A stretch of 61,869 nucleotides of DNA, filler included, from Parachlamydiales bacterium (GTDB lineage Bacteria > Chlamydiota > Chlamydiia > Chlamydiales > Parachlamydiaceae), in the NCBI GenBank assembly GCA_020051075.1. It is 4 parts of 4 records of this genome, joined end to end, with 100 filler letters (N's around TTAATTAATTAA, not from the genome) between each part and the next. Parts side by side here need not be neighbours in the genome. Positions count along the whole stretch, not along the records: positions 26,721 to 43,507 come from JAGVJP010000010.1; 3 more parts are not named here. The stretch is one strand, 5' to 3'. This document shows positions 1-61,869 of the stretch, in pieces. Each line of letters begins with the position of its first letter. Within the stretch, counting starts at the first letter, position 1. A model generated the notes under the pieces. It worked only from the letters and a program-made list of their open reading frames with translations, did no database searches and had not been told where the DNA came from. Made by a program: the position numbers and the translations under genes.

Positions 1-13
1 ATTTTTGGTTTTT

Positions 14-106
14 GTGAATAAACACATTAATTGGAGTGTTCGCTCTTTTTCAAGAAAGATCTTTATAAGATCGACTCGAAATCCAGCATAGCAACTGATA
101 CGTATG
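14..106. repeat. 93-bp repeat, inverted copy of 57749-57841; probable end of a multicopy element (IS-like)
   Basis: Reverse complement matches 57749-57841 with one mismatch seen; the other copy runs into an assembly gap. Confidence 0.8.
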
Positions 107-340
107 CTTTCGCATCCTGTCAATTATCCTATAGTTGCAAAACATGTATCCATTTAGGTTGAATTTTTTTTAAACGAATCGTGAGTATAGAGCGACACAA
201 AGTTAGGGTAAAAAAATGCTAAACTCGAGTTTGCGTCTTTGCGTTTAATAAGAGCTAAAGACCATATTCGAGATGGCTGATAAAAAGGCATTCTTTCGAA
301 GGAGCACAATTCCAAACGCTCTCGTTACTTGAAGATCCGA

Positions 341-440
341 TCACCTGACCTCTTTTGTTGTTAAAAATAAGATTGCTTCGAGATCACCTGTTTGAGCAGC
401 CAAATGAAGAGGGGTTTGACCGCTCTCCCAAGTGCCTGAA
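341..440 (-). pseudogene. Isolated ankyrin-repeat remnant
   Basis: GQTPLHLAAQTGDLEAILFL matches the ankyrin consensus; the rest of ORF 341..727 is an alternative frame of the chaperone gene. Confidence 0.55.
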
Positions 441-461
441 TCGTCTTTTAGTGAACGAAAA

Positions 462-962
462 CTATGCTCTGAGAAGCATCTCACGTGCTGCGAGAGCTTG
501 CTCTTTAAGTTGAGAAAATTCCTCTTGATCTTCTGCTGTTTCAATAGCAAGTTCAATAGCTTGTAAAGCGCTTTCTCGATCGTGGATAGCAAATAGGCAT
601 TTAGCAAGATAAAAATAGGGAACAGGACTTGTGATATCACATAATGCTGCAAGTTCATAAGCATCGATTGCCTCTTCATATTGATGGCACATCTGTGTGG
701 CCATTCCAAGTCCGAGCCAATATTCATAATTATTCAAGTTCAGAGAAGCGAGAAACAGAAAAGCATTAGAAGCGTCTTCGTAACGTTTATTTTCAAATAA
801 CATATAAGCTGCGCGATAGAATTTTGCCATTGTCTCTTGCGAAAACTCCAAAATTTCTTGCGCGGTTTTACCCTCTTCAAGCTCTTGGATGACCTTGTCT
901 TGATTCTTAAGCTTTGCGACGACTTTTCTTGTGAGTCGGAATTCTTTTATATCATCGTTCAT
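462..962 (-). CDS. SycD/LcrH-family type III secretion chaperone (TPR)
   Basis: Small acidic TPR protein: FYRAAYMLFENKRYEDA, YWLGLGMATQMCHQYEEAIDAY, PVPYFYLAKCL. Confidence 0.85.
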   Translation of the reverse strand: MNDDIKEFRLTRKVVAKLKNQDKVIQELEEGKTAQEILEFSQETMAKFYRAAYMLFENKRYEDASNAFLFLASLNLNNYEYWLGLGMATQMCHQYEEAIDAYELAALCDITSPVPYFYLAKCLFAIHDRESALQAIELAIETAEDQEEFSQLKEQALAAREMLLRA

Positions 963-1028
963 TGACTAGATGCCGGTATTAGGTTCGATTAATTTTGATA
1001 TACTTCATCTTGCTAAAGCTGTCAAATG

Positions 1029-1067
1029 ATAGAAACACAGAGGCACAGATCTGTGTCTCTGTGTTTT
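1029..1067. repeat. Short palindromic REP-like repeat (ACACAGAGGCACAGA family)
   Basis: aaacacagaggcacagatctgtgtctctgtgttt; same motif at 17106-17352. Confidence 0.7.
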
Positions 1068-1114
1068 AATTGTACCCCGCCAACTTTAGAGCCTTGCAAT
1101 CCCACTTTCTTTTA

Positions 1115-1143
1115 TTGCATAAAGAAATAAAATGGTGTAATAT
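1115..1143 (+). promoter_or_regulatory. Putative sigma66 promoter
   Basis: TTGCAT-N17-TAATAT upstream of an AGGAG RBS and ATG 1174. Confidence 0.45.
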
Positions 1144-1173
1144 GCTGAACTGAAAATAAATAGGAGAAACTCT

Positions 1174-1602
1174 ATGATTGATACTGCTTTACGACAAATA
1201 GATCACTCTATTCTTGGACTTGTTGGAAGAGGGATCTATGATATTATACGAGTAGGATTAGAGCCTTCCACCGATTTCAAGATGGTTGAAATTGCACAAA
1301 ATATTTTTTCTGTTTTTCTTCTCCTTCATGTTCATAATTTTGCGGTATATAGCTTTGCCTTAGGGTTTATATTCAGTGATCAAGTTGCTTGGGTCGCCAA
1401 CAAAGTGAATACGGTTATCCTAGCGCAAAATACTTTCTTCAGAAGACATGTTTTTGTATTGGGAGGTGTTTTCTTAGCCTTAAAATTTTTACCTTCATCA
1501 ATGCATGTTGCAGCTCTCTATCTCGCTGCCAATCTAGGGGCAAATCTTGACATAAGCAGCCGCGCTAGACTTGAACAAATTCAGCCACAGCAGCAACAAT
1601 AG
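1174..1602 (+). CDS. Hypothetical membrane protein
   Basis: 142-aa ORF with RBS, several hydrophobic segments and a Gln-rich tail. Confidence 0.65.
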   Translation: MIDTALRQIDHSILGLVGRGIYDIIRVGLEPSTDFKMVEIAQNIFSVFLLLHVHNFAVYSFALGFIFSDQVAWVANKVNTVILAQNTFFRRHVFVLGGVFLALKFLPSSMHVAALYLAANLGANLDISSRARLEQIQPQQQQ

Positions 1603-1614
1603 CAGGAATAACGG

Positions 1615-2517
1615 TCAATCATTGCGCAGATGGCAGTTCTGAAAAGCAGCATGCAGTTGCTTGCTATTGACATGTGTGTACCGATCTGTTGTTCCTATGC
1701 TGGCATGTCCTAGCAACTCTTGAATCACACGCAGGTCTGCACCACCGTCTAAAAGATGTGTCGCAAATGAATGTCGGAAGGTGTGAGGAGAGATCAACTT
1801 AGTGATGCCGGCTTTTTTAGCATATTTTTTAACAAGTTTCCAAACTGAAATTCGATCGACAGGACGATTATTTTTGTCTAAGAATAATTCGTTAACTCCT
1901 TCTTCTTGAGGCCCATCTCGAAAAGCCAGATAGCGATCGATGGCTGCGAGAGCGGGGGTGCCGATCGGGACAAGCCTCTCTTTCCCCCCTTTGCCTCGAA
2001 TGCGGAGGTAGTGGTCGTCTACATCGCTGATTTTAAGGCGGCAGAGCTCTGAAACGCGCAGTCCTGAGCTGTACAAGACCTCTAAGATCGCCCGATCCCG
2101 CGCTCCGCTTTTTTTTGTCAGAACAGGTTGCATGAGCAGGGTTTCAATTTCATGGAGCGATAAAATGTTAGGAATCAGCTGCCAAATCTTCGGATTGTCA
2201 AGGAGTTTAGCAGGATTGATTGAGATCGCACCTTCTCTTTTGAGGAATTTAAAAAACACTTTAATCGCTGCTAAGGTCCTGCCGATGGAAGAAGAGGCGT
2301 AGCCCTGACTTTTCTTAGTCGAAAGAAAGTTGACAATATGGTGTTGAGTCACATCCTTCCAAGAGGTCATGTGATCGAGGGGGAGGGATGCAGCAAACGT
2401 TTGAATATCTCTTCTATAGGCATCGATGGTATGAGGAGAATACCCTTTTTCAGAAAGGAGATAAGAGAGAAATTCTTTGATCTCATCTGTATACCCGCAT
2501 CTAGTGTGTATAAACAT
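1615..2517 (-). CDS. xerD: Tyrosine recombinase XerD
   Basis: RDRAILEVLYSSGLRVSEL, GKGGKER, SPHTFRHSFATHLL, IQELLGHASIGTTDRYTH. Confidence 0.9.
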   Translation of the reverse strand: MFIHTRCGYTDEIKEFLSYLLSEKGYSPHTIDAYRRDIQTFAASLPLDHMTSWKDVTQHHIVNFLSTKKSQGYASSSIGRTLAAIKVFFKFLKREGAISINPAKLLDNPKIWQLIPNILSLHEIETLLMQPVLTKKSGARDRAILEVLYSSGLRVSELCRLKISDVDDHYLRIRGKGGKERLVPIGTPALAAIDRYLAFRDGPQEEGVNELFLDKNNRPVDRISVWKLVKKYAKKAGITKLISPHTFRHSFATHLLDGGADLRVIQELLGHASIGTTDRYTHVNSKQLHAAFQNCHLRND

Positions 2518-2525
2518 AGTTGCTT

Positions 2526-3023
2526 CTACATTAGTTTGAGCGCCAAAGACTTCTGTTTCTGATCGATTTGAGTTTGAGTGAGGTCGATGAGACGGATGGT
2601 GACGAATTCATCCTGTTTGGCAATTTCATAGAGGTGATAGTTTTTTCCACCTTCAGAGAATTCTTTTCTGAGGATGAGTTGGCGGGCATGTGCGAGGAAT
2701 AAACTCAAAACGAAGATTTCCACCTCGTCGGGTTCGGCATCTTTAAGCGACTGCTGCAAGAGGTGGAGAGCTCGTTCAACGCGATTGGAAGACTGCGGTC
2801 GTTCTTTTCGTTCAATCTTAGACTTCCAATAGCCCTGTGCTTCTTTGATGCTCTCTTGGGGAAGTTCAGCCCAGCAAGCCAGACAAAAATCGCGCCTGGT
2901 GACGGTTCTAGTTTCTGTTTCAATGAGGAGTGAAACGACTTCCATGTCAGGAATCAACCGCTCTCCTTTTGCAAAGCAGGCGGCATTCCGTTTAGGGATG
3001 TCGAGTTGAAAGAGTGAATTCAT
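2526..3023 (-). CDS. Hypothetical protein (co-oriented between pgi and xerD)
   Basis: 165-aa ORF tightly packed in the operon; Cys pair RRDFCLACW. Confidence 0.7.
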   Translation of the reverse strand: MNSLFQLDIPKRNAACFAKGERLIPDMEVVSLLIETETRTVTRRDFCLACWAELPQESIKEAQGYWKSKIERKERPQSSNRVERALHLLQQSLKDAEPDEVEIFVLSLFLAHARQLILRKEFSEGGKNYHLYEIAKQDEFVTIRLIDLTQTQIDQKQKSLALKLM

Positions 3024-3041
3024 AGCGGTGTCGTCAAATAG

Positions 3042-4667
3042 TTATAACCGGTCAAGATGTTTCAAGTAGGCTTCTCCTAGAGGATAGGAAGCCTTATCTT
3101 GGGTTCCTTGGTGTTTGCAAGCTAACTGGTTGATGATCTTGTTTGCTAAGACTTTTCCCAGTTGAACGCCTTCTTGATCAAAGGAATTAATATCCCAGAT
3201 GAAGCCGATAAAATCAACCTTATTTTCCCAAAACGAGAGGAGAGCGCCGAGCGAATAGGGGGTGAGGCGGTTTGCAAGAAGAATATGAGAGGGGCGGTTT
3301 CCAGGGGTAAATTTATTTAAATTATCAGTTTGATTGCCTAAAGCCAAACCAAGAGACTGTGCAAACATATTCGCAAGAAGTTTTTCTTGAGAGAATGTCC
3401 CCTGGACAAGCAAATCTTCTCCTAGTTGGCTTTCTTTATAGCCAATGAAGCAGACAGGAATAACGCTCGTGCCTTGATGAAGAAGTTGAAAGAATGAGTG
3501 CTGTCCGTTTGTTCCCGGCTCTCCCCACCAGATTGCCCCTGTTTCGAAATCAGTGAGAACACCTTTCTTATCGATCATTTTGCCGTTAGATTCCATACCG
3601 ACCTGCTGCAGGTGTGCCGGAAAGCGGTGAAGCGGCTGTGAGTAGGGGATAATTGCTGTCGTGGGATAATGCAAGAAATTATGATTCCAAACTTCAATCA
3701 GTGCTGCCAACAGAGGTAAATTTGTGAATAAGTCTTGTTGAAAGCAGGTTTTGTCCATGTCATGAGCTCCTCTCAGCAGTTCCCAAAACACATCAAAACC
3801 AAAGGCAAAAGAGAGGACGACACCTCCCACCATCGAAGTGGTGGAGTAGCGTCCGCCAATCCAATCCCACACATAGAACGTTTCCCTGTAGCGATGTTTA
3901 TTATCCATGGGGGTATTGGGCATCGTGATTGAGATGAAGTGGGAATGGGGGTTCAAATTTTCCGCTTCGAATTTTGCTCGGGCAATTTCTTCATTTGTTT
4001 CGGTCTCGAGGGTCGTGCCGGACTTAGAAATAACGACCACGAGGGTGCGTTTGAGGTTCACGTGTTTAAAGACTGAAGCGGCGTCGTCAGGGTCGACATT
4101 GGAGATGAAGTGAATTTTTCTTCCAGGCTTCAGGAGATATTCTAGAGCATAATAGTGAGCGCGAGGTCCGAGGTCTGAGCCTCCGATGCCGATCATCACC
4201 ATTTCGTCGAAGCTGTTTTCTTTCTCGATGTTTGCGAGGAAGGTCTTCAACTTATTGATTTCTTTCAGTGCTTCGCTGGCCGCTTCCTTGGCATTTTTTG
4301 CGGAACGGGGGCTGTCGAAGAAATCGCGGGTTGCCGTGTGCAGAGCTTTACGGTTCTCGGAAGAGGTGTGTTCAATAAAGTTCACGACTTCCCCATCTTG
4401 CATCTGCTCCATTTTTTGAAAAACCCGTTGTTCCTCAGCCAAGGATTTCAAGTTTGAAAGCACGTCATCGTTGATCTTCTCAGTGCCATAAAGAAGGGAA
4501 TAGCCGCATGCTTCAGCGCAGCAGTTGGCAATTCTCTCAGGGGTGAGCACTCCAGGTTTGGATAGATCAATGGGATTGAGTGCAAGGAGTTTGAGTTCTT
4601 TGGAATATTTATTTCCTTGGAAACTAGAGATTTTGTGTTCGCTCTTTTCCTTGACTGCTGGGGCCAT
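3042..4667 (-). CDS. pgi: Glucose-6-phosphate isomerase
   Basis: IGIGGSDLGP, SKSGTTLET, GGRYS, MESNGK, GTNGQHSFFQLLHQG, SFDQEGVQLGK. Confidence 0.97.
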   Translation of the reverse strand: MAPAVKEKSEHKISSFQGNKYSKELKLLALNPIDLSKPGVLTPERIANCCAEACGYSLLYGTEKINDDVLSNLKSLAEEQRVFQKMEQMQDGEVVNFIEHTSSENRKALHTATRDFFDSPRSAKNAKEAASEALKEINKLKTFLANIEKENSFDEMVMIGIGGSDLGPRAHYYALEYLLKPGRKIHFISNVDPDDAASVFKHVNLKRTLVVVISKSGTTLETETNEEIARAKFEAENLNPHSHFISITMPNTPMDNKHRYRETFYVWDWIGGRYSTTSMVGGVVLSFAFGFDVFWELLRGAHDMDKTCFQQDLFTNLPLLAALIEVWNHNFLHYPTTAIIPYSQPLHRFPAHLQQVGMESNGKMIDKKGVLTDFETGAIWWGEPGTNGQHSFFQLLHQGTSVIPVCFIGYKESQLGEDLLVQGTFSQEKLLANMFAQSLGLALGNQTDNLNKFTPGNRPSHILLANRLTPYSLGALLSFWENKVDFIGFIWDINSFDQEGVQLGKVLANKIINQLACKHQGTQDKASYPLGEAYLKHLDRL

Positions 4668-4768
4668 GGTTAACTCCTTTGCTGGAAGTGTTCCAGTGTT
4701 AAATTTTTACCATGACTTTTTCTTGATTTTCTCGCAAGAGGGATTCTTTGTTGAACACATCGATTGAT

Positions 4769-5116
4769 TTATTCTGTGAGAAATTCACCAAAATCGATGA
4801 TTTTAGAAAAAAAGCCACTTTTCTGTACCGACTCAGCCACTCCATTGACATGAATTAAGACTGGCCATACTGAAAGATTTTTTTGAGTTGAAAGACGCTT
4901 AATTTTGTCTTGAATTTCCTCAATGATCGATAATCCAATTTTATCTTTCGAAAATTTGATTTCACAAAGATAAAGGGAATTATACTTTGTTTGAACCATA
5001 TAATCGATTTGACATCCCTTATGGCTCTGTGTTCCTTTCTGAAAATATGGATTGTCAAAGACTACATTTTCAGGAGAGATATTGAGATGATCTTTTAAAT
5101 TTTTTCGATTATTCAA
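4769..5116 (-). pseudogene. C-terminal fragment of an AAA-ATPase / PD-(D/E)XK-like domain protein
   Basis: GCQIDYMVQ...LYLCEIKFS resembles the C-terminal domain of archaeal-type ATPases; no P-loop domain upstream. Confidence 0.6.
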
Positions 5117-5249
5117 GTTTGAGATATCTGAAAAGTATCACGAAATCAATAAAAATCAAATTTCGTGACAATTTTCATAGCATTTTAACGCAAAGGAGTA
5201 CAAGAGGCGCAAAGAGGGGGTGGAAAATCAAAAAGAGATATAGTCATTG

Positions 5250-5547
5250 CAGGATCACCAATTCGATCCATGTTGTAGACATGATTCAAGAAAGAAAAAC
5301 TGAATTGGTAGCGCCTGGATTAGATATCAATTTCGATTTGGTTTATGAAGTAAGCATTTTTGAAGGAAAGCTCTTTGTTATCGTACGTCATATCATGTTA
5401 GTGAATTTCAAAATCCATATCTTTGACCTGACGCCCCAGGCAACGACCCTTATCTTTATACACATCTTCCCATTGCTTGTTCGGGCAACGAGAATTACCC
5501 GTTTTTCTGTCGCTGCTACCGCAGCTCTTCATTTATCTGCATTTTGA
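5250..5547 (+). pseudogene. Remnant paralogous to the C-terminus of 6323..7987
   Basis: NSIHVVDMIQERKTELVAPGLDINFDLVYEVSIFEGKL aligns with NTIHIVDLIQRRKMDLVMPELDINYDLISEVKMIGGKL. Confidence 0.75.
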
Positions 5548-6051
5548 CCCCACGTTCCGGTCGCGGAGCTCCCTCCACGCCATACTTGTACCCACATCTT
5601 TTGAGTCGACCCTGGAAAGTCTTGTGCCGCCCTTTCAGGGCTCGCTATTTGGGGTTGAGCATCCCCAGGCATGACGGCCTGGGCTATGATATGCCAGCAC
5701 TTCGTGCTTTAGAAATGCCTCAAAAGGTGATGACCTATCTAAGTTAGAACAGAATGTTAGGCACGGGAGAAGATCAAAAGTCCTAAGAATCGGTAATTTC
5801 TAATATTTGAAGAGGATCTCAATAGGACTAAGAATAAGCATGCCCTAAAGCACGAAGTGCTGGCATATCATAGCCCAGGCCGTCAGGCCTGGGGATGCTC
5901 AACCCCAAATAGCGAGCCCTGAAAGGGCGGCACAAGACTTTCCAGGGTCGACTCAAAAGATGTGGGTACAAGTATGGCGTGTAGGGAGCTCCGCGACCGG
6001 AACGTGGGGTCAAGATGCAGACCAATCCAGAGCTGCGGTAGCAGCGACAGA
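5506..6051. repeat. Long inverted repeat: 207-bp arms 5506-5712 and 5845-6051, 132-bp spacer; contains a GCCCTTTCAGGGCT REP-like motif
   Basis: Direct reverse-complement comparison; near-identical except for a few mismatches, mostly at the outer end. Confidence 0.92.
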
Positions 6052-6322
6052 GGGGGCGAAAGTGATTAAAGTGAAAGTTAACAAAGCCAGATTTGCAAAT
6101 TATAGGTTTTTCTATCACAAGTCTCTCGAGAGATCTGTATAAAGATAAGGGAACGACCTTACCATTACCCATTCTCGCGACATCGAAATTATCGGGACAG
6201 TAGGTTAAATTGTTAAGCCTTTGAGATTAGGAGATAAACCCACTTTATGAGATATAATCCTTGCAGGATATTCGTGGAGAAGAGTAGAGTAGATTTTTTT
6301 CATTCATGAAGGACGCTCCATT

Positions 6323-7987
6323 ATGGCAGTTTCAACGACATTATTGGGAATATCATATTTTGCAGATAATCATCGATTAGAATTCCATGCTAAACCTTAC
6401 GGAGTAAGGGCGAAGCTCTGGAGGGATACGGTAAAAGTAGGCACATATCTTTTAGAAAATATTCCGAATATTGCTGCGATGACTTATGAAACCCTGCCTC
6501 TAAACGCTCTATCGCAAGTTTTCAGGTTTTTAACTTTACATCACGTGCAAATTCGAAGAGATGGTGTTGCTTTCACAGTTAAAAGAGTTCCATCTCCTAT
6601 TGGATCTCCAATACTTTCCCCAATCGAGTCCCCTCCACCTTTTGAGGATCCCCCTCATGATGCAGGGATAAGTGCAGAAGAACTTAATGAAGAGCTTGAG
6701 ATAATACGTAGTTTACAGCTTGGGCCAATTCCTCCTGAAGGTGCTCAAACTCAGGGACCCCGTATCTTGTCGGATGAGATCATCGCTCAGATTACGGAAT
6801 GTATGCTTAATCCACCTATCAGATTAGAAACTTTTGCTGCAGAAGCCGACATTGATGACCTTGCGCTTTTTTTTCCCCACCCCGCTCCATCTGAGCTTTT
6901 GCTAGACAATAACAAAATCGTACCCTTGATCACTTTAAAAGGGCCGTACGATGGGAGATTGCCCCGTTTAATCACAAATCAAAATCGTTGGACTGTTTCA
7001 TTTTGCTCTAGAAATAATCAATGTGTCTATGATTTCGAAGAAGCTTTTGCCGACACTCAACCCTATTTAAGTGCTGCTGTTTTGGCTTCGCACATGATCA
7101 TGGGAAGTAACGAGAGAATTGCCATTACTGCCGATGTATCTGGGTCGTTGAAAATATGGGATGTCAATCAGGTGGATCGATGTGAGATTGAAATTCCAAA
7201 TGTCTTCTTCTGCCATTGCCGAGTTGACGATGATGGCAATCAGTATGTCAATGAACTCATTTGTGATGATGAAATTGTCATAGGGGTCGAAAAAATTGCT
7301 GCGCTCAAACCAAATGGGGAGTTATTTATCTGGGACTTGCCAACGAGAGCGCTATCTCTCCATTTATCTGAAGAGCAGGTTTTCCAATACCAGCTCGCTT
7401 TTAGAGATATTGATGGAGATGACACTCCGTTCACCAATTTTTCATTTCATGATGATAGGATTCTTATTCAATCTTTCGAAAGGCAGGAAAGGACGGGGCG
7501 ATTCGTTCTACAATTATTTTATTTAGAACTCAATCCCATTAGTATGAGGCAACACCTACTTGCACCAGAAGAACTGTTTGTAGGCATGCATCAAGGAAGA
7601 GTGGTAACGATCTTTGATCAAAGGCGGTTGTATTTTTCCGAACTTTGTAGCAATGCTCCAAGAACGTTTGTTATGAACTTAGGATTTGATGTGAAAAAAA
7701 TCTATAGGTGTGGAAATGAGATTGTTTTCGTTAGCACTGTCAATACAATTCACATTGTCGACCTCATTCAACGGAGGAAAATGGATTTGGTTATGCCAGA
7801 GTTAGACATCAATTATGATCTGATTAGTGAAGTCAAAATGATTGGAGGAAAGCTCATTTTTTTGGAGTCTCGTGTAGTGAAGTTTAACATCTACATCTTG
7901 GAATTGATACCTCCAACAACAGATGCTGCGGCTAATGTTTCCAGTCCAGGTTCTTCCATTTCTTCAACTTTAACACTCGGTGAGTGA
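6323..7987 (+). CDS. Hypothetical protein with Pro-rich linker and WD40-like beta-propeller C-terminus; effector candidate
   Basis: 554 aa; PSPIGSPILSPIESPPP; ADVSGSLKIWDV and GELFIWDL WD-like motifs. Confidence 0.6.
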   Translation: MAVSTTLLGISYFADNHRLEFHAKPYGVRAKLWRDTVKVGTYLLENIPNIAAMTYETLPLNALSQVFRFLTLHHVQIRRDGVAFTVKRVPSPIGSPILSPIESPPPFEDPPHDAGISAEELNEELEIIRSLQLGPIPPEGAQTQGPRILSDEIIAQITECMLNPPIRLETFAAEADIDDLALFFPHPAPSELLLDNNKIVPLITLKGPYDGRLPRLITNQNRWTVSFCSRNNQCVYDFEEAFADTQPYLSAAVLASHMIMGSNERIAITADVSGSLKIWDVNQVDRCEIEIPNVFFCHCRVDDDGNQYVNELICDDEIVIGVEKIAALKPNGELFIWDLPTRALSLHLSEEQVFQYQLAFRDIDGDDTPFTNFSFHDDRILIQSFERQERTGRFVLQLFYLELNPISMRQHLLAPEELFVGMHQGRVVTIFDQRRLYFSELCSNAPRTFVMNLGFDVKKIYRCGNEIVFVSTVNTIHIVDLIQRRKMDLVMPELDINYDLISEVKMIGGKLIFLESRVVKFNIYILELIPPTTDAAANVSSPGSSISSTLTLGE

Positions 7988-9167
7988 ATCGCAGAAGATG
8001 ATAAGACAAGAAAAGATTACCGTTATTGGTTTGGGATATGTGGGCCTTCCCATGGCCTGTATTCTAGCTAGTGCAGGTTATCAGGTAACTGGTGTAGACA
8101 TTGATCATGACGTTGTTGCCCGCGTTCAATCGGGTAGTATAAATAATCCAGAACCTAATCTTCAAGAGCTTTTGAGCAATGTGATTGACACAGGTAATCT
8201 TACAGCGTCCATCTCCGTTTCTCCTGCAGATATCTACATCGTTGCTGTTCCCACCCCTATTGATCCTAGCCGTCAGCCTGATATTTCCTGTGTCAACGCA
8301 GCGATAGATACCATTACGCCTCATCTGAAACCAGATGATTTAATTCTGATCGAGTCAACGTGTCCGATAGGTACGACCGAAGCTGTTGCACGCAAAGTAC
8401 GGCTAATGTGTCCTCAGGCTTATGTCGCCTATTGCCCTGAGAGGATTCTTCCTGGAAATATTCTTTGGGAATTGGTTCACAATGATCGGGTCATTGGAGG
8501 TGTAGATGATGCCTCAACATCTATTGCTTCAAGATTTTATCGAACATTTGTCCTTGGTGAGGTGCTATCGAGTGATGCAAGGACAGCGGAAGCCGTTAAA
8601 CTTATTGAGAATACTTATCGAGATGTCAACATTGCCTATGCTAATGAGTTATCGATGATCGCCGACCATTTGGCCCTTGATGTGAATGAGTTGATCCGAT
8701 TGGCGAATCGGCATCCCCGTGTACAAATTCTTCAACCTAGTCCCGGTGTTGGCGGCCATTGCATTGCGATAGACCCGTGGTTTTTGATCTCATCAGCTCC
8801 TCATCTTGCTAAGCTGGCTACCCATGCAAGGGAGGTGAATCTAACAAAAACCGATTGGGTCATTGAAAAAGTGCGAAAAGCCATTAAAGAAAGCGGAGCG
8901 AATGTCATCGCTTGTTTGGGTTTAACCTATAAAGCTGATGTTTCAGATATTAGAGAATCACCAGCGATGGCTATTGTAAAAAAGCTAGAACATGAAATCG
9001 ACCTCCTTCGTTATGATCCCTATCATACTGAAGATGAAAATTTATATGACATCCTCGCACGTGCACATATTGTTGTGGGACTAGTCCCGCATCGGGAATT
9101 TTTGACGATTCCCTCACACTATCTTGCAGGTAAAATTGTTCTCGATTTTGCAGGGGTGTTTAAGTGA
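7980..9167 (+). CDS. wecC: UDP-N-acetyl-D-mannosamine dehydrogenase (nucleotide-sugar dehydrogenase); start may be ATG 7998
   Basis: GLGYVG Rossmann motif, ESTCPIGTT, YCPERILPG, KLIENTYRDVNIAYANE, catalytic GGHCIAIDP. Confidence 0.92.
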   Translation: MSESQKMIRQEKITVIGLGYVGLPMACILASAGYQVTGVDIDHDVVARVQSGSINNPEPNLQELLSNVIDTGNLTASISVSPADIYIVAVPTPIDPSRQPDISCVNAAIDTITPHLKPDDLILIESTCPIGTTEAVARKVRLMCPQAYVAYCPERILPGNILWELVHNDRVIGGVDDASTSIASRFYRTFVLGEVLSSDARTAEAVKLIENTYRDVNIAYANELSMIADHLALDVNELIRLANRHPRVQILQPSPGVGGHCIAIDPWFLISSAPHLAKLATHAREVNLTKTDWVIEKVRKAIKESGANVIACLGLTYKADVSDIRESPAMAIVKKLEHEIDLLRYDPYHTEDENLYDILARAHIVVGLVPHREFLTIPSHYLAGKIVLDFAGVFK

Positions 9168-10264
9168 AATCGGTATTAACGATCGTTGGTACAAGGCCTG
9201 AAGCGATAAAACTCGCTCCTGTACTCGCCGCTCTGAGTTCCAATACTCGCTTGCGGAACATGATTTGCCTGACTAGACAGCACACTGATCTCATGGACCC
9301 GTTTTTTGAGAAAATGGGTGTCAGAGCAGATTATCAATTTGAACATTGCGAAGCAAGAGGCTCTCTTCATGACAGTTCTTCTCATATCCTAAAGCAATGC
9401 GGGACTGTTTTCGCTGATGCCAAACCCGATATCATTTTAGTCCAAGGAGATACAACGACGGCATTCATCGCTGCCCTTGCTGCATTTTATTCATCCATTC
9501 CTATCGCACACGTTGAAGCAGGATTGAGAACGGGTCAACTCTCCTCACCTTGGCCAGAAGAAGGTCATAGGGTACTTATCGATCGACTTTCAACCTATTT
9601 TTTTGCTCCAACAGAACAAGCGAAAAAAAACCTTCTTGCTGAAGGAGTCTCAGACCATAAAATTTGGGTAGTAGGAAATACTTCCATCGATGCAATACGA
9701 TTAGCTCAAAGCTTCGCAACAAGAAAAATTGATCATGGGTGTCGCAAAATTGCTGTGACAGTTCATAGAAGAGAAAACCATGGAGATCCATTAAGAGAGA
9801 TCTGTACTGGTTTGAGGGTCATTGCTGAGTTATATTCTGATGTTAGAATCCAATTTATTGTGCACCCGAATCCTTCGATAGCGATTCCAGTGACAGAGAT
9901 GATATCAGGAGTTCAAAACATAGAGTTAATAGAACCGATGGATCACATTTCATTTATTAATATTCTTGAAGAGAGTGCATTCATCATTACAGACTCTGGA
10001 GGGATTCAGGAAGAAGCTCCTTTTTTAGGCAAGCCCGTCCTCATTGTTCGAGAGACAACAGAAAGATCAGAATGTCTGGAAGCTGGAACTGCACGGTTAA
10101 TCGGTACAAAAGCGGTCGACATCATCATCAACTGTAAAGAATTACTTGAAAATCAGGATGTCCTGACAGCGATGTCAAAAGTGCATTATCCTTTTGGTGA
10201 TGGCTATGCAGGGGAGAGGATTGCGAGGATATTAGAAGCAGAGTTATCCAAGGTCTCCTTATGA
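9164..10264 (+). CDS. wecB: UDP-N-acetylglucosamine 2-epimerase (non-hydrolysing)
   Basis: GTRPEAIKLAP, VQGDTTT, HVEAGLR, HRREN, TDSGGIQEEAP. Confidence 0.95.
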   Translation: MKSVLTIVGTRPEAIKLAPVLAALSSNTRLRNMICLTRQHTDLMDPFFEKMGVRADYQFEHCEARGSLHDSSSHILKQCGTVFADAKPDIILVQGDTTTAFIAALAAFYSSIPIAHVEAGLRTGQLSSPWPEEGHRVLIDRLSTYFFAPTEQAKKNLLAEGVSDHKIWVVGNTSIDAIRLAQSFATRKIDHGCRKIAVTVHRRENHGDPLREICTGLRVIAELYSDVRIQFIVHPNPSIAIPVTEMISGVQNIELIEPMDHISFINILEESAFIITDSGGIQEEAPFLGKPVLIVRETTERSECLEAGTARLIGTKAVDIIINCKELLENQDVLTAMSKVHYPFGDGYAGERIARILEAELSKVSL

Positions 10265-11373
10265 CAGCTTCTAACATTCTCCTCTTTGCAGATCGTCTCC
10301 CTCCTCTCATTGGCGGCATGGAAATGCATGCAGGATATTTTATTGAATATTTCACCGATCATCCAAAATATCCGCTCTCTGGGGTGATCACGAAGGATTG
10401 TGAGGGAGAAGACTATCTTCTATCACATGGTCTAATCAATATTCACGATTTACCAAATCTCTTCGATCCGACAGTGATCTTCTTTAATAGCGGGCGATGG
10501 ATTGAGGAATTTGAAGTCATACGGAAGATTTTTCCAGGAGCAATTTTCATCTATCGCACAGGTGGAAATGAAATTATCAAAGCCCCGCTCATTCGGAATC
10601 AAATCTCCGATCATGCGTTTAGACAAGCTTATTGGGTTGAGACTTTAAATCGCACGATCGACTTGTTGATCACAAACTCTGATTTCACGGAAAGGCGTCT
10701 TAGGGATGTAGGGATAGCCTGCCCATTCAGCTGCCTTGTAGGGGGCGTGAACGCTGCTGCCTTAAGGCCGTCAACAGCAACTGATAACAGCAATAAAATA
10801 ACCATTTTCTGCGGAGCACGCTTTGTTCCATATAAAAACCACCTTTTGTTGTTATCTGTCATCCAACAGCTTATCTTGCGTGGCCTCCAGCTTAGCCTTC
10901 GCCTTGCTGGAGATGGTCCTTTGTTAGAGAGAGCAAGGGAACAAGTGACTAAAGATAAGCTGACTTCTGTTGTCGAGTTTCTTGGCGTTCTTGACAATGA
11001 ACGCACCTGTCAGGAGATTTCGGGGGCTCATATCTATATGCAGCTTAGCGAAGACACCTTCACAGAAGTATTAGGAGGGTCGTATATTCACTCTGAATGT
11101 ATGGGCCGTTCTATTTTGGAAGCTTTAACAGCTGGCACCTTCATCATTGCAGGGAAGAGCGGCGCTCTACAAGAGATTGTTGCCCAAGGCCAAGGGGTGC
11201 TGGTAGAATTCGATGATCTAGAGCGGATGACAGATAAGATCGAGCTGGCGATCAAAAACATCCCTCCAAGGCCCCCTTTTTCTGATCAATATTGTTGGTC
11301 AAAATTATTTTATCGTTATGAACAGTTGATGAGAAATCTAGATGAAAATATTGGTCGTGACAGAAAAGTGTAG
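10261..11373 (+). CDS. Glycosyltransferase family 4 (GT-B)
   Basis: PPLIGGMEMH N-terminal motif, RFVPYKN, AGDGP, EX7E motif ECMGRSILE. Confidence 0.85.
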   Translation: MTASNILLFADRLPPLIGGMEMHAGYFIEYFTDHPKYPLSGVITKDCEGEDYLLSHGLINIHDLPNLFDPTVIFFNSGRWIEEFEVIRKIFPGAIFIYRTGGNEIIKAPLIRNQISDHAFRQAYWVETLNRTIDLLITNSDFTERRLRDVGIACPFSCLVGGVNAAALRPSTATDNSNKITIFCGARFVPYKNHLLLLSVIQQLILRGLQLSLRLAGDGPLLERAREQVTKDKLTSVVEFLGVLDNERTCQEISGAHIYMQLSEDTFTEVLGGSYIHSECMGRSILEALTAGTFIIAGKSGALQEIVAQGQGVLVEFDDLERMTDKIELAIKNIPPRPPFSDQYCWSKLFYRYEQLMRNLDENIGRDRKV

Positions 11374-12994
11374 TCCAATCAAAAGCCAGCGAGATGGCGG
11401 GGCAAGATTGGTAGAAACGATCCAACGCTCTTTTGGACATTCTGTCAGTATCTTGCAATTTAGTCAAAGCGAAAATTCGTCCGCAACATGGCAGTTTGAC
11501 TATCCCATCGATCATTGCGACCGGTTTGAAAGGCGGCTTGCCAATGCGAATTTCATCGCAGAAAAAGTCAAAGCTCTCGAAGAGGGGTTTACTCATGTCG
11601 TCTTCATTCACCTATCGATGCAGTTTGGTCTGGTCAATACCCCCTTGAGAAACGACCTCATCATTTGGACTTTCCCTATGCTTCTTACCCCTTCGTATCT
11701 GGCTTCTGGAGAAACTGTCCCCGCTCCCTATACTGAAATGGAACGATTGACTTTAGCCATTTCTCATAACATCATCACTCCCAGCCATCTTGAGCGTCGC
11801 CAACTCATGGAATTTTATTCTGTTCCACAAGAATGCATTCGAGTGATTCCTAGAGGGATTGATACGCAATGGATTGTTCCAAAAGTCCGAACTGTCGAGT
11901 ACCATCCCAAATTCTGTGCCTTGGGGAGTATAAAGCCTCAGAAAAACACTGTAGGACTGATCCGCCTCTTTGCAAAAATTCGTGAGGCAATTCCTGGGTC
12001 CACTCTTCGAATGATCGGACCCGTCCAAAACTCTGACTATTACGCTGCTGTTCTTGAAGAGATAAAACGATGCGGAGTGGATGAAGCGGTTGAACTCTTA
12101 GGATATGTTCCGCCAAATGAGCTTTCTTCAGTCCTCGATGATGTGCATCTACATTTGTCGACATCTCTCTGTGAAACATTTGGACGTTCGATTTTTGAAA
12201 CCCTTGCTTCAGGGCTGCCTAATGTCGCAAGAGCTTCAGGGAATGCTGCTGCTGAATTTCTACAAGGCTTTCCCTATTCGCGATTTTCAGATCATGACAA
12301 CGACATTTTACAAGCGATTCAAGATATCCTTGCAGATTTACCAAAGCTTTCGGCGATGGCTTGTGAAATCGGGGAGCTCTACGACGATACACGACTTTCT
12401 CAACTGCTCTTGGCTGAGCTTTGCCATAAGGACTCTATCGGTATCTGTGATTTTGATGGGACTCTTTTTCATAAAGATGATCCTCAACGAACGAAGAGAT
12501 GTATGGATGCTTTCCGAAACTATCCAATCAGGGTGATTTGCAGTGCGCGTGCTATTGAGGACTTAATTGAAAAAATGCAGTCTCATCAACTGGAGGCAGA
12601 CTGGATTGTGGGATGCAGCGGAGCTGTCGTGGCTAATGGAAAAGGGGAGGTTCTCTGGTATACTCCTTTGAATCCAGCTGATCATGATCATTTGAAGGGG
12701 CTTCTTCCACAAGCTAACCCGATAGAAATGGATGGGAAGGTGTTACAGATGGCTGCTCCAGCAGAGGTGCTGCCAACTTTTTCGGGATTGCGTATTGAAA
12801 TCTATCAGGGCATGGCGTTTATTGGACATTGGGAAGCATCGAAGCTGCATGCCGTTCATCGTCTTCTGCGTCATATAAACTGGCTAGGACGAGTCTCCGT
12901 CTTTGGCGATGGCCCATATGATGCGCAGCTCATAACATTTTTTGACGGAATTTTTCTCTCTAACAATCTCAACAATGAGGTGGTCTATGTCTGA
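11342..12994 (+). CDS. GT4 glycosyltransferase fused to a C-terminal HAD-IIB phosphatase
   Basis: GT4 motifs VIPRGID, KPQKN, ETFGRSIFE; HAD motifs DFDGT, CSAR, SK, GDGPYD. Confidence 0.85.
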   Translation: MKILVVTEKCSPIKSQRDGGARLVETIQRSFGHSVSILQFSQSENSSATWQFDYPIDHCDRFERRLANANFIAEKVKALEEGFTHVVFIHLSMQFGLVNTPLRNDLIIWTFPMLLTPSYLASGETVPAPYTEMERLTLAISHNIITPSHLERRQLMEFYSVPQECIRVIPRGIDTQWIVPKVRTVEYHPKFCALGSIKPQKNTVGLIRLFAKIREAIPGSTLRMIGPVQNSDYYAAVLEEIKRCGVDEAVELLGYVPPNELSSVLDDVHLHLSTSLCETFGRSIFETLASGLPNVARASGNAAAEFLQGFPYSRFSDHDNDILQAIQDILADLPKLSAMACEIGELYDDTRLSQLLLAELCHKDSIGICDFDGTLFHKDDPQRTKRCMDAFRNYPIRVICSARAIEDLIEKMQSHQLEADWIVGCSGAVVANGKGEVLWYTPLNPADHDHLKGLLPQANPIEMDGKVLQMAAPAEVLPTFSGLRIEIYQGMAFIGHWEASKLHAVHRLLRHINWLGRVSVFGDGPYDAQLITFFDGIFLSNNLNNEVVYV

Positions 12995-13910
12995 ATCCTA
13001 TTATAAAGGTTACTGGATGGTGACAAACCGATGTAATCTCAATTGCGGCTACTGTGTCCTTGAAAATGCCCCTCACCAACGCAAAGCAGAGCTTGATCTG
13101 AATGCGAAAAAGGAATTGGTCTCGCATTTATATCATCAACTAGGTTTTCGCCGTCTCACGCTCTCAGGGGGAGAAGTGCTAATCATCGGGAAGAAGCCCC
13201 CATCTGATTTTATTGAGCTCCTTCGCCATATTAGGACGTTTCGTTCTGCCGACCCTGCAAAAAACTTGGAAATCGAACTCTACACCAATGGAACATACCT
13301 TGATGACAACGTTGCGTGTGAAATGGAGGGTGTTGTCGATCTGGTTGCAATTACAATTGATAGCGCCGACAATAATTTTTTGACCGATATTGGAAGAAAT
13401 AATGGGCGATTTAAAAATTATTACGAAAATATCATCCGGGTTTGTGGAATCCTTGCTAACAGAGGCATAGAATTAAAACTCCACAGCGTGATCGGACAAA
13501 AAAATCACCTCACACTTCCTGGAGAGGTCTCATCAATTTTAGATGCTATTGAAAAGGCTTCTGCAGGGGTGTCAGCTTGGAAATTTTATCAGTATATGTC
13601 ATACGATGCTCCTGAAAAAGATAAATTTCATGCGATTTCGCCGGAGCTCTATCAAAAATTTAAAGAGGAAACTGAGGAGGCTTTAACAGGACGTAATGTC
13701 CGTCTGCATTTTAAGGACAATGAGGAAATGAACGCGTCGTTATTTAACATCCTATCCTATGGGAATGCCCAATATATGCGCGCGAATGACACCTGGTCAA
13801 CAAGCCAGCGGACTGGCGACCTCCGGACATACAATTCCATGTCAGAGTTGTTTGCTAAGCATGAAATCAATGAAACATTATTCCGTCGATTTCACGAGGT
13901 GTTGCGATGA
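12987..13910 (+). CDS. Radical SAM enzyme, viperin (RSAD2)-like
   Basis: CNLNCGYC, LSGGE, TNG, ITIDS, IGRNNG, LKLHSVI, WKFYQ, DNEEMNAS; GAGGTGG RBS before ATG 12987. Confidence 0.85.
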   Translation: MSESYYKGYWMVTNRCNLNCGYCVLENAPHQRKAELDLNAKKELVSHLYHQLGFRRLTLSGGEVLIIGKKPPSDFIELLRHIRTFRSADPAKNLEIELYTNGTYLDDNVACEMEGVVDLVAITIDSADNNFLTDIGRNNGRFKNYYENIIRVCGILANRGIELKLHSVIGQKNHLTLPGEVSSILDAIEKASAGVSAWKFYQYMSYDAPEKDKFHAISPELYQKFKEETEEALTGRNVRLHFKDNEEMNASLFNILSYGNAQYMRANDTWSTSQRTGDLRTYNSMSELFAKHEINETLFRRFHEVLR

Positions 13911-14623
13911 ACAGCTTGATTGTCACTCTTGATATTGATTGGGCCTCTGAGCCCGCCATAGAGCAAACGCTTGATTTTCTGATCGACCGGCAAATTAAGC
14001 CTGCTGTCTTCGTCACGCATCGATCTCCTTGTGTGGAAGCGCTGATAGAGGAGGTCGATGTGGGTCTTCATCCCTATTTCGGACGAGATTCCTCCCATGG
14101 ATCGACCATCTCCGAAGTCGTCAAAACGGTGATGGATTTTCCCCACAATCTCCCGGCATTTCGCTGTCACAGATTTGCTGTGTGTAATTCGTCCCGTCAA
14201 GCGATGTCTGAAGCAGGCATGCTGATCTCATCTAACGTCTGCACAGACTTATCCATTGTTCCCCCTTTCAGAGATCGGTTTGGAATGCTTGAAGTCCCGA
14301 TCTTTATGGAAGATGGTGGCTATTTATGGCAGAAACACCCCCTGGAAATCAACGACTCTTTATTGGCTGCACTGATGCAGGAGGGGGTTAAAGTGATCAC
14401 TATCCATCCGATGCATTTTGCATTAAACACTCCTCATTTTGACTTTATGTTTGAGATTAAACAATCGATGAGCCGCGATGAATGGAATACTCTGTCTAAA
14501 GCTACTCTGAAAAGCCTTCGATGGCCTGGAAGAGGGATTGCTGACTTTCTGATTGAACTGCTACAGCTTCCGCTTCCGGCAGCGCGCTTACGCGATTTAA
14601 TACAGCATAATCATCGAAGATGA
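13907..14623 (+). CDS. Polysaccharide-deacetylase-like protein (WbmS/NodB-like fold)
   Basis: TLDIDWA, AVFVTH, VGLHPYF, FRCH, PIFMED, TIHPMH. Confidence 0.75.
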   Translation: MNSLIVTLDIDWASEPAIEQTLDFLIDRQIKPAVFVTHRSPCVEALIEEVDVGLHPYFGRDSSHGSTISEVVKTVMDFPHNLPAFRCHRFAVCNSSRQAMSEAGMLISSNVCTDLSIVPPFRDRFGMLEVPIFMEDGGYLWQKHPLEINDSLLAALMQEGVKVITIHPMHFALNTPHFDFMFEIKQSMSRDEWNTLSKATLKSLRWPGRGIADFLIELLQLPLPAARLRDLIQHNHRR

Positions 14624-15266
14624 CAGCTTCGATAGCAAAATTGAATCGGTCAATTTCAAGGCAGCGAGCGAAGTCTTCGACAGGATATTGCCACTGATCT
14701 TCAGAGAAAAAACATTTTCCCGAACACTCTTTAAGTTCTGACAAATAAGGAGAGATATCGATTTTATCACCGCGGAACAACGCTTCGATATATAGCGCGC
14801 AAAGGTCGTCTTCTAACGAGGGGGTGATCCCTTCATGCCCCATTGGGAGAATCGTCAACTCAGGATTTGTCAGCGTTTTAATGTGTTGTACTGTGGCATC
14901 AGCATTGATAAAACCAGCTGCTAATATCACATCGGCATTTTTTGAAATGAGGATCCCTCTGGCCCCTGCCTCAGTTCTATGGAACACGGTGCGGTTTGTG
15001 AGGTCAATCTCACTCACGCGAGTAGGTGAATTTGGGATCGTATAGGACGCGAATGAACCTAGCTCTGGCTTCCCTATCAAGATAGCGTGAGGAAAGGGCT
15101 GTGCGAGTCGAGCAATTACTGAGCTTCTTGTTGTTAGGTTGTACGTTATGGGATTGTCTTCTAGAACATAGCATGCAGTTGTAAACGCACGAAAGACGTC
15201 AATAACGAGTGTAACATGCGTTTTTGCGACTCTTGTGTTTATTTGCGGTAAAAAAAGGGGAGACAT
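14502..15266 (-). CDS. 2-phosphosulfolactate phosphatase (ComB)-family protein
   Basis: VIDVFRAFTTA, NSP, TEAGARG, FINADA, SLEDDLCA; start set at ATG 15266 to avoid overlap with the upstream gene. Confidence 0.8.
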   Translation of the reverse strand: MSPLFLPQINTRVAKTHVTLVIDVFRAFTTACYVLEDNPITYNLTTRSSVIARLAQPFPHAILIGKPELGSFASYTIPNSPTRVSEIDLTNRTVFHRTEAGARGILISKNADVILAAGFINADATVQHIKTLTNPELTILPMGHEGITPSLEDDLCALYIEALFRGDKIDISPYLSELKECSGKCFFSEDQWQYPVEDFARCLEIDRFNFAIEAVIFDDYAVLNRVSALPEAEAVAVQSESQQSLFQAIEGFSE

Positions 15267-15276
15267 GAATAGAGAT

Positions 15277-16338
15277 CTACTTATTGACGATGGTGATGAA
15301 AGCGGAGAGGGTGATCTCATGAGCAAGGCCAATCAGCTGGCCTGTGGAGGAGACGGCAGTCCCGCCGGCAGCGCAGAACCCTTGGAGCTTCCGCTTTCCC
15401 GTGACATCGAGACTATCAGGACAGTAGATCAAATAGTCAAGCCCGTGCCATTGGGAGATTAACTCACTTTCTGCAATGAGTCGGAAGGGGAGTTCAAGGG
15501 CTTGTAGCTGCTTTACAGCTTCTTCGAGGCATGCATAGTGCGAGGGGAGGTAGCATCTGCTGGGAGGGATGCAGATAGCGATTGCAGCCGGCTCAACGGG
15601 GAAAGGGAGAGTGGTGTTGTCGACCCCAGCGTAGCCTATTGGTGAGGCTCGACCCCAGCCCAAAGAAGGAAATGGGAGCGTATGAGAGCAAAGCGCCAAA
15701 GAAAAACGTTCGAATTTCTCTGGATTAAGGACAAGGAGCTGGGCAAGGACAGATTTTGCAAAAGGAGAAATATCCAAAAAAAGGTAAATCGGCAGCGAGT
15801 CGGGGATGCGAGACACGAGAAGAGTCATGTACTGAACACAGACATCTCTGCAGAAGAGAATTTTGTGGAGAGGATGGAGCTCTTGATGAGAAATTCCCGC
15901 TTCTTTTAACCATTCATTCAATTGTTCGGTGTGAATGGGATCCCAACGGAGTTGTTCAGAAAAATTGGCTCTCCCTCGATAGATCGAAAGCCCTGCAGTC
16001 TTATCTTTGAATTCCTTCCACAGGGTATCTCTAAAGTGTTCGACAGCTAGAGAAAGGGAAAGAAACTGGCTTTGGATTTCGAGAGAGTGGACCAGATGTT
16101 CAAACAACCCGAGTTCGATGTTCCACAAAATCCAGTATCCTGCTTTTGTTGCTTTTTCAGCTAGCTTACGCTGGTTTTGCCAATCTAAATCGCTGTCCAG
16201 CCCTCCATCGAGGGTGATCGTCACCGCATCAAAATCAGGCAGTTGCTGTCCTGTCCAATCTCCTTCGTAAATGCGGAGGGAGGGGACGATGATCTGTTCT
16301 TCAATGGCATTGTTGTCTTCATCGGTCATGAGGGGCAT
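15277..16338 (-). CDS. Hypothetical protein downstream of trmB
   Basis: Long ORF coupled to the trmB stop; C-terminal WHGLDYLI...KRKLQGFCAAGG. Confidence 0.7.
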   Translation of the reverse strand: MPLMTDEDNNAIEEQIIVPSLRIYEGDWTGQQLPDFDAVTITLDGGLDSDLDWQNQRKLAEKATKAGYWILWNIELGLFEHLVHSLEIQSQFLSLSLAVEHFRDTLWKEFKDKTAGLSIYRGRANFSEQLRWDPIHTEQLNEWLKEAGISHQELHPLHKILFCRDVCVQYMTLLVSRIPDSLPIYLFLDISPFAKSVLAQLLVLNPEKFERFSLALCSHTLPFPSLGWGRASPIGYAGVDNTTLPFPVEPAAIAICIPPSRCYLPSHYACLEEAVKQLQALELPFRLIAESELISQWHGLDYLIYCPDSLDVTGKRKLQGFCAAGGTAVSSTGQLIGLAHEITLSAFITIVNK

Positions 16339-17014
16339 CCATTTTTTGATAGGAATGATAGTGGATTGTTTTTCCTTTTTCCCGCCAGAGATCTTCGAAA
16401 TAGGAGGTCCCATAGCCTGGATAGTCGGTAACATAATAAGGAGAAGGAAATATTGAACGGAAGCCTGGCGTAGAATTCAATGTTTGAATCAGAGCTGAAG
16501 AATAACGCTCGTCATCGGTGACGATGGTCAAGAGTCCTCCCACCTTTAAAATTCGATGAAGCTCCTGGATGAATCGGGGCTGGATGATGCGGTGTTTCGC
16601 ATGGCGGGTTTTCGGCCACGGGTCGGGGAAGTTGATATAGATATTTTTGATGCTGGCAGTGGGAAAGTAGTTCTCCGTCACACAGTGCCCTTCGCCGCAA
16701 ATTCCAACCAAGTTTGGAAGGTTGTCGTTTTTGATTTTTGACCATATTTTTCTGATCCGTTCAAATTTTTTTTCGACAGCAATCCAATTGTCGTTCTGAT
16801 ATTGTTTCGCTTGGCTCGCGATCCAAGCGCCATTGCCGCTGCAATACTCAATAGAGACAGGGTTTGCATTGTTGAATAAGAGAGGGTGGTCCCAACCAGG
16901 GAAAGTAAAAGAGGTGTATTCGCTCATGAGGGGAGGGACATACCAAATCCGATCTTCGATCATGATTTGGCGTTCAGTCCGCGAGAATGGGGAGATGAGG
17001 TTTTTGGGTTTCAT
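16319..17014 (-). CDS. trmB: tRNA (guanine-N7)-methyltransferase
   Basis: IEYCSGNG, NFPDPWPKTRHAKHR, VTDD, SYFEDLW. Confidence 0.93.
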   Translation of the reverse strand: MKPKNLISPFSRTERQIMIEDRIWYVPPLMSEYTSFTFPGWDHPLLFNNANPVSIEYCSGNGAWIASQAKQYQNDNWIAVEKKFERIRKIWSKIKNDNLPNLVGICGEGHCVTENYFPTASIKNIYINFPDPWPKTRHAKHRIIQPRFIQELHRILKVGGLLTIVTDDERYSSALIQTLNSTPGFRSIFPSPYYVTDYPGYGTSYFEDLWREKGKTIHYHSYQKMDAPHDR

Positions 17015-17105
17015 ACTACGAAGAGTGTTGTCAAATCACTCTATATTATCCGAAAAAGCATTTAAGATAAATCAGAATTATTGATCTCACAGGGCTGACG
17101 CATTA

Positions 17106-17352
17106 TGATGAAAACACAGAGGCACAGAGAACACGGAGAAGGCAAAAAGGACAAAACAGGATAAGAAGGATAGGTAGGATAGGTAGGATCGCTTTACCGC
17201 GGGATAGAAAGGCATACGCATCAGTTGCTTACCCGCTTTCATCCCCAATTTGCCCGAACGTAAACAATTTAACACAGAGACACAGAGAGCACGGAGAGAT
17301 AGTAGACCCATGTTCACTCTCTGTGTTCTCTGTGCCTCTGTGTTTCTATCAT
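17106..17352. repeat. Composite palindromic intergenic repeat (ACACAGAG arms enclosing AGGAT-family units)
   Basis: aaacacagaggcacagagaacacggaga pairs with tctctgtgttctctgtgcctctgtgttt; internal tandem aggataggt units. Confidence 0.75.
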
Positions 17353-17413
17353 TATTTACAATTATGAGGTTCTATGGTAGTGTTGTTGGATTACACACGA
17401 TTTAAGGATCATC

Positions 17414-18307
17414 ATGATAGGCAGGAACGACCCCTGTTGGTGCGGGAGCGGAGAGAAATGGAAGAGATGCCATTACCCTCAGGCAGCAGCAGTATCGCCG
17501 CACGTGCAATTAAAAAAGGATTACCTCAAGCATTTCGATGTGATTATTAAAGATCCTGACGAAATCGAGAAAATCAGAGAGGCCTGCATAGTGGCCTCGC
17601 ACATCCTCGACCGCCTCTGTGAGAAGGCTCAAGCCGGAGTGACGACGCTGGAACTCAATGACTACGCCAACCGCCTCCATGCCGAAGCTGACGCTATCCC
17701 AGCGCCGTTAAACTATGGGATGCCCCCATTTCCTAGAAGCATCTGCACATCGTTGAACGATGTGATCTGTCATGGAATCCCTGATCATACAGCCCTGAAA
17801 GAAGGGGATATCCTCAATATCGATGTGACGAGTATTTATAAAGGTTTTTTTGGCGATTGCAGCCGAATGGTGACCATAGGCGCTGTCGACCCTGAAAAGC
17901 AGCTTGTCATCGACGTTGCCTATGAATGCCTCATGCGTGCCATCGCCGCTCTTGAACCGGGGATTCCACTCTCAACCATTGGCGATGTCATCGAAGGGTA
18001 TGCTGAATCCAAGGGCTGCTCCGTTGTCAGAGCTTTTGTCGGGCATGGGATTGGAAAGAAATTTCATGAGGGGCCTCAAGTGGCTCACTATCGGGATTCT
18101 AATCCTCTCATCTTAGTTCCTGGCATGACGTTTACAATAGAACCGATGATCAATGCGGGCACGTACGACACTGTCATCGATGCCAGAGACCGGTGGACAG
18201 CACGAACAAAAGATGGGAAGCCAAGTGCACAGTGGGAGCATACTCTCTTAATTACAGAGAATGGACATGAGGTCCTCACGCCATGGAAAAGGGACGTTGT
18301 TGCATAA
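17414..18307 (+). CDS. map: Type I methionine aminopeptidase with N-terminal SEC-C motif
   Basis: GRNDPCWCGSGEKWKRCH; ICHGIP, DILNIDVT, GHGIG, FTIEPMIN, SAQWEHT. Confidence 0.95.
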   Translation: MIGRNDPCWCGSGEKWKRCHYPQAAAVSPHVQLKKDYLKHFDVIIKDPDEIEKIREACIVASHILDRLCEKAQAGVTTLELNDYANRLHAEADAIPAPLNYGMPPFPRSICTSLNDVICHGIPDHTALKEGDILNIDVTSIYKGFFGDCSRMVTIGAVDPEKQLVIDVAYECLMRAIAALEPGIPLSTIGDVIEGYAESKGCSVVRAFVGHGIGKKFHEGPQVAHYRDSNPLILVPGMTFTIEPMINAGTYDTVIDARDRWTARTKDGKPSAQWEHTLLITENGHEVLTPWKRDVVA

Positions 18308-18411
18308 TCACCACTGAGATCGGTGAGGAATGATGAGAAAATTGAGAAATCATCAAACCTTTTCTCTTCTATCTCATAACTCCTCGGTAATCTCAGTGGC
18401 TCTGTGGTGAA
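18308..18411. repeat. Imperfect inverted repeat between convergent genes (REP-like / bidirectional terminator)
   Basis: ccactgagat...gagga pairs with tcctcggtaatctcagtgg. Confidence 0.5.
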
Positions 18412-18436
18412 TGATGCGTCAAAGCCATGGAAAAGG

Positions 18437-20032
18437 CTATAGCTGCCTGAATAGACAGCTGATTGTGTAAGTTAACTCGTCAATTTCAGCTTGATAAAGC
18501 TTTCTCATCTGATCAAACTGACTGCTCAATTTCAACAGATCCCGCAGCAGGAAGGTTTCATGGGCAGATAGGTCGGTAAATGTGTTTTCTTCTTGTTCTT
18601 TTTCCCATCCCAGAATGCGTTCTTGAAGATGGAAGAGTTCTCGCCTGGTGGCGTTAAGAACTTCAGATTTTTCATTAAACTGTTCCCGGAGCTGAAGATA
18701 CTTGGCTTCAAAGTTATTTGCTGGTTTCTCTCTTGGGATTGTCGCTAGCTTCTGTTCATATTCCCTTTGCAGGGCAATTTGATGTTCAGCCTGCTGTGCC
18801 AGCTTCTGTTCAAACTCTTTCTGCACACTCAGTTGATGTTCGCTCTGTTGAGCGAGCTGCTTTTTATATTCCGTTTGCAGAGTCAGTTGTTGTTCAGCAT
18901 GCACAGCCAACTGCTCTTCGTACTGATGTTTCAGGAGAAGCAGCTCCTCAGTGCGTTGCTGAAGTTGCATCTCAGTTGACGACAATTTCTCATCGAGCTT
19001 TTTATGACTCTCAGCAAAAGAGTTGAATTGATCCTTACATTCGTTAAGTTCTTCTCTAAGGATTTTTTCTTGTTGAGCGATCTGTTCTTTTTCTTCTGTG
19101 AGTTCGAAATAAGAATCTTCTAGCTCTTTCAAACGGCTTTGCATCCCATTCAGATGCTTACGATCTTCCTCTTGCCTTGCTGCCAAACCCTGCTCTCTTT
19201 CTTGACTATGCTGCAGTTCATGCGCCAGGCAAATTTTTTCTTTCTCGCTCGCTTGCCATTCAGTTTCAAGTTCCGCTATTTTTGTTTCTAGCGCCGCTTT
19301 GTCACGTTTAAGGGCCTCATGTTCTTCTTCTGCTGAAGCTAAGGAGGCTGTTAAATATTCGATCTGTTGCTCGGAATCGGTATCGAGAAATCCTTGGATG
19401 GTCAGTTCTGTCTCTTCAACTCTTTCGTTGAGCTGAGCGATCTGCTGCTTTTTGTATGTGAGGTCTTGGAGAAGCTGCTCATGGTGCGTTCGAATTAAGA
19501 CAAGCTCATCTTTAGCGAGCTGTGCTAATTTATAGAATGTCTGTTTTTCTTCTTGAACTTTGGCGATGTCAGCAGAAAGGGCTTTGAGATTAGTGGCAAG
19601 AGCATCCTTTGCTTCTTCCCAAACGGCTTCTGCTTCCTTCCATTTCTGATCGAGCTTGATGAAGTTTTCCAAGCGGCTGTCGGATTCGAGTTGAAGTTTC
19701 TGGAGGAGCCCTTGAGCTTCTTCTAAAGAGAGCGTCAAAATGATGAATGAAAAAGCCATGGCTAAAGAGAGTCCGATATGCCAGTAGCGTTCCCCTAATT
19801 CGAGGTCCTGATAGTTTGAAAGAAGAAGGATGGAAAGGAGAACTAAAGAAGCTGCCATCCCCTTCATTTGCCATTTTACGCAGAGTGGAATACCCACAAG
19901 AGCGCTTAAAGGGATGTACCAATGGTCGGAAACCTTAAAGAGGAGAATAGCAATCGACAAAAGGACAACAAAAGGGCCTAACAATGCCCAAAATTGTACT
20001 TGGTTTTCAACTTTTCTTTCAGCAACTTCCAC
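18437..20032 (-). CDS. Membrane-anchored long coiled-coil protein
   Basis: About four N-terminal hydrophobic segments followed by a long Glu/Gln/Lys heptad-rich region. Confidence 0.8.
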   Translation of the reverse strand: MEVAERKVENQVQFWALLGPFVVLLSIAILLFKVSDHWYIPLSALVGIPLCVKWQMKGMAASLVLLSILLLSNYQDLELGERYWHIGLSLAMAFSFIILTLSLEEAQGLLQKLQLESDSRLENFIKLDQKWKEAEAVWEEAKDALATNLKALSADIAKVQEEKQTFYKLAQLAKDELVLIRTHHEQLLQDLTYKKQQIAQLNERVEETELTIQGFLDTDSEQQIEYLTASLASAEEEHEALKRDKAALETKIAELETEWQASEKEKICLAHELQHSQEREQGLAARQEEDRKHLNGMQSRLKELEDSYFELTEEKEQIAQQEKILREELNECKDQFNSFAESHKKLDEKLSSTEMQLQQRTEELLLLKHQYEEQLAVHAEQQLTLQTEYKKQLAQQSEHQLSVQKEFEQKLAQQAEHQIALQREYEQKLATIPREKPANNFEAKYLQLREQFNEKSEVLNATRRELFHLQERILGWEKEQEENTFTDLSAHETFLLRDLLKLSSQFDQMRKLYQAEIDELTYTISCLFRQL

Positions 20033-20311
20033 GGCAATTAACCTTATTTTCCTATTTCACCATTAGGGAAAGGATTACAATCAAACTCAACTATAATATA
20101 ACGAAAAAGCAAAAAAAACAGAATCATTACTTTCAATGGTAACCGTTCATGGGGGTCCAGACCTTCCAAAATGGTGTTTGAATGGATGAGATGCGAAGAA
20201 ATCAGCGAAATTCATAGTTTTTTTCTATGAATGAGCCGATTTCTGAAGCAGATCGCCATTCAAACCCATTTGGGAAGTGCCTACACCCCCGTGAACGGTT
20301 ACTTTCATATA

Positions 20312-21358
20312 TTAGATGATGAGCATCGCATCTCCGTACGAATAAAAACGGTAACGTTCTTGGACAGCTTTTCGATAGGCTTCTTTGATCAATTCATACC
20401 CTCCCAAAGCACAAACAAGCATGAGGAGGGTTGATCCAGGCAAATGAAAATTCGTGAGCAGTGAGCGGACGTATTTGAATGTATATCCCGGGTGGATGAA
20501 GATATTCGTCTCATATTGACCTGGTGTAATGTGCCCTGCCTGATTCGCTATCGTTTCAAGTGTGCGGCAGCAGGTCGTTCCCACACACACCTGTCTCCGA
20601 TTCTCCGGACGATGATTGAGCTCGTGAGCGGTCTCGGCAGTAATAGAAAACTGTTCCCGATGCATCGCATGGTCTCGAATATCTTCAGTCTGCACAGGTT
20701 TGAATGTTCCTAATCCGACGTGAAGGGTGAGGTAGTGTTGGCTGACTCCTTTTTGCCGCATTTCGTCCATCAATCGATGAGTAAAGTGGAGTCCTGCGGT
20801 CGGTGCTGCGACAGAGCCCAGATGCGCGGCGTAAACAGTCTGATAATGCGCTTCGTCGCCTTCAAAATCATCCTCTCGATGGATGTAATGAGGAAGGGGA
20901 ATTCTTCCGTATCTCTCTAGCGCCTCTTCAAAGATCCCTTCCCATTGGAATTGGACAAGTTTAATGCCATTGAGTAGATCTTCAACGATGTCACAGGAGA
21001 AGTTTTCTCCAAACCGAACGGTGGTTCCTGGTTTGAGCTTTCTCCCCGGACGGGATAATGCTTCCCATGTATTGAGGGAGTGTCTTTTCAAGAGAAATAT
21101 TTCGGTTTGTCCTCCCCCTGGTCGTGTGCCGATCAGGCGGGCAGGGATCACGCGGGTGTCGTTGAATACGAGGCTATCCCCCTTTTGTAAGAAATTGGCC
21201 AGCTCTCGAAAGGGGATTTCAGAGAAAGATTCAGCTTTTCTATCGATAACCATTAATCGGGAACTATCCCTTGGCTGGCAGGGGGTCTGAGCGATGAGCT
21301 CCTGAGGGAGCTCATACTGATAGGCGTCGAGAGAAAATAGATTGACTGTTTCTGCCAT
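20312..21358 (-). CDS. queA: S-adenosylmethionine:tRNA ribosyltransferase-isomerase
   Basis: LPQELIAQ, FNDTRVIPARL, AAPTAGLHF, LHVGLGTF, TNFHLP, FYSYGDAM. Confidence 0.97.
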   Translation of the reverse strand: MAETVNLFSLDAYQYELPQELIAQTPCQPRDSSRLMVIDRKAESFSEIPFRELANFLQKGDSLVFNDTRVIPARLIGTRPGGGQTEIFLLKRHSLNTWEALSRPGRKLKPGTTVRFGENFSCDIVEDLLNGIKLVQFQWEGIFEEALERYGRIPLPHYIHREDDFEGDEAHYQTVYAAHLGSVAAPTAGLHFTHRLMDEMRQKGVSQHYLTLHVGLGTFKPVQTEDIRDHAMHREQFSITAETAHELNHRPENRRQVCVGTTCCRTLETIANQAGHITPGQYETNIFIHPGYTFKYVRSLLTNFHLPGSTLLMLVCALGGYELIKEAYRKAVQERYRFYSYGDAMLII

Positions 21359-21363
21359 CCTTG

Positions 21364-22239
21364 CTACTCAGCTTGCTTCTCATGTTCTAGCAGCATGATC
21401 GTGATGCCAGGAAAAGCTTTATTCAAAATCTGAGCGGCATGATTTCCACCTTTCGCCAGTTCATTCGCCTCATCTAAAGAGATTCTTGACACTTGGCTCT
21501 CTTTTGTTTTTCCTGATGTAAGTTCATCGAATTCGATGGGGAATGGAGTGGCAACGCCTTCATATAATCCTGTGCGGCTGATGACCATGTAGCGTGTCAA
21601 AGCTACAGCATCTTCGATGGCTTGATCTTGAGGATACACCCCTTGATAGCCAATTTTTTGGGCATCAACAGTCCAAAAGTTATTTTTAGGGTGGAGCGTT
21701 TCCAAATAGGCATTCGTTCGTGCAGCAATCGCCAGCGCAGCAAACGTTTCATGCTCTAATTGACGGTTGGTGTAAGGTGAAAGAGAAACTTTGATGTAAT
21801 CTTCAATTGGAATTTCGTTGACGACATAGATTTTTCCTTCGACGCCATAAAAATAGAGATTTCCTGGATAGGCGACGTTGTCGAGCAAAATCTCAGTGGA
21901 TTGATCAATCGGCTCTATTTTGAGTTGGTATAAACCCGGGAAGCTTTCTCCCCATTTCAATCCATCTTCTTTTGCTTCTAAAAAGCGGTTTTTCCCGACT
22001 GGGCGCGCAGTGATATAGGTATTGGTGTGGGGGTTGACGAGGCGGTATTTTCCTCGAACCTCAAGCTGGATGCCGTCTAGGTTCTTCATGAGGAGGATGC
22101 GCATCGTCTGATGAGCAGGTTTTTCTTTGGCTTGCCCCTGCCACAAACCGGTCATTTTGTCCCACCAGTCTGCTCCATGCAGAGGAGTGGCAAAAGGGGA
22201 TAGTGCAACGAATAATGAGAGTAATCTTAGCAACATCAT
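21364..22239 (-). CDS. SpoIID/LytB-domain protein with signal peptide
   Basis: VVNEIPIEDY, ALAIAARTNAY; N-terminal signal peptide. Confidence 0.75.
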   Translation of the reverse strand: MMLLRLLSLFVALSPFATPLHGADWWDKMTGLWQGQAKEKPAHQTMRILLMKNLDGIQLEVRGKYRLVNPHTNTYITARPVGKNRFLEAKEDGLKWGESFPGLYQLKIEPIDQSTEILLDNVAYPGNLYFYGVEGKIYVVNEIPIEDYIKVSLSPYTNRQLEHETFAALAIAARTNAYLETLHPKNNFWTVDAQKIGYQGVYPQDQAIEDAVALTRYMVISRTGLYEGVATPFPIEFDELTSGKTKESQVSRISLDEANELAKGGNHAAQILNKAFPGITIMLLEHEKQAE

Positions 22240-22250
22240 ATTCTCCTTGG

Positions 22251-23258
22251 TTATTGCTCATTTATTATGGGAGTTCTTCCCAAATGTTGATAAGCGAGTA
22301 AGGTGGCTTCTCGTCCGCGAGGCGTCCGTTTAAGCAATCCCTGCATAATTAAATAAGGTTCGTAGGCTTCTTCGATCGTCGAAGGCTCTTCGCCGACCGA
22401 AGCGGCGATTGTGTTAAGGCCTACAGGTCCGCCCTGATAATGGTCGATGAGGATGGTCAGCAGTTTGATGTCCATTTCATCCAGTCCTTTCTTATCGATG
22501 GCGAGCATGTTCAATGCACTGTCGACAACGTTCTGATCGATACAGCTGTTTGTCTTCATCTGAGCATAGTCTCTCACCCATCGGAGGAGGTGGTTAGCAA
22601 TTCGCGGCGTCCCACGAGAGCGCTGGGCGATTTCCATTCCCGTCTTTTTATCGAGAGTGAGGTTGAGGATCCTCGCTGTCCGTTGGATGATCTTCTCTAA
22701 CGTCTCAGGGTCGTAGTAGTCGAGTCTGCAAGTGAAGCCGAAGCGTGTGCGGAGAGGCTCTGAGAGGAGTCCTAGGCGGGTCGTGGCTCCGGCTAGAGTG
22801 AAGCGGTTCAGCGTCACCTGTACACTCCTGGCGTTCGGGCCACTGTCGATCATCAAATCGAGGGCAAAATCTTCCATCGCCTGGTAGAGATATTCTTCTA
22901 CAGAGCGGTTGAGGCGGTGGATCTCATCGATGAATAAGACATCTCCGGTTTTTAAACTTGTCAAGATCCCTGCGAGGTCGCCTGCTTTTTCGATGACAGG
23001 ACCAGAAGAGAGGACTAGGTTGGTTCCCATCGCTTTGGCTAAAATATTAGCTAACGTCGTCTTGCCAAGTCCAGGAGGACCGCTGAATAGGCAGTGAGAG
23101 AGCGTCTCCTCCCTTTGCTTGGCAGCTCCGATCAGCACTTCCAAACGATCCCGAATGGACTCCTGCCCAATAAAGTCGCCTAAACTCTGGGGACGGAGCG
23201 GTACATCAAAAGGCAGATCTTTTTCTTCGATGGAAGATTCAATGAATTTTTTTGACAT
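22251..23258 (-). CDS. ruvB: Holliday junction branch migration helicase RuvB
   Basis: LRPQSL, GPPGLGKTT, FIDEIHRL, RGTPRIANHLL, RTPRGR. Confidence 0.97.
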   Translation of the reverse strand: MSKKFIESSIEEKDLPFDVPLRPQSLGDFIGQESIRDRLEVLIGAAKQREETLSHCLFSGPPGLGKTTLANILAKAMGTNLVLSSGPVIEKAGDLAGILTSLKTGDVLFIDEIHRLNRSVEEYLYQAMEDFALDLMIDSGPNARSVQVTLNRFTLAGATTRLGLLSEPLRTRFGFTCRLDYYDPETLEKIIQRTARILNLTLDKKTGMEIAQRSRGTPRIANHLLRWVRDYAQMKTNSCIDQNVVDSALNMLAIDKKGLDEMDIKLLTILIDHYQGGPVGLNTIAASVGEEPSTIEEAYEPYLIMQGLLKRTPRGREATLLAYQHLGRTPIINEQ

Positions 23259-23323
23259 AATGATGATCCAGAGGTGAGCAGAAAGGATACAATTTCGCCG
23301 AAATTTTTGCTAGTCGTAAATTA

Positions 23324-23529
23324 GCCTCCCGCAAACAGGATTAAAAAAGGGACAAAAACAGGATAGGCAGGATCGCAAGCGGCAGGATAAGCAGGATAAG
23401 ATTAGGATAGATAATGAGATAGATTTTCCTCCATTTTTTTAAGACATTTTTCCTGTCATCATGCTTATCCAGCCGCTTGCGATCCTGCCTATCCTGTTTT
23501 TGCCCCTTTTGTCTCTGTTTGCGGGAGGT
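23324..23529. repeat. Inverted repeat of the AGGAT family (arms of roughly 70 bp)
   Basis: cctcccgcaaacag...aaaaacaggataggcaggatcgcaagcggc pairs with gccgcttgcgatcctgcctatcctgttttt...ctgtttgcgggagg; related units at 17147-17210 and 43345-43380. Confidence 0.8.
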
Positions 23530-23606
23530 AATCGGGCGCGGTTGACTTATGAAATTATCTTTTTAGGCCCCTTGTCCTTCGCTAGATTCTTTTTATTTAT
23601 TTTGTA

Positions 23607-23635
23607 TTTACACAATTAATCCTATTTGTTAGAAT
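23607..23635 (+). promoter_or_regulatory. Putative sigma66 promoter of the translocon cassette
   Basis: TTTACA-N17-TAGAAT. Confidence 0.5.
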
Positions 23636-23689
23636 GAGCCTAATAGAAGTTTTATTGTCTTATTTTAAAGAACTTATAAAGGTGGCACT

Positions 23690-24259
23690 ATGTCAGACAT
23701 TCTTTTAAACAATCATGATACCTCATCAGGAAAACGTCCAAGAGAAACCGACATTGACGATATCGATGCTCTTGAACCAGAAACAAATCGACGTCACATA
23801 GATCTGACGCATGAGATGCAGATGGTTTACATGCAGAAGGCTGACGAAACCAAGGTGAAAATTGACGATTTAGCTGCTCAAATCACCGTCAGAAAAGGTC
23901 GCATGTCTACCATCAATGAGATCATCGCAGCGATCAACAGTGCCACAAGTGAAGAGAATACGCTTGATTTGACCAACCAAGATGAACTCAAAACCAAACT
24001 CAAACGGGCTAAGGAAGAGTTCGGGGTCGATATCCCCAAGCTTGATGATAACAAAGTGACATATTCATCGTTGGAAAAAGATCGGCTTCTTCAAAACCTC
24101 GAACTGGTTTGCGACAGCTGGGATAAAGAAAATCACCCTCAATTATCGAAAATGGAAGTTTATCAAAAAGAACTGGACCGGATCATGAACATGTTGACCT
24201 CAACGCGTAAGGAAGAATCGCAAGCGGGCACTCAAATCTTACGCAACATTAAAGGGTGA
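23690..24259 (+). CDS. Putative T3SS-secreted tip/filament protein (EspA/SseB/Bsp22-like)
   Basis: Helical 189-aa protein ending ELDRIMNMLTSTRKEESQAGTQILRNIKG; first gene of the chaperone-translocator cassette. Confidence 0.5.
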   Translation: MSDILLNNHDTSSGKRPRETDIDDIDALEPETNRRHIDLTHEMQMVYMQKADETKVKIDDLAAQITVRKGRMSTINEIIAAINSATSEENTLDLTNQDELKTKLKRAKEEFGVDIPKLDDNKVTYSSLEKDRLLQNLELVCDSWDKENHPQLSKMEVYQKELDRIMNMLTSTRKEESQAGTQILRNIKG

Positions 24260-24729
24260 TTGGGATGGAACCAAGCGCAAGCGCTGCTGAAGTGGCAGCT
24301 GAATGGGTAGACCTTTTCTGTGGAGAGGGGAATCCATTGACAAAACTCCCTGAAGAGAAAGTTAAAGAGCTCCACGCGATCGCGCATTACCACTATACCA
24401 AGCAGCACTACGCCGAAGCGTCAACCTATTATCGGATCCTCACCATGGTTCGTCCCCTAGAACCAAGATTTTGGAAAGGGCTCGGAGCATGCCAGCAGAT
24501 GAGGCATGACTATCAGTATGCGATCGACTGCTATGCGAGTGCTCAACTGTTAAATGGAGACCAGCTGGATCCTTATCTGTATGTCCATGCTGCCGATTGT
24601 TTTTTGGCTCTTGAACGGAAAGAAGAAGCCCTACAGGTATTAGAGATTGCCCGCCAGTGGGCGTTGAAAGTTAAGGATAAAAAGATATTATCACATACAA
24701 AAATGATGAAATCACTTTGGGTAAATTAA
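24256..24729 (+). CDS. SycD/LcrH-family class II translocator chaperone
   Basis: HAIAHYHYTKQHYAEA, RFWKGLGACQQM, DPYLYVHAADCFL TPR motifs. Confidence 0.88.
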   Translation: MIGMEPSASAAEVAAEWVDLFCGEGNPLTKLPEEKVKELHAIAHYHYTKQHYAEASTYYRILTMVRPLEPRFWKGLGACQQMRHDYQYAIDCYASAQLLNGDQLDPYLYVHAADCFLALERKEEALQVLEIARQWALKVKDKKILSHTKMMKSLWVN

Positions 24730-24770
24730 TACATTATGTTAATATTTCGTAATAAAGAATTAGGTATTTT

Positions 24771-25853
24771 ATGCCAGAAGTCAATCCAATTAGTTCAGTA
24801 AGAGAGACTCTCCCAGGTAAAGATCTATCTGCCATTAATGCCGATCTCTATTCACAAAATTCCTCTGTATCTCCCCCTGAAGAGCATCTGACGATATCAC
24901 CAGAAAACACTAAAACGCTTCTAGACCTCTTTAATAAAGACGTTGTGACTTCGTCCTCAGCAAGATCTTCGAATCAAAGCGACGCTGTCTCAGAGGAGCA
25001 AACATTAGAAGAAGCGACTGCAAATCGCTCTTTCTTAGATAGAATGCTCTCCTGGCTGCCTAGCAAAACGAAAGTGGATCAGCCGGTTCAACAACCGACC
25101 ATCGGCTCTGTCGAATCTCTGAAGAATGAAATGATCAGCGGAACCCCTGTTTTAGAAGCTCCTGAAGGGGTGTTTCTCAATCCTAAGGACGTTGTAAGAA
25201 TTCCTCAAGTCTGCGGACATCAATTGAATCCTGATGAGCCGGTTACTTCTGCGGAAATCTCCGAAGTGATCTCTCAACTCAGCGACAAAACCATTGAAGA
25301 GGTGATGCAAATCGTCATTCGAGGACAGTTGCAGATGGAACAGGAGTTCGCTGAGGTTTCGGAACAGACGTTTGAGAAAAATAAAATTTATGTGAAAATC
25401 CACCAAAAGATGGCTGATGAGATCTACGAAAAGTTGATGACCGATCTCAAGTGGGGCGAGAGATCAAAAACGGTTCAGAGGTATGCCTTCTATGCAGTGG
25501 CAATAGCCAGTATTGCAGGGGTTTTTGTTGGTTATGCGCCTTTAGTCGGACAGTTTCTTGGCCCAGCCGTAGAGTCTGTTTTTAGGTTTATTGCTGGCCC
25601 TGCTTTTCGCTATAGTTCAGCTATAATGATGCTCTTTGCATCTGGAACAACCAAATACATGACCTGGCAAACTAATCTCGACAGCGGCCGCCATCAAGAA
25701 GCCAAGAACACATTAGCCAACTATGACAGAAGGCTCGAGGAGCTACGAGAGAATATAGCGACGTTAGCTGAAGATGACCAAAAGATGAAAGAACAGCTCT
25801 TGAAAGAGATCAAAAGATTGAGAAAAATGTTTAAAATTGTAAATCGTAAATAG
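24771..25853 (+). CDS. Putative major hydrophobic translocator (CopB/SseC-like)
   Basis: Chaperone-binding motif PxLxxP (PVLEAP), long bilobed hydrophobic segment, C-terminal coiled coil, directly after SycD. Confidence 0.65.
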   Translation: MPEVNPISSVRETLPGKDLSAINADLYSQNSSVSPPEEHLTISPENTKTLLDLFNKDVVTSSSARSSNQSDAVSEEQTLEEATANRSFLDRMLSWLPSKTKVDQPVQQPTIGSVESLKNEMISGTPVLEAPEGVFLNPKDVVRIPQVCGHQLNPDEPVTSAEISEVISQLSDKTIEEVMQIVIRGQLQMEQEFAEVSEQTFEKNKIYVKIHQKMADEIYEKLMTDLKWGERSKTVQRYAFYAVAIASIAGVFVGYAPLVGQFLGPAVESVFRFIAGPAFRYSSAIMMLFASGTTKYMTWQTNLDSGRHQEAKNTLANYDRRLEELRENIATLAEDDQKMKEQLLKEIKRLRKMFKIVNRK

Positions 25854-25867
25854 TATATTTGAGGTAT

Positions 25868-26410
25868 ATGATGGGAAATGAAGTCACAGGTTGTGAAATT
25901 GTTAAGAATAGTGCTGAGTATCAGACAGCATTAAATGAAGTCCAAAAGAAAGATATTTTTGCGATATTTTTATATATCCTAGCTGAAGAAGGGAGGATGC
26001 AGCATAGCCGCAAAGTGACGACGGTACAAACGTTGCATCGGTATATCGATGCACAGCAAAATGAAAATGATAAGACTGTTGCTTCGAAAAAAGAGAGCAA
26101 TAAGTGGTTAGACTCCGCAGGAGTTGTTTGCATGTTCTGTTGTGGAATGATGGGTGGTCAAGCGGCTGCACATGGGGGGATGTGGTATGCTGGAAGCCAG
26201 GCTTGCGACAAGGCTTCACAAGCATACTCTACAGCTAACCAGGCGAAGTCGACAGCTTCTGAATTTACACAAAGTCGGTTTGGTCGATCAGTCGACGAAG
26301 TCTCTCAAGCGAAGCAGAGTGCTGATCGAGGATTCAAGGAACACCTTGACACCTTACGACGCATCACCGATGCATACCAACGCGTTGCGGAAGCAGCAGC
26401 AGCGGCATAA
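25868..26410 (+). CDS. Putative minor translocator (CopD/SseD-like)
   Basis: Single Gly/Ala-rich hydrophobic segment and amphipathic helical C-terminus; GAGGT RBS; position in cassette. Confidence 0.55.
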   Translation: MMGNEVTGCEIVKNSAEYQTALNEVQKKDIFAIFLYILAEEGRMQHSRKVTTVQTLHRYIDAQQNENDKTVASKKESNKWLDSAGVVCMFCCGMMGGQAAAHGGMWYAGSQACDKASQAYSTANQAKSTASEFTQSRFGRSVDEVSQAKQSADRGFKEHLDTLRRITDAYQRVAEAAAAA

Positions 26411-26444
26411 ACGTCGATTCGTAAATCAGTGGGAAGTCTTGGCC

Positions 26445-26897
26445 ACGCGAAGCGTTTGGATTGCGAAAGTCCTTTGAGTTAAGTTCAAACACTATTCGTG
26501 TAGCTAAAATTTCTCTCTGATTTCGCGAAGCGTTTGGAGTGCGAAAGTCCTCTTTCGCTTTTTGGAGGATAGTTACAGCAAGATGCGCGTCTCCAATATC
26601 TCTTGAAGCCTTCGCGAAGCNNNNNNNNNNNNNNNNNNNNNNNNNNNNNNNNNNNNNNNNNNNNTTAATTAATTAANNNNNNNNNNNNNNNNNNNNNNNN
26701 NNNNNNNNNNNNNNNNNNNNCACTCCAAACGCTTCGCGTATTCAAGACGATTTGTTGGATACGCGAAGCGTTTGGAGTGCGGAAGTCCTCTTCCGCTTTT
26801 GCAATGAATCATTTTGCCAAGTACCTGTGCGCAATTAAGAGATGTTTTTGGCGATAGCTCACGAGACTGGTTTAGTCACGACTTCTGCAATTACCTC
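26445..26897. repeat. Cluster of CGCGAAGCGTTTGGAGTGCG-family palindromes on both sides of the gap, ending in ACTTCTGCAATTACCTC
   Basis: Units at about 26445, 26524, 26721-26800; terminus is the exact reverse complement of 49650-49666. Confidence 0.8.
26621..26720. other. Artificial contig linker (N-run with TTAATTAATTAA)
   Basis: 100-bp N block with a central all-frame stop sequence; identical at three places. Confidence 0.95.
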
Positions 26898-26929
26898 TTT
26901 TGGTTTCTTGTCCCTTTTTTACACAGCCC

Positions 26930-28537
26930 CTATTCTTCGGAAATATTAGCAATGAACAACTGATTAAATTGCTTCACAACTTCTTTAGGATCCATATGTG
27001 CGAGCTGTTGGATTTGGAGGACTATATGGTGGTTAGCAGGATCTTTTGTAAATTGGTTAATCAGCGCAGTGATTTGATCAGCTTCAGATAGATTTGTTGG
27101 TTCTTTGGGTCGAGTGATTGTGGTTGTGCTAGGTTTTCGTGTAACTTTGCCCGTTTGCATCTCTTTGCGTTCGTCTATCAATTTTCTACATGTATCGATG
27201 TATAACTCTTTTTGCTTCACCAAATCACCGATATCATTAATAGAGCGATTTTTGAAAGATTCTTCAATGGCTTTGTACTCTTGGTCCATGTCTTCCAATT
27301 GCTGCTGGTATTTTGTAGCCTTAGCTTCACATATTGTTATCACTCCACGGTATATTTCAAGCATTGAGGTTATAGTGAATTGCCTATGACTTGAATTGAG
27401 AGAGGGGCTGGATGACGATTGTGATAAGCCTGGAGCAAAACGTTCCACTAGTAGTTTTGAAATACTTGCTTTGCTAAGACGGATAGGATGGTGAACTCCG
27501 CTCCAATTACTGTTTAGTGGAATAGGAGAAGATGGGGGAGTTAAAACAGTTGGGTCACTTGGTGGATTTTGAGTCGATGGAAATACTGTTGGAGTGGGCA
27601 ACTCTTGGTTTTTTTGATCGGGATACTTTTTCTTAAATCCTGCTTCCGTAATAAATGGCATCTTAGAGGCAGTTTGACCGGATTTGCCAACTTTAAGAAA
27701 GATCACATCTTCGCTAGCCTGCGATGATAATGCTTTTATGCCTTTTTCCGATTTGACAATTTTTTGCTGATTGTTGATAATTTTTTCATTAATATGATTT
27801 ATTTGTGTTTGGATTTGTTCTAGCTTAACGCTATCTGCTTTTATCTTGCCCCAAAACTCTGTCATTGCTGTGATATAGGATTCGAATGCAATCACCTCTT
27901 CAGGAGTGGGGAGTCTATCGGTAGGAATTGGCACCAGAGCTGGTTCATCATCTAGGACAGGGGAAGGATTAGGCCTCAAAGGTCTATATGAAGGTTTTGC
28001 TGTGGAAGAACCGGATAGCAACGATAGAGGAGGAGGAGGCGGCGGAGGAGGCGGTGCAGGCGGGATGCCATTTGGTCCTGGGCTAAGCTGTGGTTTTAGA
28101 GATGCATTGGATGAAGTCGAGCGTGGAGCGGTATGAACATGAGAAGTGTTAAGTTCAGTAAGAAGGGTACTGTGCAATTGGGTTAAGGCTTGATATTCAT
28201 TCGTTAATTGCTGTCTGCGATTTTTATTAAAGAATAGGAGGATGAAAGCGAACAAACCGGTTGTTCTCGCATTGATTCGGCTCATTCTGTTAGAAACGAT
28301 GCGATTTAATGAGCTTAACTGGTCTTGAGTGAATTGAGTTCGATTTTCGGAAATGAAAGAATTTATTTTTCTGAAAACAGCGTCGGAAGAAGAGGTGTAT
28401 GTCTGATCCAATTTCGCATGATACGCCTTAGCTTCAAAAACTTCTTCACTCCCATTGTTTTTTATAACGATGCGGTTGTTTTGCACATAGGCATCAATAA
28501 TCTGATTTAATGCTGCTGAGTGTTCTACTACTACCAT
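26930..28537 (-). CDS. Proline-rich coiled-coil hypothetical protein; effector candidate
   Basis: PPAPPPPPPPPP tract, second Pro/Ser-rich region, coiled coils, one short hydrophobic stretch. Confidence 0.7.
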   Translation of the reverse strand: MVVVEHSAALNQIIDAYVQNNRIVIKNNGSEEVFEAKAYHAKLDQTYTSSSDAVFRKINSFISENRTQFTQDQLSSLNRIVSNRMSRINARTTGLFAFILLFFNKNRRQQLTNEYQALTQLHSTLLTELNTSHVHTAPRSTSSNASLKPQLSPGPNGIPPAPPPPPPPPPLSLLSGSSTAKPSYRPLRPNPSPVLDDEPALVPIPTDRLPTPEEVIAFESYITAMTEFWGKIKADSVKLEQIQTQINHINEKIINNQQKIVKSEKGIKALSSQASEDVIFLKVGKSGQTASKMPFITEAGFKKKYPDQKNQELPTPTVFPSTQNPPSDPTVLTPPSSPIPLNSNWSGVHHPIRLSKASISKLLVERFAPGLSQSSSSPSLNSSHRQFTITSMLEIYRGVITICEAKATKYQQQLEDMDQEYKAIEESFKNRSINDIGDLVKQKELYIDTCRKLIDERKEMQTGKVTRKPSTTTITRPKEPTNLSEADQITALINQFTKDPANHHIVLQIQQLAHMDPKEVVKQFNQLFIANISEE

Positions 28538-28809
28538 AAAATCTCTTCTTTTAATGAATTAAACTTAGATGAGTTAAGTTGCATTATTTTTTTAAAGCCA
28601 TGCGATCTTGTGGCTTTTCCAATGACCATAATTTGATATTGTTAATATCCAATAAATATAACGTAAAATTTTAGTTCTTGTCAATGCTCGAGTTCTTCGC
28701 ATCTCTGCGGTAAAAAAAGGAGAGGAGACGTGCATAGCTGCAGAAAATCTTTCTGTGAAAGAATCAAATCAGATACAATCTCACTCCTAACTAAGGATGA
28801 GAGGTCGGT

Positions 28810-30450
28810 GTGTTGCATGCAATTTCAGAACCGGAGGCAATGGCAAAGACAAGCTGTGGGTGCCCTCCACTGGCGCAAGCGGTCTTAGAAGCTGTGATCA
28901 GACGGGGATGTTCCGATTTTTCTATCTCCCCCAGCGCCAGGTGCGCGCCTCTCATTTACCCTCTGGTTCAAGTCGAGAATAAGCACCTTAACATCTATTA
29001 CTGGCCTGAAGAGCGCTCTTCTGCTTTTTTTGCCTTAGGACGCATCAAAGCGACAGGAAAGCCGGCGGCAGTGATCACCACCTCAGGGACCGCTGCAGGT
29101 GAACTTTTACCTGCTGTCATGGAAGCGCACTATACTGGACTGCCCCTCATACTAATCACAGCCGATCGCCCTCGCGTCTATCGGGGAACGGGAGCTCCTC
29201 AATCTGCAGAGCAGGTGGGGTTGTTCAGTCATTACACCCAAGCTGCTTTTGATTTGGAAGAAGGGGACTGCTATGCATTAGACGATTGGTCTGGAAGGGG
29301 GCCTCTCCATCTCAACGTCTGTTTTGAAGAACCAAAAGATGCTCTCTGCAGGGAACTGAAGCTTGACGATGCATTGATTATCCCTGAGAAATTTATCTCA
29401 AGCCCATTGCCATTCTCTCCGGATCCCCATTTCCTTCATTTCTTGAAGCAGGTGAATTGTCCCCTTGTCGTTGTAGGAGCTCTTCCGGCTGCTCAGCGTG
29501 AGGCTTGCATCCACTTCATCCAATCCTTACAAGCCCCTGTTTATGCTGAAGCGATGTCAGGAATTCGCGAAGATGTCCGTTTGGAGCCTCTTCGAGTGTC
29601 GAGGATCGATTCAATTTGGGAGGTGTCAGCACGCAATAACTATCCGATCGATGGGGTGTTGCGGTTGGGGGCAATCCCCACATGCCGTCTATGGCGTGAT
29701 CTGGAACAGATGCCCCATGTAAACGTCTACTCAGTTAGCGAGCACCCTTTTTCTGGTCTCAGCCACACAGGCGTGTTCCACACTTCGTTGTCCCATTTTT
29801 TTTCTTGGGTTTCAAATTGCCTGCCTGTTAAAGACTACTCCCTTAAAGAAAGGTGGTTAGCGGCTGACCGCGTCAGCTACCAACAGCTTCTTCAGCTTTT
29901 TGAAGAAGAGCCAGAGGCTGAACCCAGCCTCATCCACGCACTCTCTGCAAAGTTCCCCAGCCGCTCGAAAGTGTATTTGGGCAATAGCCTTCCCATCCGT
30001 GAATGGGATCAAGCCGCAACATATGCTCAGAAACATTATGATATGAGTGCAAACCGCGGCGTCAATGGGATTGATGGCCAAGTGTCAACATTTTTGGGAT
30101 TTGCCAGCCCTGGTCAGGACAATTGGGCGATTTTAGGGGATTTGACCGCAATCTATGATCTCGCTGCACCTTGGATTGGTCCTCAAATTGCCGATAGAGC
30201 AGCGACTGTTGTGGTTGTCAATAACGGCGGGGGGAGGATCTTTGCCCGCATGTTCTCTCATCCTGCCTTTCAGCACCAACATGAGCTCTCTTTTGAACCT
30301 TGGGCAAGGCTTTGGGGGTGCCCTTATGAAAAGTGGGAGTCGATTCCCAACGAAATATCTCCGCATTTCCAATCGATCCGCCTTATTGAGCTTGTCACCA
30401 ACCATGCTGTCACAGAGCGTTTCTGGGATAAATTAAAGAGCCTGCCATGA
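28810..30450 (+). CDS. menD: SEPHCHC synthase MenD (ATG 28840 has a good RBS)
   Basis: EERSSAFFALG, TTSGTA, TADRP, ANRGVNGIDG, LGDL...NNGGG ThDP motif. Confidence 0.93.
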   Translation: MLHAISEPEAMAKTSCGCPPLAQAVLEAVIRRGCSDFSISPSARCAPLIYPLVQVENKHLNIYYWPEERSSAFFALGRIKATGKPAAVITTSGTAAGELLPAVMEAHYTGLPLILITADRPRVYRGTGAPQSAEQVGLFSHYTQAAFDLEEGDCYALDDWSGRGPLHLNVCFEEPKDALCRELKLDDALIIPEKFISSPLPFSPDPHFLHFLKQVNCPLVVVGALPAAQREACIHFIQSLQAPVYAEAMSGIREDVRLEPLRVSRIDSIWEVSARNNYPIDGVLRLGAIPTCRLWRDLEQMPHVNVYSVSEHPFSGLSHTGVFHTSLSHFFSWVSNCLPVKDYSLKERWLAADRVSYQQLLQLFEEEPEAEPSLIHALSAKFPSRSKVYLGNSLPIREWDQAATYAQKHYDMSANRGVNGIDGQVSTFLGFASPGQDNWAILGDLTAIYDLAAPWIGPQIADRAATVVVVNNGGGRIFARMFSHPAFQHQHELSFEPWARLWGCPYEKWESIPNEISPHFQSIRLIELVTNHAVTERFWDKLKSLP

Positions 30451-31175
30451 TGATGAATGCTAAGACCTTCTGGGCTCTTCCCGGCTTTCTCGGCCTTCCG
30501 CAAGATTGGGATTGTCTGTCTGCGTCCTTAGGCAAGATCAGAGCCGTTGATTTATATCATATTGATTTCTCCTGCAAGAAATTGAAAGAATGGGGGAAGG
30601 GGTTTAATGCATGGATTGCTGCCCAGCAGATGGATCCAGGCATCTTAATGGGCTACTCGCTTGGGGGCAGATTAGCATTGCATGCGCTGATCGATGACCC
30701 CTTTCAGTGGAAAGCAGCAGTGATTATCTCTGCACACCCTGGTTTACAAAACCCTGACGATCGTATCGAACGATTAAAAAGGGATGCGAGTTGGGCTTAT
30801 CGTTTTGGGACGGAGGAGTGGAGCTCATTAATGGACGAATGGAATAACCAAGAAGCATTTGTATCCAGTTCTTTTCAATTTGACAGGAAGGAATCCGACT
30901 ATGAAAGACAGCAGCTCGTTGATATGATGATGATGGCGTCTTTAGGTCAGCAAGAGGACCTGTCTCAATCGATTGCTGAATTATCGATGCCGATTTTATG
31001 GATAACAGGGGTAAGGGATAGTCGTTATAAAGAGATGGCTCGTCAACTCACTTTTTCTCATCCCGATTCCCGATGGGTTGAGATCGAGGGAGCAGGGCAT
31101 CGAGTTCCGTGGGAAGCCCCGCAAGAGTTTGCCCGTGTTGTGAATGAATTCCTGAGACAGATTGAAACTGCCTGA
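30447..31175 (+). CDS. menH: SHCHC synthase MenH (alpha/beta hydrolase)
   Basis: PGFLG, GYSLGGRLAL, GAGHRVPWE; coupled to menD. Confidence 0.85.
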   Translation: MMMNAKTFWALPGFLGLPQDWDCLSASLGKIRAVDLYHIDFSCKKLKEWGKGFNAWIAAQQMDPGILMGYSLGGRLALHALIDDPFQWKAAVIISAHPGLQNPDDRIERLKRDASWAYRFGTEEWSSLMDEWNNQEAFVSSSFQFDRKESDYERQQLVDMMMMASLGQQEDLSQSIAELSMPILWITGVRDSRYKEMARQLTFSHPDSRWVEIEGAGHRVPWEAPQEFARVVNEFLRQIETA

Positions 31176-31200
31176 CGCCTGTGCGTGCAAGATGGTCCTT

Positions 31201-32262
31201 TCAATCTGATTGCCGAGTCAGGGTAAATAGTTTTTTACTTAGATAGGGAAAGCGATGCATGAGGCGGAGGAGAGGGGTTCCATAGGAGGGGTTGAGCATC
31301 AATTGATGCAAAAGCTTTGCCCAAAAGATTTGTGATGAGCATCGTGTTGTCCACATCTTTTTAAATTCTTCAGTTTGATGACGTACAGCATACTCAGCGG
31401 CTAGCCGTCCGCCTGAAATCCCCATCGACAGCCCATCTCCGCAAGCTGGAGGTATCGTCATCGCTGCATCTCCAATGAAATAGGTGTCGAGCCACGCTGG
31501 CGTCTCTTTAATTCCAAAGGAGGGGATAGCGGCAACCATCCATTGATCAAACAGTTTTTCTCCCTGAGAGAGGCTGTCGTGTAAGTGCCGATGTTGGGTA
31601 ACGAGGTTTTCTATATAGTCTTGAGGGGTCGCATGTTTTTTGACTTCTTCTATACACGCAAGGCAGGCGACGTTATAGTGATTTTCTCCTATCGGAGCAA
31701 TGCCCAAATAGGCTCTTGGCAGAGAGAACATTTCCAGGCAATCAGTGTGTGAGATATCTTTGAAATGAGCTTTAAATCCCATATAATGCATGGGTGGAGC
31801 TTTTGTTGAATAGCTTGGAATGCGCCCTGTTGCGATGATGACATGGGAGGCTTCAATTGTTTCACCGGTCGAGAGTGTCATCAGATGATCTTCATCAGCG
31901 GATTGTTTGGGATGGAAGGCGCAGACTTGGGTGTTTGTTTTGATGTTAGCTCCGCCAATGGAGGCTCGGCTGGCCAACGAAGGATCTAACTGGGTGTGAG
32001 ACATCCCGCCGGCAGCTGAGGGAAAAGAGAAATCTAAACAATCGTCCGCTATTCTGAAGAGGACTTTGGAAATCGGGACAGGGTGGATATCCCATCTGTT
32101 CAAAACGCTTATGCATTCAGGAGAAAGAAACTCGCCGCAAATTTTGTGGGCGGGGTAGGCTCCTCCTTCAATCACCATCGGCTTCTCCCCGAGCTCAGTT
32201 AATCGGATGGCAGCACATAAGCCGGCGATGCCTCCGCCGATGATGGCAAAATTAACTTTCAT
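31201..32262 (-). CDS. FAD-dependent oxidoreductase
   Basis: IIGGGIAG, HKICGEFLS, IATGR, IGDAA...PACGDGLSM. Confidence 0.85.
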   Translation of the reverse strand: MKVNFAIIGGGIAGLCAAIRLTELGEKPMVIEGGAYPAHKICGEFLSPECISVLNRWDIHPVPISKVLFRIADDCLDFSFPSAAGGMSHTQLDPSLASRASIGGANIKTNTQVCAFHPKQSADEDHLMTLSTGETIEASHVIIATGRIPSYSTKAPPMHYMGFKAHFKDISHTDCLEMFSLPRAYLGIAPIGENHYNVACLACIEEVKKHATPQDYIENLVTQHRHLHDSLSQGEKLFDQWMVAAIPSFGIKETPAWLDTYFIGDAAMTIPPACGDGLSMGISGGRLAAEYAVRHQTEEFKKMWTTRCSSQIFWAKLLHQLMLNPSYGTPLLRLMHRFPYLSKKLFTLTRQSD

Positions 32263-32969
32263 TGTTTCAACTTAGATGTTGTATCAATACATATCACCCA
32301 CCTAAACGCCCAATGCCAAGTGATCGAACAGTCTTCAAGTGGAATTTCTGCAGCTTCGAGGTAGCCGATCCAGTCCTGTTTTTTAAAGCCCCGTTGGATC
32401 GATAATAAGCCATCGTTGACAATGAGGCGGTTGCGAAAAAGGGGTTTAGCGATGAGGGAAAACGCTGAATAGGCCAGCCAGTGACGGTGCAAGTCATTGA
32501 GGATAATAGATTTCGTTGCAACTTGATAGGCTCTTTTGAGGAAATCGATCAACGCATCATCATCCAGATGATGGCACACAAGAGTGGCTGTCACGTGGTC
32601 AAAGCTATTAGGGGGATAAGATAATTTTTCTGTTGGCGCTAGCGAAAACTCCACGTTATTCAGAGCTGCTTCTTGAAGGCGTGCCTGTGCAAATTCAATT
32701 GCCTGAGGAGAGATATCGACTCCCACAACGTGGGCTGCAGGGAATTGTCTGGCAAGCTCGATGGTGAAATGCCCCCCGCCGCAGCCAACATCCAAAATCG
32801 TGTCAGGAGGTGGAAATTTACGAAAGGTGTTTAACGTGGCTTGATCGCCTCCAAGGATACATCCAATGCGTTTCAATTGATGAAGGCACTCTTTGTATTC
32901 ATCCTCGCTATAATGTGAAGGGCCCAAATCTAATAGTTCAGGCTCATAAGATCGACGGCTGTTTTTCAT
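32259..32969 (-). CDS. Class I SAM-dependent methyltransferase
   Basis: ILDVGCGGG, GVDIS, LVCHH, NDLHR; coupled to the PKS. Confidence 0.88.
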   Translation of the reverse strand: MKNSRRSYEPELLDLGPSHYSEDEYKECLHQLKRIGCILGGDQATLNTFRKFPPPDTILDVGCGGGHFTIELARQFPAAHVVGVDISPQAIEFAQARLQEAALNNVEFSLAPTEKLSYPPNSFDHVTATLVCHHLDDDALIDFLKRAYQVATKSIILNDLHRHWLAYSAFSLIAKPLFRNRLIVNDGLLSIQRGFKKQDWIGYLEAAEIPLEDCSITWHWAFRWVICIDTTSKLKQ

Positions 32970-34063
32970 GAGATATTAGGTCTGTTTAATACAATGCCTT
33001 CTACAGAAAGTCCGGGGCCGAAGCCAACACCGACAGTCCATTTTTTTGAGCTCTGCAGTTCCAATAGTCTATTCAAGACAAATAGAAAACTCGCACTCGA
33101 CATATTTCCATAATTGGCTAATGTATCCCAAGAGGCTTTGGTGAGTTCGCTATTGATGTTTAGTGCGTTTTCAATCCCTTGAATGATTGATTTGCCTCCA
33201 GGATGAATCGCCCAATCGCAGTTCTCGTAAGATAGATGAGGGCCTACGAGAGACTGGATGAAAGCATCGATTTTTCTCCCGAGGATGACAGGGATTTTAT
33301 AGGATAGCTTCATGATAAAGCCTTGGTCGCTTGCTTCCCATCTCATTTTGTCTGTCGTATTTTCCACACCCAAAGACCCTTTATGGTGTATTGTCCATAG
33401 AGGCGTTTCGTAAGATTGTGGATCGGCCCCTACAACAACCGCAGCAGCTCCATCTGAAAAAAGAGAGTTCCCTAGGATGTTATCCGCTGTTTGGGCTGCC
33501 TGAAAATGGAGTGAGCAGAGTTCGGTACAGATGACGAGAACCCGATTTTTGGGATTTTCTTTTGCAAAAGCTTGTGCGACGGAAAGGCCTTTGAAGGCGC
33601 CAAAACATCCCATAAAGTTAATTCCCAGTCGCTCGGTCGAAGGTTTCAGCTTTAATAACTGCATGAGGTCGAATTCAATGCCTGGGGCAATCATCCCAGT
33701 GCATGACACGGAGATGATATGAGTGATTGTATGAGGATCGCCTCCCCAAGATTTCAAAGCTTTGAAAGCAGCTTCGTAGGCCAATTTAAGAGCTTCAACG
33801 ACATAGAGGTCGTTGCGTTGTGCTGTCCCTGGAATAGTTTTAGGATATTCCTGCCCCCAAAAATCCCATTGAGATCGATCCTTAGTGAAATCTGGGATAA
33901 CGGAATAACGGGTACGGATCGCAGAGTTGTGGTACAGCTGCTTGATCGCACCAGCTTTTTCCGGATCAAGCGATAGCATCTCGATCACTTTGTCAGCGAT
34001 AGTTTCTTGATCGACCGCAAAAGGCGCCGGCACCGTTGATAGGGATAAAATTGAAACTTCCAT
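32966..34063 (-). CDS. Type III polyketide synthase (chalcone synthase family)
   Basis: Cys-His-Asn triad in MGCFG, AIHPGG, GNMSS; VSCTG, ELCSLH, GFGPGL. Confidence 0.95.
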   Translation of the reverse strand: MEVSILSLSTVPAPFAVDQETIADKVIEMLSLDPEKAGAIKQLYHNSAIRTRYSVIPDFTKDRSQWDFWGQEYPKTIPGTAQRNDLYVVEALKLAYEAAFKALKSWGGDPHTITHIISVSCTGMIAPGIEFDLMQLLKLKPSTERLGINFMGCFGAFKGLSVAQAFAKENPKNRVLVICTELCSLHFQAAQTADNILGNSLFSDGAAAVVVGADPQSYETPLWTIHHKGSLGVENTTDKMRWEASDQGFIMKLSYKIPVILGRKIDAFIQSLVGPHLSYENCDWAIHPGGKSIIQGIENALNINSELTKASWDTLANYGNMSSASFLFVLNRLLELQSSKKWTVGVGFGPGLSVEGIVLNRPNIS

Positions 34064-35127
34064 TAATGTTCCTTAGAAGAAGGGGAGTGCGTCTTGAGGA
34101 ATGAAGTGACTTGACTCTCCCAGCTTTTGGTTTGTGGCCCAAGCCAGATGATATGTCCACTCTCCTGCACAGTAACGAGTTGTGTCCCCGGCGGTAATTG
34201 CTTCTGCACAGCCTGAGCTGTGGGGTAATAGCCGTTGCTGTCATTGATAGACTGTACAATGATGGTTGGAGTCACATAGCCTGAGGAGTTGAATGTGGTT
34301 GTCCAATAATTGATTCCAAGGAAATCGTTCAAGATTCCAGGCAAACGAGGCGTAATGGGTATGGATGCATTGATCATCTTTCTAAGAAAGATAGATTGAT
34401 TTCGATGGTGTGTGACATAACGGATTCGCTCATTGAGGGCAGCTCCAGTCAATGTCGTATCTAGTCCTAAAACCTCTTTTGCTGTCGAGTAAAAATCATA
34501 TTTCGTCGAAAGATGAAGGATATAAGAGAGATAGTCAGGAAAAACAGGTAACGATAAAAAAGCCCCTAAAACTGAGTAGAAAAAAGAGTCTTCGCTAGGA
34601 CTAGCTCCAATAGACTCTAGAACTACTGCTGACACACGATTTGGATATTGTTGCGCGAGGGCAAAAGCGACTGGTGCTCCTGCCGAAAATCCTAATGCTG
34701 CTACTTGAGAAATCCCTAAAGCATCTAAAACAGAAATGATCACAGCCGCTTGTTCGGCAGCGTTAAACTCTACCGTTGGAGGGAGTGGTGGAATGGCTGA
34801 TCCGAGATAACCGGGACGAGAAATCGCCAACACAGAAAAACCTTCATCAATAAGGTTAGAAGCGATTAACAAGCCTTGGTCCCACCCTCCAAAACCCCCA
34901 TGGATAGATATGACAACAGGGCCATGCCCTTTTAAGACGTACTGAACAGGACCTATTGAAGTTTGAACGACTTTACCCGTTGAATCTAGCTTCTTTGTTG
35001 ATTTACAAAGCCATCGCTCAAATCCACTTGTCTTGCATGTTGAGTGATCTGCATGCGTTGATGCACCATTTAGCATCATTAGAGATAAAAACAATAGACA
35101 ATAGCTGAAAAATTGGCGATGCTTCAT
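34063..35127 (-). CDS. Secreted alpha/beta hydrolase
   Basis: Signal peptide, HGGFGG, SRPGY, nucleophile elbow GFSAG, C-terminal SGH. Confidence 0.82.
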   Translation of the reverse strand: MKHRQFFSYCLLFLSLMMLNGASTHADHSTCKTSGFERWLCKSTKKLDSTGKVVQTSIGPVQYVLKGHGPVVISIHGGFGGWDQGLLIASNLIDEGFSVLAISRPGYLGSAIPPLPPTVEFNAAEQAAVIISVLDALGISQVAALGFSAGAPVAFALAQQYPNRVSAVVLESIGASPSEDSFFYSVLGAFLSLPVFPDYLSYILHLSTKYDFYSTAKEVLGLDTTLTGAALNERIRYVTHHRNQSIFLRKMINASIPITPRLPGILNDFLGINYWTTTFNSSGYVTPTIIVQSINDSNGYYPTAQAVQKQLPPGTQLVTVQESGHIIWLGPQTKSWESQVTSFLKTHSPSSKEH

Positions 35128-35153
35128 GATAAATCCTTATGATGTTCTCAGAG

Positions 35154-36941
35154 TTATTGTTGTAAGAGTCTGGCAATATTGGCAGCAATCAAATAGGCTG
35201 ATGCCATTGGCGTTCCATCCATAGCAACTGGGACAATTGAGTCGTCCGCTACGTAAAGGTTTTGCACTCCATAGACCTGACCAATGCTATTGACAACTCC
35301 CCCTTGAGCTAATGGGGCCATGCGGCAATGACTCTGCCAGCATTGGCTGGATCCGACGACTTCTTTGATGAAGGCGGTTAAAAGATCAACGTCATCTAAT
35401 ATCGCTGGTGGAGGAAAGATCAATTCATATTTTTCGTCCATTGCATGCAGGATGGCATTGATATTCTTGATATAAACCTGGAATGTCTGCACATAAAGTT
35501 CTAAGTCAGCTGGGTTGCTGAATGTGCCTGGATCAATGACTGGCGGATCAAAGGGATTAGCACTATTGATGGTGATGCGCCCCCTGCTTTGGGGTTGGAT
35601 GAGATCAATGATGGCAAAAGCGAGCCCAGGGATCGGGTTGACGGTCGAAATCCGAACTGTTCTTATCGTCGGATCTCCTCCAGGAGTTGGGAGCCAAGAA
35701 ATTTGGGCAAAAATACTATTTTCTGGAAAGCTGAAATCCTTAGATAAAAGCACGTTGGTTAGCTGTTTTTTGTCATTTGCATTGTGTAGATTAGCAATGA
35801 CCGGGAGATGAAATAGGATTCGTTTCAGTTTACGGAATGAGAGATGGTCGATTAAACCGTTGCCAAAGGATTTTCTTATTCGAACAGGGGTGTCGTCAGG
35901 GTTTGTCGCGAACGCACTTAATAAAAGCGTTTGATCGGCAAGTACCGCCCCTACATTGGGGTTGTCGAACTTCACATCTATCCCAAGGGGTTGGAGCACT
36001 TCCTTAGGACCTACCCCAGAGTGCATCAAAAAGGCACTGCTAAAGAGGCCCCCGCATACGATGACACCCTTTTTGGCATAAGCTTTTCGTTCTATGCCAT
36101 TTCTCGAATAGACGACGCCAACTGCTTTGTTGTCTTTCCATAGTGTTCTGAGGGCTGTACTTTTATACTTGATGTTCAGTTTTCTCCCTCCAACGCCTTT
36201 GCCATTGGGTGTGACGACGCATCTATTCAAGAATGCTGTCGCACTGCTGACTCTGAATTTGCCATTACACCCTTTCTGGGTGTACTGAAGTTGAGGCGAT
36301 ACGCCGATTGGAGTATTAATGTCATTATAGTCGAGAACAATAGGCTCTCCTGTTGCTGTTGCCACAGCCTGAGAGAATTTGAGCGAAAAAGATGTTGGAA
36401 TAGGGACTTGACGCACATTGATCGGTCCATGATAACCCCTTAATGCTGGATCTGGAGTTAAACCCTTATATTTTTCAAGGCTCGTGTAAATATTCTGAAT
36501 TTGAGTTGTCGACCATTCTGGACCTGCTATGGGTTCCCACTGAGAATACACCTGGTTTGTTCCGCGCGCCCAAGCTCCAGCATTGACTGATGATGTTCCG
36601 CCTTCTGGTACTCCCATAGCCCAGAAAATTTCTCTGCCATCTACACTAGGTTGCGGGGAGGAAAATCCATTCTGAAAAAAAGGAGGGCCTATTAAGGCGG
36701 ATAGGATGGTCGTTGGAGCATTGCGCGAATATTTAATGTTTGGATTTTGAGTAAAATTTTTTCCATTGTGTATCGTAATGACTGAAGTGTTAAAGTCATC
36801 TGAGAGCAGTTTGGAAATCGTTGCCCCTGCTGTGCCTGCACCAATGACAATGTAGTCTGCTTCTTCTTTTGCTGTCAGCGAACTCTTGGGGAATAGGCAA
36901 AGAAAGTACAATAAATATAGAATGTAATGTTTATAGTTCAT
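35154..36941 (-). CDS. Secreted GMC-family oxidoreductase
   Basis: DYIVIGAGTAG, GGTSSVN, LMHSGVG, PQSRGRI, VYGVQNLYVADDSI; AAGGAG RBS before ATG 36941; signal peptide. Confidence 0.9.
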   Translation of the reverse strand: MNYKHYILYLLYFLCLFPKSSLTAKEEADYIVIGAGTAGATISKLLSDDFNTSVITIHNGKNFTQNPNIKYSRNAPTTILSALIGPPFFQNGFSSPQPSVDGREIFWAMGVPEGGTSSVNAGAWARGTNQVYSQWEPIAGPEWSTTQIQNIYTSLEKYKGLTPDPALRGYHGPINVRQVPIPTSFSLKFSQAVATATGEPIVLDYNDINTPIGVSPQLQYTQKGCNGKFRVSSATAFLNRCVVTPNGKGVGGRKLNIKYKSTALRTLWKDNKAVGVVYSRNGIERKAYAKKGVIVCGGLFSSAFLMHSGVGPKEVLQPLGIDVKFDNPNVGAVLADQTLLLSAFATNPDDTPVRIRKSFGNGLIDHLSFRKLKRILFHLPVIANLHNANDKKQLTNVLLSKDFSFPENSIFAQISWLPTPGGDPTIRTVRISTVNPIPGLAFAIIDLIQPQSRGRITINSANPFDPPVIDPGTFSNPADLELYVQTFQVYIKNINAILHAMDEKYELIFPPPAILDDVDLLTAFIKEVVGSSQCWQSHCRMAPLAQGGVVNSIGQVYGVQNLYVADDSIVPVAMDGTPMASAYLIAANIARLLQQ

Positions 36942-37132
36942 CTGTCTCTCCTTCAATTTGATCGAGCAGCCACCCATTGAAAATCCCATGAATGCCGCGC
37001 ATAAACCTATAATTTAATTTTTACATATTTCATAGGATTATTTTTCAAAGAACAGGAAAAAATGTTGCTCAGCCGAAGATTAAATGCTAATAAATTAGGA
37101 AAACCCAAATTTGTTACAACAGGTGAGAGTCA

Positions 37133-38830
37133 ATGTCTAAAGCTTCATTAAAATATGTTGTTCAAATAGTCATTGTTGCTAGCGCTGTGATGATCGCCAT
37201 TCCTGGACTTCTTCGAGCTGAGCTCGCTACCGTTTCTTCTGAGAAAAAAGTCGAGCCTTCCGGGGCGATGGAACCGGACTTGGACTTAAGAGATACGCTG
37301 CCGATGAGGGAGATCTACCATCCTGTTTCGACGGATAACCCCACCGCTCAGAAAAGTTTCAACAAAGGTTTGACCTTCATCTTTGCCTTTAACCACGATC
37401 TAGCCTTCAAAGAATTTGAAAAAGCTTCTCAATTCGATCCCAATCTTGCGATGGCTTACTGGGGCATGGCTTTAGCTCTAGGGCAGAATATCAATACAGA
37501 TGTCACTCCTGAACATGAAAAGCGAGCGTATGACTATTCTCAAAAAGCTTTGACACTAATCTCTCGAGCCTCTCCTGTAGAACAGGCCTATATTAAAGCA
37601 TTGGTGCAGAGATATACAAATGATCCCTCAGGAGATCTTGTGGCTTTACGTTATAAATATCGCGATGCCATGAAGGAGGTGTCCACAAAATATCCTGAAG
37701 ACTTGGATGCAGCATGCCTTTATGCAGAAAGTATCTTGGATATAGATCCGTGGAAATACTGGACATGGGATGGAAAACCGAAAGCAGGGACTCTTGAAGC
37801 GATCGATGTTCTCAGATCAGTACTTGACCGCAATCCCGAACATATTGGCGCTAACCACTATTCCATTCACGCTTGGGAGGAATCCCCAACACCCGAACGA
37901 GCGCTGCTATCAGCTTTTCGCTTGACGCATCTACTCCCTGAGTCGGGTCATCTGATGCATATGCCCTGTCATATTTTCATCCTCTGCGGTTATTATGACA
38001 ACGCGATTAAAACAAGTAAAAAAGCCATTGCAGCTGATCGTGAGTATATTCATGAACATGGAATAGATGGGGATTACCCCCTTCATTATTTAACCCATAA
38101 TATGAGAGTTCTATCTAGAATTTATATGCTGTCTGAAGATTACGAAAATGCCATCCGTACTGCAGATGAATTGAATCAATTGATCAAACCTTATTATAAA
38201 AAAATGCCGGATCTTCTGAGGTTTATGATGGCTTCCATGGAGGTCAATCTCTATTTCCATCGTTGGAAGGAGATTTTAGCCTTTCCTCGTCCCCCTGAAG
38301 ATTATGCTGCCACAGTAACCTATTGGTATTTTAGCCGAGCGATGGCTTTGATCAATTTAGGAGATGTCGATGCCTATCGTAAGGAGAGGAATTTGATGAT
38401 GGAGTCTAAACAGAAGATTAAAGACAGCGATGAGATTGGAAATAATCCTGCTTTCAAAATTTTTGAATTAGGAGAAATTCTCCTCGACGCTGCACAAGCA
38501 CGGTTTTTTGGAGAGCATTCTGCTCATATAGAGAATTTAAAAAAAGCCGTTGAAGTGCAAGACCGCTTGAACTATGACGAACCGCCAGCATGGTATGTCC
38601 TAAGTCGAATTGAACTTGGCAAGGCATTTTTGGTTGGAAAACGTTATGAAGAAGCAGAAATGATGTTCAAAAAAGGGTTAACGGAGTTGCAACGCAATGG
38701 GAGGCTCCTTTTTGGCCTTCATTTAAGTCTTAAAGAACAAGGTCGTGCGTGGGACGCTTATTGGGTCGAAAGAGAGATGAACAGAGCGTTGAAAAACTCA
38801 TCACAACAGTTAACTCTCGACAATTTGTAG
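37133..38830 (+). CDS. Secreted TPR-repeat protein
   Basis: Signal peptide; FAFNHDLA, DPNLAMAYWGMALALG, HIGANHYSIHA, GHLMHMP, YDEPPAW. Confidence 0.8.
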   Translation: MSKASLKYVVQIVIVASAVMIAIPGLLRAELATVSSEKKVEPSGAMEPDLDLRDTLPMREIYHPVSTDNPTAQKSFNKGLTFIFAFNHDLAFKEFEKASQFDPNLAMAYWGMALALGQNINTDVTPEHEKRAYDYSQKALTLISRASPVEQAYIKALVQRYTNDPSGDLVALRYKYRDAMKEVSTKYPEDLDAACLYAESILDIDPWKYWTWDGKPKAGTLEAIDVLRSVLDRNPEHIGANHYSIHAWEESPTPERALLSAFRLTHLLPESGHLMHMPCHIFILCGYYDNAIKTSKKAIAADREYIHEHGIDGDYPLHYLTHNMRVLSRIYMLSEDYENAIRTADELNQLIKPYYKKMPDLLRFMMASMEVNLYFHRWKEILAFPRPPEDYAATVTYWYFSRAMALINLGDVDAYRKERNLMMESKQKIKDSDEIGNNPAFKIFELGEILLDAAQARFFGEHSAHIENLKKAVEVQDRLNYDEPPAWYVLSRIELGKAFLVGKRYEEAEMMFKKGLTELQRNGRLLFGLHLSLKEQGRAWDAYWVEREMNRALKNSSQQLTLDNL

Positions 38831-38870
38831 AGCGGTTGTGAAAGCGCAGGTCTTTGAAAAGTCTAAAGTC

Positions 38871-38899
38871 TTGACGAAGATACGATTATACTTTATGTT
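38871..38899 (+). promoter_or_regulatory. Putative sigma66 promoter of the collagen genes
   Basis: TTGACG-N17-TATGTT. Confidence 0.45.
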
Positions 38900-38946
38900 G
38901 GCGTTAATTTGAATTTGATGGCGATGTAAGCAACTGAGGGAACAGA

Positions 38947-39861
38947 GTGAACCGTGTTTTCCAACTTTTTTTAGCTCTTATTGTTTCAATCACACAGCTT
39001 CCGGCTGAAAATCATCTCCCAACTGTTATCAATGGAACCGGTTTGGATACGATCAACCGATTCTTTGCTGATTTCTCTCATTTCGAGCATTGCATTCCCC
39101 CAAAAAAAAAGAGAAAGAAAAGAAAAAAACATAAAAAACGGATCTGCTGTGTTCGGGGTCCAATAGGGCCCACAGGGGCTACGGGAATAACAGGTCCTAC
39201 AGGAGCTGTTGGGCCGACGGGACCAGCCGGTGCTTCTGGATCGATTGGTCTGACAGGAGCCATGGGACCCGTCGGACCTCAAGGGCCAACAGGGCTCACC
39301 GGAGCGCAAGGACCTCAAGGTCCAGCTGGGAGTACAGGAGCGACAGGATCTTCATTTATAGGCAGTTATTTCTATGTCTATTTGTCAAATTTTGGCGAAA
39401 TCTCTGTAACCTCGCCAACGAACCCCGTTCAAACATTGATTCCATTTAACACCAGCGGCCCAGTTTCCCCAGACTGGACCTTACCCGCACTTCCAAGCGA
39501 CACTTTTACGATTCCCAAAACTGGGAAATATTACATTTCATTTCAGTCAAATTTTGAATTTTATGCCTTCCAAATTCTCTATGAACTTAATATCCTAGTG
39601 AATTCTGTCGCTGCCGCAGGAACAGACGTTTATACCGAGGCTGTCCAAGATGTCATGCAGACAGGTGTCGTTATCCAGATTGACGAGCAATTAGGAAGCA
39701 GCTGTATCCTTGATCTTGCTCAAGGAGACTCAATTTCAGTTAAAATGTCGCTTTGGTTTCCATCATTTTATTCAAGTGCTGAACTCATTATTCCAGCATC
39801 GACAAACTTCTCTCCTTATACAAGTGCTCGGTTATCAATAGTATTAATTGAAGAAGGGTAA
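38947..39861 (+). CDS. Collagen-like protein 1 (signal peptide, basic/Cys linker, 22 Gly-X-Y, C1q/BclA-like head)
   Basis: [16 protein letters not shown] then GPI...[16 protein letters not shown] and [12 protein letters not shown]. Confidence 0.88.
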
Positions 39862-39908
39862 ATTTAGTGGAAGATAGGTCATGATTAATCACAGGAGCAC
39901 CTCTTAGA

Positions 39909-40793
39909 ATGTCAATGATTTCAAAATTTATCTCATACACCCCTTTAGCAAAGCTTCTGATTTTTTTGCTTTATTGCCATCGGATTGAAGCTGACGCTAA
40001 TGTTCAACATGATGTGGAAACTTTAAGTCAGAAAATTAAAGAAGCCTGTCCTAAACATCAGGATAAAATAAGAGGGGGGATGCGATGTTGTAGGGGGCGT
40101 ACAGGAGCTACGGGTCCAACTGGTATGACAGGAAGCCAAGGGTTTACCGGGGCTCAAGGGGCAACGGGAGCAAAAGGTCAAACTGGAGCGATAGGTCCAA
40201 CAGGCCTACAAGGGGCGACTGGGATGACGGGTTCCCAAGGGCTGACAGGTTTGATTGGTCCGACAGGAGCTATAGGACCGAGTGGGGTTTCGAGTTCTGG
40301 AAATTATCTTTATGCGTATAGAACGTCACAGTTTGAAGTCGATAATCTTACAAAAAACACTATTAGCAACTTCATTATTGGCTTTGAAGATTATGGTCCC
40401 ATTTCGTCAAATTGGTTGGGTCTGAACCCAACTCCAGGAGCTTCTTTCATTGTTCCACAAACAGGTGTCTATTTGGTTTCTTATGCTGTAGAGATATTCG
40501 AGATTATCAACTCCGACTTTGATTATCTAGAGTATCGCTTTCAATTAGTCACCCAACCAGGTGAAATTCCTATTGCAGGGACAGATATTGAGGAGCGATT
40601 TAAGACGACCAACCTAATCCAAACCACTTGTTTTGAAAATAGTGTTGTAGTGAATCTTACTGGAACTGACACGGTGGCATTGCAAGTGTCAACATATCCA
40701 AGTAATGACGGGTTTCAACTTCTCATTCCTACACAAGGTAATTATGCGCCAACATCAGCATCAATTTCATTTGTTCTCATCAACCCAACCTAA
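39909..40793 (+). CDS. Collagen-like protein 2 (22 Gly-X-Y, C1q/BclA-like head)
   Basis: RCCR then GRT...[16 protein letters not shown] and [12 protein letters not shown]. Confidence 0.88.
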
Positions 40794-40805
40794 TTGCGAG
40801 TTGTA

Positions 40806-41873
40806 ATGCCAATTAATAAAAAAAAATCAGAATATGTCAAATTTGCCTTATTAATGCTCATTTTTTTCCCTCTATCGACAATATGTTCTGAAATTCGTGA
40901 TGTTGATGAAATCGAAGCAGCTCTTCCCCTATCTTTCAGTCCTCTTGTCAACCTACACGATCTTACTCTTCGGTCTGGCAAAAAACATTCTCGCAAGTGC
41001 CATAAATGTCGCCCCTGTCATAAACGAAAGAAGGTCATCGGTCCTACCGGAGCTACGGGACCAATGGGAATACCTGGAGCAACAGGATTAATCGGGGTAA
41101 CAGGGCTTGCAGGAGCCACAGGCGAAGCAGGGAACATAGGGGCAACCGGGGCAATAGGATTAACGGGTGCTACAGGTGGAATAGGAATAACTGGGATTAC
41201 AGGTTCCACGGGACCTATAGGGTTGACAGGTCCGGAGACGACTGGATTTGACAATTACTTATTTGCTTATACAAGCAAGATAGTAAGTCAAAGTGGTTGT
41301 GGGAGTGAATGCGATCTTCTAATCGCCTATGAAACGATTCCAGCTGCATCTCAAAATTGGCTACTGATTAACCCCATCCCTCCGACTGGAATCGACACAT
41401 TCAATGTTCCTCAAAACGGTGTGTATTTATTCACCTATCATACGGAAATTCTTACTATGTTAGGTTGGGAGTATGCGATGGAAATCCTCGTTAATGGTTC
41501 CAGAGCACCAGGAACGGATCTGTTTGGATCAACGGCGTATATTAATGGTGGACTTCCTGAGGTTCAATTTGGATTTGTGCAGAATTTTGGAAAAACAGCT
41601 CTTGTGCAGTTGACAGCCGGGGAAACAGTGTCAATTAGATTAAAAACTCAATTATCTGGTCCTGGGTCGACAGAGCTCGTCGTGCCCCCACCTTGTGCAT
41701 TTCCTCGAGACAATCCCTGCACCCCGTTTTATAGTCCTTTTACAACAGGAACACTCTCCATTGTTCTTGTTGATGACAATCCTTCGCTTCTGAGATCTGT
41801 GACATCGGGTGCGGCATCTCCTCCGTTCAAAAAAACGGGTTCCCTCCGGAAATGTTCCTGTCAATCACCTTAA
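40806..41873 (+). CDS. Collagen-like protein 3 (22 Gly-X-Y, C1q/BclA-like head, Cys-containing tail)
   Basis: [13 protein letters not shown] then GPT...[16 protein letters not shown] and [12 protein letters not shown]. Confidence 0.88.
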
Positions 41874-43172
41874 CAACGTCTCGATCGTAGCAGATAATCG
41901 GTTGACGCGATAGTCGTGAGAGGTGCGGTTGTTGCCGATGATGGGTGAAGTAAAAAACAGGGCGATAAGGCGGCGCTTGTCTTCGATCGTCAATGTTTTA
42001 TTTCTGTCGATGATGTTGAAAACAAAGTCTAGGCTATATTGACTGGGGCCGCGGTCCATTGTGAGCTGACATGTGGCATTGATAAAGTCTGGTTTATAAA
42101 TCATACGCAGTTCTTTCGCGATCATCGCATAAGTGATTTCAATGAATATCCCTTTTTGGATTGCGCTGAGGACTTGGATTTTGTCAAAATAGGTGGCCTG
42201 GACTTGATCGATCATCGTGGAGATGCGTTCATCCCAAGTTTCGGTTAAAAGCCCTTCAGGCCATTGGCTGTATTCGGGAGAAGAGAATAAATTCTGCTTG
42301 AAAGCAAGGATAAATTCTTCAGTATTATCCTTATCTTTCCAATCATTCTTTTGGTGATAAAAGTCTGAGCTTTTATCGAGAGTCCAAAGAATAAAAACAT
42401 CTTTGAATTCGTCGCTTTTTGCTAATTGATCCAGTTCTCTTACGTATCTTTTCACATTAACGTAGAGATGCTTTTTATTTAATTTCTTCAGGTGTCGAAG
42501 ATAAGACACGAAAATAGGGTCTATTGATTTTTCTGCGGATAATTTGTTCTCTAATACTGGATTATACATATAGAGGTAGGAAGTGGAATCAATTGTGAAG
42601 AGTGTTGAAGGGAGAAATCCATCGTATAAGAGATCGAATTTTTCAGGATTTGTAGAATAATGACCTTTATCCAAAAACTCTGTGGAGAGAGTCGTGTAAT
42701 GATCTAGAATAAGTTCAGGCAGGGGTTTGGACTCAATGGCTTCATCACTTAAGTCCAGATAGTGATGCAGAATTTTCTGTTGTTCAATGAAAATAGTGCT
42801 CTCTGCCAACACAAAGAAGGATAGGGCATCAATATCTTCAAGAACACGAGGATCGATTTCTTCTTTTTGCTCTATGTAATTGCGTAGAATTGAGATAAAG
42901 GCTTCATGTGTAGTTCTCTTTTCTTCCGGTGATGTGCCTGGCGCAACGACGAGAATTTTAATTTCTTCTGGCAAATATTCGAGTGTTTCAGCTTTTGTTG
43001 AGAGCTGCTGAAAGTAATGATCAGAAATAGTTGAAGTAAAAATGATTTCATAATCTTGTTTTATAGTTTCTTTTTCAACGGTTTCTTTTGCAATTAAAGA
43101 TGGATTAATTGATGAGAATATCGATACGATAAGATAAATGTAAAATAATACTGTAGATATTAATTTTTTCAT
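41865..43172 (-). CDS. Exported hypothetical protein with a CX5R phosphatase-like motif
   Basis: N-terminal signal peptide; [11 protein letters not shown] near the C-terminus. Confidence 0.6.
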
Positions 43173-43507
43173 GTGTTGATTGTTTATTAAATTTTGTTGT
43201 TTTAATTTTGCACTATTCTAGAATTTTATGCAAATTTAAATCCATTTCAAAGAAATTTTGTAGGCAATTGTGGGTGAAAGAAAATTCGTAACTATTGCGA
43301 AGAGGGAAGGCAGACTAAACACAAGGATCTCTCACATCTTGGGAACAGGATATACAGGATCGCAAGCGGCAGGATGGACAGGCATTCGCATCAGGCTAAC
43401 TCGCTTTTCGTGCCCCTGCCCGTGCCCGAGTGTCCCTTTTCGAGAACGAGCCCGAGTGTCCGAAATTGTCTGAGAAACTCTGGAATATCGCTACCGTTCA
43501 CTACAAA

Positions 43508-43607
43508 NNNNNNNNNNNNNNNNNNNNNNNNNNNNNNNNNNNNNNNNNNNNTTAATTAATTAANNNNNNNNNNNNNNNNNNNNNNNNNNNNNNNNNNNNN
43601 NNNNNNN
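43508..43607. other. Artificial contig linker
   Basis: N-run with TTAATTAATTAA. Confidence 0.95.
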
Positions 43608-43857
43608 CGGGACACCAGCAGCAGAGACGCTACCAGCCGGCACACCAGCAGCAGAGATTCCCCCAGCAGGAGAGATTCCAGGAGGGACACTAGCAGCAGG
43701 GACGCTACCAGCCGGGACACCAGCAGCAGAGATTCCCCCAGCAGGAGAGATTCCAGGAGGGACACTAGCAGGAGAGACGCCACCAGCAGAGATCCCAGCC
43801 CCAGAGACTACACCCACAGGGACACCAGCCCCAGAGACTACACCCGCAGGGAATTAA
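43608..43857 (+). repeat. 15-bp-unit tandem repeat, probably the 3' end of a gene truncated by the gap (GTPAA/EIPPA pentapeptides)
   Basis: About 16 degenerate 15-mers with a 75-bp higher-order duplication; frame from 43609 is open to TAA 43855-43857. Confidence 0.7.
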
Positions 43858-43924
43858 AGAGAAAGACGCTTCGCGATGCCCGAGATAAATTTGGTCATGC
43901 GAAGCGGGCAAAAATGTTGACTAC

Positions 43925-44118
43925 AAAAAGCGAAAGAGGGCTTTCGCACTCCAAACGCCTCGCGTAACACAAATGTGGCTTCGCGAACCGTTTGGAGCGC
44001 GAAAGTCCTTTTTCGCTTTTCCTTCGAAAACTCTTTTTAAGTACCTGTGAGAGGGTAGGTGTCAGTGTTTGGCGAAAGCAAAGGGCTCCGGTTCAGTCCA
44101 GACTTATGCAATTACTTC
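43925..44118. repeat. Degenerate copy of the CGCGAAGCGTTTGGAGTGCG palindromic element
   Basis: aaagcgaaagagggctttcgcactccaaacg...cgtttggagcgcgaaagtcc, then aagtacctgtg...acttatgcaattacttc. Confidence 0.75.
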
Positions 44119-44280
44119 ATTTGGTTCTTGTCCCATCCCTTACGAAAATTTCTTTATTACTTCATTTGTTTCTAAAGTTAACTATTGATATAATTAAGAA
44201 AGATGATTAGTTAAGTGTTTAACATGTTTTTAAATTGTTGTTAGCGATTTTTAATGATAAAATAGTCAGTCATTATTTCT

Positions 44281-44309
44281 TTGACTTTTATTGACTAAAC
44301 AGCTAGATT
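44281..44309 (+). promoter_or_regulatory. Putative sigma66 promoter of the prfB operon
   Basis: TTGACT-N17-TAGATT. Confidence 0.5.
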
Positions 44310-44346
44310 GTTTTTCATTTGAACAACTCAAGGGGAGTAAAGGACA

Positions 44347-45442
44347 ATGAATAGTGAAACTCAGACCAAATTAAGAGAAATAGAAGAACGTCTCCTTCAT
44401 ATGTCGAGGTATCTTTGACTTAGCTTCTAAGGAAGCCCGCGTCAAAGAATTGGAAACTCTAATGGGAGGAGATGCTTTCTGGCAGGAGGCAGATCAAGCT
44501 CAAAAGGTGATTAACGAATGCAATCAGCTCCGGGCATGGACGGCTCCCTTTCACGATTTAAAAAAACGCTTTAACGACATCTCTGCTCTCTTGCCTGAAG
44601 CGTATGAATTGAATGAGACAGCTCTTGTCGATGAACTCCTTGCGGACCTGAATGACGTTGATCAAGGATTAAATGAGCTTGAAATGCGCCGGATGCTTTC
44701 TGGGGAAATGGACAGCAAGGCCTGCTATTTGTCGATCAACTCCGGTGCAGGAGGAACTGAAGCGTGTGACTGGGCTCTAATGCTCTCGAGGATGTATCAA
44801 CGGTGGGCTGCAAAGCGAGGATGGAAAGTTGAAGTTGTCGACTTTGTTGAAGGGGATGTGGTCGGGGTCAAAAGTATCATGCTGAAATTCAACGGCAGCT
44901 TTGCTTATGGTTATTCCAAAGCTGAAAAAGGGGTTCATCGCCTTGTTCGGATCTCTCCGTTTGACAGCAATGCCAAGAGGCATACCAGCTTTGCCTCCGT
45001 CGATGTGACGCCTGAGATCACTGACGATATTCAGATCGAGATCAAGCCTGAAGAAGTCCGCGTCGACACTTATCGCGCGTCGGGAGCCGGAGGGCAGCAC
45101 GTGAATAAGACGGATTCAGCAGTGCGGATGACACATCTTCCAACTGGTGTTACAGTCTCGTGTCAAGCTGAGCGGAGTCAGGTGCAGAACAGAGAGACCT
45201 GTTTGAAGATGCTCCGATCTAAGCTCTATGAGTTAGAGGTTCTTGAGCGAGAAAGAGCTATGAATGAATTGAAAGGGGAAAAAAAAGATAATGCATGGGG
45301 AAGTCAAATTAGAAATTATGTCTTCCAACCCTATACGCTAGTCAAAGATACCCGAACAAAAATGGAATCGGGCAATATCCAGGCTGTGATGGATGGGGAG
45401 TTAGATGATTTCATCTATGCTTATTTAAAGGAGTTTGGCTAA
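44347..45442 (+). CDS. prfB: Peptide chain release factor 2, programmed +1 frameshift at CTT-TGA-C (44413-44419)
   Basis: 23-codon ORF1 from ATG 44347, internal SD-like GAGGT, CTTTGAC; +1 frame has SPF and GGQ motifs. Confidence 0.97.
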
Positions 45443-45954
45443 TGGATCAGCACAAAGTAGAACTGCCTCCTGGAGTTGAGATCCGTTATACGGAACCCGG
45501 AGACGCCAAGCATCTAAAAGAGTGGTTGATGGAGCCGGAAACTGGCTGTTGGTTTCCTATGGACGGAGAAATGGAAGTCGACGATGCTGTCATGCGGTGG
45601 ATTGTTTTCCATCGTTACAAATGCACAATAACGATCTTGAAGGACGGCATTCCATGCGGGATTGCTACTCTGTATTTGCAGCCCTATCGGAAATTAGCAC
45701 ACCAATGTGAATTTGGAATCATCGTTGGGAAAAACTTTCGAAACCAAGGGATTGGCAGCTATCTCATGAGTAGTCTGATGAAGCTGGTTAAAGAAAAATT
45801 TAAAATCGAGCTGCTCCACCTCCAGGTTTATGGGGGAAATCCGGCGATCGAATTTTATAAACGTTTTGGATTCTCCGAGTTTGGCTGTCAGCAGTCGTGG
45901 ATAAAGGAAAAAGATGGGTATGCTGCTCGTGTATTTATGGAAAGGTTTTTGTGA
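45442..45954 (+). CDS. GNAT-family acetyltransferase
   Basis: FRNQGIGSYL acetyl-CoA motif, NPAIEFYKRFGF. Confidence 0.88.
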   Translation: MDQHKVELPPGVEIRYTEPGDAKHLKEWLMEPETGCWFPMDGEMEVDDAVMRWIVFHRYKCTITILKDGIPCGIATLYLQPYRKLAHQCEFGIIVGKNFRNQGIGSYLMSSLMKLVKEKFKIELLHLQVYGGNPAIEFYKRFGFSEFGCQQSWIKEKDGYAARVFMERFL

Positions 45955-45960
45955 ATTGGT

Positions 45961-46671
45961 ATGTTTTACGATCAACATAAAACGAAAATCATTCATCATA
46001 AGCTTGAGCAGAGTCTTGGCAAGAAGCTGTTGCTGAAGATCAACGATAACCGCTCGACGCTCTTAAGCGTTAAATGGGAACCTTCGTGCACAAGAGTGTC
46101 TCTGCACCACATGTTTTTGCAAGCGCCTCGTGATGTGATGAAGGCGCTGACATGTTACCTACGAGGGGGGAATAACAGGCTAGACCCCTCTATTAAAGCT
46201 TTCATCGAAACAGGGATTCAGAGCCTCGACTATTCCCATCAACTCGATCCTTCTAAACTTCAAGTTGCTGGCAAGGTCTATCACCTCCAAGAACTTTATC
46301 AACAAATCAACGAGACCTATTTCGATCGGCCGTTGGGTTTGAGGATCACTTGGTTTGGACACGGCAAGCGAACGACAAGCCGCAGAGTGACCTTCGGGTT
46401 GTTTCACGATGCTTTGCGGCTAATCAAAATAAATCGACTCCTCGATCATGCGCAATTTCCTGAGTATTTCGTCTCCTATGTGATCTATCACGAAATGCTG
46501 CATTATGTCTATCCGGCTTATGTTGATGAAACTGGGCGAAAGCAGATCCATAGTCCATCGTTTAAGAAGCAAGAGAAGAAGTTTAAATACTATCGTGAAG
46601 CAGAGCAGTGGATTAGAGAAAACCAATCATTATTATTTAAGGGAAGTAGGTTTCATTATGGCAGGTCATAG
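45961..46671 (+). CDS. SprT-like zinc metalloprotease-domain protein
   Basis: YVIYHEMLH (HExxH) plus downstream H; INETYF, ITWFG. Confidence 0.7.
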   Translation: MFYDQHKTKIIHHKLEQSLGKKLLLKINDNRSTLLSVKWEPSCTRVSLHHMFLQAPRDVMKALTCYLRGGNNRLDPSIKAFIETGIQSLDYSHQLDPSKLQVAGKVYHLQELYQQINETYFDRPLGLRITWFGHGKRTTSRRVTFGLFHDALRLIKINRLLDHAQFPEYFVSYVIYHEMLHYVYPAYVDETGRKQIHSPSFKKQEKKFKYYREAEQWIRENQSLLFKGSRFHYGRS

Positions 46672-47386
46672 TAAATGGGCAAACATCAAACACCGAAAAG
46701 GTAGAGCGGATGCCAAAAAAGGGAAGATCTTTTCCCGCGTTGCGAAAGAGATCATCAGTGCAGTTAAACTGGGTGGACCAGACCAGAAGTCAAACCCTCG
46801 CTTACGCCTTGCTCTGCAGAAAGCTAAAGCTGTTAATATGCCTAATGAGAATGTTGATCGCAACATCAAGAAGGCGTCGAGTGCCGACCAAGCTGATTAT
46901 CATGAGATGATGTACGAACTCTATGGCCATGGCGGCGTAGGAATCATTGTCGATGTGATGACCGATAATAAAAATCGCATTGCTTCTGAAATGCGGATAG
47001 CGACGAACAAAAGGGGCGGGAACATTGCCAGCCCAGGAGCTGTGGCCTTCAATTTCGATCGTAAAGGAGTCATACAGCTCTCAAAAAACCATGCTGTGGA
47101 GGATGAGTTATTTCTAGCTGCTAGTGAAGCAGGAGCCGAAGACTTCGAAGTGACCGATGACCTCTATATCATCACGACGGATCCGACTCAGCTCTACACA
47201 GTGAGAGATGCAGTCAACCAGCTTGGGATCAGCTGCGACCAAGCTGAATTGGAGATGATCCCGAAGAGCTACGTCGAATGCGATGCTGAAGCGGTAAAGG
47301 ATAATTTAGCGTTAATCGATTGGTTGGAAGAGCTTGAAGATGTTGACGCTGTCTACCACAATATGAAACTCCCTGATGACGCTTAA
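46658..47386 (+). CDS. yebC: YebC/PmpR-family protein
   Basis: MAGHSKWANIKHRK, YELYG, TDNKNR, EDVDAVYHN. Confidence 0.95.
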   Translation: MAGHSKWANIKHRKGRADAKKGKIFSRVAKEIISAVKLGGPDQKSNPRLRLALQKAKAVNMPNENVDRNIKKASSADQADYHEMMYELYGHGGVGIIVDVMTDNKNRIASEMRIATNKRGGNIASPGAVAFNFDRKGVIQLSKNHAVEDELFLAASEAGAEDFEVTDDLYIITTDPTQLYTVRDAVNQLGISCDQAELEMIPKSYVECDAEAVKDNLALIDWLEELEDVDAVYHNMKLPDDA

Positions 47387-48824
47387 ACGCATTAACTTAT
47401 CGAAATTTCCCTCAACCTTGCTGATGGAGATGGCGGGGAAATTCGCCCATCTTCCAGGCACCTGCCTTCTTTACTCTGGGGGCTGTGGCGACTCTGCGGA
47501 GCGTTCACTGCTCGCCCTTTTCCCTTATGAAACGATCATAGTGTTTGGTTCTGAAATTTGCCATCGCATGGGAAAAACGACCGCCTCGATGTGCGTCGAT
47601 GACTCTTGGGATGCTTTGCAGACATGTTTCTTCTCCAGGATCGAAGAAGATCCTGGTGAGATGGCTTTCGGGTGGTTCGGCTATGGGATGGCTGCCTCTG
47701 CCGACAAGGAAAAAGCGTTGCCCTACCGTCCGTCGGTCACTGCAGATGCCTTTTGGCAGCGTTGTGCGCTTGTTGTCATCGTCGACCATCGCACGGAAGA
47801 GGCTGAGGTGAAGATCTCAATGAATCAGGCTGTGATGGATGTCGTTGGAGGAGATGCCCTTAAATGGCTAGAGATGTTTTCTACAGCTGAGGGATGGCAA
47901 GAATATCTTCAACAGCTGAAACTGCACCCCTGCAATCATCGGGCCTTCACAACAAGCAAAGAACACATTTTTCATACTGGAGGCCATCGCCGATCAAGAT
48001 ATCTGGAAGATGTGCAACAAGCAAAACAGCTGATTTCTGAAGGGGAGATCTATCAAGTCAACCTCTCACAGGAATTTATCTTCGACGCACTCGAAGACCC
48101 CTTTTCGCTCTTCCATCAAATTAACCAACTCAACCCTGCTCCGTTTTCAACATTTTTTAATAGCGGCGACACCACGATCGTTTGCAGTTCTCCCGAACGA
48201 TTCTTATGCAAACGAGGGACTCGTTTAGAGACACGTCCGATCAAAGGGACGATCCCAAGAGGAAGAAATGGGGATGAAGATGCTGAAAATCGAGAAAAGC
48301 TGCTCACATCGACAAAAGAGCGGGCGGAGCTGTTGATGATCACCGATTTAATGCGGAACGATTTAGGCAAAGTGAGTGAGACAGGGAGCGTTGTTGTTCC
48401 TGATTTATATCGATGTGAAGCCTATACGAATGTCTTCCACCTCCTTTCTATCATCCAATCAGAAGCAGATGGACGCCATTCTTCGCTTGATATCATCCGC
48501 TCATCTTTTCCAGGCGGCTCCATCACCGGCTGTCCAAAGCTGCGGGCGATCGAAGTGATCGACGCCTTAGAGCTGAGGCCGAGAGGGATCTACACTGGCT
48601 CGATTGGTTATATCGTCGGAAACGGGGATTTCGATCTTAATATCACCATCCGCAGCTTGGTGATGCAAAAAGGGGGAAGCTCTTCGATACAACTGGGGAG
48701 CGGGATCTTGTTCGATTCCAACGCCGAAGATGAATACCGGGAGACTCTACATAAGGGATCGTCACTTTTTGATCTGCTCGGCCTGAGGGAAGCGCTACAA
48801 AGGGAAATTGATGGAATCATCTGA
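47376..48824 (+). CDS. pabB: Aminodeoxychorismate synthase component I (chorismate-binding family)
   Basis: GEIYQVNLS, SSPERFL, TRPIKGT, ELLMITDLMRND, FPGGSITGCPK; adjacent to a class IV aminotransferase. Confidence 0.82.
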   Translation: MTLKRINLSKFPSTLLMEMAGKFAHLPGTCLLYSGGCGDSAERSLLALFPYETIIVFGSEICHRMGKTTASMCVDDSWDALQTCFFSRIEEDPGEMAFGWFGYGMAASADKEKALPYRPSVTADAFWQRCALVVIVDHRTEEAEVKISMNQAVMDVVGGDALKWLEMFSTAEGWQEYLQQLKLHPCNHRAFTTSKEHIFHTGGHRRSRYLEDVQQAKQLISEGEIYQVNLSQEFIFDALEDPFSLFHQINQLNPAPFSTFFNSGDTTIVCSSPERFLCKRGTRLETRPIKGTIPRGRNGDEDAENREKLLTSTKERAELLMITDLMRNDLGKVSETGSVVVPDLYRCEAYTNVFHLLSIIQSEADGRHSSLDIIRSSFPGGSITGCPKLRAIEVIDALELRPRGIYTGSIGYIVGNGDFDLNITIRSLVMQKGGSSSIQLGSGILFDSNAEDEYRETLHKGSSLFDLLGLREALQREIDGII

Positions 48825-49617
48825 CTCGTGGGTCTTTCTGGATGGTCAGTACAAGCAGCAAGCGCTTGCTGTTCTCCCTGTTGCTGATCGCGGATTTCAG
48901 TTTGGTGACGGCGTCTTTACAACGGTGCGAGTGAGCCATGGGCAGCCAGAGCTGCTGTCATCACACCTTGAGAGGCTCTATCGGCATGCTGAGATTGTGG
49001 GATTTACCATTCCAGCAATCAACGTCAGCGCGATTGAAATGCTCATTGCGTTGAACGATGCCAAACAGGGGATTTGGCGGCTTAAAATCATTGCAACAGC
49101 ATCCGAAGAGGGAAGCAGGCGGTGCTTAGGACATGTATTGATGACACTGGCCCCTTACAAATGGCAGCCTTTCCGGCCGGTGCGGCTGGCGCTGTTCCCT
49201 CATCCGATGGAACGTCCGCTCGCGGAAGTGAAAAGCCTGTCATACCTGGATTATCTCTATGCTGAGCGGTGTGCGTTGCAGCAAGGAGCTGACGAAGCAC
49301 TCCTCTGCGGACGGGATGGGGTGATTCTTGAAACAAATCGATCGAATGTCTTCTGGATCCATGAGTCGACTTGTTTTATTCCCGACGAACGGCTTCCCTA
49401 TTTGAAAGGGGTTTTTCTTCAATACCTGAAAACCCTCATTCCTTTTCCGATTCAGTCTATCCAAGCCACCCTTGATGCTGTGCCGCGAACAGCCAACCTG
49501 TTTATTTGCAATGCAATGACCCATCTCAGGCCTGTCCTATCGATCGGGGAGCTCATCTTCAAGCAGAACGTGGAGATTGAAGGGATGTTGAAACGCTGTC
49601 TAGAAAGCGAGTTTTAA
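48808..49617 (+). CDS. pabC: Class IV aminotransferase family, probable aminodeoxychorismate lyase
   Basis: DRGFQFGDGVFTT, HLERL, EVKSLSY, ETNRSNVF. Confidence 0.75.
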   Translation: MMESSDSWVFLDGQYKQQALAVLPVADRGFQFGDGVFTTVRVSHGQPELLSSHLERLYRHAEIVGFTIPAINVSAIEMLIALNDAKQGIWRLKIIATASEEGSRRCLGHVLMTLAPYKWQPFRPVRLALFPHPMERPLAEVKSLSYLDYLYAERCALQQGADEALLCGRDGVILETNRSNVFWIHESTCFIPDERLPYLKGVFLQYLKTLIPFPIQSIQATLDAVPRTANLFICNAMTHLRPVLSIGELIFKQNVEIEGMLKRCLESEF

Positions 49618-49649
49618 AGGACCTAAAGGAAAGGGACAAGGGACCTCAA

Positions 49650-49947
49650 GAGGTAATTGCAGAAGTTTGGCCTGTACCTGCTTGAGCTTAGCTATTGCCC
49701 CCAACCAACTTTTATAAGCACACATGTTCTGATCAACAACCTTTGGTGGAAAAGCGAAAGGGGGCTTTCGCACTCCAAACGCTTCGCGTATCCAACAAAT
49801 CGTCTTGAATACGCGAAGCGTTTGGAGTGCGGAAGTCTTCTTCCGCTTTTCGATGGTCAATTTTAGCAAGGACCTGTGAGCTGATAAAAGTCTGTTTTCG
49901 GCGATAGCTCGCAGATCTGGTTCGCGCGCGACCTCTGCAATCACCTC
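49650..49947. mobile_element. 298-bp palindromic MITE/REPIN-like element with 17-bp terminal inverted repeats
   Basis: GAGGTAATTGCAGAAGT ... ACCTCTGCAATCACCTC (15/17 match); central hairpin about 49750-49850; related copies elsewhere in the window. Confidence 0.75.
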
Positions 49948-50066
49948 CTTTGGTCCCTTAGGTCATTGTATTCCTTGTCTCTTGCGCAATTATCCCGATT
50001 TTCAGTATAACCGACATTCAACAACACAAATCATGTCGCTAAACAACAGTTACCCCAAGGTATTTT

Positions 50067-50900
50067 ATGGAGCAAACTCTCGCCTCTTTATGGACTCCCA
50101 TTAAACAGTTTGAAGATATTCGACTCGAAAGGAGCGAAGATGGGATTGCCAAAATCACCATCAACCGCCCTGAGGTGCGCAATGCGTTCCGCCCTGAGAC
50201 TGTTCAAGAGATGCAGCAGGCGTTTGAACTCTGCCGCAACGACCCTTCCATCGGCGTCATCATCTTGACGGGAGAGGGGCCTCATGCCTTCTGTTCAGGC
50301 GGGGACCAACGTGTGCGGAGCGATGCAGGCTATATCGGCGAAGACGGAGTCCCTCGCCTCAACGTCTTAGACCTGCAGAAGCAGATTCGCTCTCTGCCTA
50401 AGCCCGTGATCGCTATGGTTGCCGGCTATGCTATTGGCGGTGGACATGTCCTCCATATCGTTTGCGACTTGACCATCGCTGCAGACAACGCACGCTTTGG
50501 CCAGGTGGGCCCTCGTGTTGGCTCTTTCGATGGAGGACTCGGGAGCAGCTACCTCGCACGCATCGTCGGACAGAAGAAAGCGCGGGAAATCTGGTTTCTC
50601 TGCCGTCAATATAACGCTCAGGAAGCTTTGAAGATGGGGCTTGTCAACTGCGTTGTCCCTCTAGCTCAACTTGAAGAGGAAACTGTTAAATGGTGCCGTG
50701 AAATCCTTCAGCATTCTCCGCTTGCCTTACGCTGTTTAAAAGCATGCATGAATGCCGACTGCGATGGACAGGTCGGTTTGCTCGATTTAGCAGGCAATGC
50801 GACGCTCCTTTATTATATGACTGAAGAAGCTCAAGAAGGGAAAAATGCCTTTTTAGAGAAACGCAAACCAGATTTTAACCAATACCCACGTTTACCATAA
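50067..50900 (+). CDS. menB: 1,4-dihydroxy-2-naphthoyl-CoA synthase
   Basis: [43 protein letters not shown]. Confidence 0.97.
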
Positions 50901-50901
50901 C

Positions 50902-51828
50902 ATGAGGAGTGCTATGCCTAACACAACCTTTTCTCCAGCGCAAGATGTCCCTAAGAAGGGGGCTTTGCTCTCTTGGTGGCTTGCCATCAGACCTAGAACA
51001 TTGTTGATTTCATTGGGTCCGATCCTGATTGGAACAGCTCTGGCCTCTTCTGACGCAGGGCAGATGAATTGGCTTCTCTCTATTTTCACTTTATTTGCAG
51101 CATTGGCCATTCAGATTGGGACCAACCTCATGAACGATGTCCTGGACTATCGTCATGCCAAAGATAAGGTCGATAAAATCCATTTGCAGCGTGCCAAATA
51201 TCTCGATGCCAACCAGTTCTTCCTCGGAGGATGCGTCAGCTTCTCCCTCGCTCTCCTTTTCGGCATCCCTCTGATGGTTGTAGGAGGGTGGCCACTCGTG
51301 GTCATTTTACTCTTATCCATCGCGTGCGGCTACCTCTACACGGGCGGTCCCTTTCCTTTTGCTTACGTTGGGATCAGCAATTTATTCATTTTGTTATTTT
51401 TCGGTTGTGTACTTACCGTTGCAACCTATTATCTGCAAACAGGGTTTCTCTCTATGCGAGCCCTTCTTGCTGGAGTGCAAATCGGCTTCCTCTCGATTGT
51501 TCCACATGCCATCAACAACCTTCGCGATCGTGTTGATGATGCTGTCGTCAATAAGAAAACGTTAGTTGTCCGTTTTGGCGAGCAGTTCGGTCGGTGGGAA
51601 ATCACCTTCTGCACTCTCTTCCCCTATGTATTAGGCCTCTACTGGATTGTTCAAGGTGATCTATGGATGGCTCTTCTACCTTGTTTAGCACTCCCTCTGA
51701 TGATTCGGAATCTGCGTGAAATCTGGAATCATCAGCCGTCGGATTCGTTCAATCAAAACTTGGCCATCAGCGCACTATGCCAGACGCTATTTGCCTCCCT
51801 CATGGCTTTCGGACACCTCATCGGATGA
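50902..51828 (+). CDS. menA: 1,4-dihydroxy-2-naphthoate prenyltransferase
   Basis: IRPRTL, QIGTNLMNDVLD, YTGGP, INNLRD...KKTLVVR; multiple TM helices. Confidence 0.9.
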   Translation: MRSAMPNTTFSPAQDVPKKGALLSWWLAIRPRTLLISLGPILIGTALASSDAGQMNWLLSIFTLFAALAIQIGTNLMNDVLDYRHAKDKVDKIHLQRAKYLDANQFFLGGCVSFSLALLFGIPLMVVGGWPLVVILLLSIACGYLYTGGPFPFAYVGISNLFILLFFGCVLTVATYYLQTGFLSMRALLAGVQIGFLSIVPHAINNLRDRVDDAVVNKKTLVVRFGEQFGRWEITFCTLFPYVLGLYWIVQGDLWMALLPCLALPLMIRNLREIWNHQPSDSFNQNLAISALCQTLFASLMAFGHLIG

Positions 51829-52781
51829 AAATCGCCTACGGTTACTACCAGCTTGATAGCAAATCCTCATTAAACGCCTGTTCGTCTTCCAAGAGTCGAA
51901 CAGGTGCTCTGCTGCGAGTTGTCTACGAGGATGGGAGGATAGGCTATGCTGACTGCCACCCTTGGCCGGAACTTGGAGATCTCCCCATTCAAGAGCAGCT
52001 TGCCTGTTTATTCAAAGGCCGGTGGACTCCTTTACTCGATCGGGCGTTTTTCTTTGCTCAAATTGATGCTGCAGCGCGTTCTAAGGCACATCATCTCCTT
52101 CAGTCGACACCCATTCCTGAGAGCCATTTCTTTATCGGCGACCTCATCCTCTGTTCTGTCGACCACCTGCTTCAAGCTGTTGCAGAAGGATTTACCCATG
52201 TCAAACTGAAGATGGGGAGAGATCTTCAAGCGGAGGCAGATCAATTGCTTGAGCTGTTCCCTCAACTCCCGCTCAAAATCCGCATAGACTTTAATGAAAG
52301 TTTAAATCTGACTCAGTTTACCCATTTTTTAGATCGGATCGCCCCTCTTAAATATCACATCGATTTCATTGAAGATCCCATCCCTTTTCAGGTTGACCTT
52401 TGGGAGGGATTCCAGCAGCAAGGATGGACGTTAGCTTGCGACAGACATGCCGCAACAGCTTGCTGTCAGCCTCATGCTGCTTCTGTCCTCATCATCAAAC
52501 CAGCGATTCATGGTCCGGAACTCTATCTCAAAGAAACGTCGCAAAGAAAAATTATCACAACAAACTTGGGCCATCCCATCGAACAGGTCGCTGCGGCCTA
52601 TATCTGCTCATGCGTCGATCCGCATTGCCTCGACACGCATGGTCTTCTTTCGCATCGGGCTTACCGCCCCACTCTCTTCAGTTCCCAACTCAATTGGCGT
52701 GGTCCGCAATTCACTCGGCCTAAGGGAACAGGTTGTGGATTCAATGATGAACTCGCTGTCTTGCCTTGGGAGGAATTCTGA
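51825..52781 (+). CDS. menC: o-succinylbenzoate synthase (enolase superfamily)
   Basis: KLK, RIDFN, FIEDP, ACD, IIKP; in men operon; ATG overlaps the menA stop. Confidence 0.8.
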   Translation: MKIAYGYYQLDSKSSLNACSSSKSRTGALLRVVYEDGRIGYADCHPWPELGDLPIQEQLACLFKGRWTPLLDRAFFFAQIDAAARSKAHHLLQSTPIPESHFFIGDLILCSVDHLLQAVAEGFTHVKLKMGRDLQAEADQLLELFPQLPLKIRIDFNESLNLTQFTHFLDRIAPLKYHIDFIEDPIPFQVDLWEGFQQQGWTLACDRHAATACCQPHAASVLIIKPAIHGPELYLKETSQRKIITTNLGHPIEQVAAAYICSCVDPHCLDTHGLLSHRAYRPTLFSSQLNWRGPQFTRPKGTGCGFNDELAVLPWEEF

Positions 52782-53911
52782 TGCAGATTGATTGGGAGGG
52801 GGATGGCTCAGCGGTGTTGGCGAATCCTGCCTATTCTTCTGAAGAGAAAGCTCGGTTTGACCAGATCGTCAGATTGACGGCATCGATCCATCCCGCTCAC
52901 CTCTGGCTAGCGACTTCTGGATCCACCGTGCAGAAATGGGTCGGACTTTCCAAAAAGGCGATTCTAGCTTCTGCAACAGCCGTCAATGCCCATCTTGAAA
53001 GCGATCACACCGATCGTTGGGTGCAGACGCTGCCGACCTTCCATGTTGGGGGTTTGGGAATTTTGGCGCGCGCTTATTTGTCAGGGGCTGCTGTCTATGA
53101 CTTGAAAAGCGCACATCCGGGAAAATGGCAGCCGGAACACTTTTTCGGCTTCCTCGCCGAAACTAAAGGGACTTTAACCAGCCTCGTCCCGGCTCAGCTG
53201 CACGACTTGGTGCTGCTGCAAAGGCATGCGCCGCCATCACTCCGTGCTGTCGTCATTGGAGGGGGGCAGCTGCAGGAAAGGCTCTATCGGCAAGCTATGG
53301 CGCTGGGGTGGCCAGTGCTGCCGAGTTATGGCATGACCGAATGCGCCTCTCAGATTGCCACCGCACCCCTTGGCTGGATCGAAGATTCTTACCCACCTTT
53401 GAAGCTCCTCTCCCATCTTGAAGGGGAGGAACGGGAGGGTCGGCTCCGTTTTCGTGGAGCCTCGCTATTGAGTGCTTATGCATTGGCTGCTGAGGGCGAA
53501 ATCACCGTCTCCGACCCGAAAGAAGCGGGGTGGCTGACCACAGAAGACCGTGGAAACATCCACGAAGGAGTGGTCACGATTCTTGGACGTGCAGGCGGCT
53601 TGATTAAAATTGGAGGCGAAAATGTCGATGTGGATCGTTTGGAAGCGAATTTTCAGCAGCTCAAAGATCAACTCGGCGTCGACATCGACGCGACGTTAGT
53701 GCCTGTGCCCGACGAGCGGCTAGGCTTCACCATCCACCTCGCCGCTGTTCAAGGCGATGACAGCTCGCTTGAGCAATTGATTCAACGTTTCAATGCCATC
53801 GTCCTCCCTTTTGAGCGGATACGCGGCTGCCGATTTGTCTCACACCTTCCTCGATCGCCATTGGGGAAAATCATCAGAAGCGCACTTCTTAAGTTGTTTG
53901 TTTTAAATTAA
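52781..53911 (+). CDS. menE: o-succinylbenzoate-CoA ligase
   Basis: ATSGST, FHVGG, SYGMTE, TEDRG, IKIGGENV, LGKI. Confidence 0.85.
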   Translation: MQIDWEGDGSAVLANPAYSSEEKARFDQIVRLTASIHPAHLWLATSGSTVQKWVGLSKKAILASATAVNAHLESDHTDRWVQTLPTFHVGGLGILARAYLSGAAVYDLKSAHPGKWQPEHFFGFLAETKGTLTSLVPAQLHDLVLLQRHAPPSLRAVVIGGGQLQERLYRQAMALGWPVLPSYGMTECASQIATAPLGWIEDSYPPLKLLSHLEGEEREGRLRFRGASLLSAYALAAEGEITVSDPKEAGWLTTEDRGNIHEGVVTILGRAGGLIKIGGENVDVDRLEANFQQLKDQLGVDIDATLVPVPDERLGFTIHLAAVQGDDSSLEQLIQRFNAIVLPFERIRGCRFVSHLPRSPLGKIIRSALLKLFVLN

Positions 53912-54054
53912 TTAAAAATATTAAATCTTTGTTTTTTGTTGAAAAATCTAAAACGGTCAATTTTAGATTGACAAGAATTTATCCGAATAGTTTATTAGTG
54001 TTATTAATAGTTTTTGAATTTCGTGATTTACCCTTAAAAATCAGGAGTTTTGTT

Positions 54055-54896
54055 ATGGCCGCTGGATCTTCAACACCAATTTTATCTGGATCTCCAACAC
54101 CAATTTTATATTTTGCAACAGGAGATTCAAGCTCATTTCAAAATGTTGATTAATAGAGTGCCAACACGTAGCACAAATTGTAAGATCACTATATTTGCGC
54201 ATAGCCATGGTGCTGCTGTAACATACAAGGCACTTTCATTATTGACAGATGCGGAGCGTCAAAGATTGCATGTGATGACTTTTGGTGCAGGAACATTCAT
54301 TCCCGAGACCATCCCTCAAACTTATTCATGTTATAATTATTTGCATACGGAGGATTATATCAGCAGATTAGCAAATACAGATTTGCGACCTTATCTTTCA
54401 TCTACTCGGTCAGCAGTTGATGGCTTAAAGATAGATGAAACTCTCCTTGAAGATGCTCCGAATGTCATTATAGGGCTTCTTGTTCCTTGTATTGGTTGCT
54501 TTAATCTATTTAAAGAGGTCGTTGGGTTACCCTTATCGCAGCCAGAATTGGCATTCAATATCCAAGCGATGCTGCATAGCAATTTATCTTTGGAAGGAGC
54601 CACCATCGATAAGGAAAAAGCTTTGTGCCGGGCTTTAGTTTGTGAGGCCATTATCGCAGAAAATCAAAAAGGACTGCATCAAATAGATGAGACATATTCT
54701 GCAGAAAGTCGTGAGTTGTCGGAATGTAAGGGGTGAAGAAAATCCTAGAAAGTACAATATTATACCTCTGCCGTGGGGCACTGGGGAGTTGCCCGAAGCT
54801 CTGGCTGATCAGATTAAGATTATCCATTCTTCTCATTCGATAGACTCTTATTTAGTAACTTTTAGAGAGCAAATCACGGATTTGCGTGTCAGGTGA
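54055..54896 (+). pseudogene. Frameshifted alpha/beta-hydrolase-like gene
   Basis: AGGAG RBS and ATG 54055 open a frame that stops at 54153; AHSHG...VMTFG...HTEDYI lies in a second frame; HSIDSY tail in a third segment (54687-54896). Confidence 0.55.
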
Positions 54897-55014
54897 AAGT
54901 CACTGAACGTTAAAGTTTTGAAAGAAATCTAATGTTGATTTTTGAATTTCAAGCAGGCAAAATATTGTAATTTAATACGGTCTTTTTGACTCTATTTATC
55001 ATATCAGTTAGCTC

Positions 55015-56322
55015 TTAAGTTGCTAGCAACCATTTCCAAACAGGTTGAATTATTATTTTGAATGTTTTTCCGTGTTTTTCAATCGTCAGCTGGTTCTCTT
55101 CTTCTAGTGTGAGGATCAGTCCCTCTTGCAAATTGTATTGATCCATTGCTTCGATCAACCCCTCAACTTCACGTTGTTTTGTTTCTTCAAGGGATAGATT
55201 TGAGCAAACTTGAATTGCTGAAATGATTTCCAAATCTCTCTTTACAATGAAATCACATTCTTTCTTTTCTTTGTGATAATAAATTTCATGTTTCCGACGC
55301 TTTAATTCAGAGAAGACTATATTTTCAAGAATACGCCCTTGATTTTGGGAGAAGCTAAATGAGATCGCTCCAGCCAATCCAACATCAACAATGTATGCTT
55401 TTTTATCATAACTATGCTGGGTCTTAAGGGAGTAATCAAATCGATGAATGATATCAAACAAGTAGACTTCTTGCAAGTAAGAGATGTAATCGGAAACGGT
55501 TTGTTGGTTGATGTTCAAAAATTGAGAAATGTTTCTGTAACTAAACGTTTTCGAGATATTTGAAGCTAAATAAATGCCAAGATCTTTGATCTTTGATGCC
55601 TTAACGTCATAACGGGAAGCGATATCTTTATAGATGAAATCTTCATAATAATTTTGAAGAAGCTCGATCTTATAAGACTCTCTGAGGACAACTGCTGGAA
55701 ATGCCCCATATTTAAGAAATTCAGAGAATAGGCTTTTGACATGGGCCTGTTTTTCTAAAGACAATGGCAATGCTGTGAATGCAAAGTGATGGAATGACAG
55801 GAATTCGGCAAAAGAGAGGGGAGCGATGCTGATGGTGAGGTTTCTTCCAGTTAAGATTTCAGCATAATCTTTTTTGATTAATTTGGAATTAGATCCGCTG
55901 ATCCATATCTGTTCCAGCTTTTTCCCATCGTACATTTTTCTGACAAAATGGACCCATTCTTTGCAGTTTTGCACTTCGTCAAGAACGAGATAGTCAATAC
56001 CGGATTTCTCTAGGAAGCAATAATAAATTTCGGAGAGAGTGTATTTTGAAAGGACTTCGTCTTGGAAATTTATGTATAACACCCGTTTATTGTCATTTAA
56101 TCCCGCTTTGATCACTTGATATAGCAACGTGCTTTTCCCAACTCGCCGAGCTCCAACCAGAATTTTGATTTCTTCAATTTTGAGGTAGGATAGGATATGA
56201 TAGTTTCGTTGTATTCCCAAAAGGCTGACGGGGAAATCCTCTTCTAACCAGGGATTCCATTCTAACAATGCTTGAAAAATTTCTTGGTTCATGATATTTC
56301 TTGGAAAAATGTATGGTTGCAA
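55015..56322 (-). CDS. ATP-binding protein (AAA_14 + DUF4143-type)
   Basis: GARRVGKST, LDEVQ, ISGSN, LTGR, YGAFP, KAYIVDVG, LENIVF, ECDF, AIQV. Confidence 0.9.
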   Translation of the reverse strand: MQPYIFPRNIMNQEIFQALLEWNPWLEEDFPVSLLGIQRNYHILSYLKIEEIKILVGARRVGKSTLLYQVIKAGLNDNKRVLYINFQDEVLSKYTLSEIYYCFLEKSGIDYLVLDEVQNCKEWVHFVRKMYDGKKLEQIWISGSNSKLIKKDYAEILTGRNLTISIAPLSFAEFLSFHHFAFTALPLSLEKQAHVKSLFSEFLKYGAFPAVVLRESYKIELLQNYYEDFIYKDIASRYDVKASKIKDLGIYLASNISKTFSYRNISQFLNINQQTVSDYISYLQEVYLFDIIHRFDYSLKTQHSYDKKAYIVDVGLAGAISFSFSQNQGRILENIVFSELKRRKHEIYYHKEKKECDFIVKRDLEIISAIQVCSNLSLEETKQREVEGLIEAMDQYNLQEGLILTLEEENQLTIEKHGKTFKIIIQPVWKWLLAT

Positions 56323-56385
56323 TAAGACAATTGTCTAAATATTATCATACTGCACTACGATATTTATTGTCAACCCATGTCTTTC

Positions 56386-56859
56386 AGGTTACCCGCTATT
56401 GACGGCAAAAAAGTTGAGGGGGCATTGCGAGCGATTCCGTCTTGGTGATGCCAAATTCAACAACGCTCTCTATCCAATTTGATGCAGATCATCCAGGTGT
56501 TTGACCGATTCATTGTCATGTTCTTTATCTTGTGATCTGGGATGGAGGGTAAGGAGAACATATCCATCAAGAAATTCAAACTCTTCTAACCCTTTCCCTC
56601 TTTGGAAATGATCAAATATCTTCTTGAAAGCAGGGCGAATACCATTGGGATCCACTTCATCCAGTCTGTACAAATCGTGCAAGTTCTTGGCTATGACCTC
56701 TGTTGAGCGCTTATTGTCATAATCGAGCAATGAAGAGCATTTCAAGCCAAAGACAGCAAGGCCGGCCATGCAGTGATCGACGATTGGAACGATTGTAGGT
56801 TTGGTGAATGAGCGAGGATCTGGAATTTTTGAAAAGATTTTGTAAATACTACTGAGCAT
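56386..56859 (-). mobile_element. Truncated, internally deleted IS transposase remnant
   Basis: KIPDPR...DHCMAGLAVFGLKCSSLLDYD...LDEVDP...FQRGKGLE resembles a DDE transposase N-terminus; no catalytic core; left boundary is a guessed IS end. Confidence 0.65.
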
Positions 56860-56962
56860 ACCTGGTGCGCTGATTGTGTGAATAGTTGTTAACTTTATTT
56901 TTATAATTACTTAAAAATAACAGAGTACAATTAAGGTGTATAATAAAACTATGGAGGTTCTG

Positions 56963-57655
56963 ATGGCATCGAATCTAAACCCAATAACCCCAACAGTCTG
57001 GGAGCAAACATTACAACAAGCCGTTGACTCTCGCCATGGGCGTCAGCCTCATCAATATATTGTCAGAGACAGCAATGGAACGTTGTCAGTAACAGCCAAT
57101 CCAAGGACTGATCAGCAAAAACTTACAATTCGAGACATTATAGAGGAAACAAAAGCCAGCCTCAGGGAAAGTGCTCAAAAGAAACAGTTTTTGGAGGAGC
57201 CAAGTATAGTTGATGTGGCGAATAATATCAAAGCTTGTACTAAAGAATTAATTGATGCTCGGGCGGAAAAAGGAATACACAACTCTCCTCGAATGATAGC
57301 AAAATTCTTTTCTGCGCTTGGATGCCTCGCTCTAATCGGCATTCCTTTTTTCAGAGCATTGCTCAAGGGAGATAGGGAATTTAAGGCGCAAGCAGCAGCG
57401 TTGAAAGCAGAAATAGATAATCCAAATCCAGCAGCTTCAGAAGTGCTAAAGCTTCGGCATGATTACACACGAGTAGAGATGGGATTAGCTGGACAAAGAG
57501 AGATGCTTGAATTCATTCGTTCAAACGAAGCAAACAACCCAAAAAGATTGAAGGAGCTCGTCGATGACCAACAAAGTAGGATCGACAGATCTGAAGCGGA
57601 ACTCGAAAGTATTCGCAAGCGGTTAGCAGAGCATGGGGAACTGCCTCCTAAATAG
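56963..57655 (+). CDS. Hypothetical protein with central hydrophobic segment and coiled coil (Inc/effector-like)
   Basis: GGAGG RBS; IAKFFSALGCLALIGIPFF followed by a heptad-rich C-terminus. Confidence 0.65.
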   Translation: MASNLNPITPTVWEQTLQQAVDSRHGRQPHQYIVRDSNGTLSVTANPRTDQQKLTIRDIIEETKASLRESAQKKQFLEEPSIVDVANNIKACTKELIDARAEKGIHNSPRMIAKFFSALGCLALIGIPFFRALLKGDREFKAQAAALKAEIDNPNPAASEVLKLRHDYTRVEMGLAGQREMLEFIRSNEANNPKRLKELVDDQQSRIDRSEAELESIRKRLAEHGELPPK

Positions 57656-57748
57656 GTGCCCTATCTGGAGGATTAGAATCTTTGATAGAATAAGCAGAGG
57701 CTATGAAAAATTCATGGCCTCTCTTTCTCTACCCATCCTCCTTTATCC

Positions 57749-57841
57749 CATACGCATCAGTTGCTATGCTGGATTTCGAGTCGATCTTATAAAGATCTTT
57801 CTTGAAAAAGAGCGAACACTCCAATTAATGTGTTTATTCAC
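57749..57841. repeat. Inverted copy of 14-106, truncated at the gap
   Basis: catacgcatcagttgctatgctggatttcgagtcg...gtttattcac. Confidence 0.8.
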
Positions 57842-57941
57842 NNNNNNNNNNNNNNNNNNNNNNNNNNNNNNNNNNNNNNNNNNNNTTAATTAATTAANNN
57901 NNNNNNNNNNNNNNNNNNNNNNNNNNNNNNNNNNNNNNNNN
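57842..57941. other. Artificial contig linker
   Basis: N-run with TTAATTAATTAA. Confidence 0.95.
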
Positions 57942-58025
57942 AAAAGAAAACGAAATTTTTGGTTATCATGGTTTTTCAGTCATCGGTCATTGTGATCGAT
58001 TAAATTATGGAAAATCGAAGATTAT

Positions 58026-58181
58026 TGAGAAAAGAATGATATTGGAAGTTACCTAGAAGCTCTAGCTGCATGGGTAAGTAGTATGGAAGGCTATTACAAA
58101 CATTTTGAGTTGCTGGTACCCGAAAAACCGAACTGGCAATTGATGGCTGATATGCTCGACGCTGCGAGATTTTACGATTAG
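58026..58181 (+). pseudogene. Decayed inverted paralog of the 60459..61016 repeat domain
   Basis: *EKNDIGSYLEALAAWVSSMEGYYKHFELLVPEKPNWQLMADMLDAARFYD*; TGA at the conserved Trp position; absent from the ORF track. Confidence 0.8.
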
Positions 58182-58258
58182 ATGGAATAGGAGGTGTCTA
58201 TAACAACGAAAGACAGCCAAGAAAGACATGGTTGCTATAAATGACGAAATGATTGACA

Positions 58259-58540
58259 TCAGAATAAATGAGAGAAAAATAGATAAGGAATCTCCTCCGG
58301 GAGCGGAGATCTAACAAATTTTGCGAATTCTATCGAAGAAGCCCCAAATTTTTCAAAGTTTCTCCGAGCCTCGTTCAAGCTTTCTTGATTGGCTCCTCCC
58401 TTAAATTCTGGATTGTTATATTGGAAATCATCATCTTCCCAAAAACAAACCGGACAAATTTCAAATGTCCCGCCATAGGGTTCAGATAACGTCAAGAAGC
58501 GGCAACAAGGGCTAGCGTAATTTTCATCTTTTTGTTTCAT
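58259..58540 (-). CDS. CPCC-type cysteine-rich protein (immunity-locus associated)
   Basis: SPCC...TL...FEICPVCFWEDD...GGAN..SLNEARRNF. Confidence 0.8.
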   Translation of the reverse strand: MKQKDENYASPCCRFLTLSEPYGGTFEICPVCFWEDDDFQYNNPEFKGGANQESLNEARRNFEKFGASSIEFAKFVRSPLPEEIPYLFFSHLF

Positions 58541-58770
58541 GTTAGTTCTTGTCTAGAAGTAAGCTTTGATTTTGCTTCAATTAATGCATGAATTGCAGTG
58601 GAAAAATCAATTTGCCATGGTTGACCGTCAGGACGGGGATAAAATTCGATTTCAAGGACCGAACGCTCCTGATTGATTTCGGCCCATTGTACGTCGCCAA
58701 AAAAAATTTCTGCAACCAATTTGTTCCTGTCAGGTGGACTCGACAGGTAGATACGGTATTTCCCTAACAT
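58537..58770 (-). CDS. Small hypothetical protein, probable immunity protein
   Basis: SSPPDRNKLVAEIFFGDVQWAEINQE; embedded in the array. Confidence 0.6.
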   Translation of the reverse strand: MLGKYRIYLSSPPDRNKLVAEIFFGDVQWAEINQERSVLEIEFYPRPDGQPWQIDFSTAIHALIEAKSKLTSRQELT

Positions 58771-58802
58771 ATAAAACGCTTCCGTAGAGGGTTTTTGGAT
58801 AA

Positions 58803-59123
58803 CTATGGATAAACAGAATCGCTTTCTTCCACCCAATGACGGAAAATTTTAAGCACTAACGTCAGATTGGAAGGACTGCAAGAAACATCGAAGCGATTAT
58901 CTTTTTTCTGACAGTAATACCAATCTGATTCATTTGCCTCGTAGGTGACGTTCTCAAAATCAAGCTCTTCACATTCTGTTCCAGTTAAATCTATCGTCAC
59001 ATACCAGCCAGGATTATCCACTGTTTTGATATTGATGCCGAATTCATGTTCCCAATCGCCATCACACTGTAAATGATACCAGCCTTGCAGCCAGTCAAAA
59101 ACGTTATTTGTTTTTATCATCAT
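58803..59123 (-). CDS. Immunity protein 53 (Imm53) family
   Basis: WLQGWYHLQCDGDWEHEFGINIKTVDNPGW; AAGGAG RBS. Confidence 0.85.
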   Translation of the reverse strand: MMIKTNNVFDWLQGWYHLQCDGDWEHEFGINIKTVDNPGWYVTIDLTGTECEELDFENVTYEANESDWYYCQKKDNRFDVSCSPSNLTLVLKIFRHWVEESDSVYP

Positions 59124-59218
59124 GGTAACTCCTTGGTTCAGTTCTGTGAAAAAGACAGAATGATTTTCTTGCATTTATCATCTTGAATTCATTTGTTTCC
59201 ATCAACGAATCTCTAACA

Positions 59219-59491
59219 CTATTCCAGAGGTTTGATGTTATTCAACTGTTTTTTTAAGGACCAATTGTCAGGCTTTTTCTTAGGTTGAAACCATGTATCA
59301 CTATTCTTCAACCACTCCGTTCTGTAAGCTTGTATTGCATTGAGTTGACAGTCTTCATAACCGAACTCTGCACCACAACAAGGACAAATGTCATAACTGG
59401 GCGATTGTCCATCTTCACCCCATGGCGGCTCTTCTTGTTGTAGACAGCAAATTCGACAAAAAAGGGATTGTTGTTGTTGCTCACTGTCCAT
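59219..59491 (-). CDS. Cys-rich small protein, probable immunity protein
   Basis: CRIC...PPWGEDG..PSYDICPCCGAEFGYED...YRTEW. Confidence 0.7.
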   Translation of the reverse strand: MDSEQQQQSLFCRICCLQQEEPPWGEDGQSPSYDICPCCGAEFGYEDCQLNAIQAYRTEWLKNSDTWFQPKKKPDNWSLKKQLNNIKPLE

Positions 59492-59500
59492 AAAAATAAT

Positions 59501-59647
59501 CTAAATTGTTAGCCAATGTTGCTGGCCTTCGCATGCGGTCAAATTTAAAAACTCTAAATGGCCCATCAAATGTAATGCTTCATTCTTTGTTAAAAAAATA
59601 GAGATGTCGGTTAAACTCCGATTTGATTCGTTATCTAATATATGCAT
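59501..59647 (-). pseudogene. 48-aa ORF, probably a truncated immunity-type gene
   Basis: MHILDNESNRSLTDISIFLTKNEALHLMGHLEFL...; fills the gap in the co-oriented array; below the ORF-track cutoff. Confidence 0.45.
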
Positions 59648-59689
59648 ATCTACCATTTCCAATTCATCTTTAGGAAGCAATTTTGAATT

Positions 59690-60136
59690 TCAACACAATC
59701 CGAGTTGTTCTCTTACAGCTGGCAAAATGAATAAGTCTCCCTTTTTATGCAATTCTATAATCCCATTTCTGGTCGTCGTCTCATTGCTCAAGGGAATAAT
59801 ATATTCTCTAAATAATTGCCTAAGGCCTTCTGCGCGCTCATCATCTTCTAAGGGCAAGTCCAGATCTAGTAAGTTCGAATATTCGTTTGGTTGACGAAGA
59901 AAAATATTTCCACAATCTATTTTCACCAATTTTTTGCTTTTCACATATGTATTCCCAAATGTGCCTTGGATAAATAATTTGATATTTAAATAATAATATT
60001 TTCCAAAGTTGGACCTCTGCAACGCCAGAACATGGATCACTTCTGGAAATTCTCTAAACCACCCTTCAAAAGCTCTATCAAAACCACTTTCTTTAGAAAT
60101 GGCTCCGAAAATTTTCTTAAATTCATTTGTTTCCAT
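59690..60136 (-). CDS. DUF4304-like protein (immunity-locus associated)
   Basis: KESGF...GW...VLALQRSNFGKYYYLNI; GAGGTG RBS. Confidence 0.7.
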   Translation of the reverse strand: METNEFKKIFGAISKESGFDRAFEGWFREFPEVIHVLALQRSNFGKYYYLNIKLFIQGTFGNTYVKSKKLVKIDCGNIFLRQPNEYSNLLDLDLPLEDDERAEGLRQLFREYIIPLSNETTTRNGIIELHKKGDLFILPAVREQLGLC

Positions 60137-60142
60137 ATCACC

Positions 60143-60466
60143 TCAACTCACTAAAATTCGTGTTACTTCACCTTCTGCAACCACTTTCCCTTCCCACAAA
60201 GCGATATGTTGACCAATGTGAATGATGGATAAGGCAGACTCTTTATCTAAAAATTTAACAGAAACCTCATAAGACTCCCCTAATTCTAAAGTCACCCCTT
60301 CAAGAAATAAGCGACAATCATATCCGTTTTTTTCAATGTACATTGGACATCCATATATTTCGCCTGTGACTGCCTTTCCCCTTCCTCCTTCTAATGTGGT
60401 TTTGAACCTGACTTTAATGTAAATATCGGCTTTCGTGTGAAGGCTTTTAAACATATCTCTACTCAT
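60143..60466 (-). CDS. Small beta-barrel protein resembling EF-Tu domain III, probable immunity protein
   Basis: EGGR...YGCP...LELGE...VKFL...LWEGKVVAEGEV. Confidence 0.6.
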   Translation of the reverse strand: MSRDMFKSLHTKADIYIKVRFKTTLEGGRGKAVTGEIYGCPMYIEKNGYDCRLFLEGVTLELGESYEVSVKFLDKESALSIIHIGQHIALWEGKVVAEGEVTRILVS

Positions 60467-61016
60467 AAAATCTCGCTGCAGAAAGTATATCAGCCATCAG
60501 TTGCCAATCAGGGTTTTCTGGAATCGGCAATCCTTGGTTTTTATAGTAACCGTCCATATCATTTACCAGTGCAGATAGAGCCTCTAGATATCTATCAATA
60601 GCAATATTTTCCCATGATTCAGGATCATCGTAGTAATCTTGACTGAGTTCGTACACATAAGAGACAAAGTCTTCTTTTGTTTTGATCTCTTCCATAGCTT
60701 GAACTTCATCCAAATCTAAGAAATCACCCATATCTAAAATATCTTTAATGTCTTCCACCTCTCTGCCAGCATCAAGCATATTAGCCATCAGTTGCCAATC
60801 GGGATTTTCTGGAACCAGCACTCTTCGATTTTTATAGTAACTCTCCATATCATTTACCCATGAACCTAGAGCTTCTAGGTATGTTCCAAGATCACTATTG
60901 TGCCATGATTCTGGATCATCGTAGAAACTCTCGCTGAGTTCAAAAGCAAAAGACACAAATTCTTTTTTTGTTTTAATTTCTCTTATCTTTTTCGTATCAG
61001 TAATAATGTCTTCCAT
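60459..61016 (-). CDS. Acidic protein of two tandem ~80-aa domains, probable immunity protein
   Basis: IKTK..FVS...ELS...YDDPESW...YLEAL...VNDM..YYKN....PENPDWQLMA occurs twice. Confidence 0.8.
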   Translation of the reverse strand: MEDIITDTKKIREIKTKKEFVSFAFELSESFYDDPESWHNSDLGTYLEALGSWVNDMESYYKNRRVLVPENPDWQLMANMLDAGREVEDIKDILDMGDFLDLDEVQAMEEIKTKEDFVSYVYELSQDYYDDPESWENIAIDRYLEALSALVNDMDGYYKNQGLPIPENPDWQLMADILSAARFYE

Positions 61017-61478
61017 ATTTTCCTCACCATCATTGTCTTTCCTCCTCTATTTCCTCTCCCATATTCTTCGGCTGCGCCCTTCCCAAAACATCAGAGTATG
61101 AGAAGAAAAAGCAGCCATACGATCGATCTTTGTGATTTTCCATACCATGCTATTGACATCGGACATTTGTCTTTGCAAAAGTTCCATCTGATATACACGA
61201 TGGAATCGTTTTAAGGAAATAGAAAATTTAAATTCAGATTTAAAACGTTTATACTTAGTCGATTACATAAGACTTGAGGTTATTGTATAAGTCGAGAGAT
61301 GCATCAGCTATCGGCCAAAACTAATTTTTGTCAGCTCGGGGATTGTTAACAAAACTGTTCGTAGGCATACGGAAGAAGACTTTATACGCGTTAAGATAAC
61401 GTAACATGCATAAATTCAGATAAAAAGAAAAACACTACCTACTCATAAGTATGTCTGAAAAACACGTTCGCCTTATAT

Positions 61479-61733
61479 CGCCCTTTCAGGGCTCATGGAT
61501 GGGGTGGGCTGTCCCCAGGCCTGGTGGCTTGGGAGAGCATGGCTACTTTTGGCGAGAAATTTCCTGGCTTAGACCTTCGCCTTCTTGCAGCCCTTCAGGC
61601 TGCGATAGCTAACTTATTCATAACCAGGGCGTTGCCCTGGGCTGTTGCAATTTTGAGCCCTTCGGGCTATAGCAACAAACAGTCCGAATGACTGAAACTA
61701 CAATAGCCCAGGGCAACGCCCTTACCATTACCC
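61479..61733. repeat. Cluster of GCCCTTTCAGGGCT / CCAGGGCGTTGCCCTGGG REP-like palindromes
   Basis: Same motif family as 5628-5690; agggcgttgccctgggct pairs with agcccagggcaacgccct. Confidence 0.7.
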
Positions 61734-61744
61734 ATTTTTTTCAA

Positions 61745-61869
61745 CGCGAAGCGTTTGGAGTGCGGAAGTCCTCTTCCGCTTTATCGACGAACAGTATTGA
61801 TAAGAGCTTGTGGATAAATAATAGTTAGTTTTAAGCGATAGCACGAGATGTTGGCAAGCTTGAGGGAAA
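61745..61869. repeat. Partial copy of the CGCGAAGCGTTTGGAGTGCG element
   Basis: cgcgaagcgtttggagtgcggaagtcctcttccgcttt ... gcgatagc. Confidence 0.75.

Follow-up and report, generated by a model that had tools for sequence, protein, structure and literature searches.

All viperin-fold enzymes described in the literature searched act as NTP dehydratases, and any link they have is to kinases. Viperin abstracts a hydrogen and removes water, and so does AprD4 of apramycin. The tunicamycin gene set combines the radical SAM enzyme TunB with a glycosyltransferase, a deacetylase, a phosphatase and an ABC exporter. Enzymes of the WecB and WecC families convert UDP-GlcNAc to UDP-ManNAc and then to UDP-ManNAcA. 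AprD4 is a diol dehydratase (PMC13598754) and KasQ makes UDP-ManNAc in the first step of kasugamycin formation (PMC8869731).

The cassette considered here lies in a window (the whole stretch of DNA analysed) of 61,869 nucleotides from a Parachlamydiales bacterium (GCA_020051075.1). Its radical SAM enzyme shares with viperin and pVip (NF038283) the CX3CX2C motif and a closed-barrel fold that matches along almost the entire chain, but every copy is linked to glycosyltransferases, and no kinase belongs to the cassette. Kasugamycin, compared via KasQ only (PMC8869731), offers the likeness of a UDP-GlcNAc 2-epimerase opening a small-molecule amino-sugar pathway, whereas the cassette lacks a cyclitol supply or aminotransferase and has two GT4 enzymes, two phosphatases, a dehydrogenase and the radical SAM enzyme. 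The cyclitol-forming enzyme and aminotransferase expected of aminocyclitol aminoglycoside clusters are likewise missing among the conserved cassette genes. The apramycin (AprD4), blasticidin (BlsE) and tunicamycin (TunB) sets also place a radical SAM enzyme beside a glycosyltransferase, a deacetylase, a phosphatase and an ABC exporter, but the cassette is without aglycone, acyl or aminotransferase genes.

Other likenesses concern the sugar enzymes. Sucrose- and trehalose-phosphate synthase-phosphatases have a GT-B enzyme fused or linked to a HAD-IIB phosphatase, and only this architecture is common. The first steps of mycothiol and bacillithiol formation, a GT4 reaction followed by deacetylation, are similar, but the BshA and MshA models score 19–36 vs 274–463. 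In contrast to both groups, the cassette combines two glycosyltransferases with a radical reaction. Enterobacterial common antigen, teichuronic acid and the Bordetella wbm O-antigen share the WecB/WecC donor supply and the WbmS-like deacetylase (3hft), whereas an initiating transferase, a WecG-type glycosyltransferase, Wzx, Wzy and a ligase are absent from the cassette.

Layout and insertion site of the cassette

The cassette contig, JAGVJP010000014.1, covers positions 1–26620; positions beyond 26620 belong to other contigs placed after N spacers and are therefore excluded from the cassette neighbourhood. The earlier note described a six-gene unit at 7980–14623. The six ORFs are intact, co-oriented and overlapping at those coordinates, but a convergent ComB-like phosphatase gene had been missed, so that the unit comprises seven genes (Table 1). 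The overlaps amount to 4 bp for wecC/wecB, wecB/GT4a and rSAM/deacetylase, 32 bp for GT4a/GT4b and 8 bp for GT4b/rSAM, while the ComB-like gene overlaps the 3′ end of the deacetylase gene. The wecC gene starts with GTG, with an alternative ATG at 7998. The cassette is self-contained, spans 7.3 kb and has no predicted membrane protein, the highest 19-residue hydropathy (1.88) falling at the WecC Rossmann motif.

Table 1. Features of the cassette and its surroundings, in positions of the window
Feature	Position	Strand	Basis and remarks
WecC-like UDP-N-acetylhexosamine 6-dehydrogenase	7980..9167	+	Pfam, NCBIfam; optional member
WecB, non-hydrolysing UDP-GlcNAc 2-epimerase	9164..10264	+	TIGR00236; optional member
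GT4a, retaining GT-B glycosyltransferase	10261..11373	+	PF00534; core
GT4b fused to C-terminal Cof-type HAD phosphatase	11342..12994	+	Pfam and motifs; GT part core
Radical SAM enzyme (rSAM), viperin fold	12987..13910	+	CX3CX2C, structure model, tree; core
WbmS-like (NodB-type) N-deacetylase	13907..14623	+	PF22537; core
ComB-like (2-phosphosulfolactate phosphatase family) phosphatase	14502..15266	-	PF04029
Inserted region with cassette, 10.6 kb	4668..15276		pgi (3042–4667) on one side, 384-aa gene (15277–16434) on the other
Decayed repeat copy	6165..6249		76% match to 15389–15473 (repeat search); blastn 78% over 78 nt

The cassette is placed within a 10.6-kb insertion because its two flanking genes, pgi and the 384-aa gene, directly adjoin each other in 7 of 11 relative loci. 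The decayed repeat copy, whose counterpart lies inside the 3′ part of the conserved 384-aa gene, is possibly a scar of this insertion. The island does not stand out in GC content (0.444 vs 0.431), and scans for promoters (22 vs 18.0 ± 4.2) and terminators (13 vs 8.5 ± 2.8) gave counts near chance. An upstream 554-aa ORF was ruled out as a cassette member, with 0 matches in 47 loci. The genes pgi, xer, map, queA and ruvB of the contig were identified from translations, outside the profile scan; none of the scanned ORFs belongs to a Wzx, Wzy or ABC family.

The cassette enzymes

The structure model of the radical SAM enzyme (pLDDT 90) has the viperin barrel fold. It aligns with mouse viperin at Z 26.7 (rmsd 2.4, 260 aligned; next family Z 21.6), with TM 0.73/0.77 in the fold search, and is far from BlsE (Z 17.9) and DesII (Z 18.1). 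The best profile is also that of viperin, NF038283, but the score of 93 bits is below the cut-off of 180, as are those of two clade-2 members (91.7 and 89.3). The CX3CX2C motif is invariant, while the strict viperin motif, N-phi-H-X4-CX3CX2C-F (PMC11218377), is absent from all 120 close homologues examined and from all 15 tree members. Among 17 above-cut-off viperins used as a control, 10 fit the strict pattern, and the N and H are each present in 15, vs 0 of 15 cassette enzymes; here Y9 and M11 stand in their place. K164, K199 and Q202 agree with the viperin consensus, and the viperin N, R and Y columns hold H166, a variable residue 197 and L252. In a FastTree analysis of 276 columns, the enzymes of the cassette loci branch as a single clade (0.97), apart from the 17 viperins, which form their own (1.00), with the root and sister relation unsettled. 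The earlier label of viperin-like holds for the fold and the nearest family, whereas score, motif and clade tests all speak against membership and assign the enzymes, on sequence grounds, to a separate family.

A PADLOC 2.0 scan of 7 proteins (ComB excluded) returned pVip profiles (E 1e-26) for the radical SAM enzyme and weak Rossmann matches for WecC, with no cassette genes matching the gene set of a known anti-phage system. The ESM Atlas contained only unnamed radical SAM clusters, and the viral proteins retrieved by fold were all generic radical SAM enzymes (query TM up to 0.60).

GT4a and the glycosyltransferase part of GT4b occur in 47 of 47 loci. GT4a has 49 invariant columns in a 26-row alignment and a strongly conserved acceptor domain; both enzymes carry the EX7E catalytic motif, and the HAD domain of GT4b retains DFDGT and GDGPYD. 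In clade 2, the HAD is a separate gene (Hydrolase_3) or is fused to GT4a. The closest folds of GT4a are BshA (Z 31.8), sucrose-phosphate synthase (30.9), PimB′ (30.6) and MshA (30.3). PimB′, which uses a lipid acceptor, ranks level with sucrose-phosphate synthase and MshA, an observation that counts against a soluble conjugate. Sequence matches of the two GT4s in the PDB are weak and mixed, those of GT4a being PimB′/PimA only, and profile matches of GT4b include MshA, BshA and Gtf1/Sdg-type enzymes. Membership of the sucrose-phosphate synthase family failed for GT4a (TIGR02472, 12.2 vs 576), and no match was listed for GT4b.

WecC belongs to the UDP-sugar dehydrogenase families (PF03721/00984/03720) and scores above the cut-off of TIGR03026 (365 vs 190). 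Its best NCBIfam model is the UDP-ManNAc dehydrogenase NF008286, below the cut-off (416.8 bits vs 459), followed by TviB (148) and UDP-glucose dehydrogenases (91–138). WecB exceeds the TIGR00236 cut-off (402.6 vs 210). Both genes are optional members of the cassette, with matches to wecC in 25 and to wecB, fragments counted, in 32 of 47 loci. A wecB gene is found elsewhere in 9 of 9 distinct genomes without an intact cassette copy, and in a tenth (L032), a weak indication given that the control passed the cut-off in 10 of 14; WecC was above the cut-off in only 4 of 10 genomes tested. The product had earlier been derived from ManNAcA, and this building block is unsupported because wecC is absent from the cassette in many loci. 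Each sugar gene of the cassette is also common in polysaccharide loci, which counts against a soluble conjugate.

The deacetylase matches PF22537 (84.6 vs cut-off 27) and occurs in 47 of 47 loci, and its closest structure is an O-antigen enzyme (PDB 3hft, E 1.4e-10). ComB is present in 33 of 35 clade-1 loci, the contigs of the remaining two stopping within the deacetylase, and an unrelated HAD_2 phosphatase replaces it in 10 of 12 clade-2 loci; in L054, HAD_2 is joined in frame to the radical SAM enzyme. Such replacement and fusion tie the radical step to a phosphorylated compound. At least one phosphatase is retained in 47 of 47 loci. L036 has lost the HAD and kept ComB, and L061 and L063 are without the second phosphatase and keep the Cof-HAD.

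Distribution, inheritance and neighbours

A conserved-neighbourhood search, proposed as a check in the earlier note, was carried out in GTDB through the radical SAM enzyme and gave 47 loci, 35 of clade 1 and 12 of clade 2, all of which contain the core of radical SAM enzyme, both GT4s and deacetylase. The clustering is far beyond chance. Pairwise identities of the core genes follow those of the radical SAM enzyme (Spearman 0.81–0.91), and among about 400 (401) genomes of the same phylum, one set of 8 genomes carries the radical SAM enzyme, GT4a and the close ComB type alike. The hosts include Chlamydiota, Rickettsiales, Holosporales, Cardinium, Mycoavidus and Legionellales-type bacteria; endosymbiont lineages supply 22 of 35 clade-1 loci, and the enzyme set extends over Gram-negative, Firmicutes and Mollicutes/Acholeplasma-labelled genomes. 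The dN/dS ratio is 0.04–0.46 in four informative locus pairs, with L045/L046, L045/L062 and L055/L056 (ratios as high as 1.25) omitted because dS was below 0.03, and L056/L057 and L061/L063 omitted for saturation. The cassette is under purifying selection, co-inherited and mobile between bacteria. No relatives at E 1e-20 were found for the radical SAM enzyme in PLSDB plasmids or for GT4b-HAD in GenBank phages. IMG/VR gave 3 loci, L063 with a full clade-2 cassette and two with weak unrelated radical SAM enzymes. Among the sequencing runs listed as containing the sequence are six DNA runs, each with a small share, and no RNA run. A description of the cassette was not found in literature searches.

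The earlier statement that no flippase, polymerase or ABC exporter lies nearby is true of this copy, but 16 of 35 clade-1 loci have an exporter beside the cassette. The exporters are of three unrelated types, ABCB (13/35), an ABC-2 trio (2/35) and EamA (1/35); none stands beside the cassette at 19 of 35 clade-1 and 12 of 12 clade-2 loci, which counts against a soluble conjugate. The four best ABCB matches among the 400 phylum genomes (at least 50% identity, query genome included) are cassette genomes. No exporter-model cut-off was reached by the five ABCBs profiled (MsbA model 338–371 vs 602, PglK 173–184 vs 1000). Since their best NCBIfam models, all far under cut-off, are MsbA-type and glucan exporters, the ABCB could flip a glycolipid.

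No flippase, polymerase, Wzm/Wzt or initiating transferase was found in the cassette, in the two nearest ORFs per side of the 35 clade-1 loci or in 52 of the 87 clade-2 flanking ORFs; more distant clade-1 flanks were scanned for L024 and L040 only. L024 adjoins a Wzx-containing locus, with Wzx about 6 kb past comB, and L040 adjoins GT9/GT4 genes. These are the only 2 of 35 clade-1 loci bordered by surface-polysaccharide genes, so the check whether homologous clusters regularly lie in LPS or capsule loci, named earlier as grounds for refutation, did not refute the proposal of a soluble product. The others are surrounded by transposases, integrases, toxin-antitoxin or housekeeping genes. The Parachlamydiales genome has no match to PF01943 and carries a stand-alone initiating sugar-phosphate transferase (PF02397) elsewhere.

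Possible products and their use

With moderate confidence, we favour a mobile cassette making a small soluble amino-sugar conjugate via phosphorylated intermediates, tailored by radical dehydration and most likely used in chemical defence or host dealings. The product, a pseudo-di- or trisaccharide or a sugar-nucleotide derivative, would be made in the cytoplasm. WecB and WecC, for which host genes can substitute, would convert UDP-GlcNAc to UDP-ManNAc and UDP-ManNAcA, and the two GT4s may glycosylate a small phosphorylated acceptor through two alpha linkages. The radical SAM enzyme would act on a phosphorylated intermediate, either a sugar or a nucleotide, by taking a hydrogen, and the loss of water would give a deoxy or unsaturated sugar. 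This step is suggested by the viperin fold and by two lysines kept from the viperin consensus, although the reaction may not be that of viperin, since other residues occupy its Tyr and His columns. Phosphates would be stripped by the Cof-HAD and by ComB or HAD_2, the deacetylase would free the amine, and a linked exporter would release the product in about half of clade-1 loci, none being present beside this copy.

An enzyme set found across envelope types, without a membrane protein and always with a soluble phosphatase, fits a small molecule. The modelled GT4a fold, close to the small-molecule transferases BshA, sucrose-phosphate synthase and MshA, is consistent with this, and KasQ provides a precedent (PMC8869731). 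No aminotransferase or cyclitol-forming gene was found among the conserved cassette genes, which counts against the soluble conjugate; inositol-1-phosphate synthase (PF01658) was not detected in the Parachlamydiales genome and was detected in 6 of 14 controls. The earlier proposal of a diffusible glycoside or nucleoside instead of a surface polysaccharide gains from the few glycan neighbours, the missing membrane protein and the constant soluble phosphatase, but a lipid-linked product persists as a reading through the ABCB class. The action on giant viruses or the host that was suggested earlier gains no support from these results.

That lipid-linked reading, which is considered unlikely, is one of envelope modification. 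The GT4s would put ManNAc(A)-type sugars on a glycolipid, lipid-linked oligosaccharide or LPS core, the deacetylase would add positive charge, the radical SAM enzyme would make a deoxy sugar, and an MsbA/PglK-like ABCB would flip the product to the outer side, where it could hide phage or host receptors or keep cationic peptides away. Glycan loci typically contain WecB/WecC, GT4 and WbmS-like genes, two loci adjoin glycan genes, PimB′/PimA are the sole PDB sequence matches of GT4a, and the genome has a PF02397 gene. The MsbA-class ABCB at 13 of 35 clade-1 loci belongs to a class that also holds glycolipid flippases, but the PglK score is far from its cut-off. An initiating transferase, Wzx, Wzy and ligase are absent from the cassette and nearest flanking ORFs in 33 of 35 clade-1 loci, and PF01943 is absent from the genome. 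Moreover, the soluble phosphatases, unneeded in a lipid-linked route, are always retained, and the same enzyme set recurs in hosts whose envelopes differ widely.

An intracellular antiviral role appears improbable. Here the radical SAM enzyme would make a dehydrated nucleotide or nucleotide-sugar analogue, decorated or recycled by the other enzymes, that blocks replication of phage or, once exported, of host viruses. Viperins are the nearest family by sequence and fold, and both lysine columns are retained, but the viperin cut-off, motif and clade tests all failed and the cassette has no nucleotide kinase. Viperins act alone, so the six sugar enzymes require another explanation. Clade 2 is without an exporter, and PADLOC defence genes flank 3 of its 12 loci (L047, Dnd/Pbe and AbiE; L059, Wadjet; L061, PDC-S37/Hhe) as well as L063, with a NACHT protein at L057; 9 of 12 have no convincing defence neighbour, and the counts carry no control for mobile DNA near defence genes. 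The least probable reading is a product of housekeeping type: a protective solute of low molecular weight, or a protein glycosylated by the GT4 pair. Mycothiol, bacillithiol and mannosylglucosylglycerate follow the logic of GT4, phosphatase and deacetylase, the substrates of ComB-family enzymes are 2-hydroxy-acid phosphates, BshA and MshA rank with the top GT4a folds, and GT4b profiles include MshA, BshA and Gtf1/Sdg-type enzymes. The scattered occurrence (8 of 400 phylum genomes), together with the mobile surroundings and the neighbouring exporters, is nevertheless unlike a housekeeping solute, the cassette has neither a cysteine ligase nor a conserved target protein, and the radical SAM enzyme is left unexplained. 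A broader and quite improbable idea is that a viperin-sister enzyme in a sugar pathway yields a dehydrated glycosylated nucleotide-like compound, traded by intracellular symbionts of protists, insects and fungi and exported to protect the host or themselves from viruses; this would be an antiviral symbiosis of a chemical kind, based on a new natural-product class.

Returning to the soluble amino-sugar conjugate, gene content, fold and inheritance suggest that the seven genes probably make an undescribed small amino-sugar molecule. The discrete viperin-fold family, with its rebuilt active site and fixed link to glycosyltransferases, likely puts the viperin scaffold to use on a new substrate. 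The cassette stays under purifying selection in symbionts with small genomes and crosses between host groups, which points to a benefit in intracellular life.

Cassette genes and insertion site

The six open reading frames (ORFs) of the earlier note are present as described, with successive overlaps of 4, 4, 32, 8 and 4 bp, on the single contig that makes up bases 1–26,620 of the window; the remainder consists of three other contigs. In the Pfam and NCBIfam comparisons, the closest match of the UDP-sugar dehydrogenase is WecC (416.8 bits, below the cut-off of 459), and the epimerase is WecB (402.6 bits against an NCBIfam cut-off of 210). They are followed by a GT4 glycosyltransferase (GT4a), a second GT4 joined to a Cof-type HAD (GT4b), a radical SAM enzyme (rSAM) and a WbmS-like deacetylase. 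EX7E is retained in both glycosyltransferases, and DFDGT and GDGPYD in the HAD. Membrane enzymes are absent from the cassette by prediction. The genes of the claimed six-gene unit hold, but their number does not, since a ComB-like phosphatase is the seventh. It is found in 33 of 35 clade-1 loci (the clade of the window's gene order), and in the other two the contig stops within the deacetylase. In a phylum sample, rSAM occurs in 8 of 400 scored genomes and GT4a in 8 of 401; these two and the close ComB type (identity at least 47%, E at most 1e-68) occupy the same 8 genomes, the window's among them, and 25 further ComB-positive genomes have only distant copies (at most 35% identity).

Of 11 relative loci, 7 have the two genes that flank the island, pgi and a 384-aa gene, side by side; the other four loci are short and show no pgi. 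The rSAM is absent from all 46 genomes of the same family. The inverted repeat of the island resembles a miniature mobile element; blastn finds related pieces on many of the genome's contigs (53 hits). The 554-aa ORF is not part of the cassette; its Atlas leads, below 0.9, point towards F-box/WD40 proteins, and it is a possible secreted effector. Elsewhere, a co-oriented set of a GMC oxidoreductase, an alpha/beta hydrolase, a type III polyketide synthase, a methyltransferase and an FAD-dependent oxidoreductase is predicted to be a second small-molecule cluster of the genome.

Coordinates of island features and other loci in the window
Feature	Position	Strand	Remark
Island between pgi and the 384-aa gene	4668–15276
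Decayed copy of the C-terminal part of the 554-aa ORF	5218–5445
Inverted repeat	5506–6051		207 nt, 97%, spacer 132 nt
76% copy of part of the 3′ end of the 384-aa gene	6165–6249		repeat search
554-aa ORF	6323–7987	+	without Pfam family
ComB-like phosphatase	14502–15266	−	PF04029; shares 122 bp with the 3′ end of the deacetylase
Small-molecule cluster (predicted)	31201–36989	−	different contig from cassette
Collagen-repeat proteins, three in tandem, including one whose C-terminal domain is BclA-like	38947–41873	+	different contig from cassette

Distribution and surroundings of related loci

A GTDB search seeded with the alignment of rSAM yielded 75 pattern matches and, from them, 47 loci, picked through rSAM alone. 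GT4a, GT4b and the deacetylase are present in all 47, wecB was matched in 32 and wecC in 25. The gene order of the window is kept in clade 1 (35 loci), 22 members of which are labelled in their records as endosymbiont lineages: 11 chlamydiae, 6 Rickettsiales/Holosporales, 2 Mycoavidus and one each of Cardinium, Legionellaceae and Francisellaceae. The remaining clade-1 loci include Myxococcota, Longimicrobium, Phycisphaerales and unplaced Proteobacteria. Clade 2 (12 loci) comprises Bacteroidota, Beggiatoaceae, Firmicutes, Mollicutes and one archaeal bin; its gene order is shuffled, with the Cof-HAD stand-alone or joined to GT4a, and a HAD_2 phosphatase substitutes ComB in 10 of the 12 (8 via Pfam, L046 and L055 via clustering). 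At locus L054, HAD_2 and rSAM form a single stop-free frame of 496 aa. At locus L059 (11612–15496), a single 1294-aa frame holds the Cof-HAD, both GT4s and WecB.

Host phyla are intermixed in the tree of the four concatenated core genes (rSAM, both GT4s, deacetylase), built from 43 loci and the window and omitting the frameshifted L051 and L060 and the truncated L023, L029 and L033. Mycoavidus is nested together with the Rickettsiaceae copies (support 1.00), and the window copy groups with weak support (0.73) with those of Legionellaceae, Francisellaceae and Holosporales. Pairwise identities track those of rSAM (Spearman 0.84 for GT4a, 0.81 for GT4b, 0.91 for the deacetylase), as expected if the cassette genes travel as one unit. 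Nine pairs were tried for dN/dS; in the four that were informative, the ratio over all genes is 0.04–0.46. The cassettes L045, L046 and L062, which come from two Beggiatoaceae records and a Pacearchaeota bin, are near-identical (dS at most 0.025), owing either to an error in binning or to very recent transfer. An IMG/VR contig (L063) carries a complete clade-2 cassette at 985–10878, immediately after two serine recombinases.

The flanks, covering the two nearest ORFs on each side in clade 1 (103 proteins, with farther ORFs for L024 and L040) and, against Pfam, 52 of 87 flanking ORFs in clade 2, are rich in transposases, integrases, resolvases and toxin-antitoxin genes. Among the ORFs scanned, glycan genes adjoin only L024 (GT4s, a heparinase-like gene and a Wzx about 6 kb off) and L040 (GT9, GT4); homologous clusters thus do not sit consistently within LPS or capsule loci, the setting that the earlier note had named as contrary to its diffusible ManNAcA-derived product. 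Its remark that no exporter lies nearby is right for the window locus, but 16 of 35 clade-1 loci have one: a fused ABCB exporter adjacent to or one gene off the cassette in 13 (11 via Pfam, L026 and L039 via similarity), an ABC-2 trio in 2 and an EamA protein in 1. None of the 12 clade-2 loci has a linked exporter; the FtsX-type ABC pair of L054, 2 kb upstream on the opposite strand behind a two-component system, was not counted. With three candidates scored per genome in 400 phylum genomes, the best four matches to one cassette-linked ABCB (50–100%) belong to cassette genomes and the next seven (43–48%) do not. The cassette-linked ABCBs score below the cut-offs of both MsbA and PglK. In the window's genome, a 35–48% ABCB relative lies amid repeat-protein genes of another contig.

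With all 87 flanking ORFs of clade 2 scanned, PADLOC placed defence genes beside 3 of the 12 loci, an uncontrolled count in which generic ATPase and kinase matches at L054 were discounted. In the Mycoavidus loci L037 and L039, a single-module NRPS (C-A-T-TE; 2796–6701) lies just upstream of the cassette; wecB is only a fragment in L039, and the Mycoavidus genome has its own wecB-wecC pair. Three proteobacterial loci (L038, L043, L053) share a 168–198-aa ORF right after comB, with no convincing Pfam family.

The radical SAM enzyme and viperins

The rSAM family is tight: 330 proteins were obtained at E 1e-10, the best 120 of them at 66% identity or more, and in a 50% library its full-length members score at least 215 bits and the next full-length protein 88. 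Viperin is the best NCBIfam model for 43 of the 51 next-ranked proteins scanned, 17 of which exceed its cut-off. The label "viperin-like" fits the fold, as the closest matches of the rSAM model (pLDDT 90) are viperins (Z 26.7, rmsd 2.4, 260 aligned), ahead of SuiB (21.6), MoaA (18.5), DesII (18.1) and BlsE (17.9). By sequence the enzyme falls short of viperin membership: viperin is the best NCBIfam model for the window enzyme at only 93 bits, below the cut-off of 180, and the viperin motif N-phi-H-X4-CX3CX2C-F, as worded in PMC11218377, is missing in all of the 120 best homologues. The strict motif also fails 7 of 17 true viperins; N and H are each present in 15 of 17 of these against 0 of 15 cassette members. 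Cassette rSAMs form their own clade (0.97) outside the viperin clade (1.00), in a tree with an unresolved root. Judged by sequence, the cassette enzyme is not a viperin.

R55 is invariant across the family, and K164, K199 and Q202 agree with the viperin consensus. Y9, M11, H166, a variable residue and L252 stand where viperins have N, H, N, R and Y. In viperins, the two matching lysines bind phosphates, and the tyrosine in the column of L252 is the catalytic one. With the lysines kept and the other five replaced, the comparison suggests a phosphorylated substrate other than a plain NTP. The excerpt of PMC9642334 mentions only "a conserved tyrosine" in viperin; among its references is one on the in vitro reaction of a viperin with UDP-glucose. 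Kinases adjoin 12% of bacterial viperins according to the available main text of 10.1101/2023.09.13.557418, in which "glycosyl" does not occur. Many sub-cut-off viperin-like proteins (P0150–P0243) have C-W-N replacing N-phi-H, keep the lysine and tyrosine columns, and would make up a further unnamed viperin-adjacent group.

Proposed pathway and novelty

With slightly better than even confidence, the cassette is read as a set of genes that makes a small amino-sugar conjugate in the cytoplasm. WecB and WecC would supply the donor, two GT4 steps would act on a phosphorylated acceptor, and radical dehydration, dephosphorylation and then deacetylation would follow, often with export of the product. 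This reading draws on a soluble phosphatase that is always present, the swap of ComB for HAD_2 and the fusion of HAD_2 to rSAM, the lack of membrane enzymes, the portability of the cassette between envelope types and the exchangeable exporters. The GT4a model (pLDDT 92) ranks BshA (Z 31.8), sucrose-phosphate synthase (30.9), PimB' (30.6), MshA (30.3) and HepE (29.6), an order that leans towards small acceptors without deciding; comparisons of GT4b gave no placement among known GT types. Polysaccharide-looking sugar genes yield small molecules in the reports on kasugamycin (KasQ; PMC8869731) and the pyrrolamide sugar route (PMC12983305), and AprD4 is named a diol dehydratase in PMC13598754.

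Against a small conjugate count the missing exporter at the window locus and three points which also favour an envelope modification: every cassette gene is of a kind frequent in glycan loci, flippases are among the members of the exporter class, and a lone initiating transferase is encoded in the window's genome, in which Wzx was not found. Such a modification is unlikely. An intracellular antiviral product is rather improbable, and a solute or the glycosylation of proteins a little more so.

The literature searched, which reached few subscription journals and no supplements, held no description of the cassette, and viperin supplementary tables could include members of its rSAM family. Apart from the sub-cut-off viperin match, this family has no model in NCBIfam or PADLOC. 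Sugar-tailoring clusters that contain a radical SAM enzyme are an already known kind; the gene set of the cassette, its viperin-fold family and its spread among endosymbionts appear to be undescribed.

What the first reader, a model, noticed from the sequence alone, without database searches (positions are those of the whole stretch)
38947..41873. Three divergent tandem collagen genes each with exactly 22 Gly-X-Y triplets: candidate bacterial heterotrimeric, C1q-like collagen
Counted by hand: gene 1 GPI...GSS = 22, gene 2 GRT...GVS = 22, gene 3 GPT...GPE = 22 uninterrupted triplets, although X/Y residues and flanking domains differ strongly. Each has a signal peptide, a basic Cys-containing segment just before the helix (RICC, RCCR, CHKCRPC) and a C1q/TNF/BclA-like head (F.VP..G.Y...Y; L..G/T-D/E.V). 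Established: collagen repeat number usually drifts freely, characterised bacterial collagens (Scl1/2, BclA) are homotrimers, and animal C1q is an A/B/C heterotrimer from three clustered genes with N-terminal disulfides. Inference: equal length is maintained because the three chains co-assemble in register.
Basis: partly seen in the sequence, partly recalled or inferred. Interest (0 to 1): 0.82.

Follow-up and report, generated by a model that had tools for sequence, protein, structure and literature searches.

The report
Three-chain bacterial collagen in a chlamydia
An uncultured chlamydia has three neighbouring collagen genes whose stalks are exactly the same length and change length together in related copies, so the three proteins likely wind into one mixed fibre, an arrangement the papers we read describe for animal collagens such as C1q but not for bacterial ones.

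Summary
Confirmed: three tandem genes each encode 22 unbroken Gly-X-Y triplets, a signal-like N-terminus and a C1q/TNF/BclA-fold head; the heads are only 25-36% identical. The host is a chlamydia.

A paralogous A-B-C cassette in the same genome has 29/28/29 triplets, exactly +21 residues per chain from first glycine to head. B and C orthologues, inferred to share one contig, have 45 and 46, reached by different internal duplications. The helices show no DNA homogenisation. One contig from a relative lacks all three genes together. A predicted ABC complex passed (0.61; best control 0.40), but homotrimers were not modelled. Of 13 three-gene units examined, 11 match within two triplets, and they arose several times separately.

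Best reading: a secreted ABC heterotrimeric collagen, likely a surface adhesin (about 0.62; 0.77 for any mixed trimer). Assembly is not shown. Ordered collagen gene triplets are known in Pasteuria ramosa, function unknown. The scan noted this idea before on other DNA: another cassette in this genome and a giant-virus trio.

The parts
38947..39861 (+). Chain A gene (304 aa): signal-like N-terminus, K/H-rich segment ending CCVR, 22 triplets, C1q/BclA-type head
39157..39354 (+). Chain A collagen stalk, 22 Gly-X-Y triplets
39355..39858 (+). Chain A head, C1q/TNF/BclA jelly-roll fold
39909..40793 (+). Chain B gene (294 aa): signal-like N-terminus, CC before the helix, 22 triplets, head
40095..40292 (+). 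Chain B collagen stalk, 22 triplets
40293..40790 (+). Chain B head
40806..41873 (+). Chain C gene (355 aa from ATG 40806; upstream TTG at 40794): signal-like N-terminus, three Cys before the helix, 22 triplets, head, short basic tail with two Cys
41040..41237 (+). Chain C collagen stalk, 22 triplets
41238..41780 (+). Chain C head
38871..38899 (+). Sigma-70-like site upstream of gene A (9 of 12 matches); not above chance for the region
   Evidence: 7 sites found, 6.1 expected
38788..41869 (.). Stretch skipped in one contig of a relative: the TPR gene end joins the downstream convergent gene with 74 letters between, so all three genes are absent together
   Evidence: run X2 record 2 (one contig, depth 8.7)

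Best explanation
The three genes encode three different chains that likely leave the cell by their signal-like peptides and are predicted to assemble one of each (A-B-C) through their C1q-type heads, which would zip the three equal 22-triplet stalks into one triple helix about 19 nm long, likely displayed on the cell surface as a host-binding fibre. Shown: the anatomy, the fold of head A, three stable chain classes, and matched change of length. Inferred: the heads select their partners; a chain that gains triplets alone leaves an unpaired overhang, so selection pulls the other two to the same length; the cysteines before the helix clamp its N-terminal end or tie the fibre to the cysteine-rich chlamydial envelope; three different head faces widen or sharpen what the fibre binds. 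The 19 nm uses 2.8 A per residue from PMC12357932.
For: (1) The paralogous cassette C88 has spans 87/84/87 aa. First Gly to the head's first aromatic residue is 71/71/73 here and 92/92/94 there, +21 in every chain. Its single break in A' is a Gly-to-Ala change, since the 90%-identical P0009 has 29 unbroken triplets. (2) Chain identity predates the cassette duplication: clade A 86/93, clade C 82/94, B unresolved; each head's best cross-cassette BLAST match is the chain of the same position. (3) Orthologues P0003 (B, head 58% identical) and P0010 (C, 62%) have 135 and 138 aa stalks and each lies on a JGI contig of 7931 bases (same contig inferred). They grew by different internal repeats, periods 26/47 against 12/24/36, and share at most 5 identical residues in a row. 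(4) No homogenisation among the window's helices: 48-58% DNA identity, Gly third-position matches at shuffle level, longest shared run 9-11 nt. (5) Length drifts fast: 21 against 309 aa in two L057 genes with 85% identical heads. (6) One contig of a relative lacks all three genes. (7) ABC model: score 0.61, best of 3 controls 0.40; the mark was reached by 116 of 157 solved complexes and 2 of 215 mismatched pairs; runs agree in at least 88% of contacts; partner pLDDT at least 72. (8) 11 of 13 three-gene units match within 6 aa, several with breaks at the same triplet; 22 of 33 adjacent pairs in relatives match within 6 aa against 3.2 expected.
Against: No biochemistry exists, and homotrimers were not modelled. 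C1q/BclA trimers are solved, so the pass may reflect likeness to them; the job was unlike the tool's calibration, and cutting 8 triplets per chain built the register in. The C88 B' and C' helices resemble each other in register (24 X/Y matches against 14.4, p=0.001, 1 of 15 comparisons), so shared descent or old conversion contributes there. The third cassette is off by one triplet, and its A chain and DNA were not found. Unmatched neighbours exist: L057 21/60/309, L036 26/74, L059 24/39, L058 24/12, L056 18/27. Most relatives' triads are their own clades, so equal length there may partly be inherited from one ancestor. Open-frame lengths were visible when I chose those loci. Coupled stalk lengths are also reported for separate collagen-like trimers (F-Anchor and BclA, PMC12357932).
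Confidence: 0.62

Rival explanations
1. Each chain forms its own homotrimer; the three fibres are bundled or stand side by side in one surface layer, and their lengths are matched so that the heads reach the same height.
For: A 2022 review calls prokaryotic collagen-like proteins homotrimers (PMC8968730). AF3 found no heterotrimers of C. difficile BclA1-3 (bioRxiv 2025.06.24.661383). F-Anchor and BclA stalk lengths are coupled (PMC12357932). Single genes with related heads exist in relatives, e.g. L067 and L033.
Against: Height matching would not need residue-exact agreement (+21/+21/+21) or breaks at the same triplet in all chains (L022, L053, L189). The F-Anchor/BclA coupling is a bias in average length, not equality. 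Adjacent clusters with helices came in twos, threes and one six, never four or five (loci can be cut short). The ABC model passed.
Confidence: 0.17
2. The chains mix freely (AAB, ABC, BBC and homotrimers); equal length is kept because any combination must zip, and the mixture diversifies the binding surface.
For: It predicts the same length matching. Matched two-gene clusters (126/125, 81/78, 429/427, 270/276) show that strict three-chain use is not universal. With chain A replaced by an unrelated protein, chain C still scored 0.40.
Against: The heads are 25-36% identical, keep a fixed order and class across cassettes, and are absent together in the empty site. This fits fixed, non-exchangeable roles better.
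Confidence: 0.15
3. Equal length is a neutral leftover of triplication from one gene, or of gene conversion between neighbouring repeats; the proteins need not interact.
For: In-register likeness of the C88 B' and C' helices; relatives' triads are each monophyletic.
Against: Lengths differ between cassettes (22, 29, 45-46) on a timescale shorter than the A/B/C split. The window's helices show no conversion signal, and P0003 and P0010 expanded by unrelated repeat units.
Confidence: 0.06

Closest known systems
Complement C1q (A, B, C chains)
   Same: Three related chains, each with a short Cys-bearing N-terminus, a collagen stalk and a C-terminal gC1q head, forming an ABC heterotrimer (passages of PMC3334295). 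Head A matches human gC1q by fold. That the C1q genes are clustered is recalled, not from a call.
   Different: Bacterial. Thr rather than hydroxyproline dominates the Y position (10-12 of 22). No kink in this cassette. Nothing here shows the A-B / C-C disulfide pattern or the 18-chain bouquet. Three-gene units arose separately several times within chlamydiae, so this would be convergent with C1q.
Pasteuria ramosa collagen-like protein (PCL) gene triplets, groups 1-2-3
   Same: Ordered, co-oriented triplets of divergent collagen-like genes, duplicated and gained or lost as units (passages of PMC13233619, PMC10329263, bioRxiv 2025.03.22.644704 and 2024.02.09.579640); Pcl7 has a BclA-like head (PMC7743900).
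   Different: Those are spore proteins of a Bacillota parasite. The papers call the triplet layout apparently unique to P. ramosa and its function unknown; one speculates that heterotrimers could add variation. The passages read give no repeat-length comparison, and I could not obtain PCL sequences.
Bacillus BclA, F-BclA, L-BclA and C. difficile BclA1-3
   Same: Thr-rich Gly-X-Y stalk with a C-terminal C1q/TNF-fold head; a CC motif before the stalk is described for L-BclA-type proteins.
   Different: Described as homotrimers on spores; AF3 argued against heterotrimers in C. difficile. The chains here carry signal-like peptides and stay under the BclA_C cut-off.

Membership tests
Prokaryotic collagen-like protein with C1q/BclA head | Gly-X-Y repeat domain | tested here: met
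   22 triplets each; Pfam Collagen above cut-off in all three
Prokaryotic collagen-like protein with C1q/BclA head | C-terminal C1q/TNF jelly-roll head | tested here: met
   Model of head A matches BclA, C1q, TNF; B and C by homology. BclA_C scores 35.8, 20.9 and 24.3 are under the cut-off of 38
Prokaryotic collagen-like protein with C1q/BclA head | Homotrimer (as the 2022 review states) | not tested
   The single complex job went to ABC; indirect evidence points away from homotrimers
C1q-like heterotrimer | Three distinct, stable chain types | tested here: met
   Clades A 86/93 and C 82/94, B unresolved but best-match consistent
C1q-like heterotrimer | Chains of matched stalk length and register | tested here: met
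   71/71/73 against 92/92/94; 135/138 in a third organism
C1q-like heterotrimer | Physical 1:1:1 assembly | tested here: inconclusive
   Model passes, 0.61 against best control 0.40, but may reflect likeness to solved trimers
C1q-like heterotrimer | A-B and C-C disulfides, hexamer-of-trimers bouquet | not testable with these tools
   Cys are present before each helix here but in only one chain of the C29 triads
Pasteuria PCL triplets | Ordered, co-oriented three-gene unit that duplicates as a whole | tested here: met
   C114 and C88 cassettes, ABC-ABC on C29; empty site
Pasteuria PCL triplets | Descent from PCL groups 1, 2 and 3 | not testable with these tools
   No PCL sequence obtained; host phylum differs

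The most novel reading that the evidence does not exclude
Bacteria build obligate heterotrimeric collagens. Environmental chlamydiae evolved them many times over by triplicating a BclA/C1q-head collagen gene and letting the heads specialise, in parallel with animal C1q. Matched stalk length is a genome-readable signature of such complexes; it would explain the Pasteuria ramosa gene triplets and supply small bacterial chain-selecting heads for making defined ABC collagen in E. coli.
Probability: 0.5. Interest if true: 0.85.

Novelty: new variant of a known kind. Interest (0 to 1): 0.74.

Why it matters
A 2022 review treats prokaryotic collagen-like proteins as homotrimers and names this as a limit for modelling animal heterotrimers (PMC8968730). 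A natural bacterial ABC collagen would overturn that and give a simple system for how chains are chosen and put in register. It offers a testable reason for the Pasteuria triplets, whose function a 2023 paper calls unknown (PMC10329263). It also points to a surface-fibre family in environmental chlamydiae for which my searches found no paper. Three heads of about 170 residues that pick each other would be useful for recombinant heterotrimeric collagen.

Tried and rejected
The DNA of the third cassette was not retrieved: two metagenome scans found no relative, and a word search with head A found only the window's own protein among 91 candidates. No close orthologous cassette was found in those searched: 5 of 400 genomes of the order matched the head profile, the 4 others weakly, and the best family hits lay as single genes. 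A published Pasteuria primer had no match in the species-genome collection, and part 1 of 7 of the G3 supplement, with its table of contents, showed no sequences; PCL repeat lengths are therefore untested. bioRxiv supplements are closed and may hold PCL sequences. No RNA holder was listed, so expression is untested. Promoter and terminator scans were at chance level. A plasmid search with prfB did not help with taxonomy. No IAT_beta barrel was found in the own genome. P0011 (B-like) and P0014 (C-like) both have 24 triplets but lie on different short contigs, so I did not count them. Gene conversion was rejected for the window's cassette. The helix caller cut spans short and was replaced by that.

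Full report
OBSERVATION. The three genes lie head to tail on the + strand at 38947-39861, 39909-40793 and 40806-41873, with gaps of 47 and 12 bases. Each has one unbroken run of 22 Gly-X-Y triplets, and no other run of 7 or more exists in the window. Each begins with a hydrophobic, signal-like stretch (heuristic) and has cysteines just before the helix. Each ends in a head with a weak BclA_C match. An AlphaFold2 model of head A (pLDDT 83) matches ExsF/BxpB, BclA, C1q, cerebellin and TNF. The heads are 25-31% identical to each other in the multiple alignment and 30-36% pairwise. Three random picks from 110 such genes give one span in 1.3e-4 of trials.

HOST. The window is four contigs joined by N spacers; the genes sit on contig C114. 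YebC on the next contig is 63-75% identical to its closest matches, mostly chlamydial MAGs. MenD on C114 is 45-56% identical in 3 of 5 family genomes tested. An OmcB-like gene is present under the cut-off. The host is an uncultured chlamydia; the assembly is 99.9% complete with 5.7% contamination.

CO-VARIATION, THE KEY TEST. The same genome holds a paralogous cassette on C88 with 29/28/29 triplets. From the first Gly to the first aromatic residue of the head the distances are 71/71/73 in the window and 92/92/94 on C88: each chain is 21 residues longer. Position equals ancestry: A groups with A' (86/93) and C with C' (82/94), while B is unresolved in that tree but B-B' is the best cross-cassette match and was supported at 95 in a quick tree. 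A profile search of 1.84 billion proteins gave 58 hits, 11 at E up to 1e-10. Among them are a B orthologue (P0003) and a C orthologue (P0010) with stalks of 135 and 138 residues. Each is on a JGI contig of 7931 bases, so I infer one cassette; its DNA and A chain were not found. The two stalks doubled by different internal duplications. Across cassettes the classes take many lengths (A 22, 29, 29, 31; B 22, 28, 45, 24; C 22, 29, 46, 24), so length is set per cassette, not per family.

ANCESTRY AND CONVERSION. The window's three helices share 48-58% DNA identity, no excess of synonymous Gly matches and no run over 11 bases. Against my reading, the C88 B' and C' helices do resemble each other in register (p=0.001, 1 of 15 comparisons). 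Length can move fast: two L057 genes with 85% identical heads have 21 and 309 residues.

ONE UNIT. One 658-base contig of run X2 joins 38787 to 41870 with 74 letters between, so that relative lacks all three genes (one contig). Runs X6 and X7 hold pieces of all three genes, mostly 90-95% alike. Their listed insertions and deletions fall outside the helices, which are only partly covered.

WIDER PATTERN. Contig C29 of the same genome carries six genes as ABC-ABC of a second family: spans 167/161/162 and 151/149/146, with breaks near triplets 6 and 16-17 in most chains. I fetched 80 stretches, 77 from relatives, chosen from search hits; open-frame lengths were visible when I chose, so the sample is not blind. 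Left out were genes with N in the helix, open ends, and the multi-domain locus L080. In the first sample 14 of 22 adjacent pairs matched within 6 residues against 3.05 expected. In the second 8 of 11 matched against 1.0; the 3 misses are off-frame ORFs inside long repeats. For heads under 40% identical and stalks of 30 residues or more the count is 9 of 12 against 1.5. Of 13 complete three-gene units with helices, 11 match within 6 residues, including 79/79/79 with breaks after triplets 8, 8 and 9 (L189); L026 differs by 14 and L057 by 288. Six of the relatives' triads form their own clades (five at SH-aLRT 95 or more, L176 at 92; quick tree), which points to repeated separate origins and leaves room for inherited length in those. 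Kin are not independent, so the p-values overstate.

MODEL OF THE COMPLEX. Heads plus the last 8 triplets of A, B and C scored 0.61 (median of 3 runs) against a best control of 0.40; the mark was reached by 116 of 157 solved complexes and 2 of 215 mismatched pairs; contacts agree in at least 88% and the partner's pLDDT is at least 72. Both stalk and head strands touch. C1q-type trimers are solved, so the pass may be likeness. Homotrimers were not run.

MECHANISM. Shown: anatomy, fold, chain classes, matched change. From established knowledge: C1q-type heads trimerise and collagen zips from the C-terminal end (abstract listing of PMC11923368); C1q is ABC (passages of PMC3334295). Inferred: export to the periplasm by signal peptides, partner choice by the heads, zipping of three equal stalks, clamping or anchoring by the N-terminal cysteines, and a role in binding the host cell. 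The route across the outer membrane is unknown: several relatives' clusters have a beta-barrel gene directly upstream, this one does not.

LITERATURE. I read passages found by term, not whole texts. [quoted passage not shown] Pasteuria ramosa has ordered triplets of collagen-like genes, described as apparently unique to it (PMC13233619) and of unknown function (PMC10329263). PMC7743900 speculates on heterotrimers without a test. PMC10987987 shows that one Pcl7 domain can give attachment when displayed alone, a reminder that such heads can work outside a triplet. Nine searches listed no paper showing a bacterial heterotrimeric collagen or describing these chlamydial genes; the library lacks most subscription journals, and I did not see McElroy et al. 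2011, which these papers cite.

EARLIER SCAN NOTES. e1-8254724 noted a duplicated three-gene cassette on another piece of this genome, by its description the C29 cluster, with the same idea and the Pasteuria comparison; I had measured C29 and read the Pasteuria papers before seeing it. e1-5567598 noted a giant-virus trio with 32 triplets each; I did not test it.

VERDICT. The heterotrimer reading survives its main refuting test and gains three further lines: independent expansions to matched length, joint absence in a relative, and a passing model. It remains unshown biochemically. New variant of a known kind; interest 0.74.

Noticed in passing
L022:93-6963 (G000:C29): Six tandem collagen genes forming two ABC triads of a second family, with helix breaks at matching positions; near dnaB.
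   Followed up: yes
L021:3640-7233 (G000:C88): Paralogous ABC cassette with 29/28/29 triplets, directly after a DUF3604 gene.
   Followed up: yes
L023:8034-8936, L025:3447-4334, L180:3033-4073, L089:5871-6899: An outer-membrane beta-barrel gene (IAT_beta or Legionella_OMP family) lies directly upstream of matched collagen genes in four relatives; a possible exporter or anchor.
   Followed up: partly
L028:4200-5090: A family-92 glycosyltransferase gene follows a matched 429/427-residue collagen pair; a candidate for glycosylating the Thr-rich stalk.
   Followed up: no
L054:4210-6435 and L062:3716-5838: Three-gene clusters of C1q/BclA-type heads with no collagen stalk called; candidate head-only heterotrimers.
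   Followed up: no
L084:1878-14291, L174, L085, L066: Very long collagen stalks of several hundred triplets in related chlamydiae, some with assembly gaps.
   Followed up: no
G000:C73:1-1359 (-) and G000:C4:2-952 (+): Two contig ends carrying the same two-triplet repeat, probably the halves of one long collagen gene split by the assembly.
   Followed up: no
window:31201-34063: Type III polyketide synthase with a methyltransferase-like and an FAD-oxidoreductase-like gene converging on it, beside menD and a hydrolase; a small natural-product cluster.
   Followed up: no
window:26930-28537: A 535-aa protein without an assigned family, with a polyproline tract and coiled-coil-like stretches; looks like a host-directed actin-type effector by inspection only.
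   Followed up: no
window:26621-26720, 43508-43607, 57842-57941: N spacers with a linker between contigs C112, C114, C116 and C128; gene order across them is not real.
   Followed up: yes
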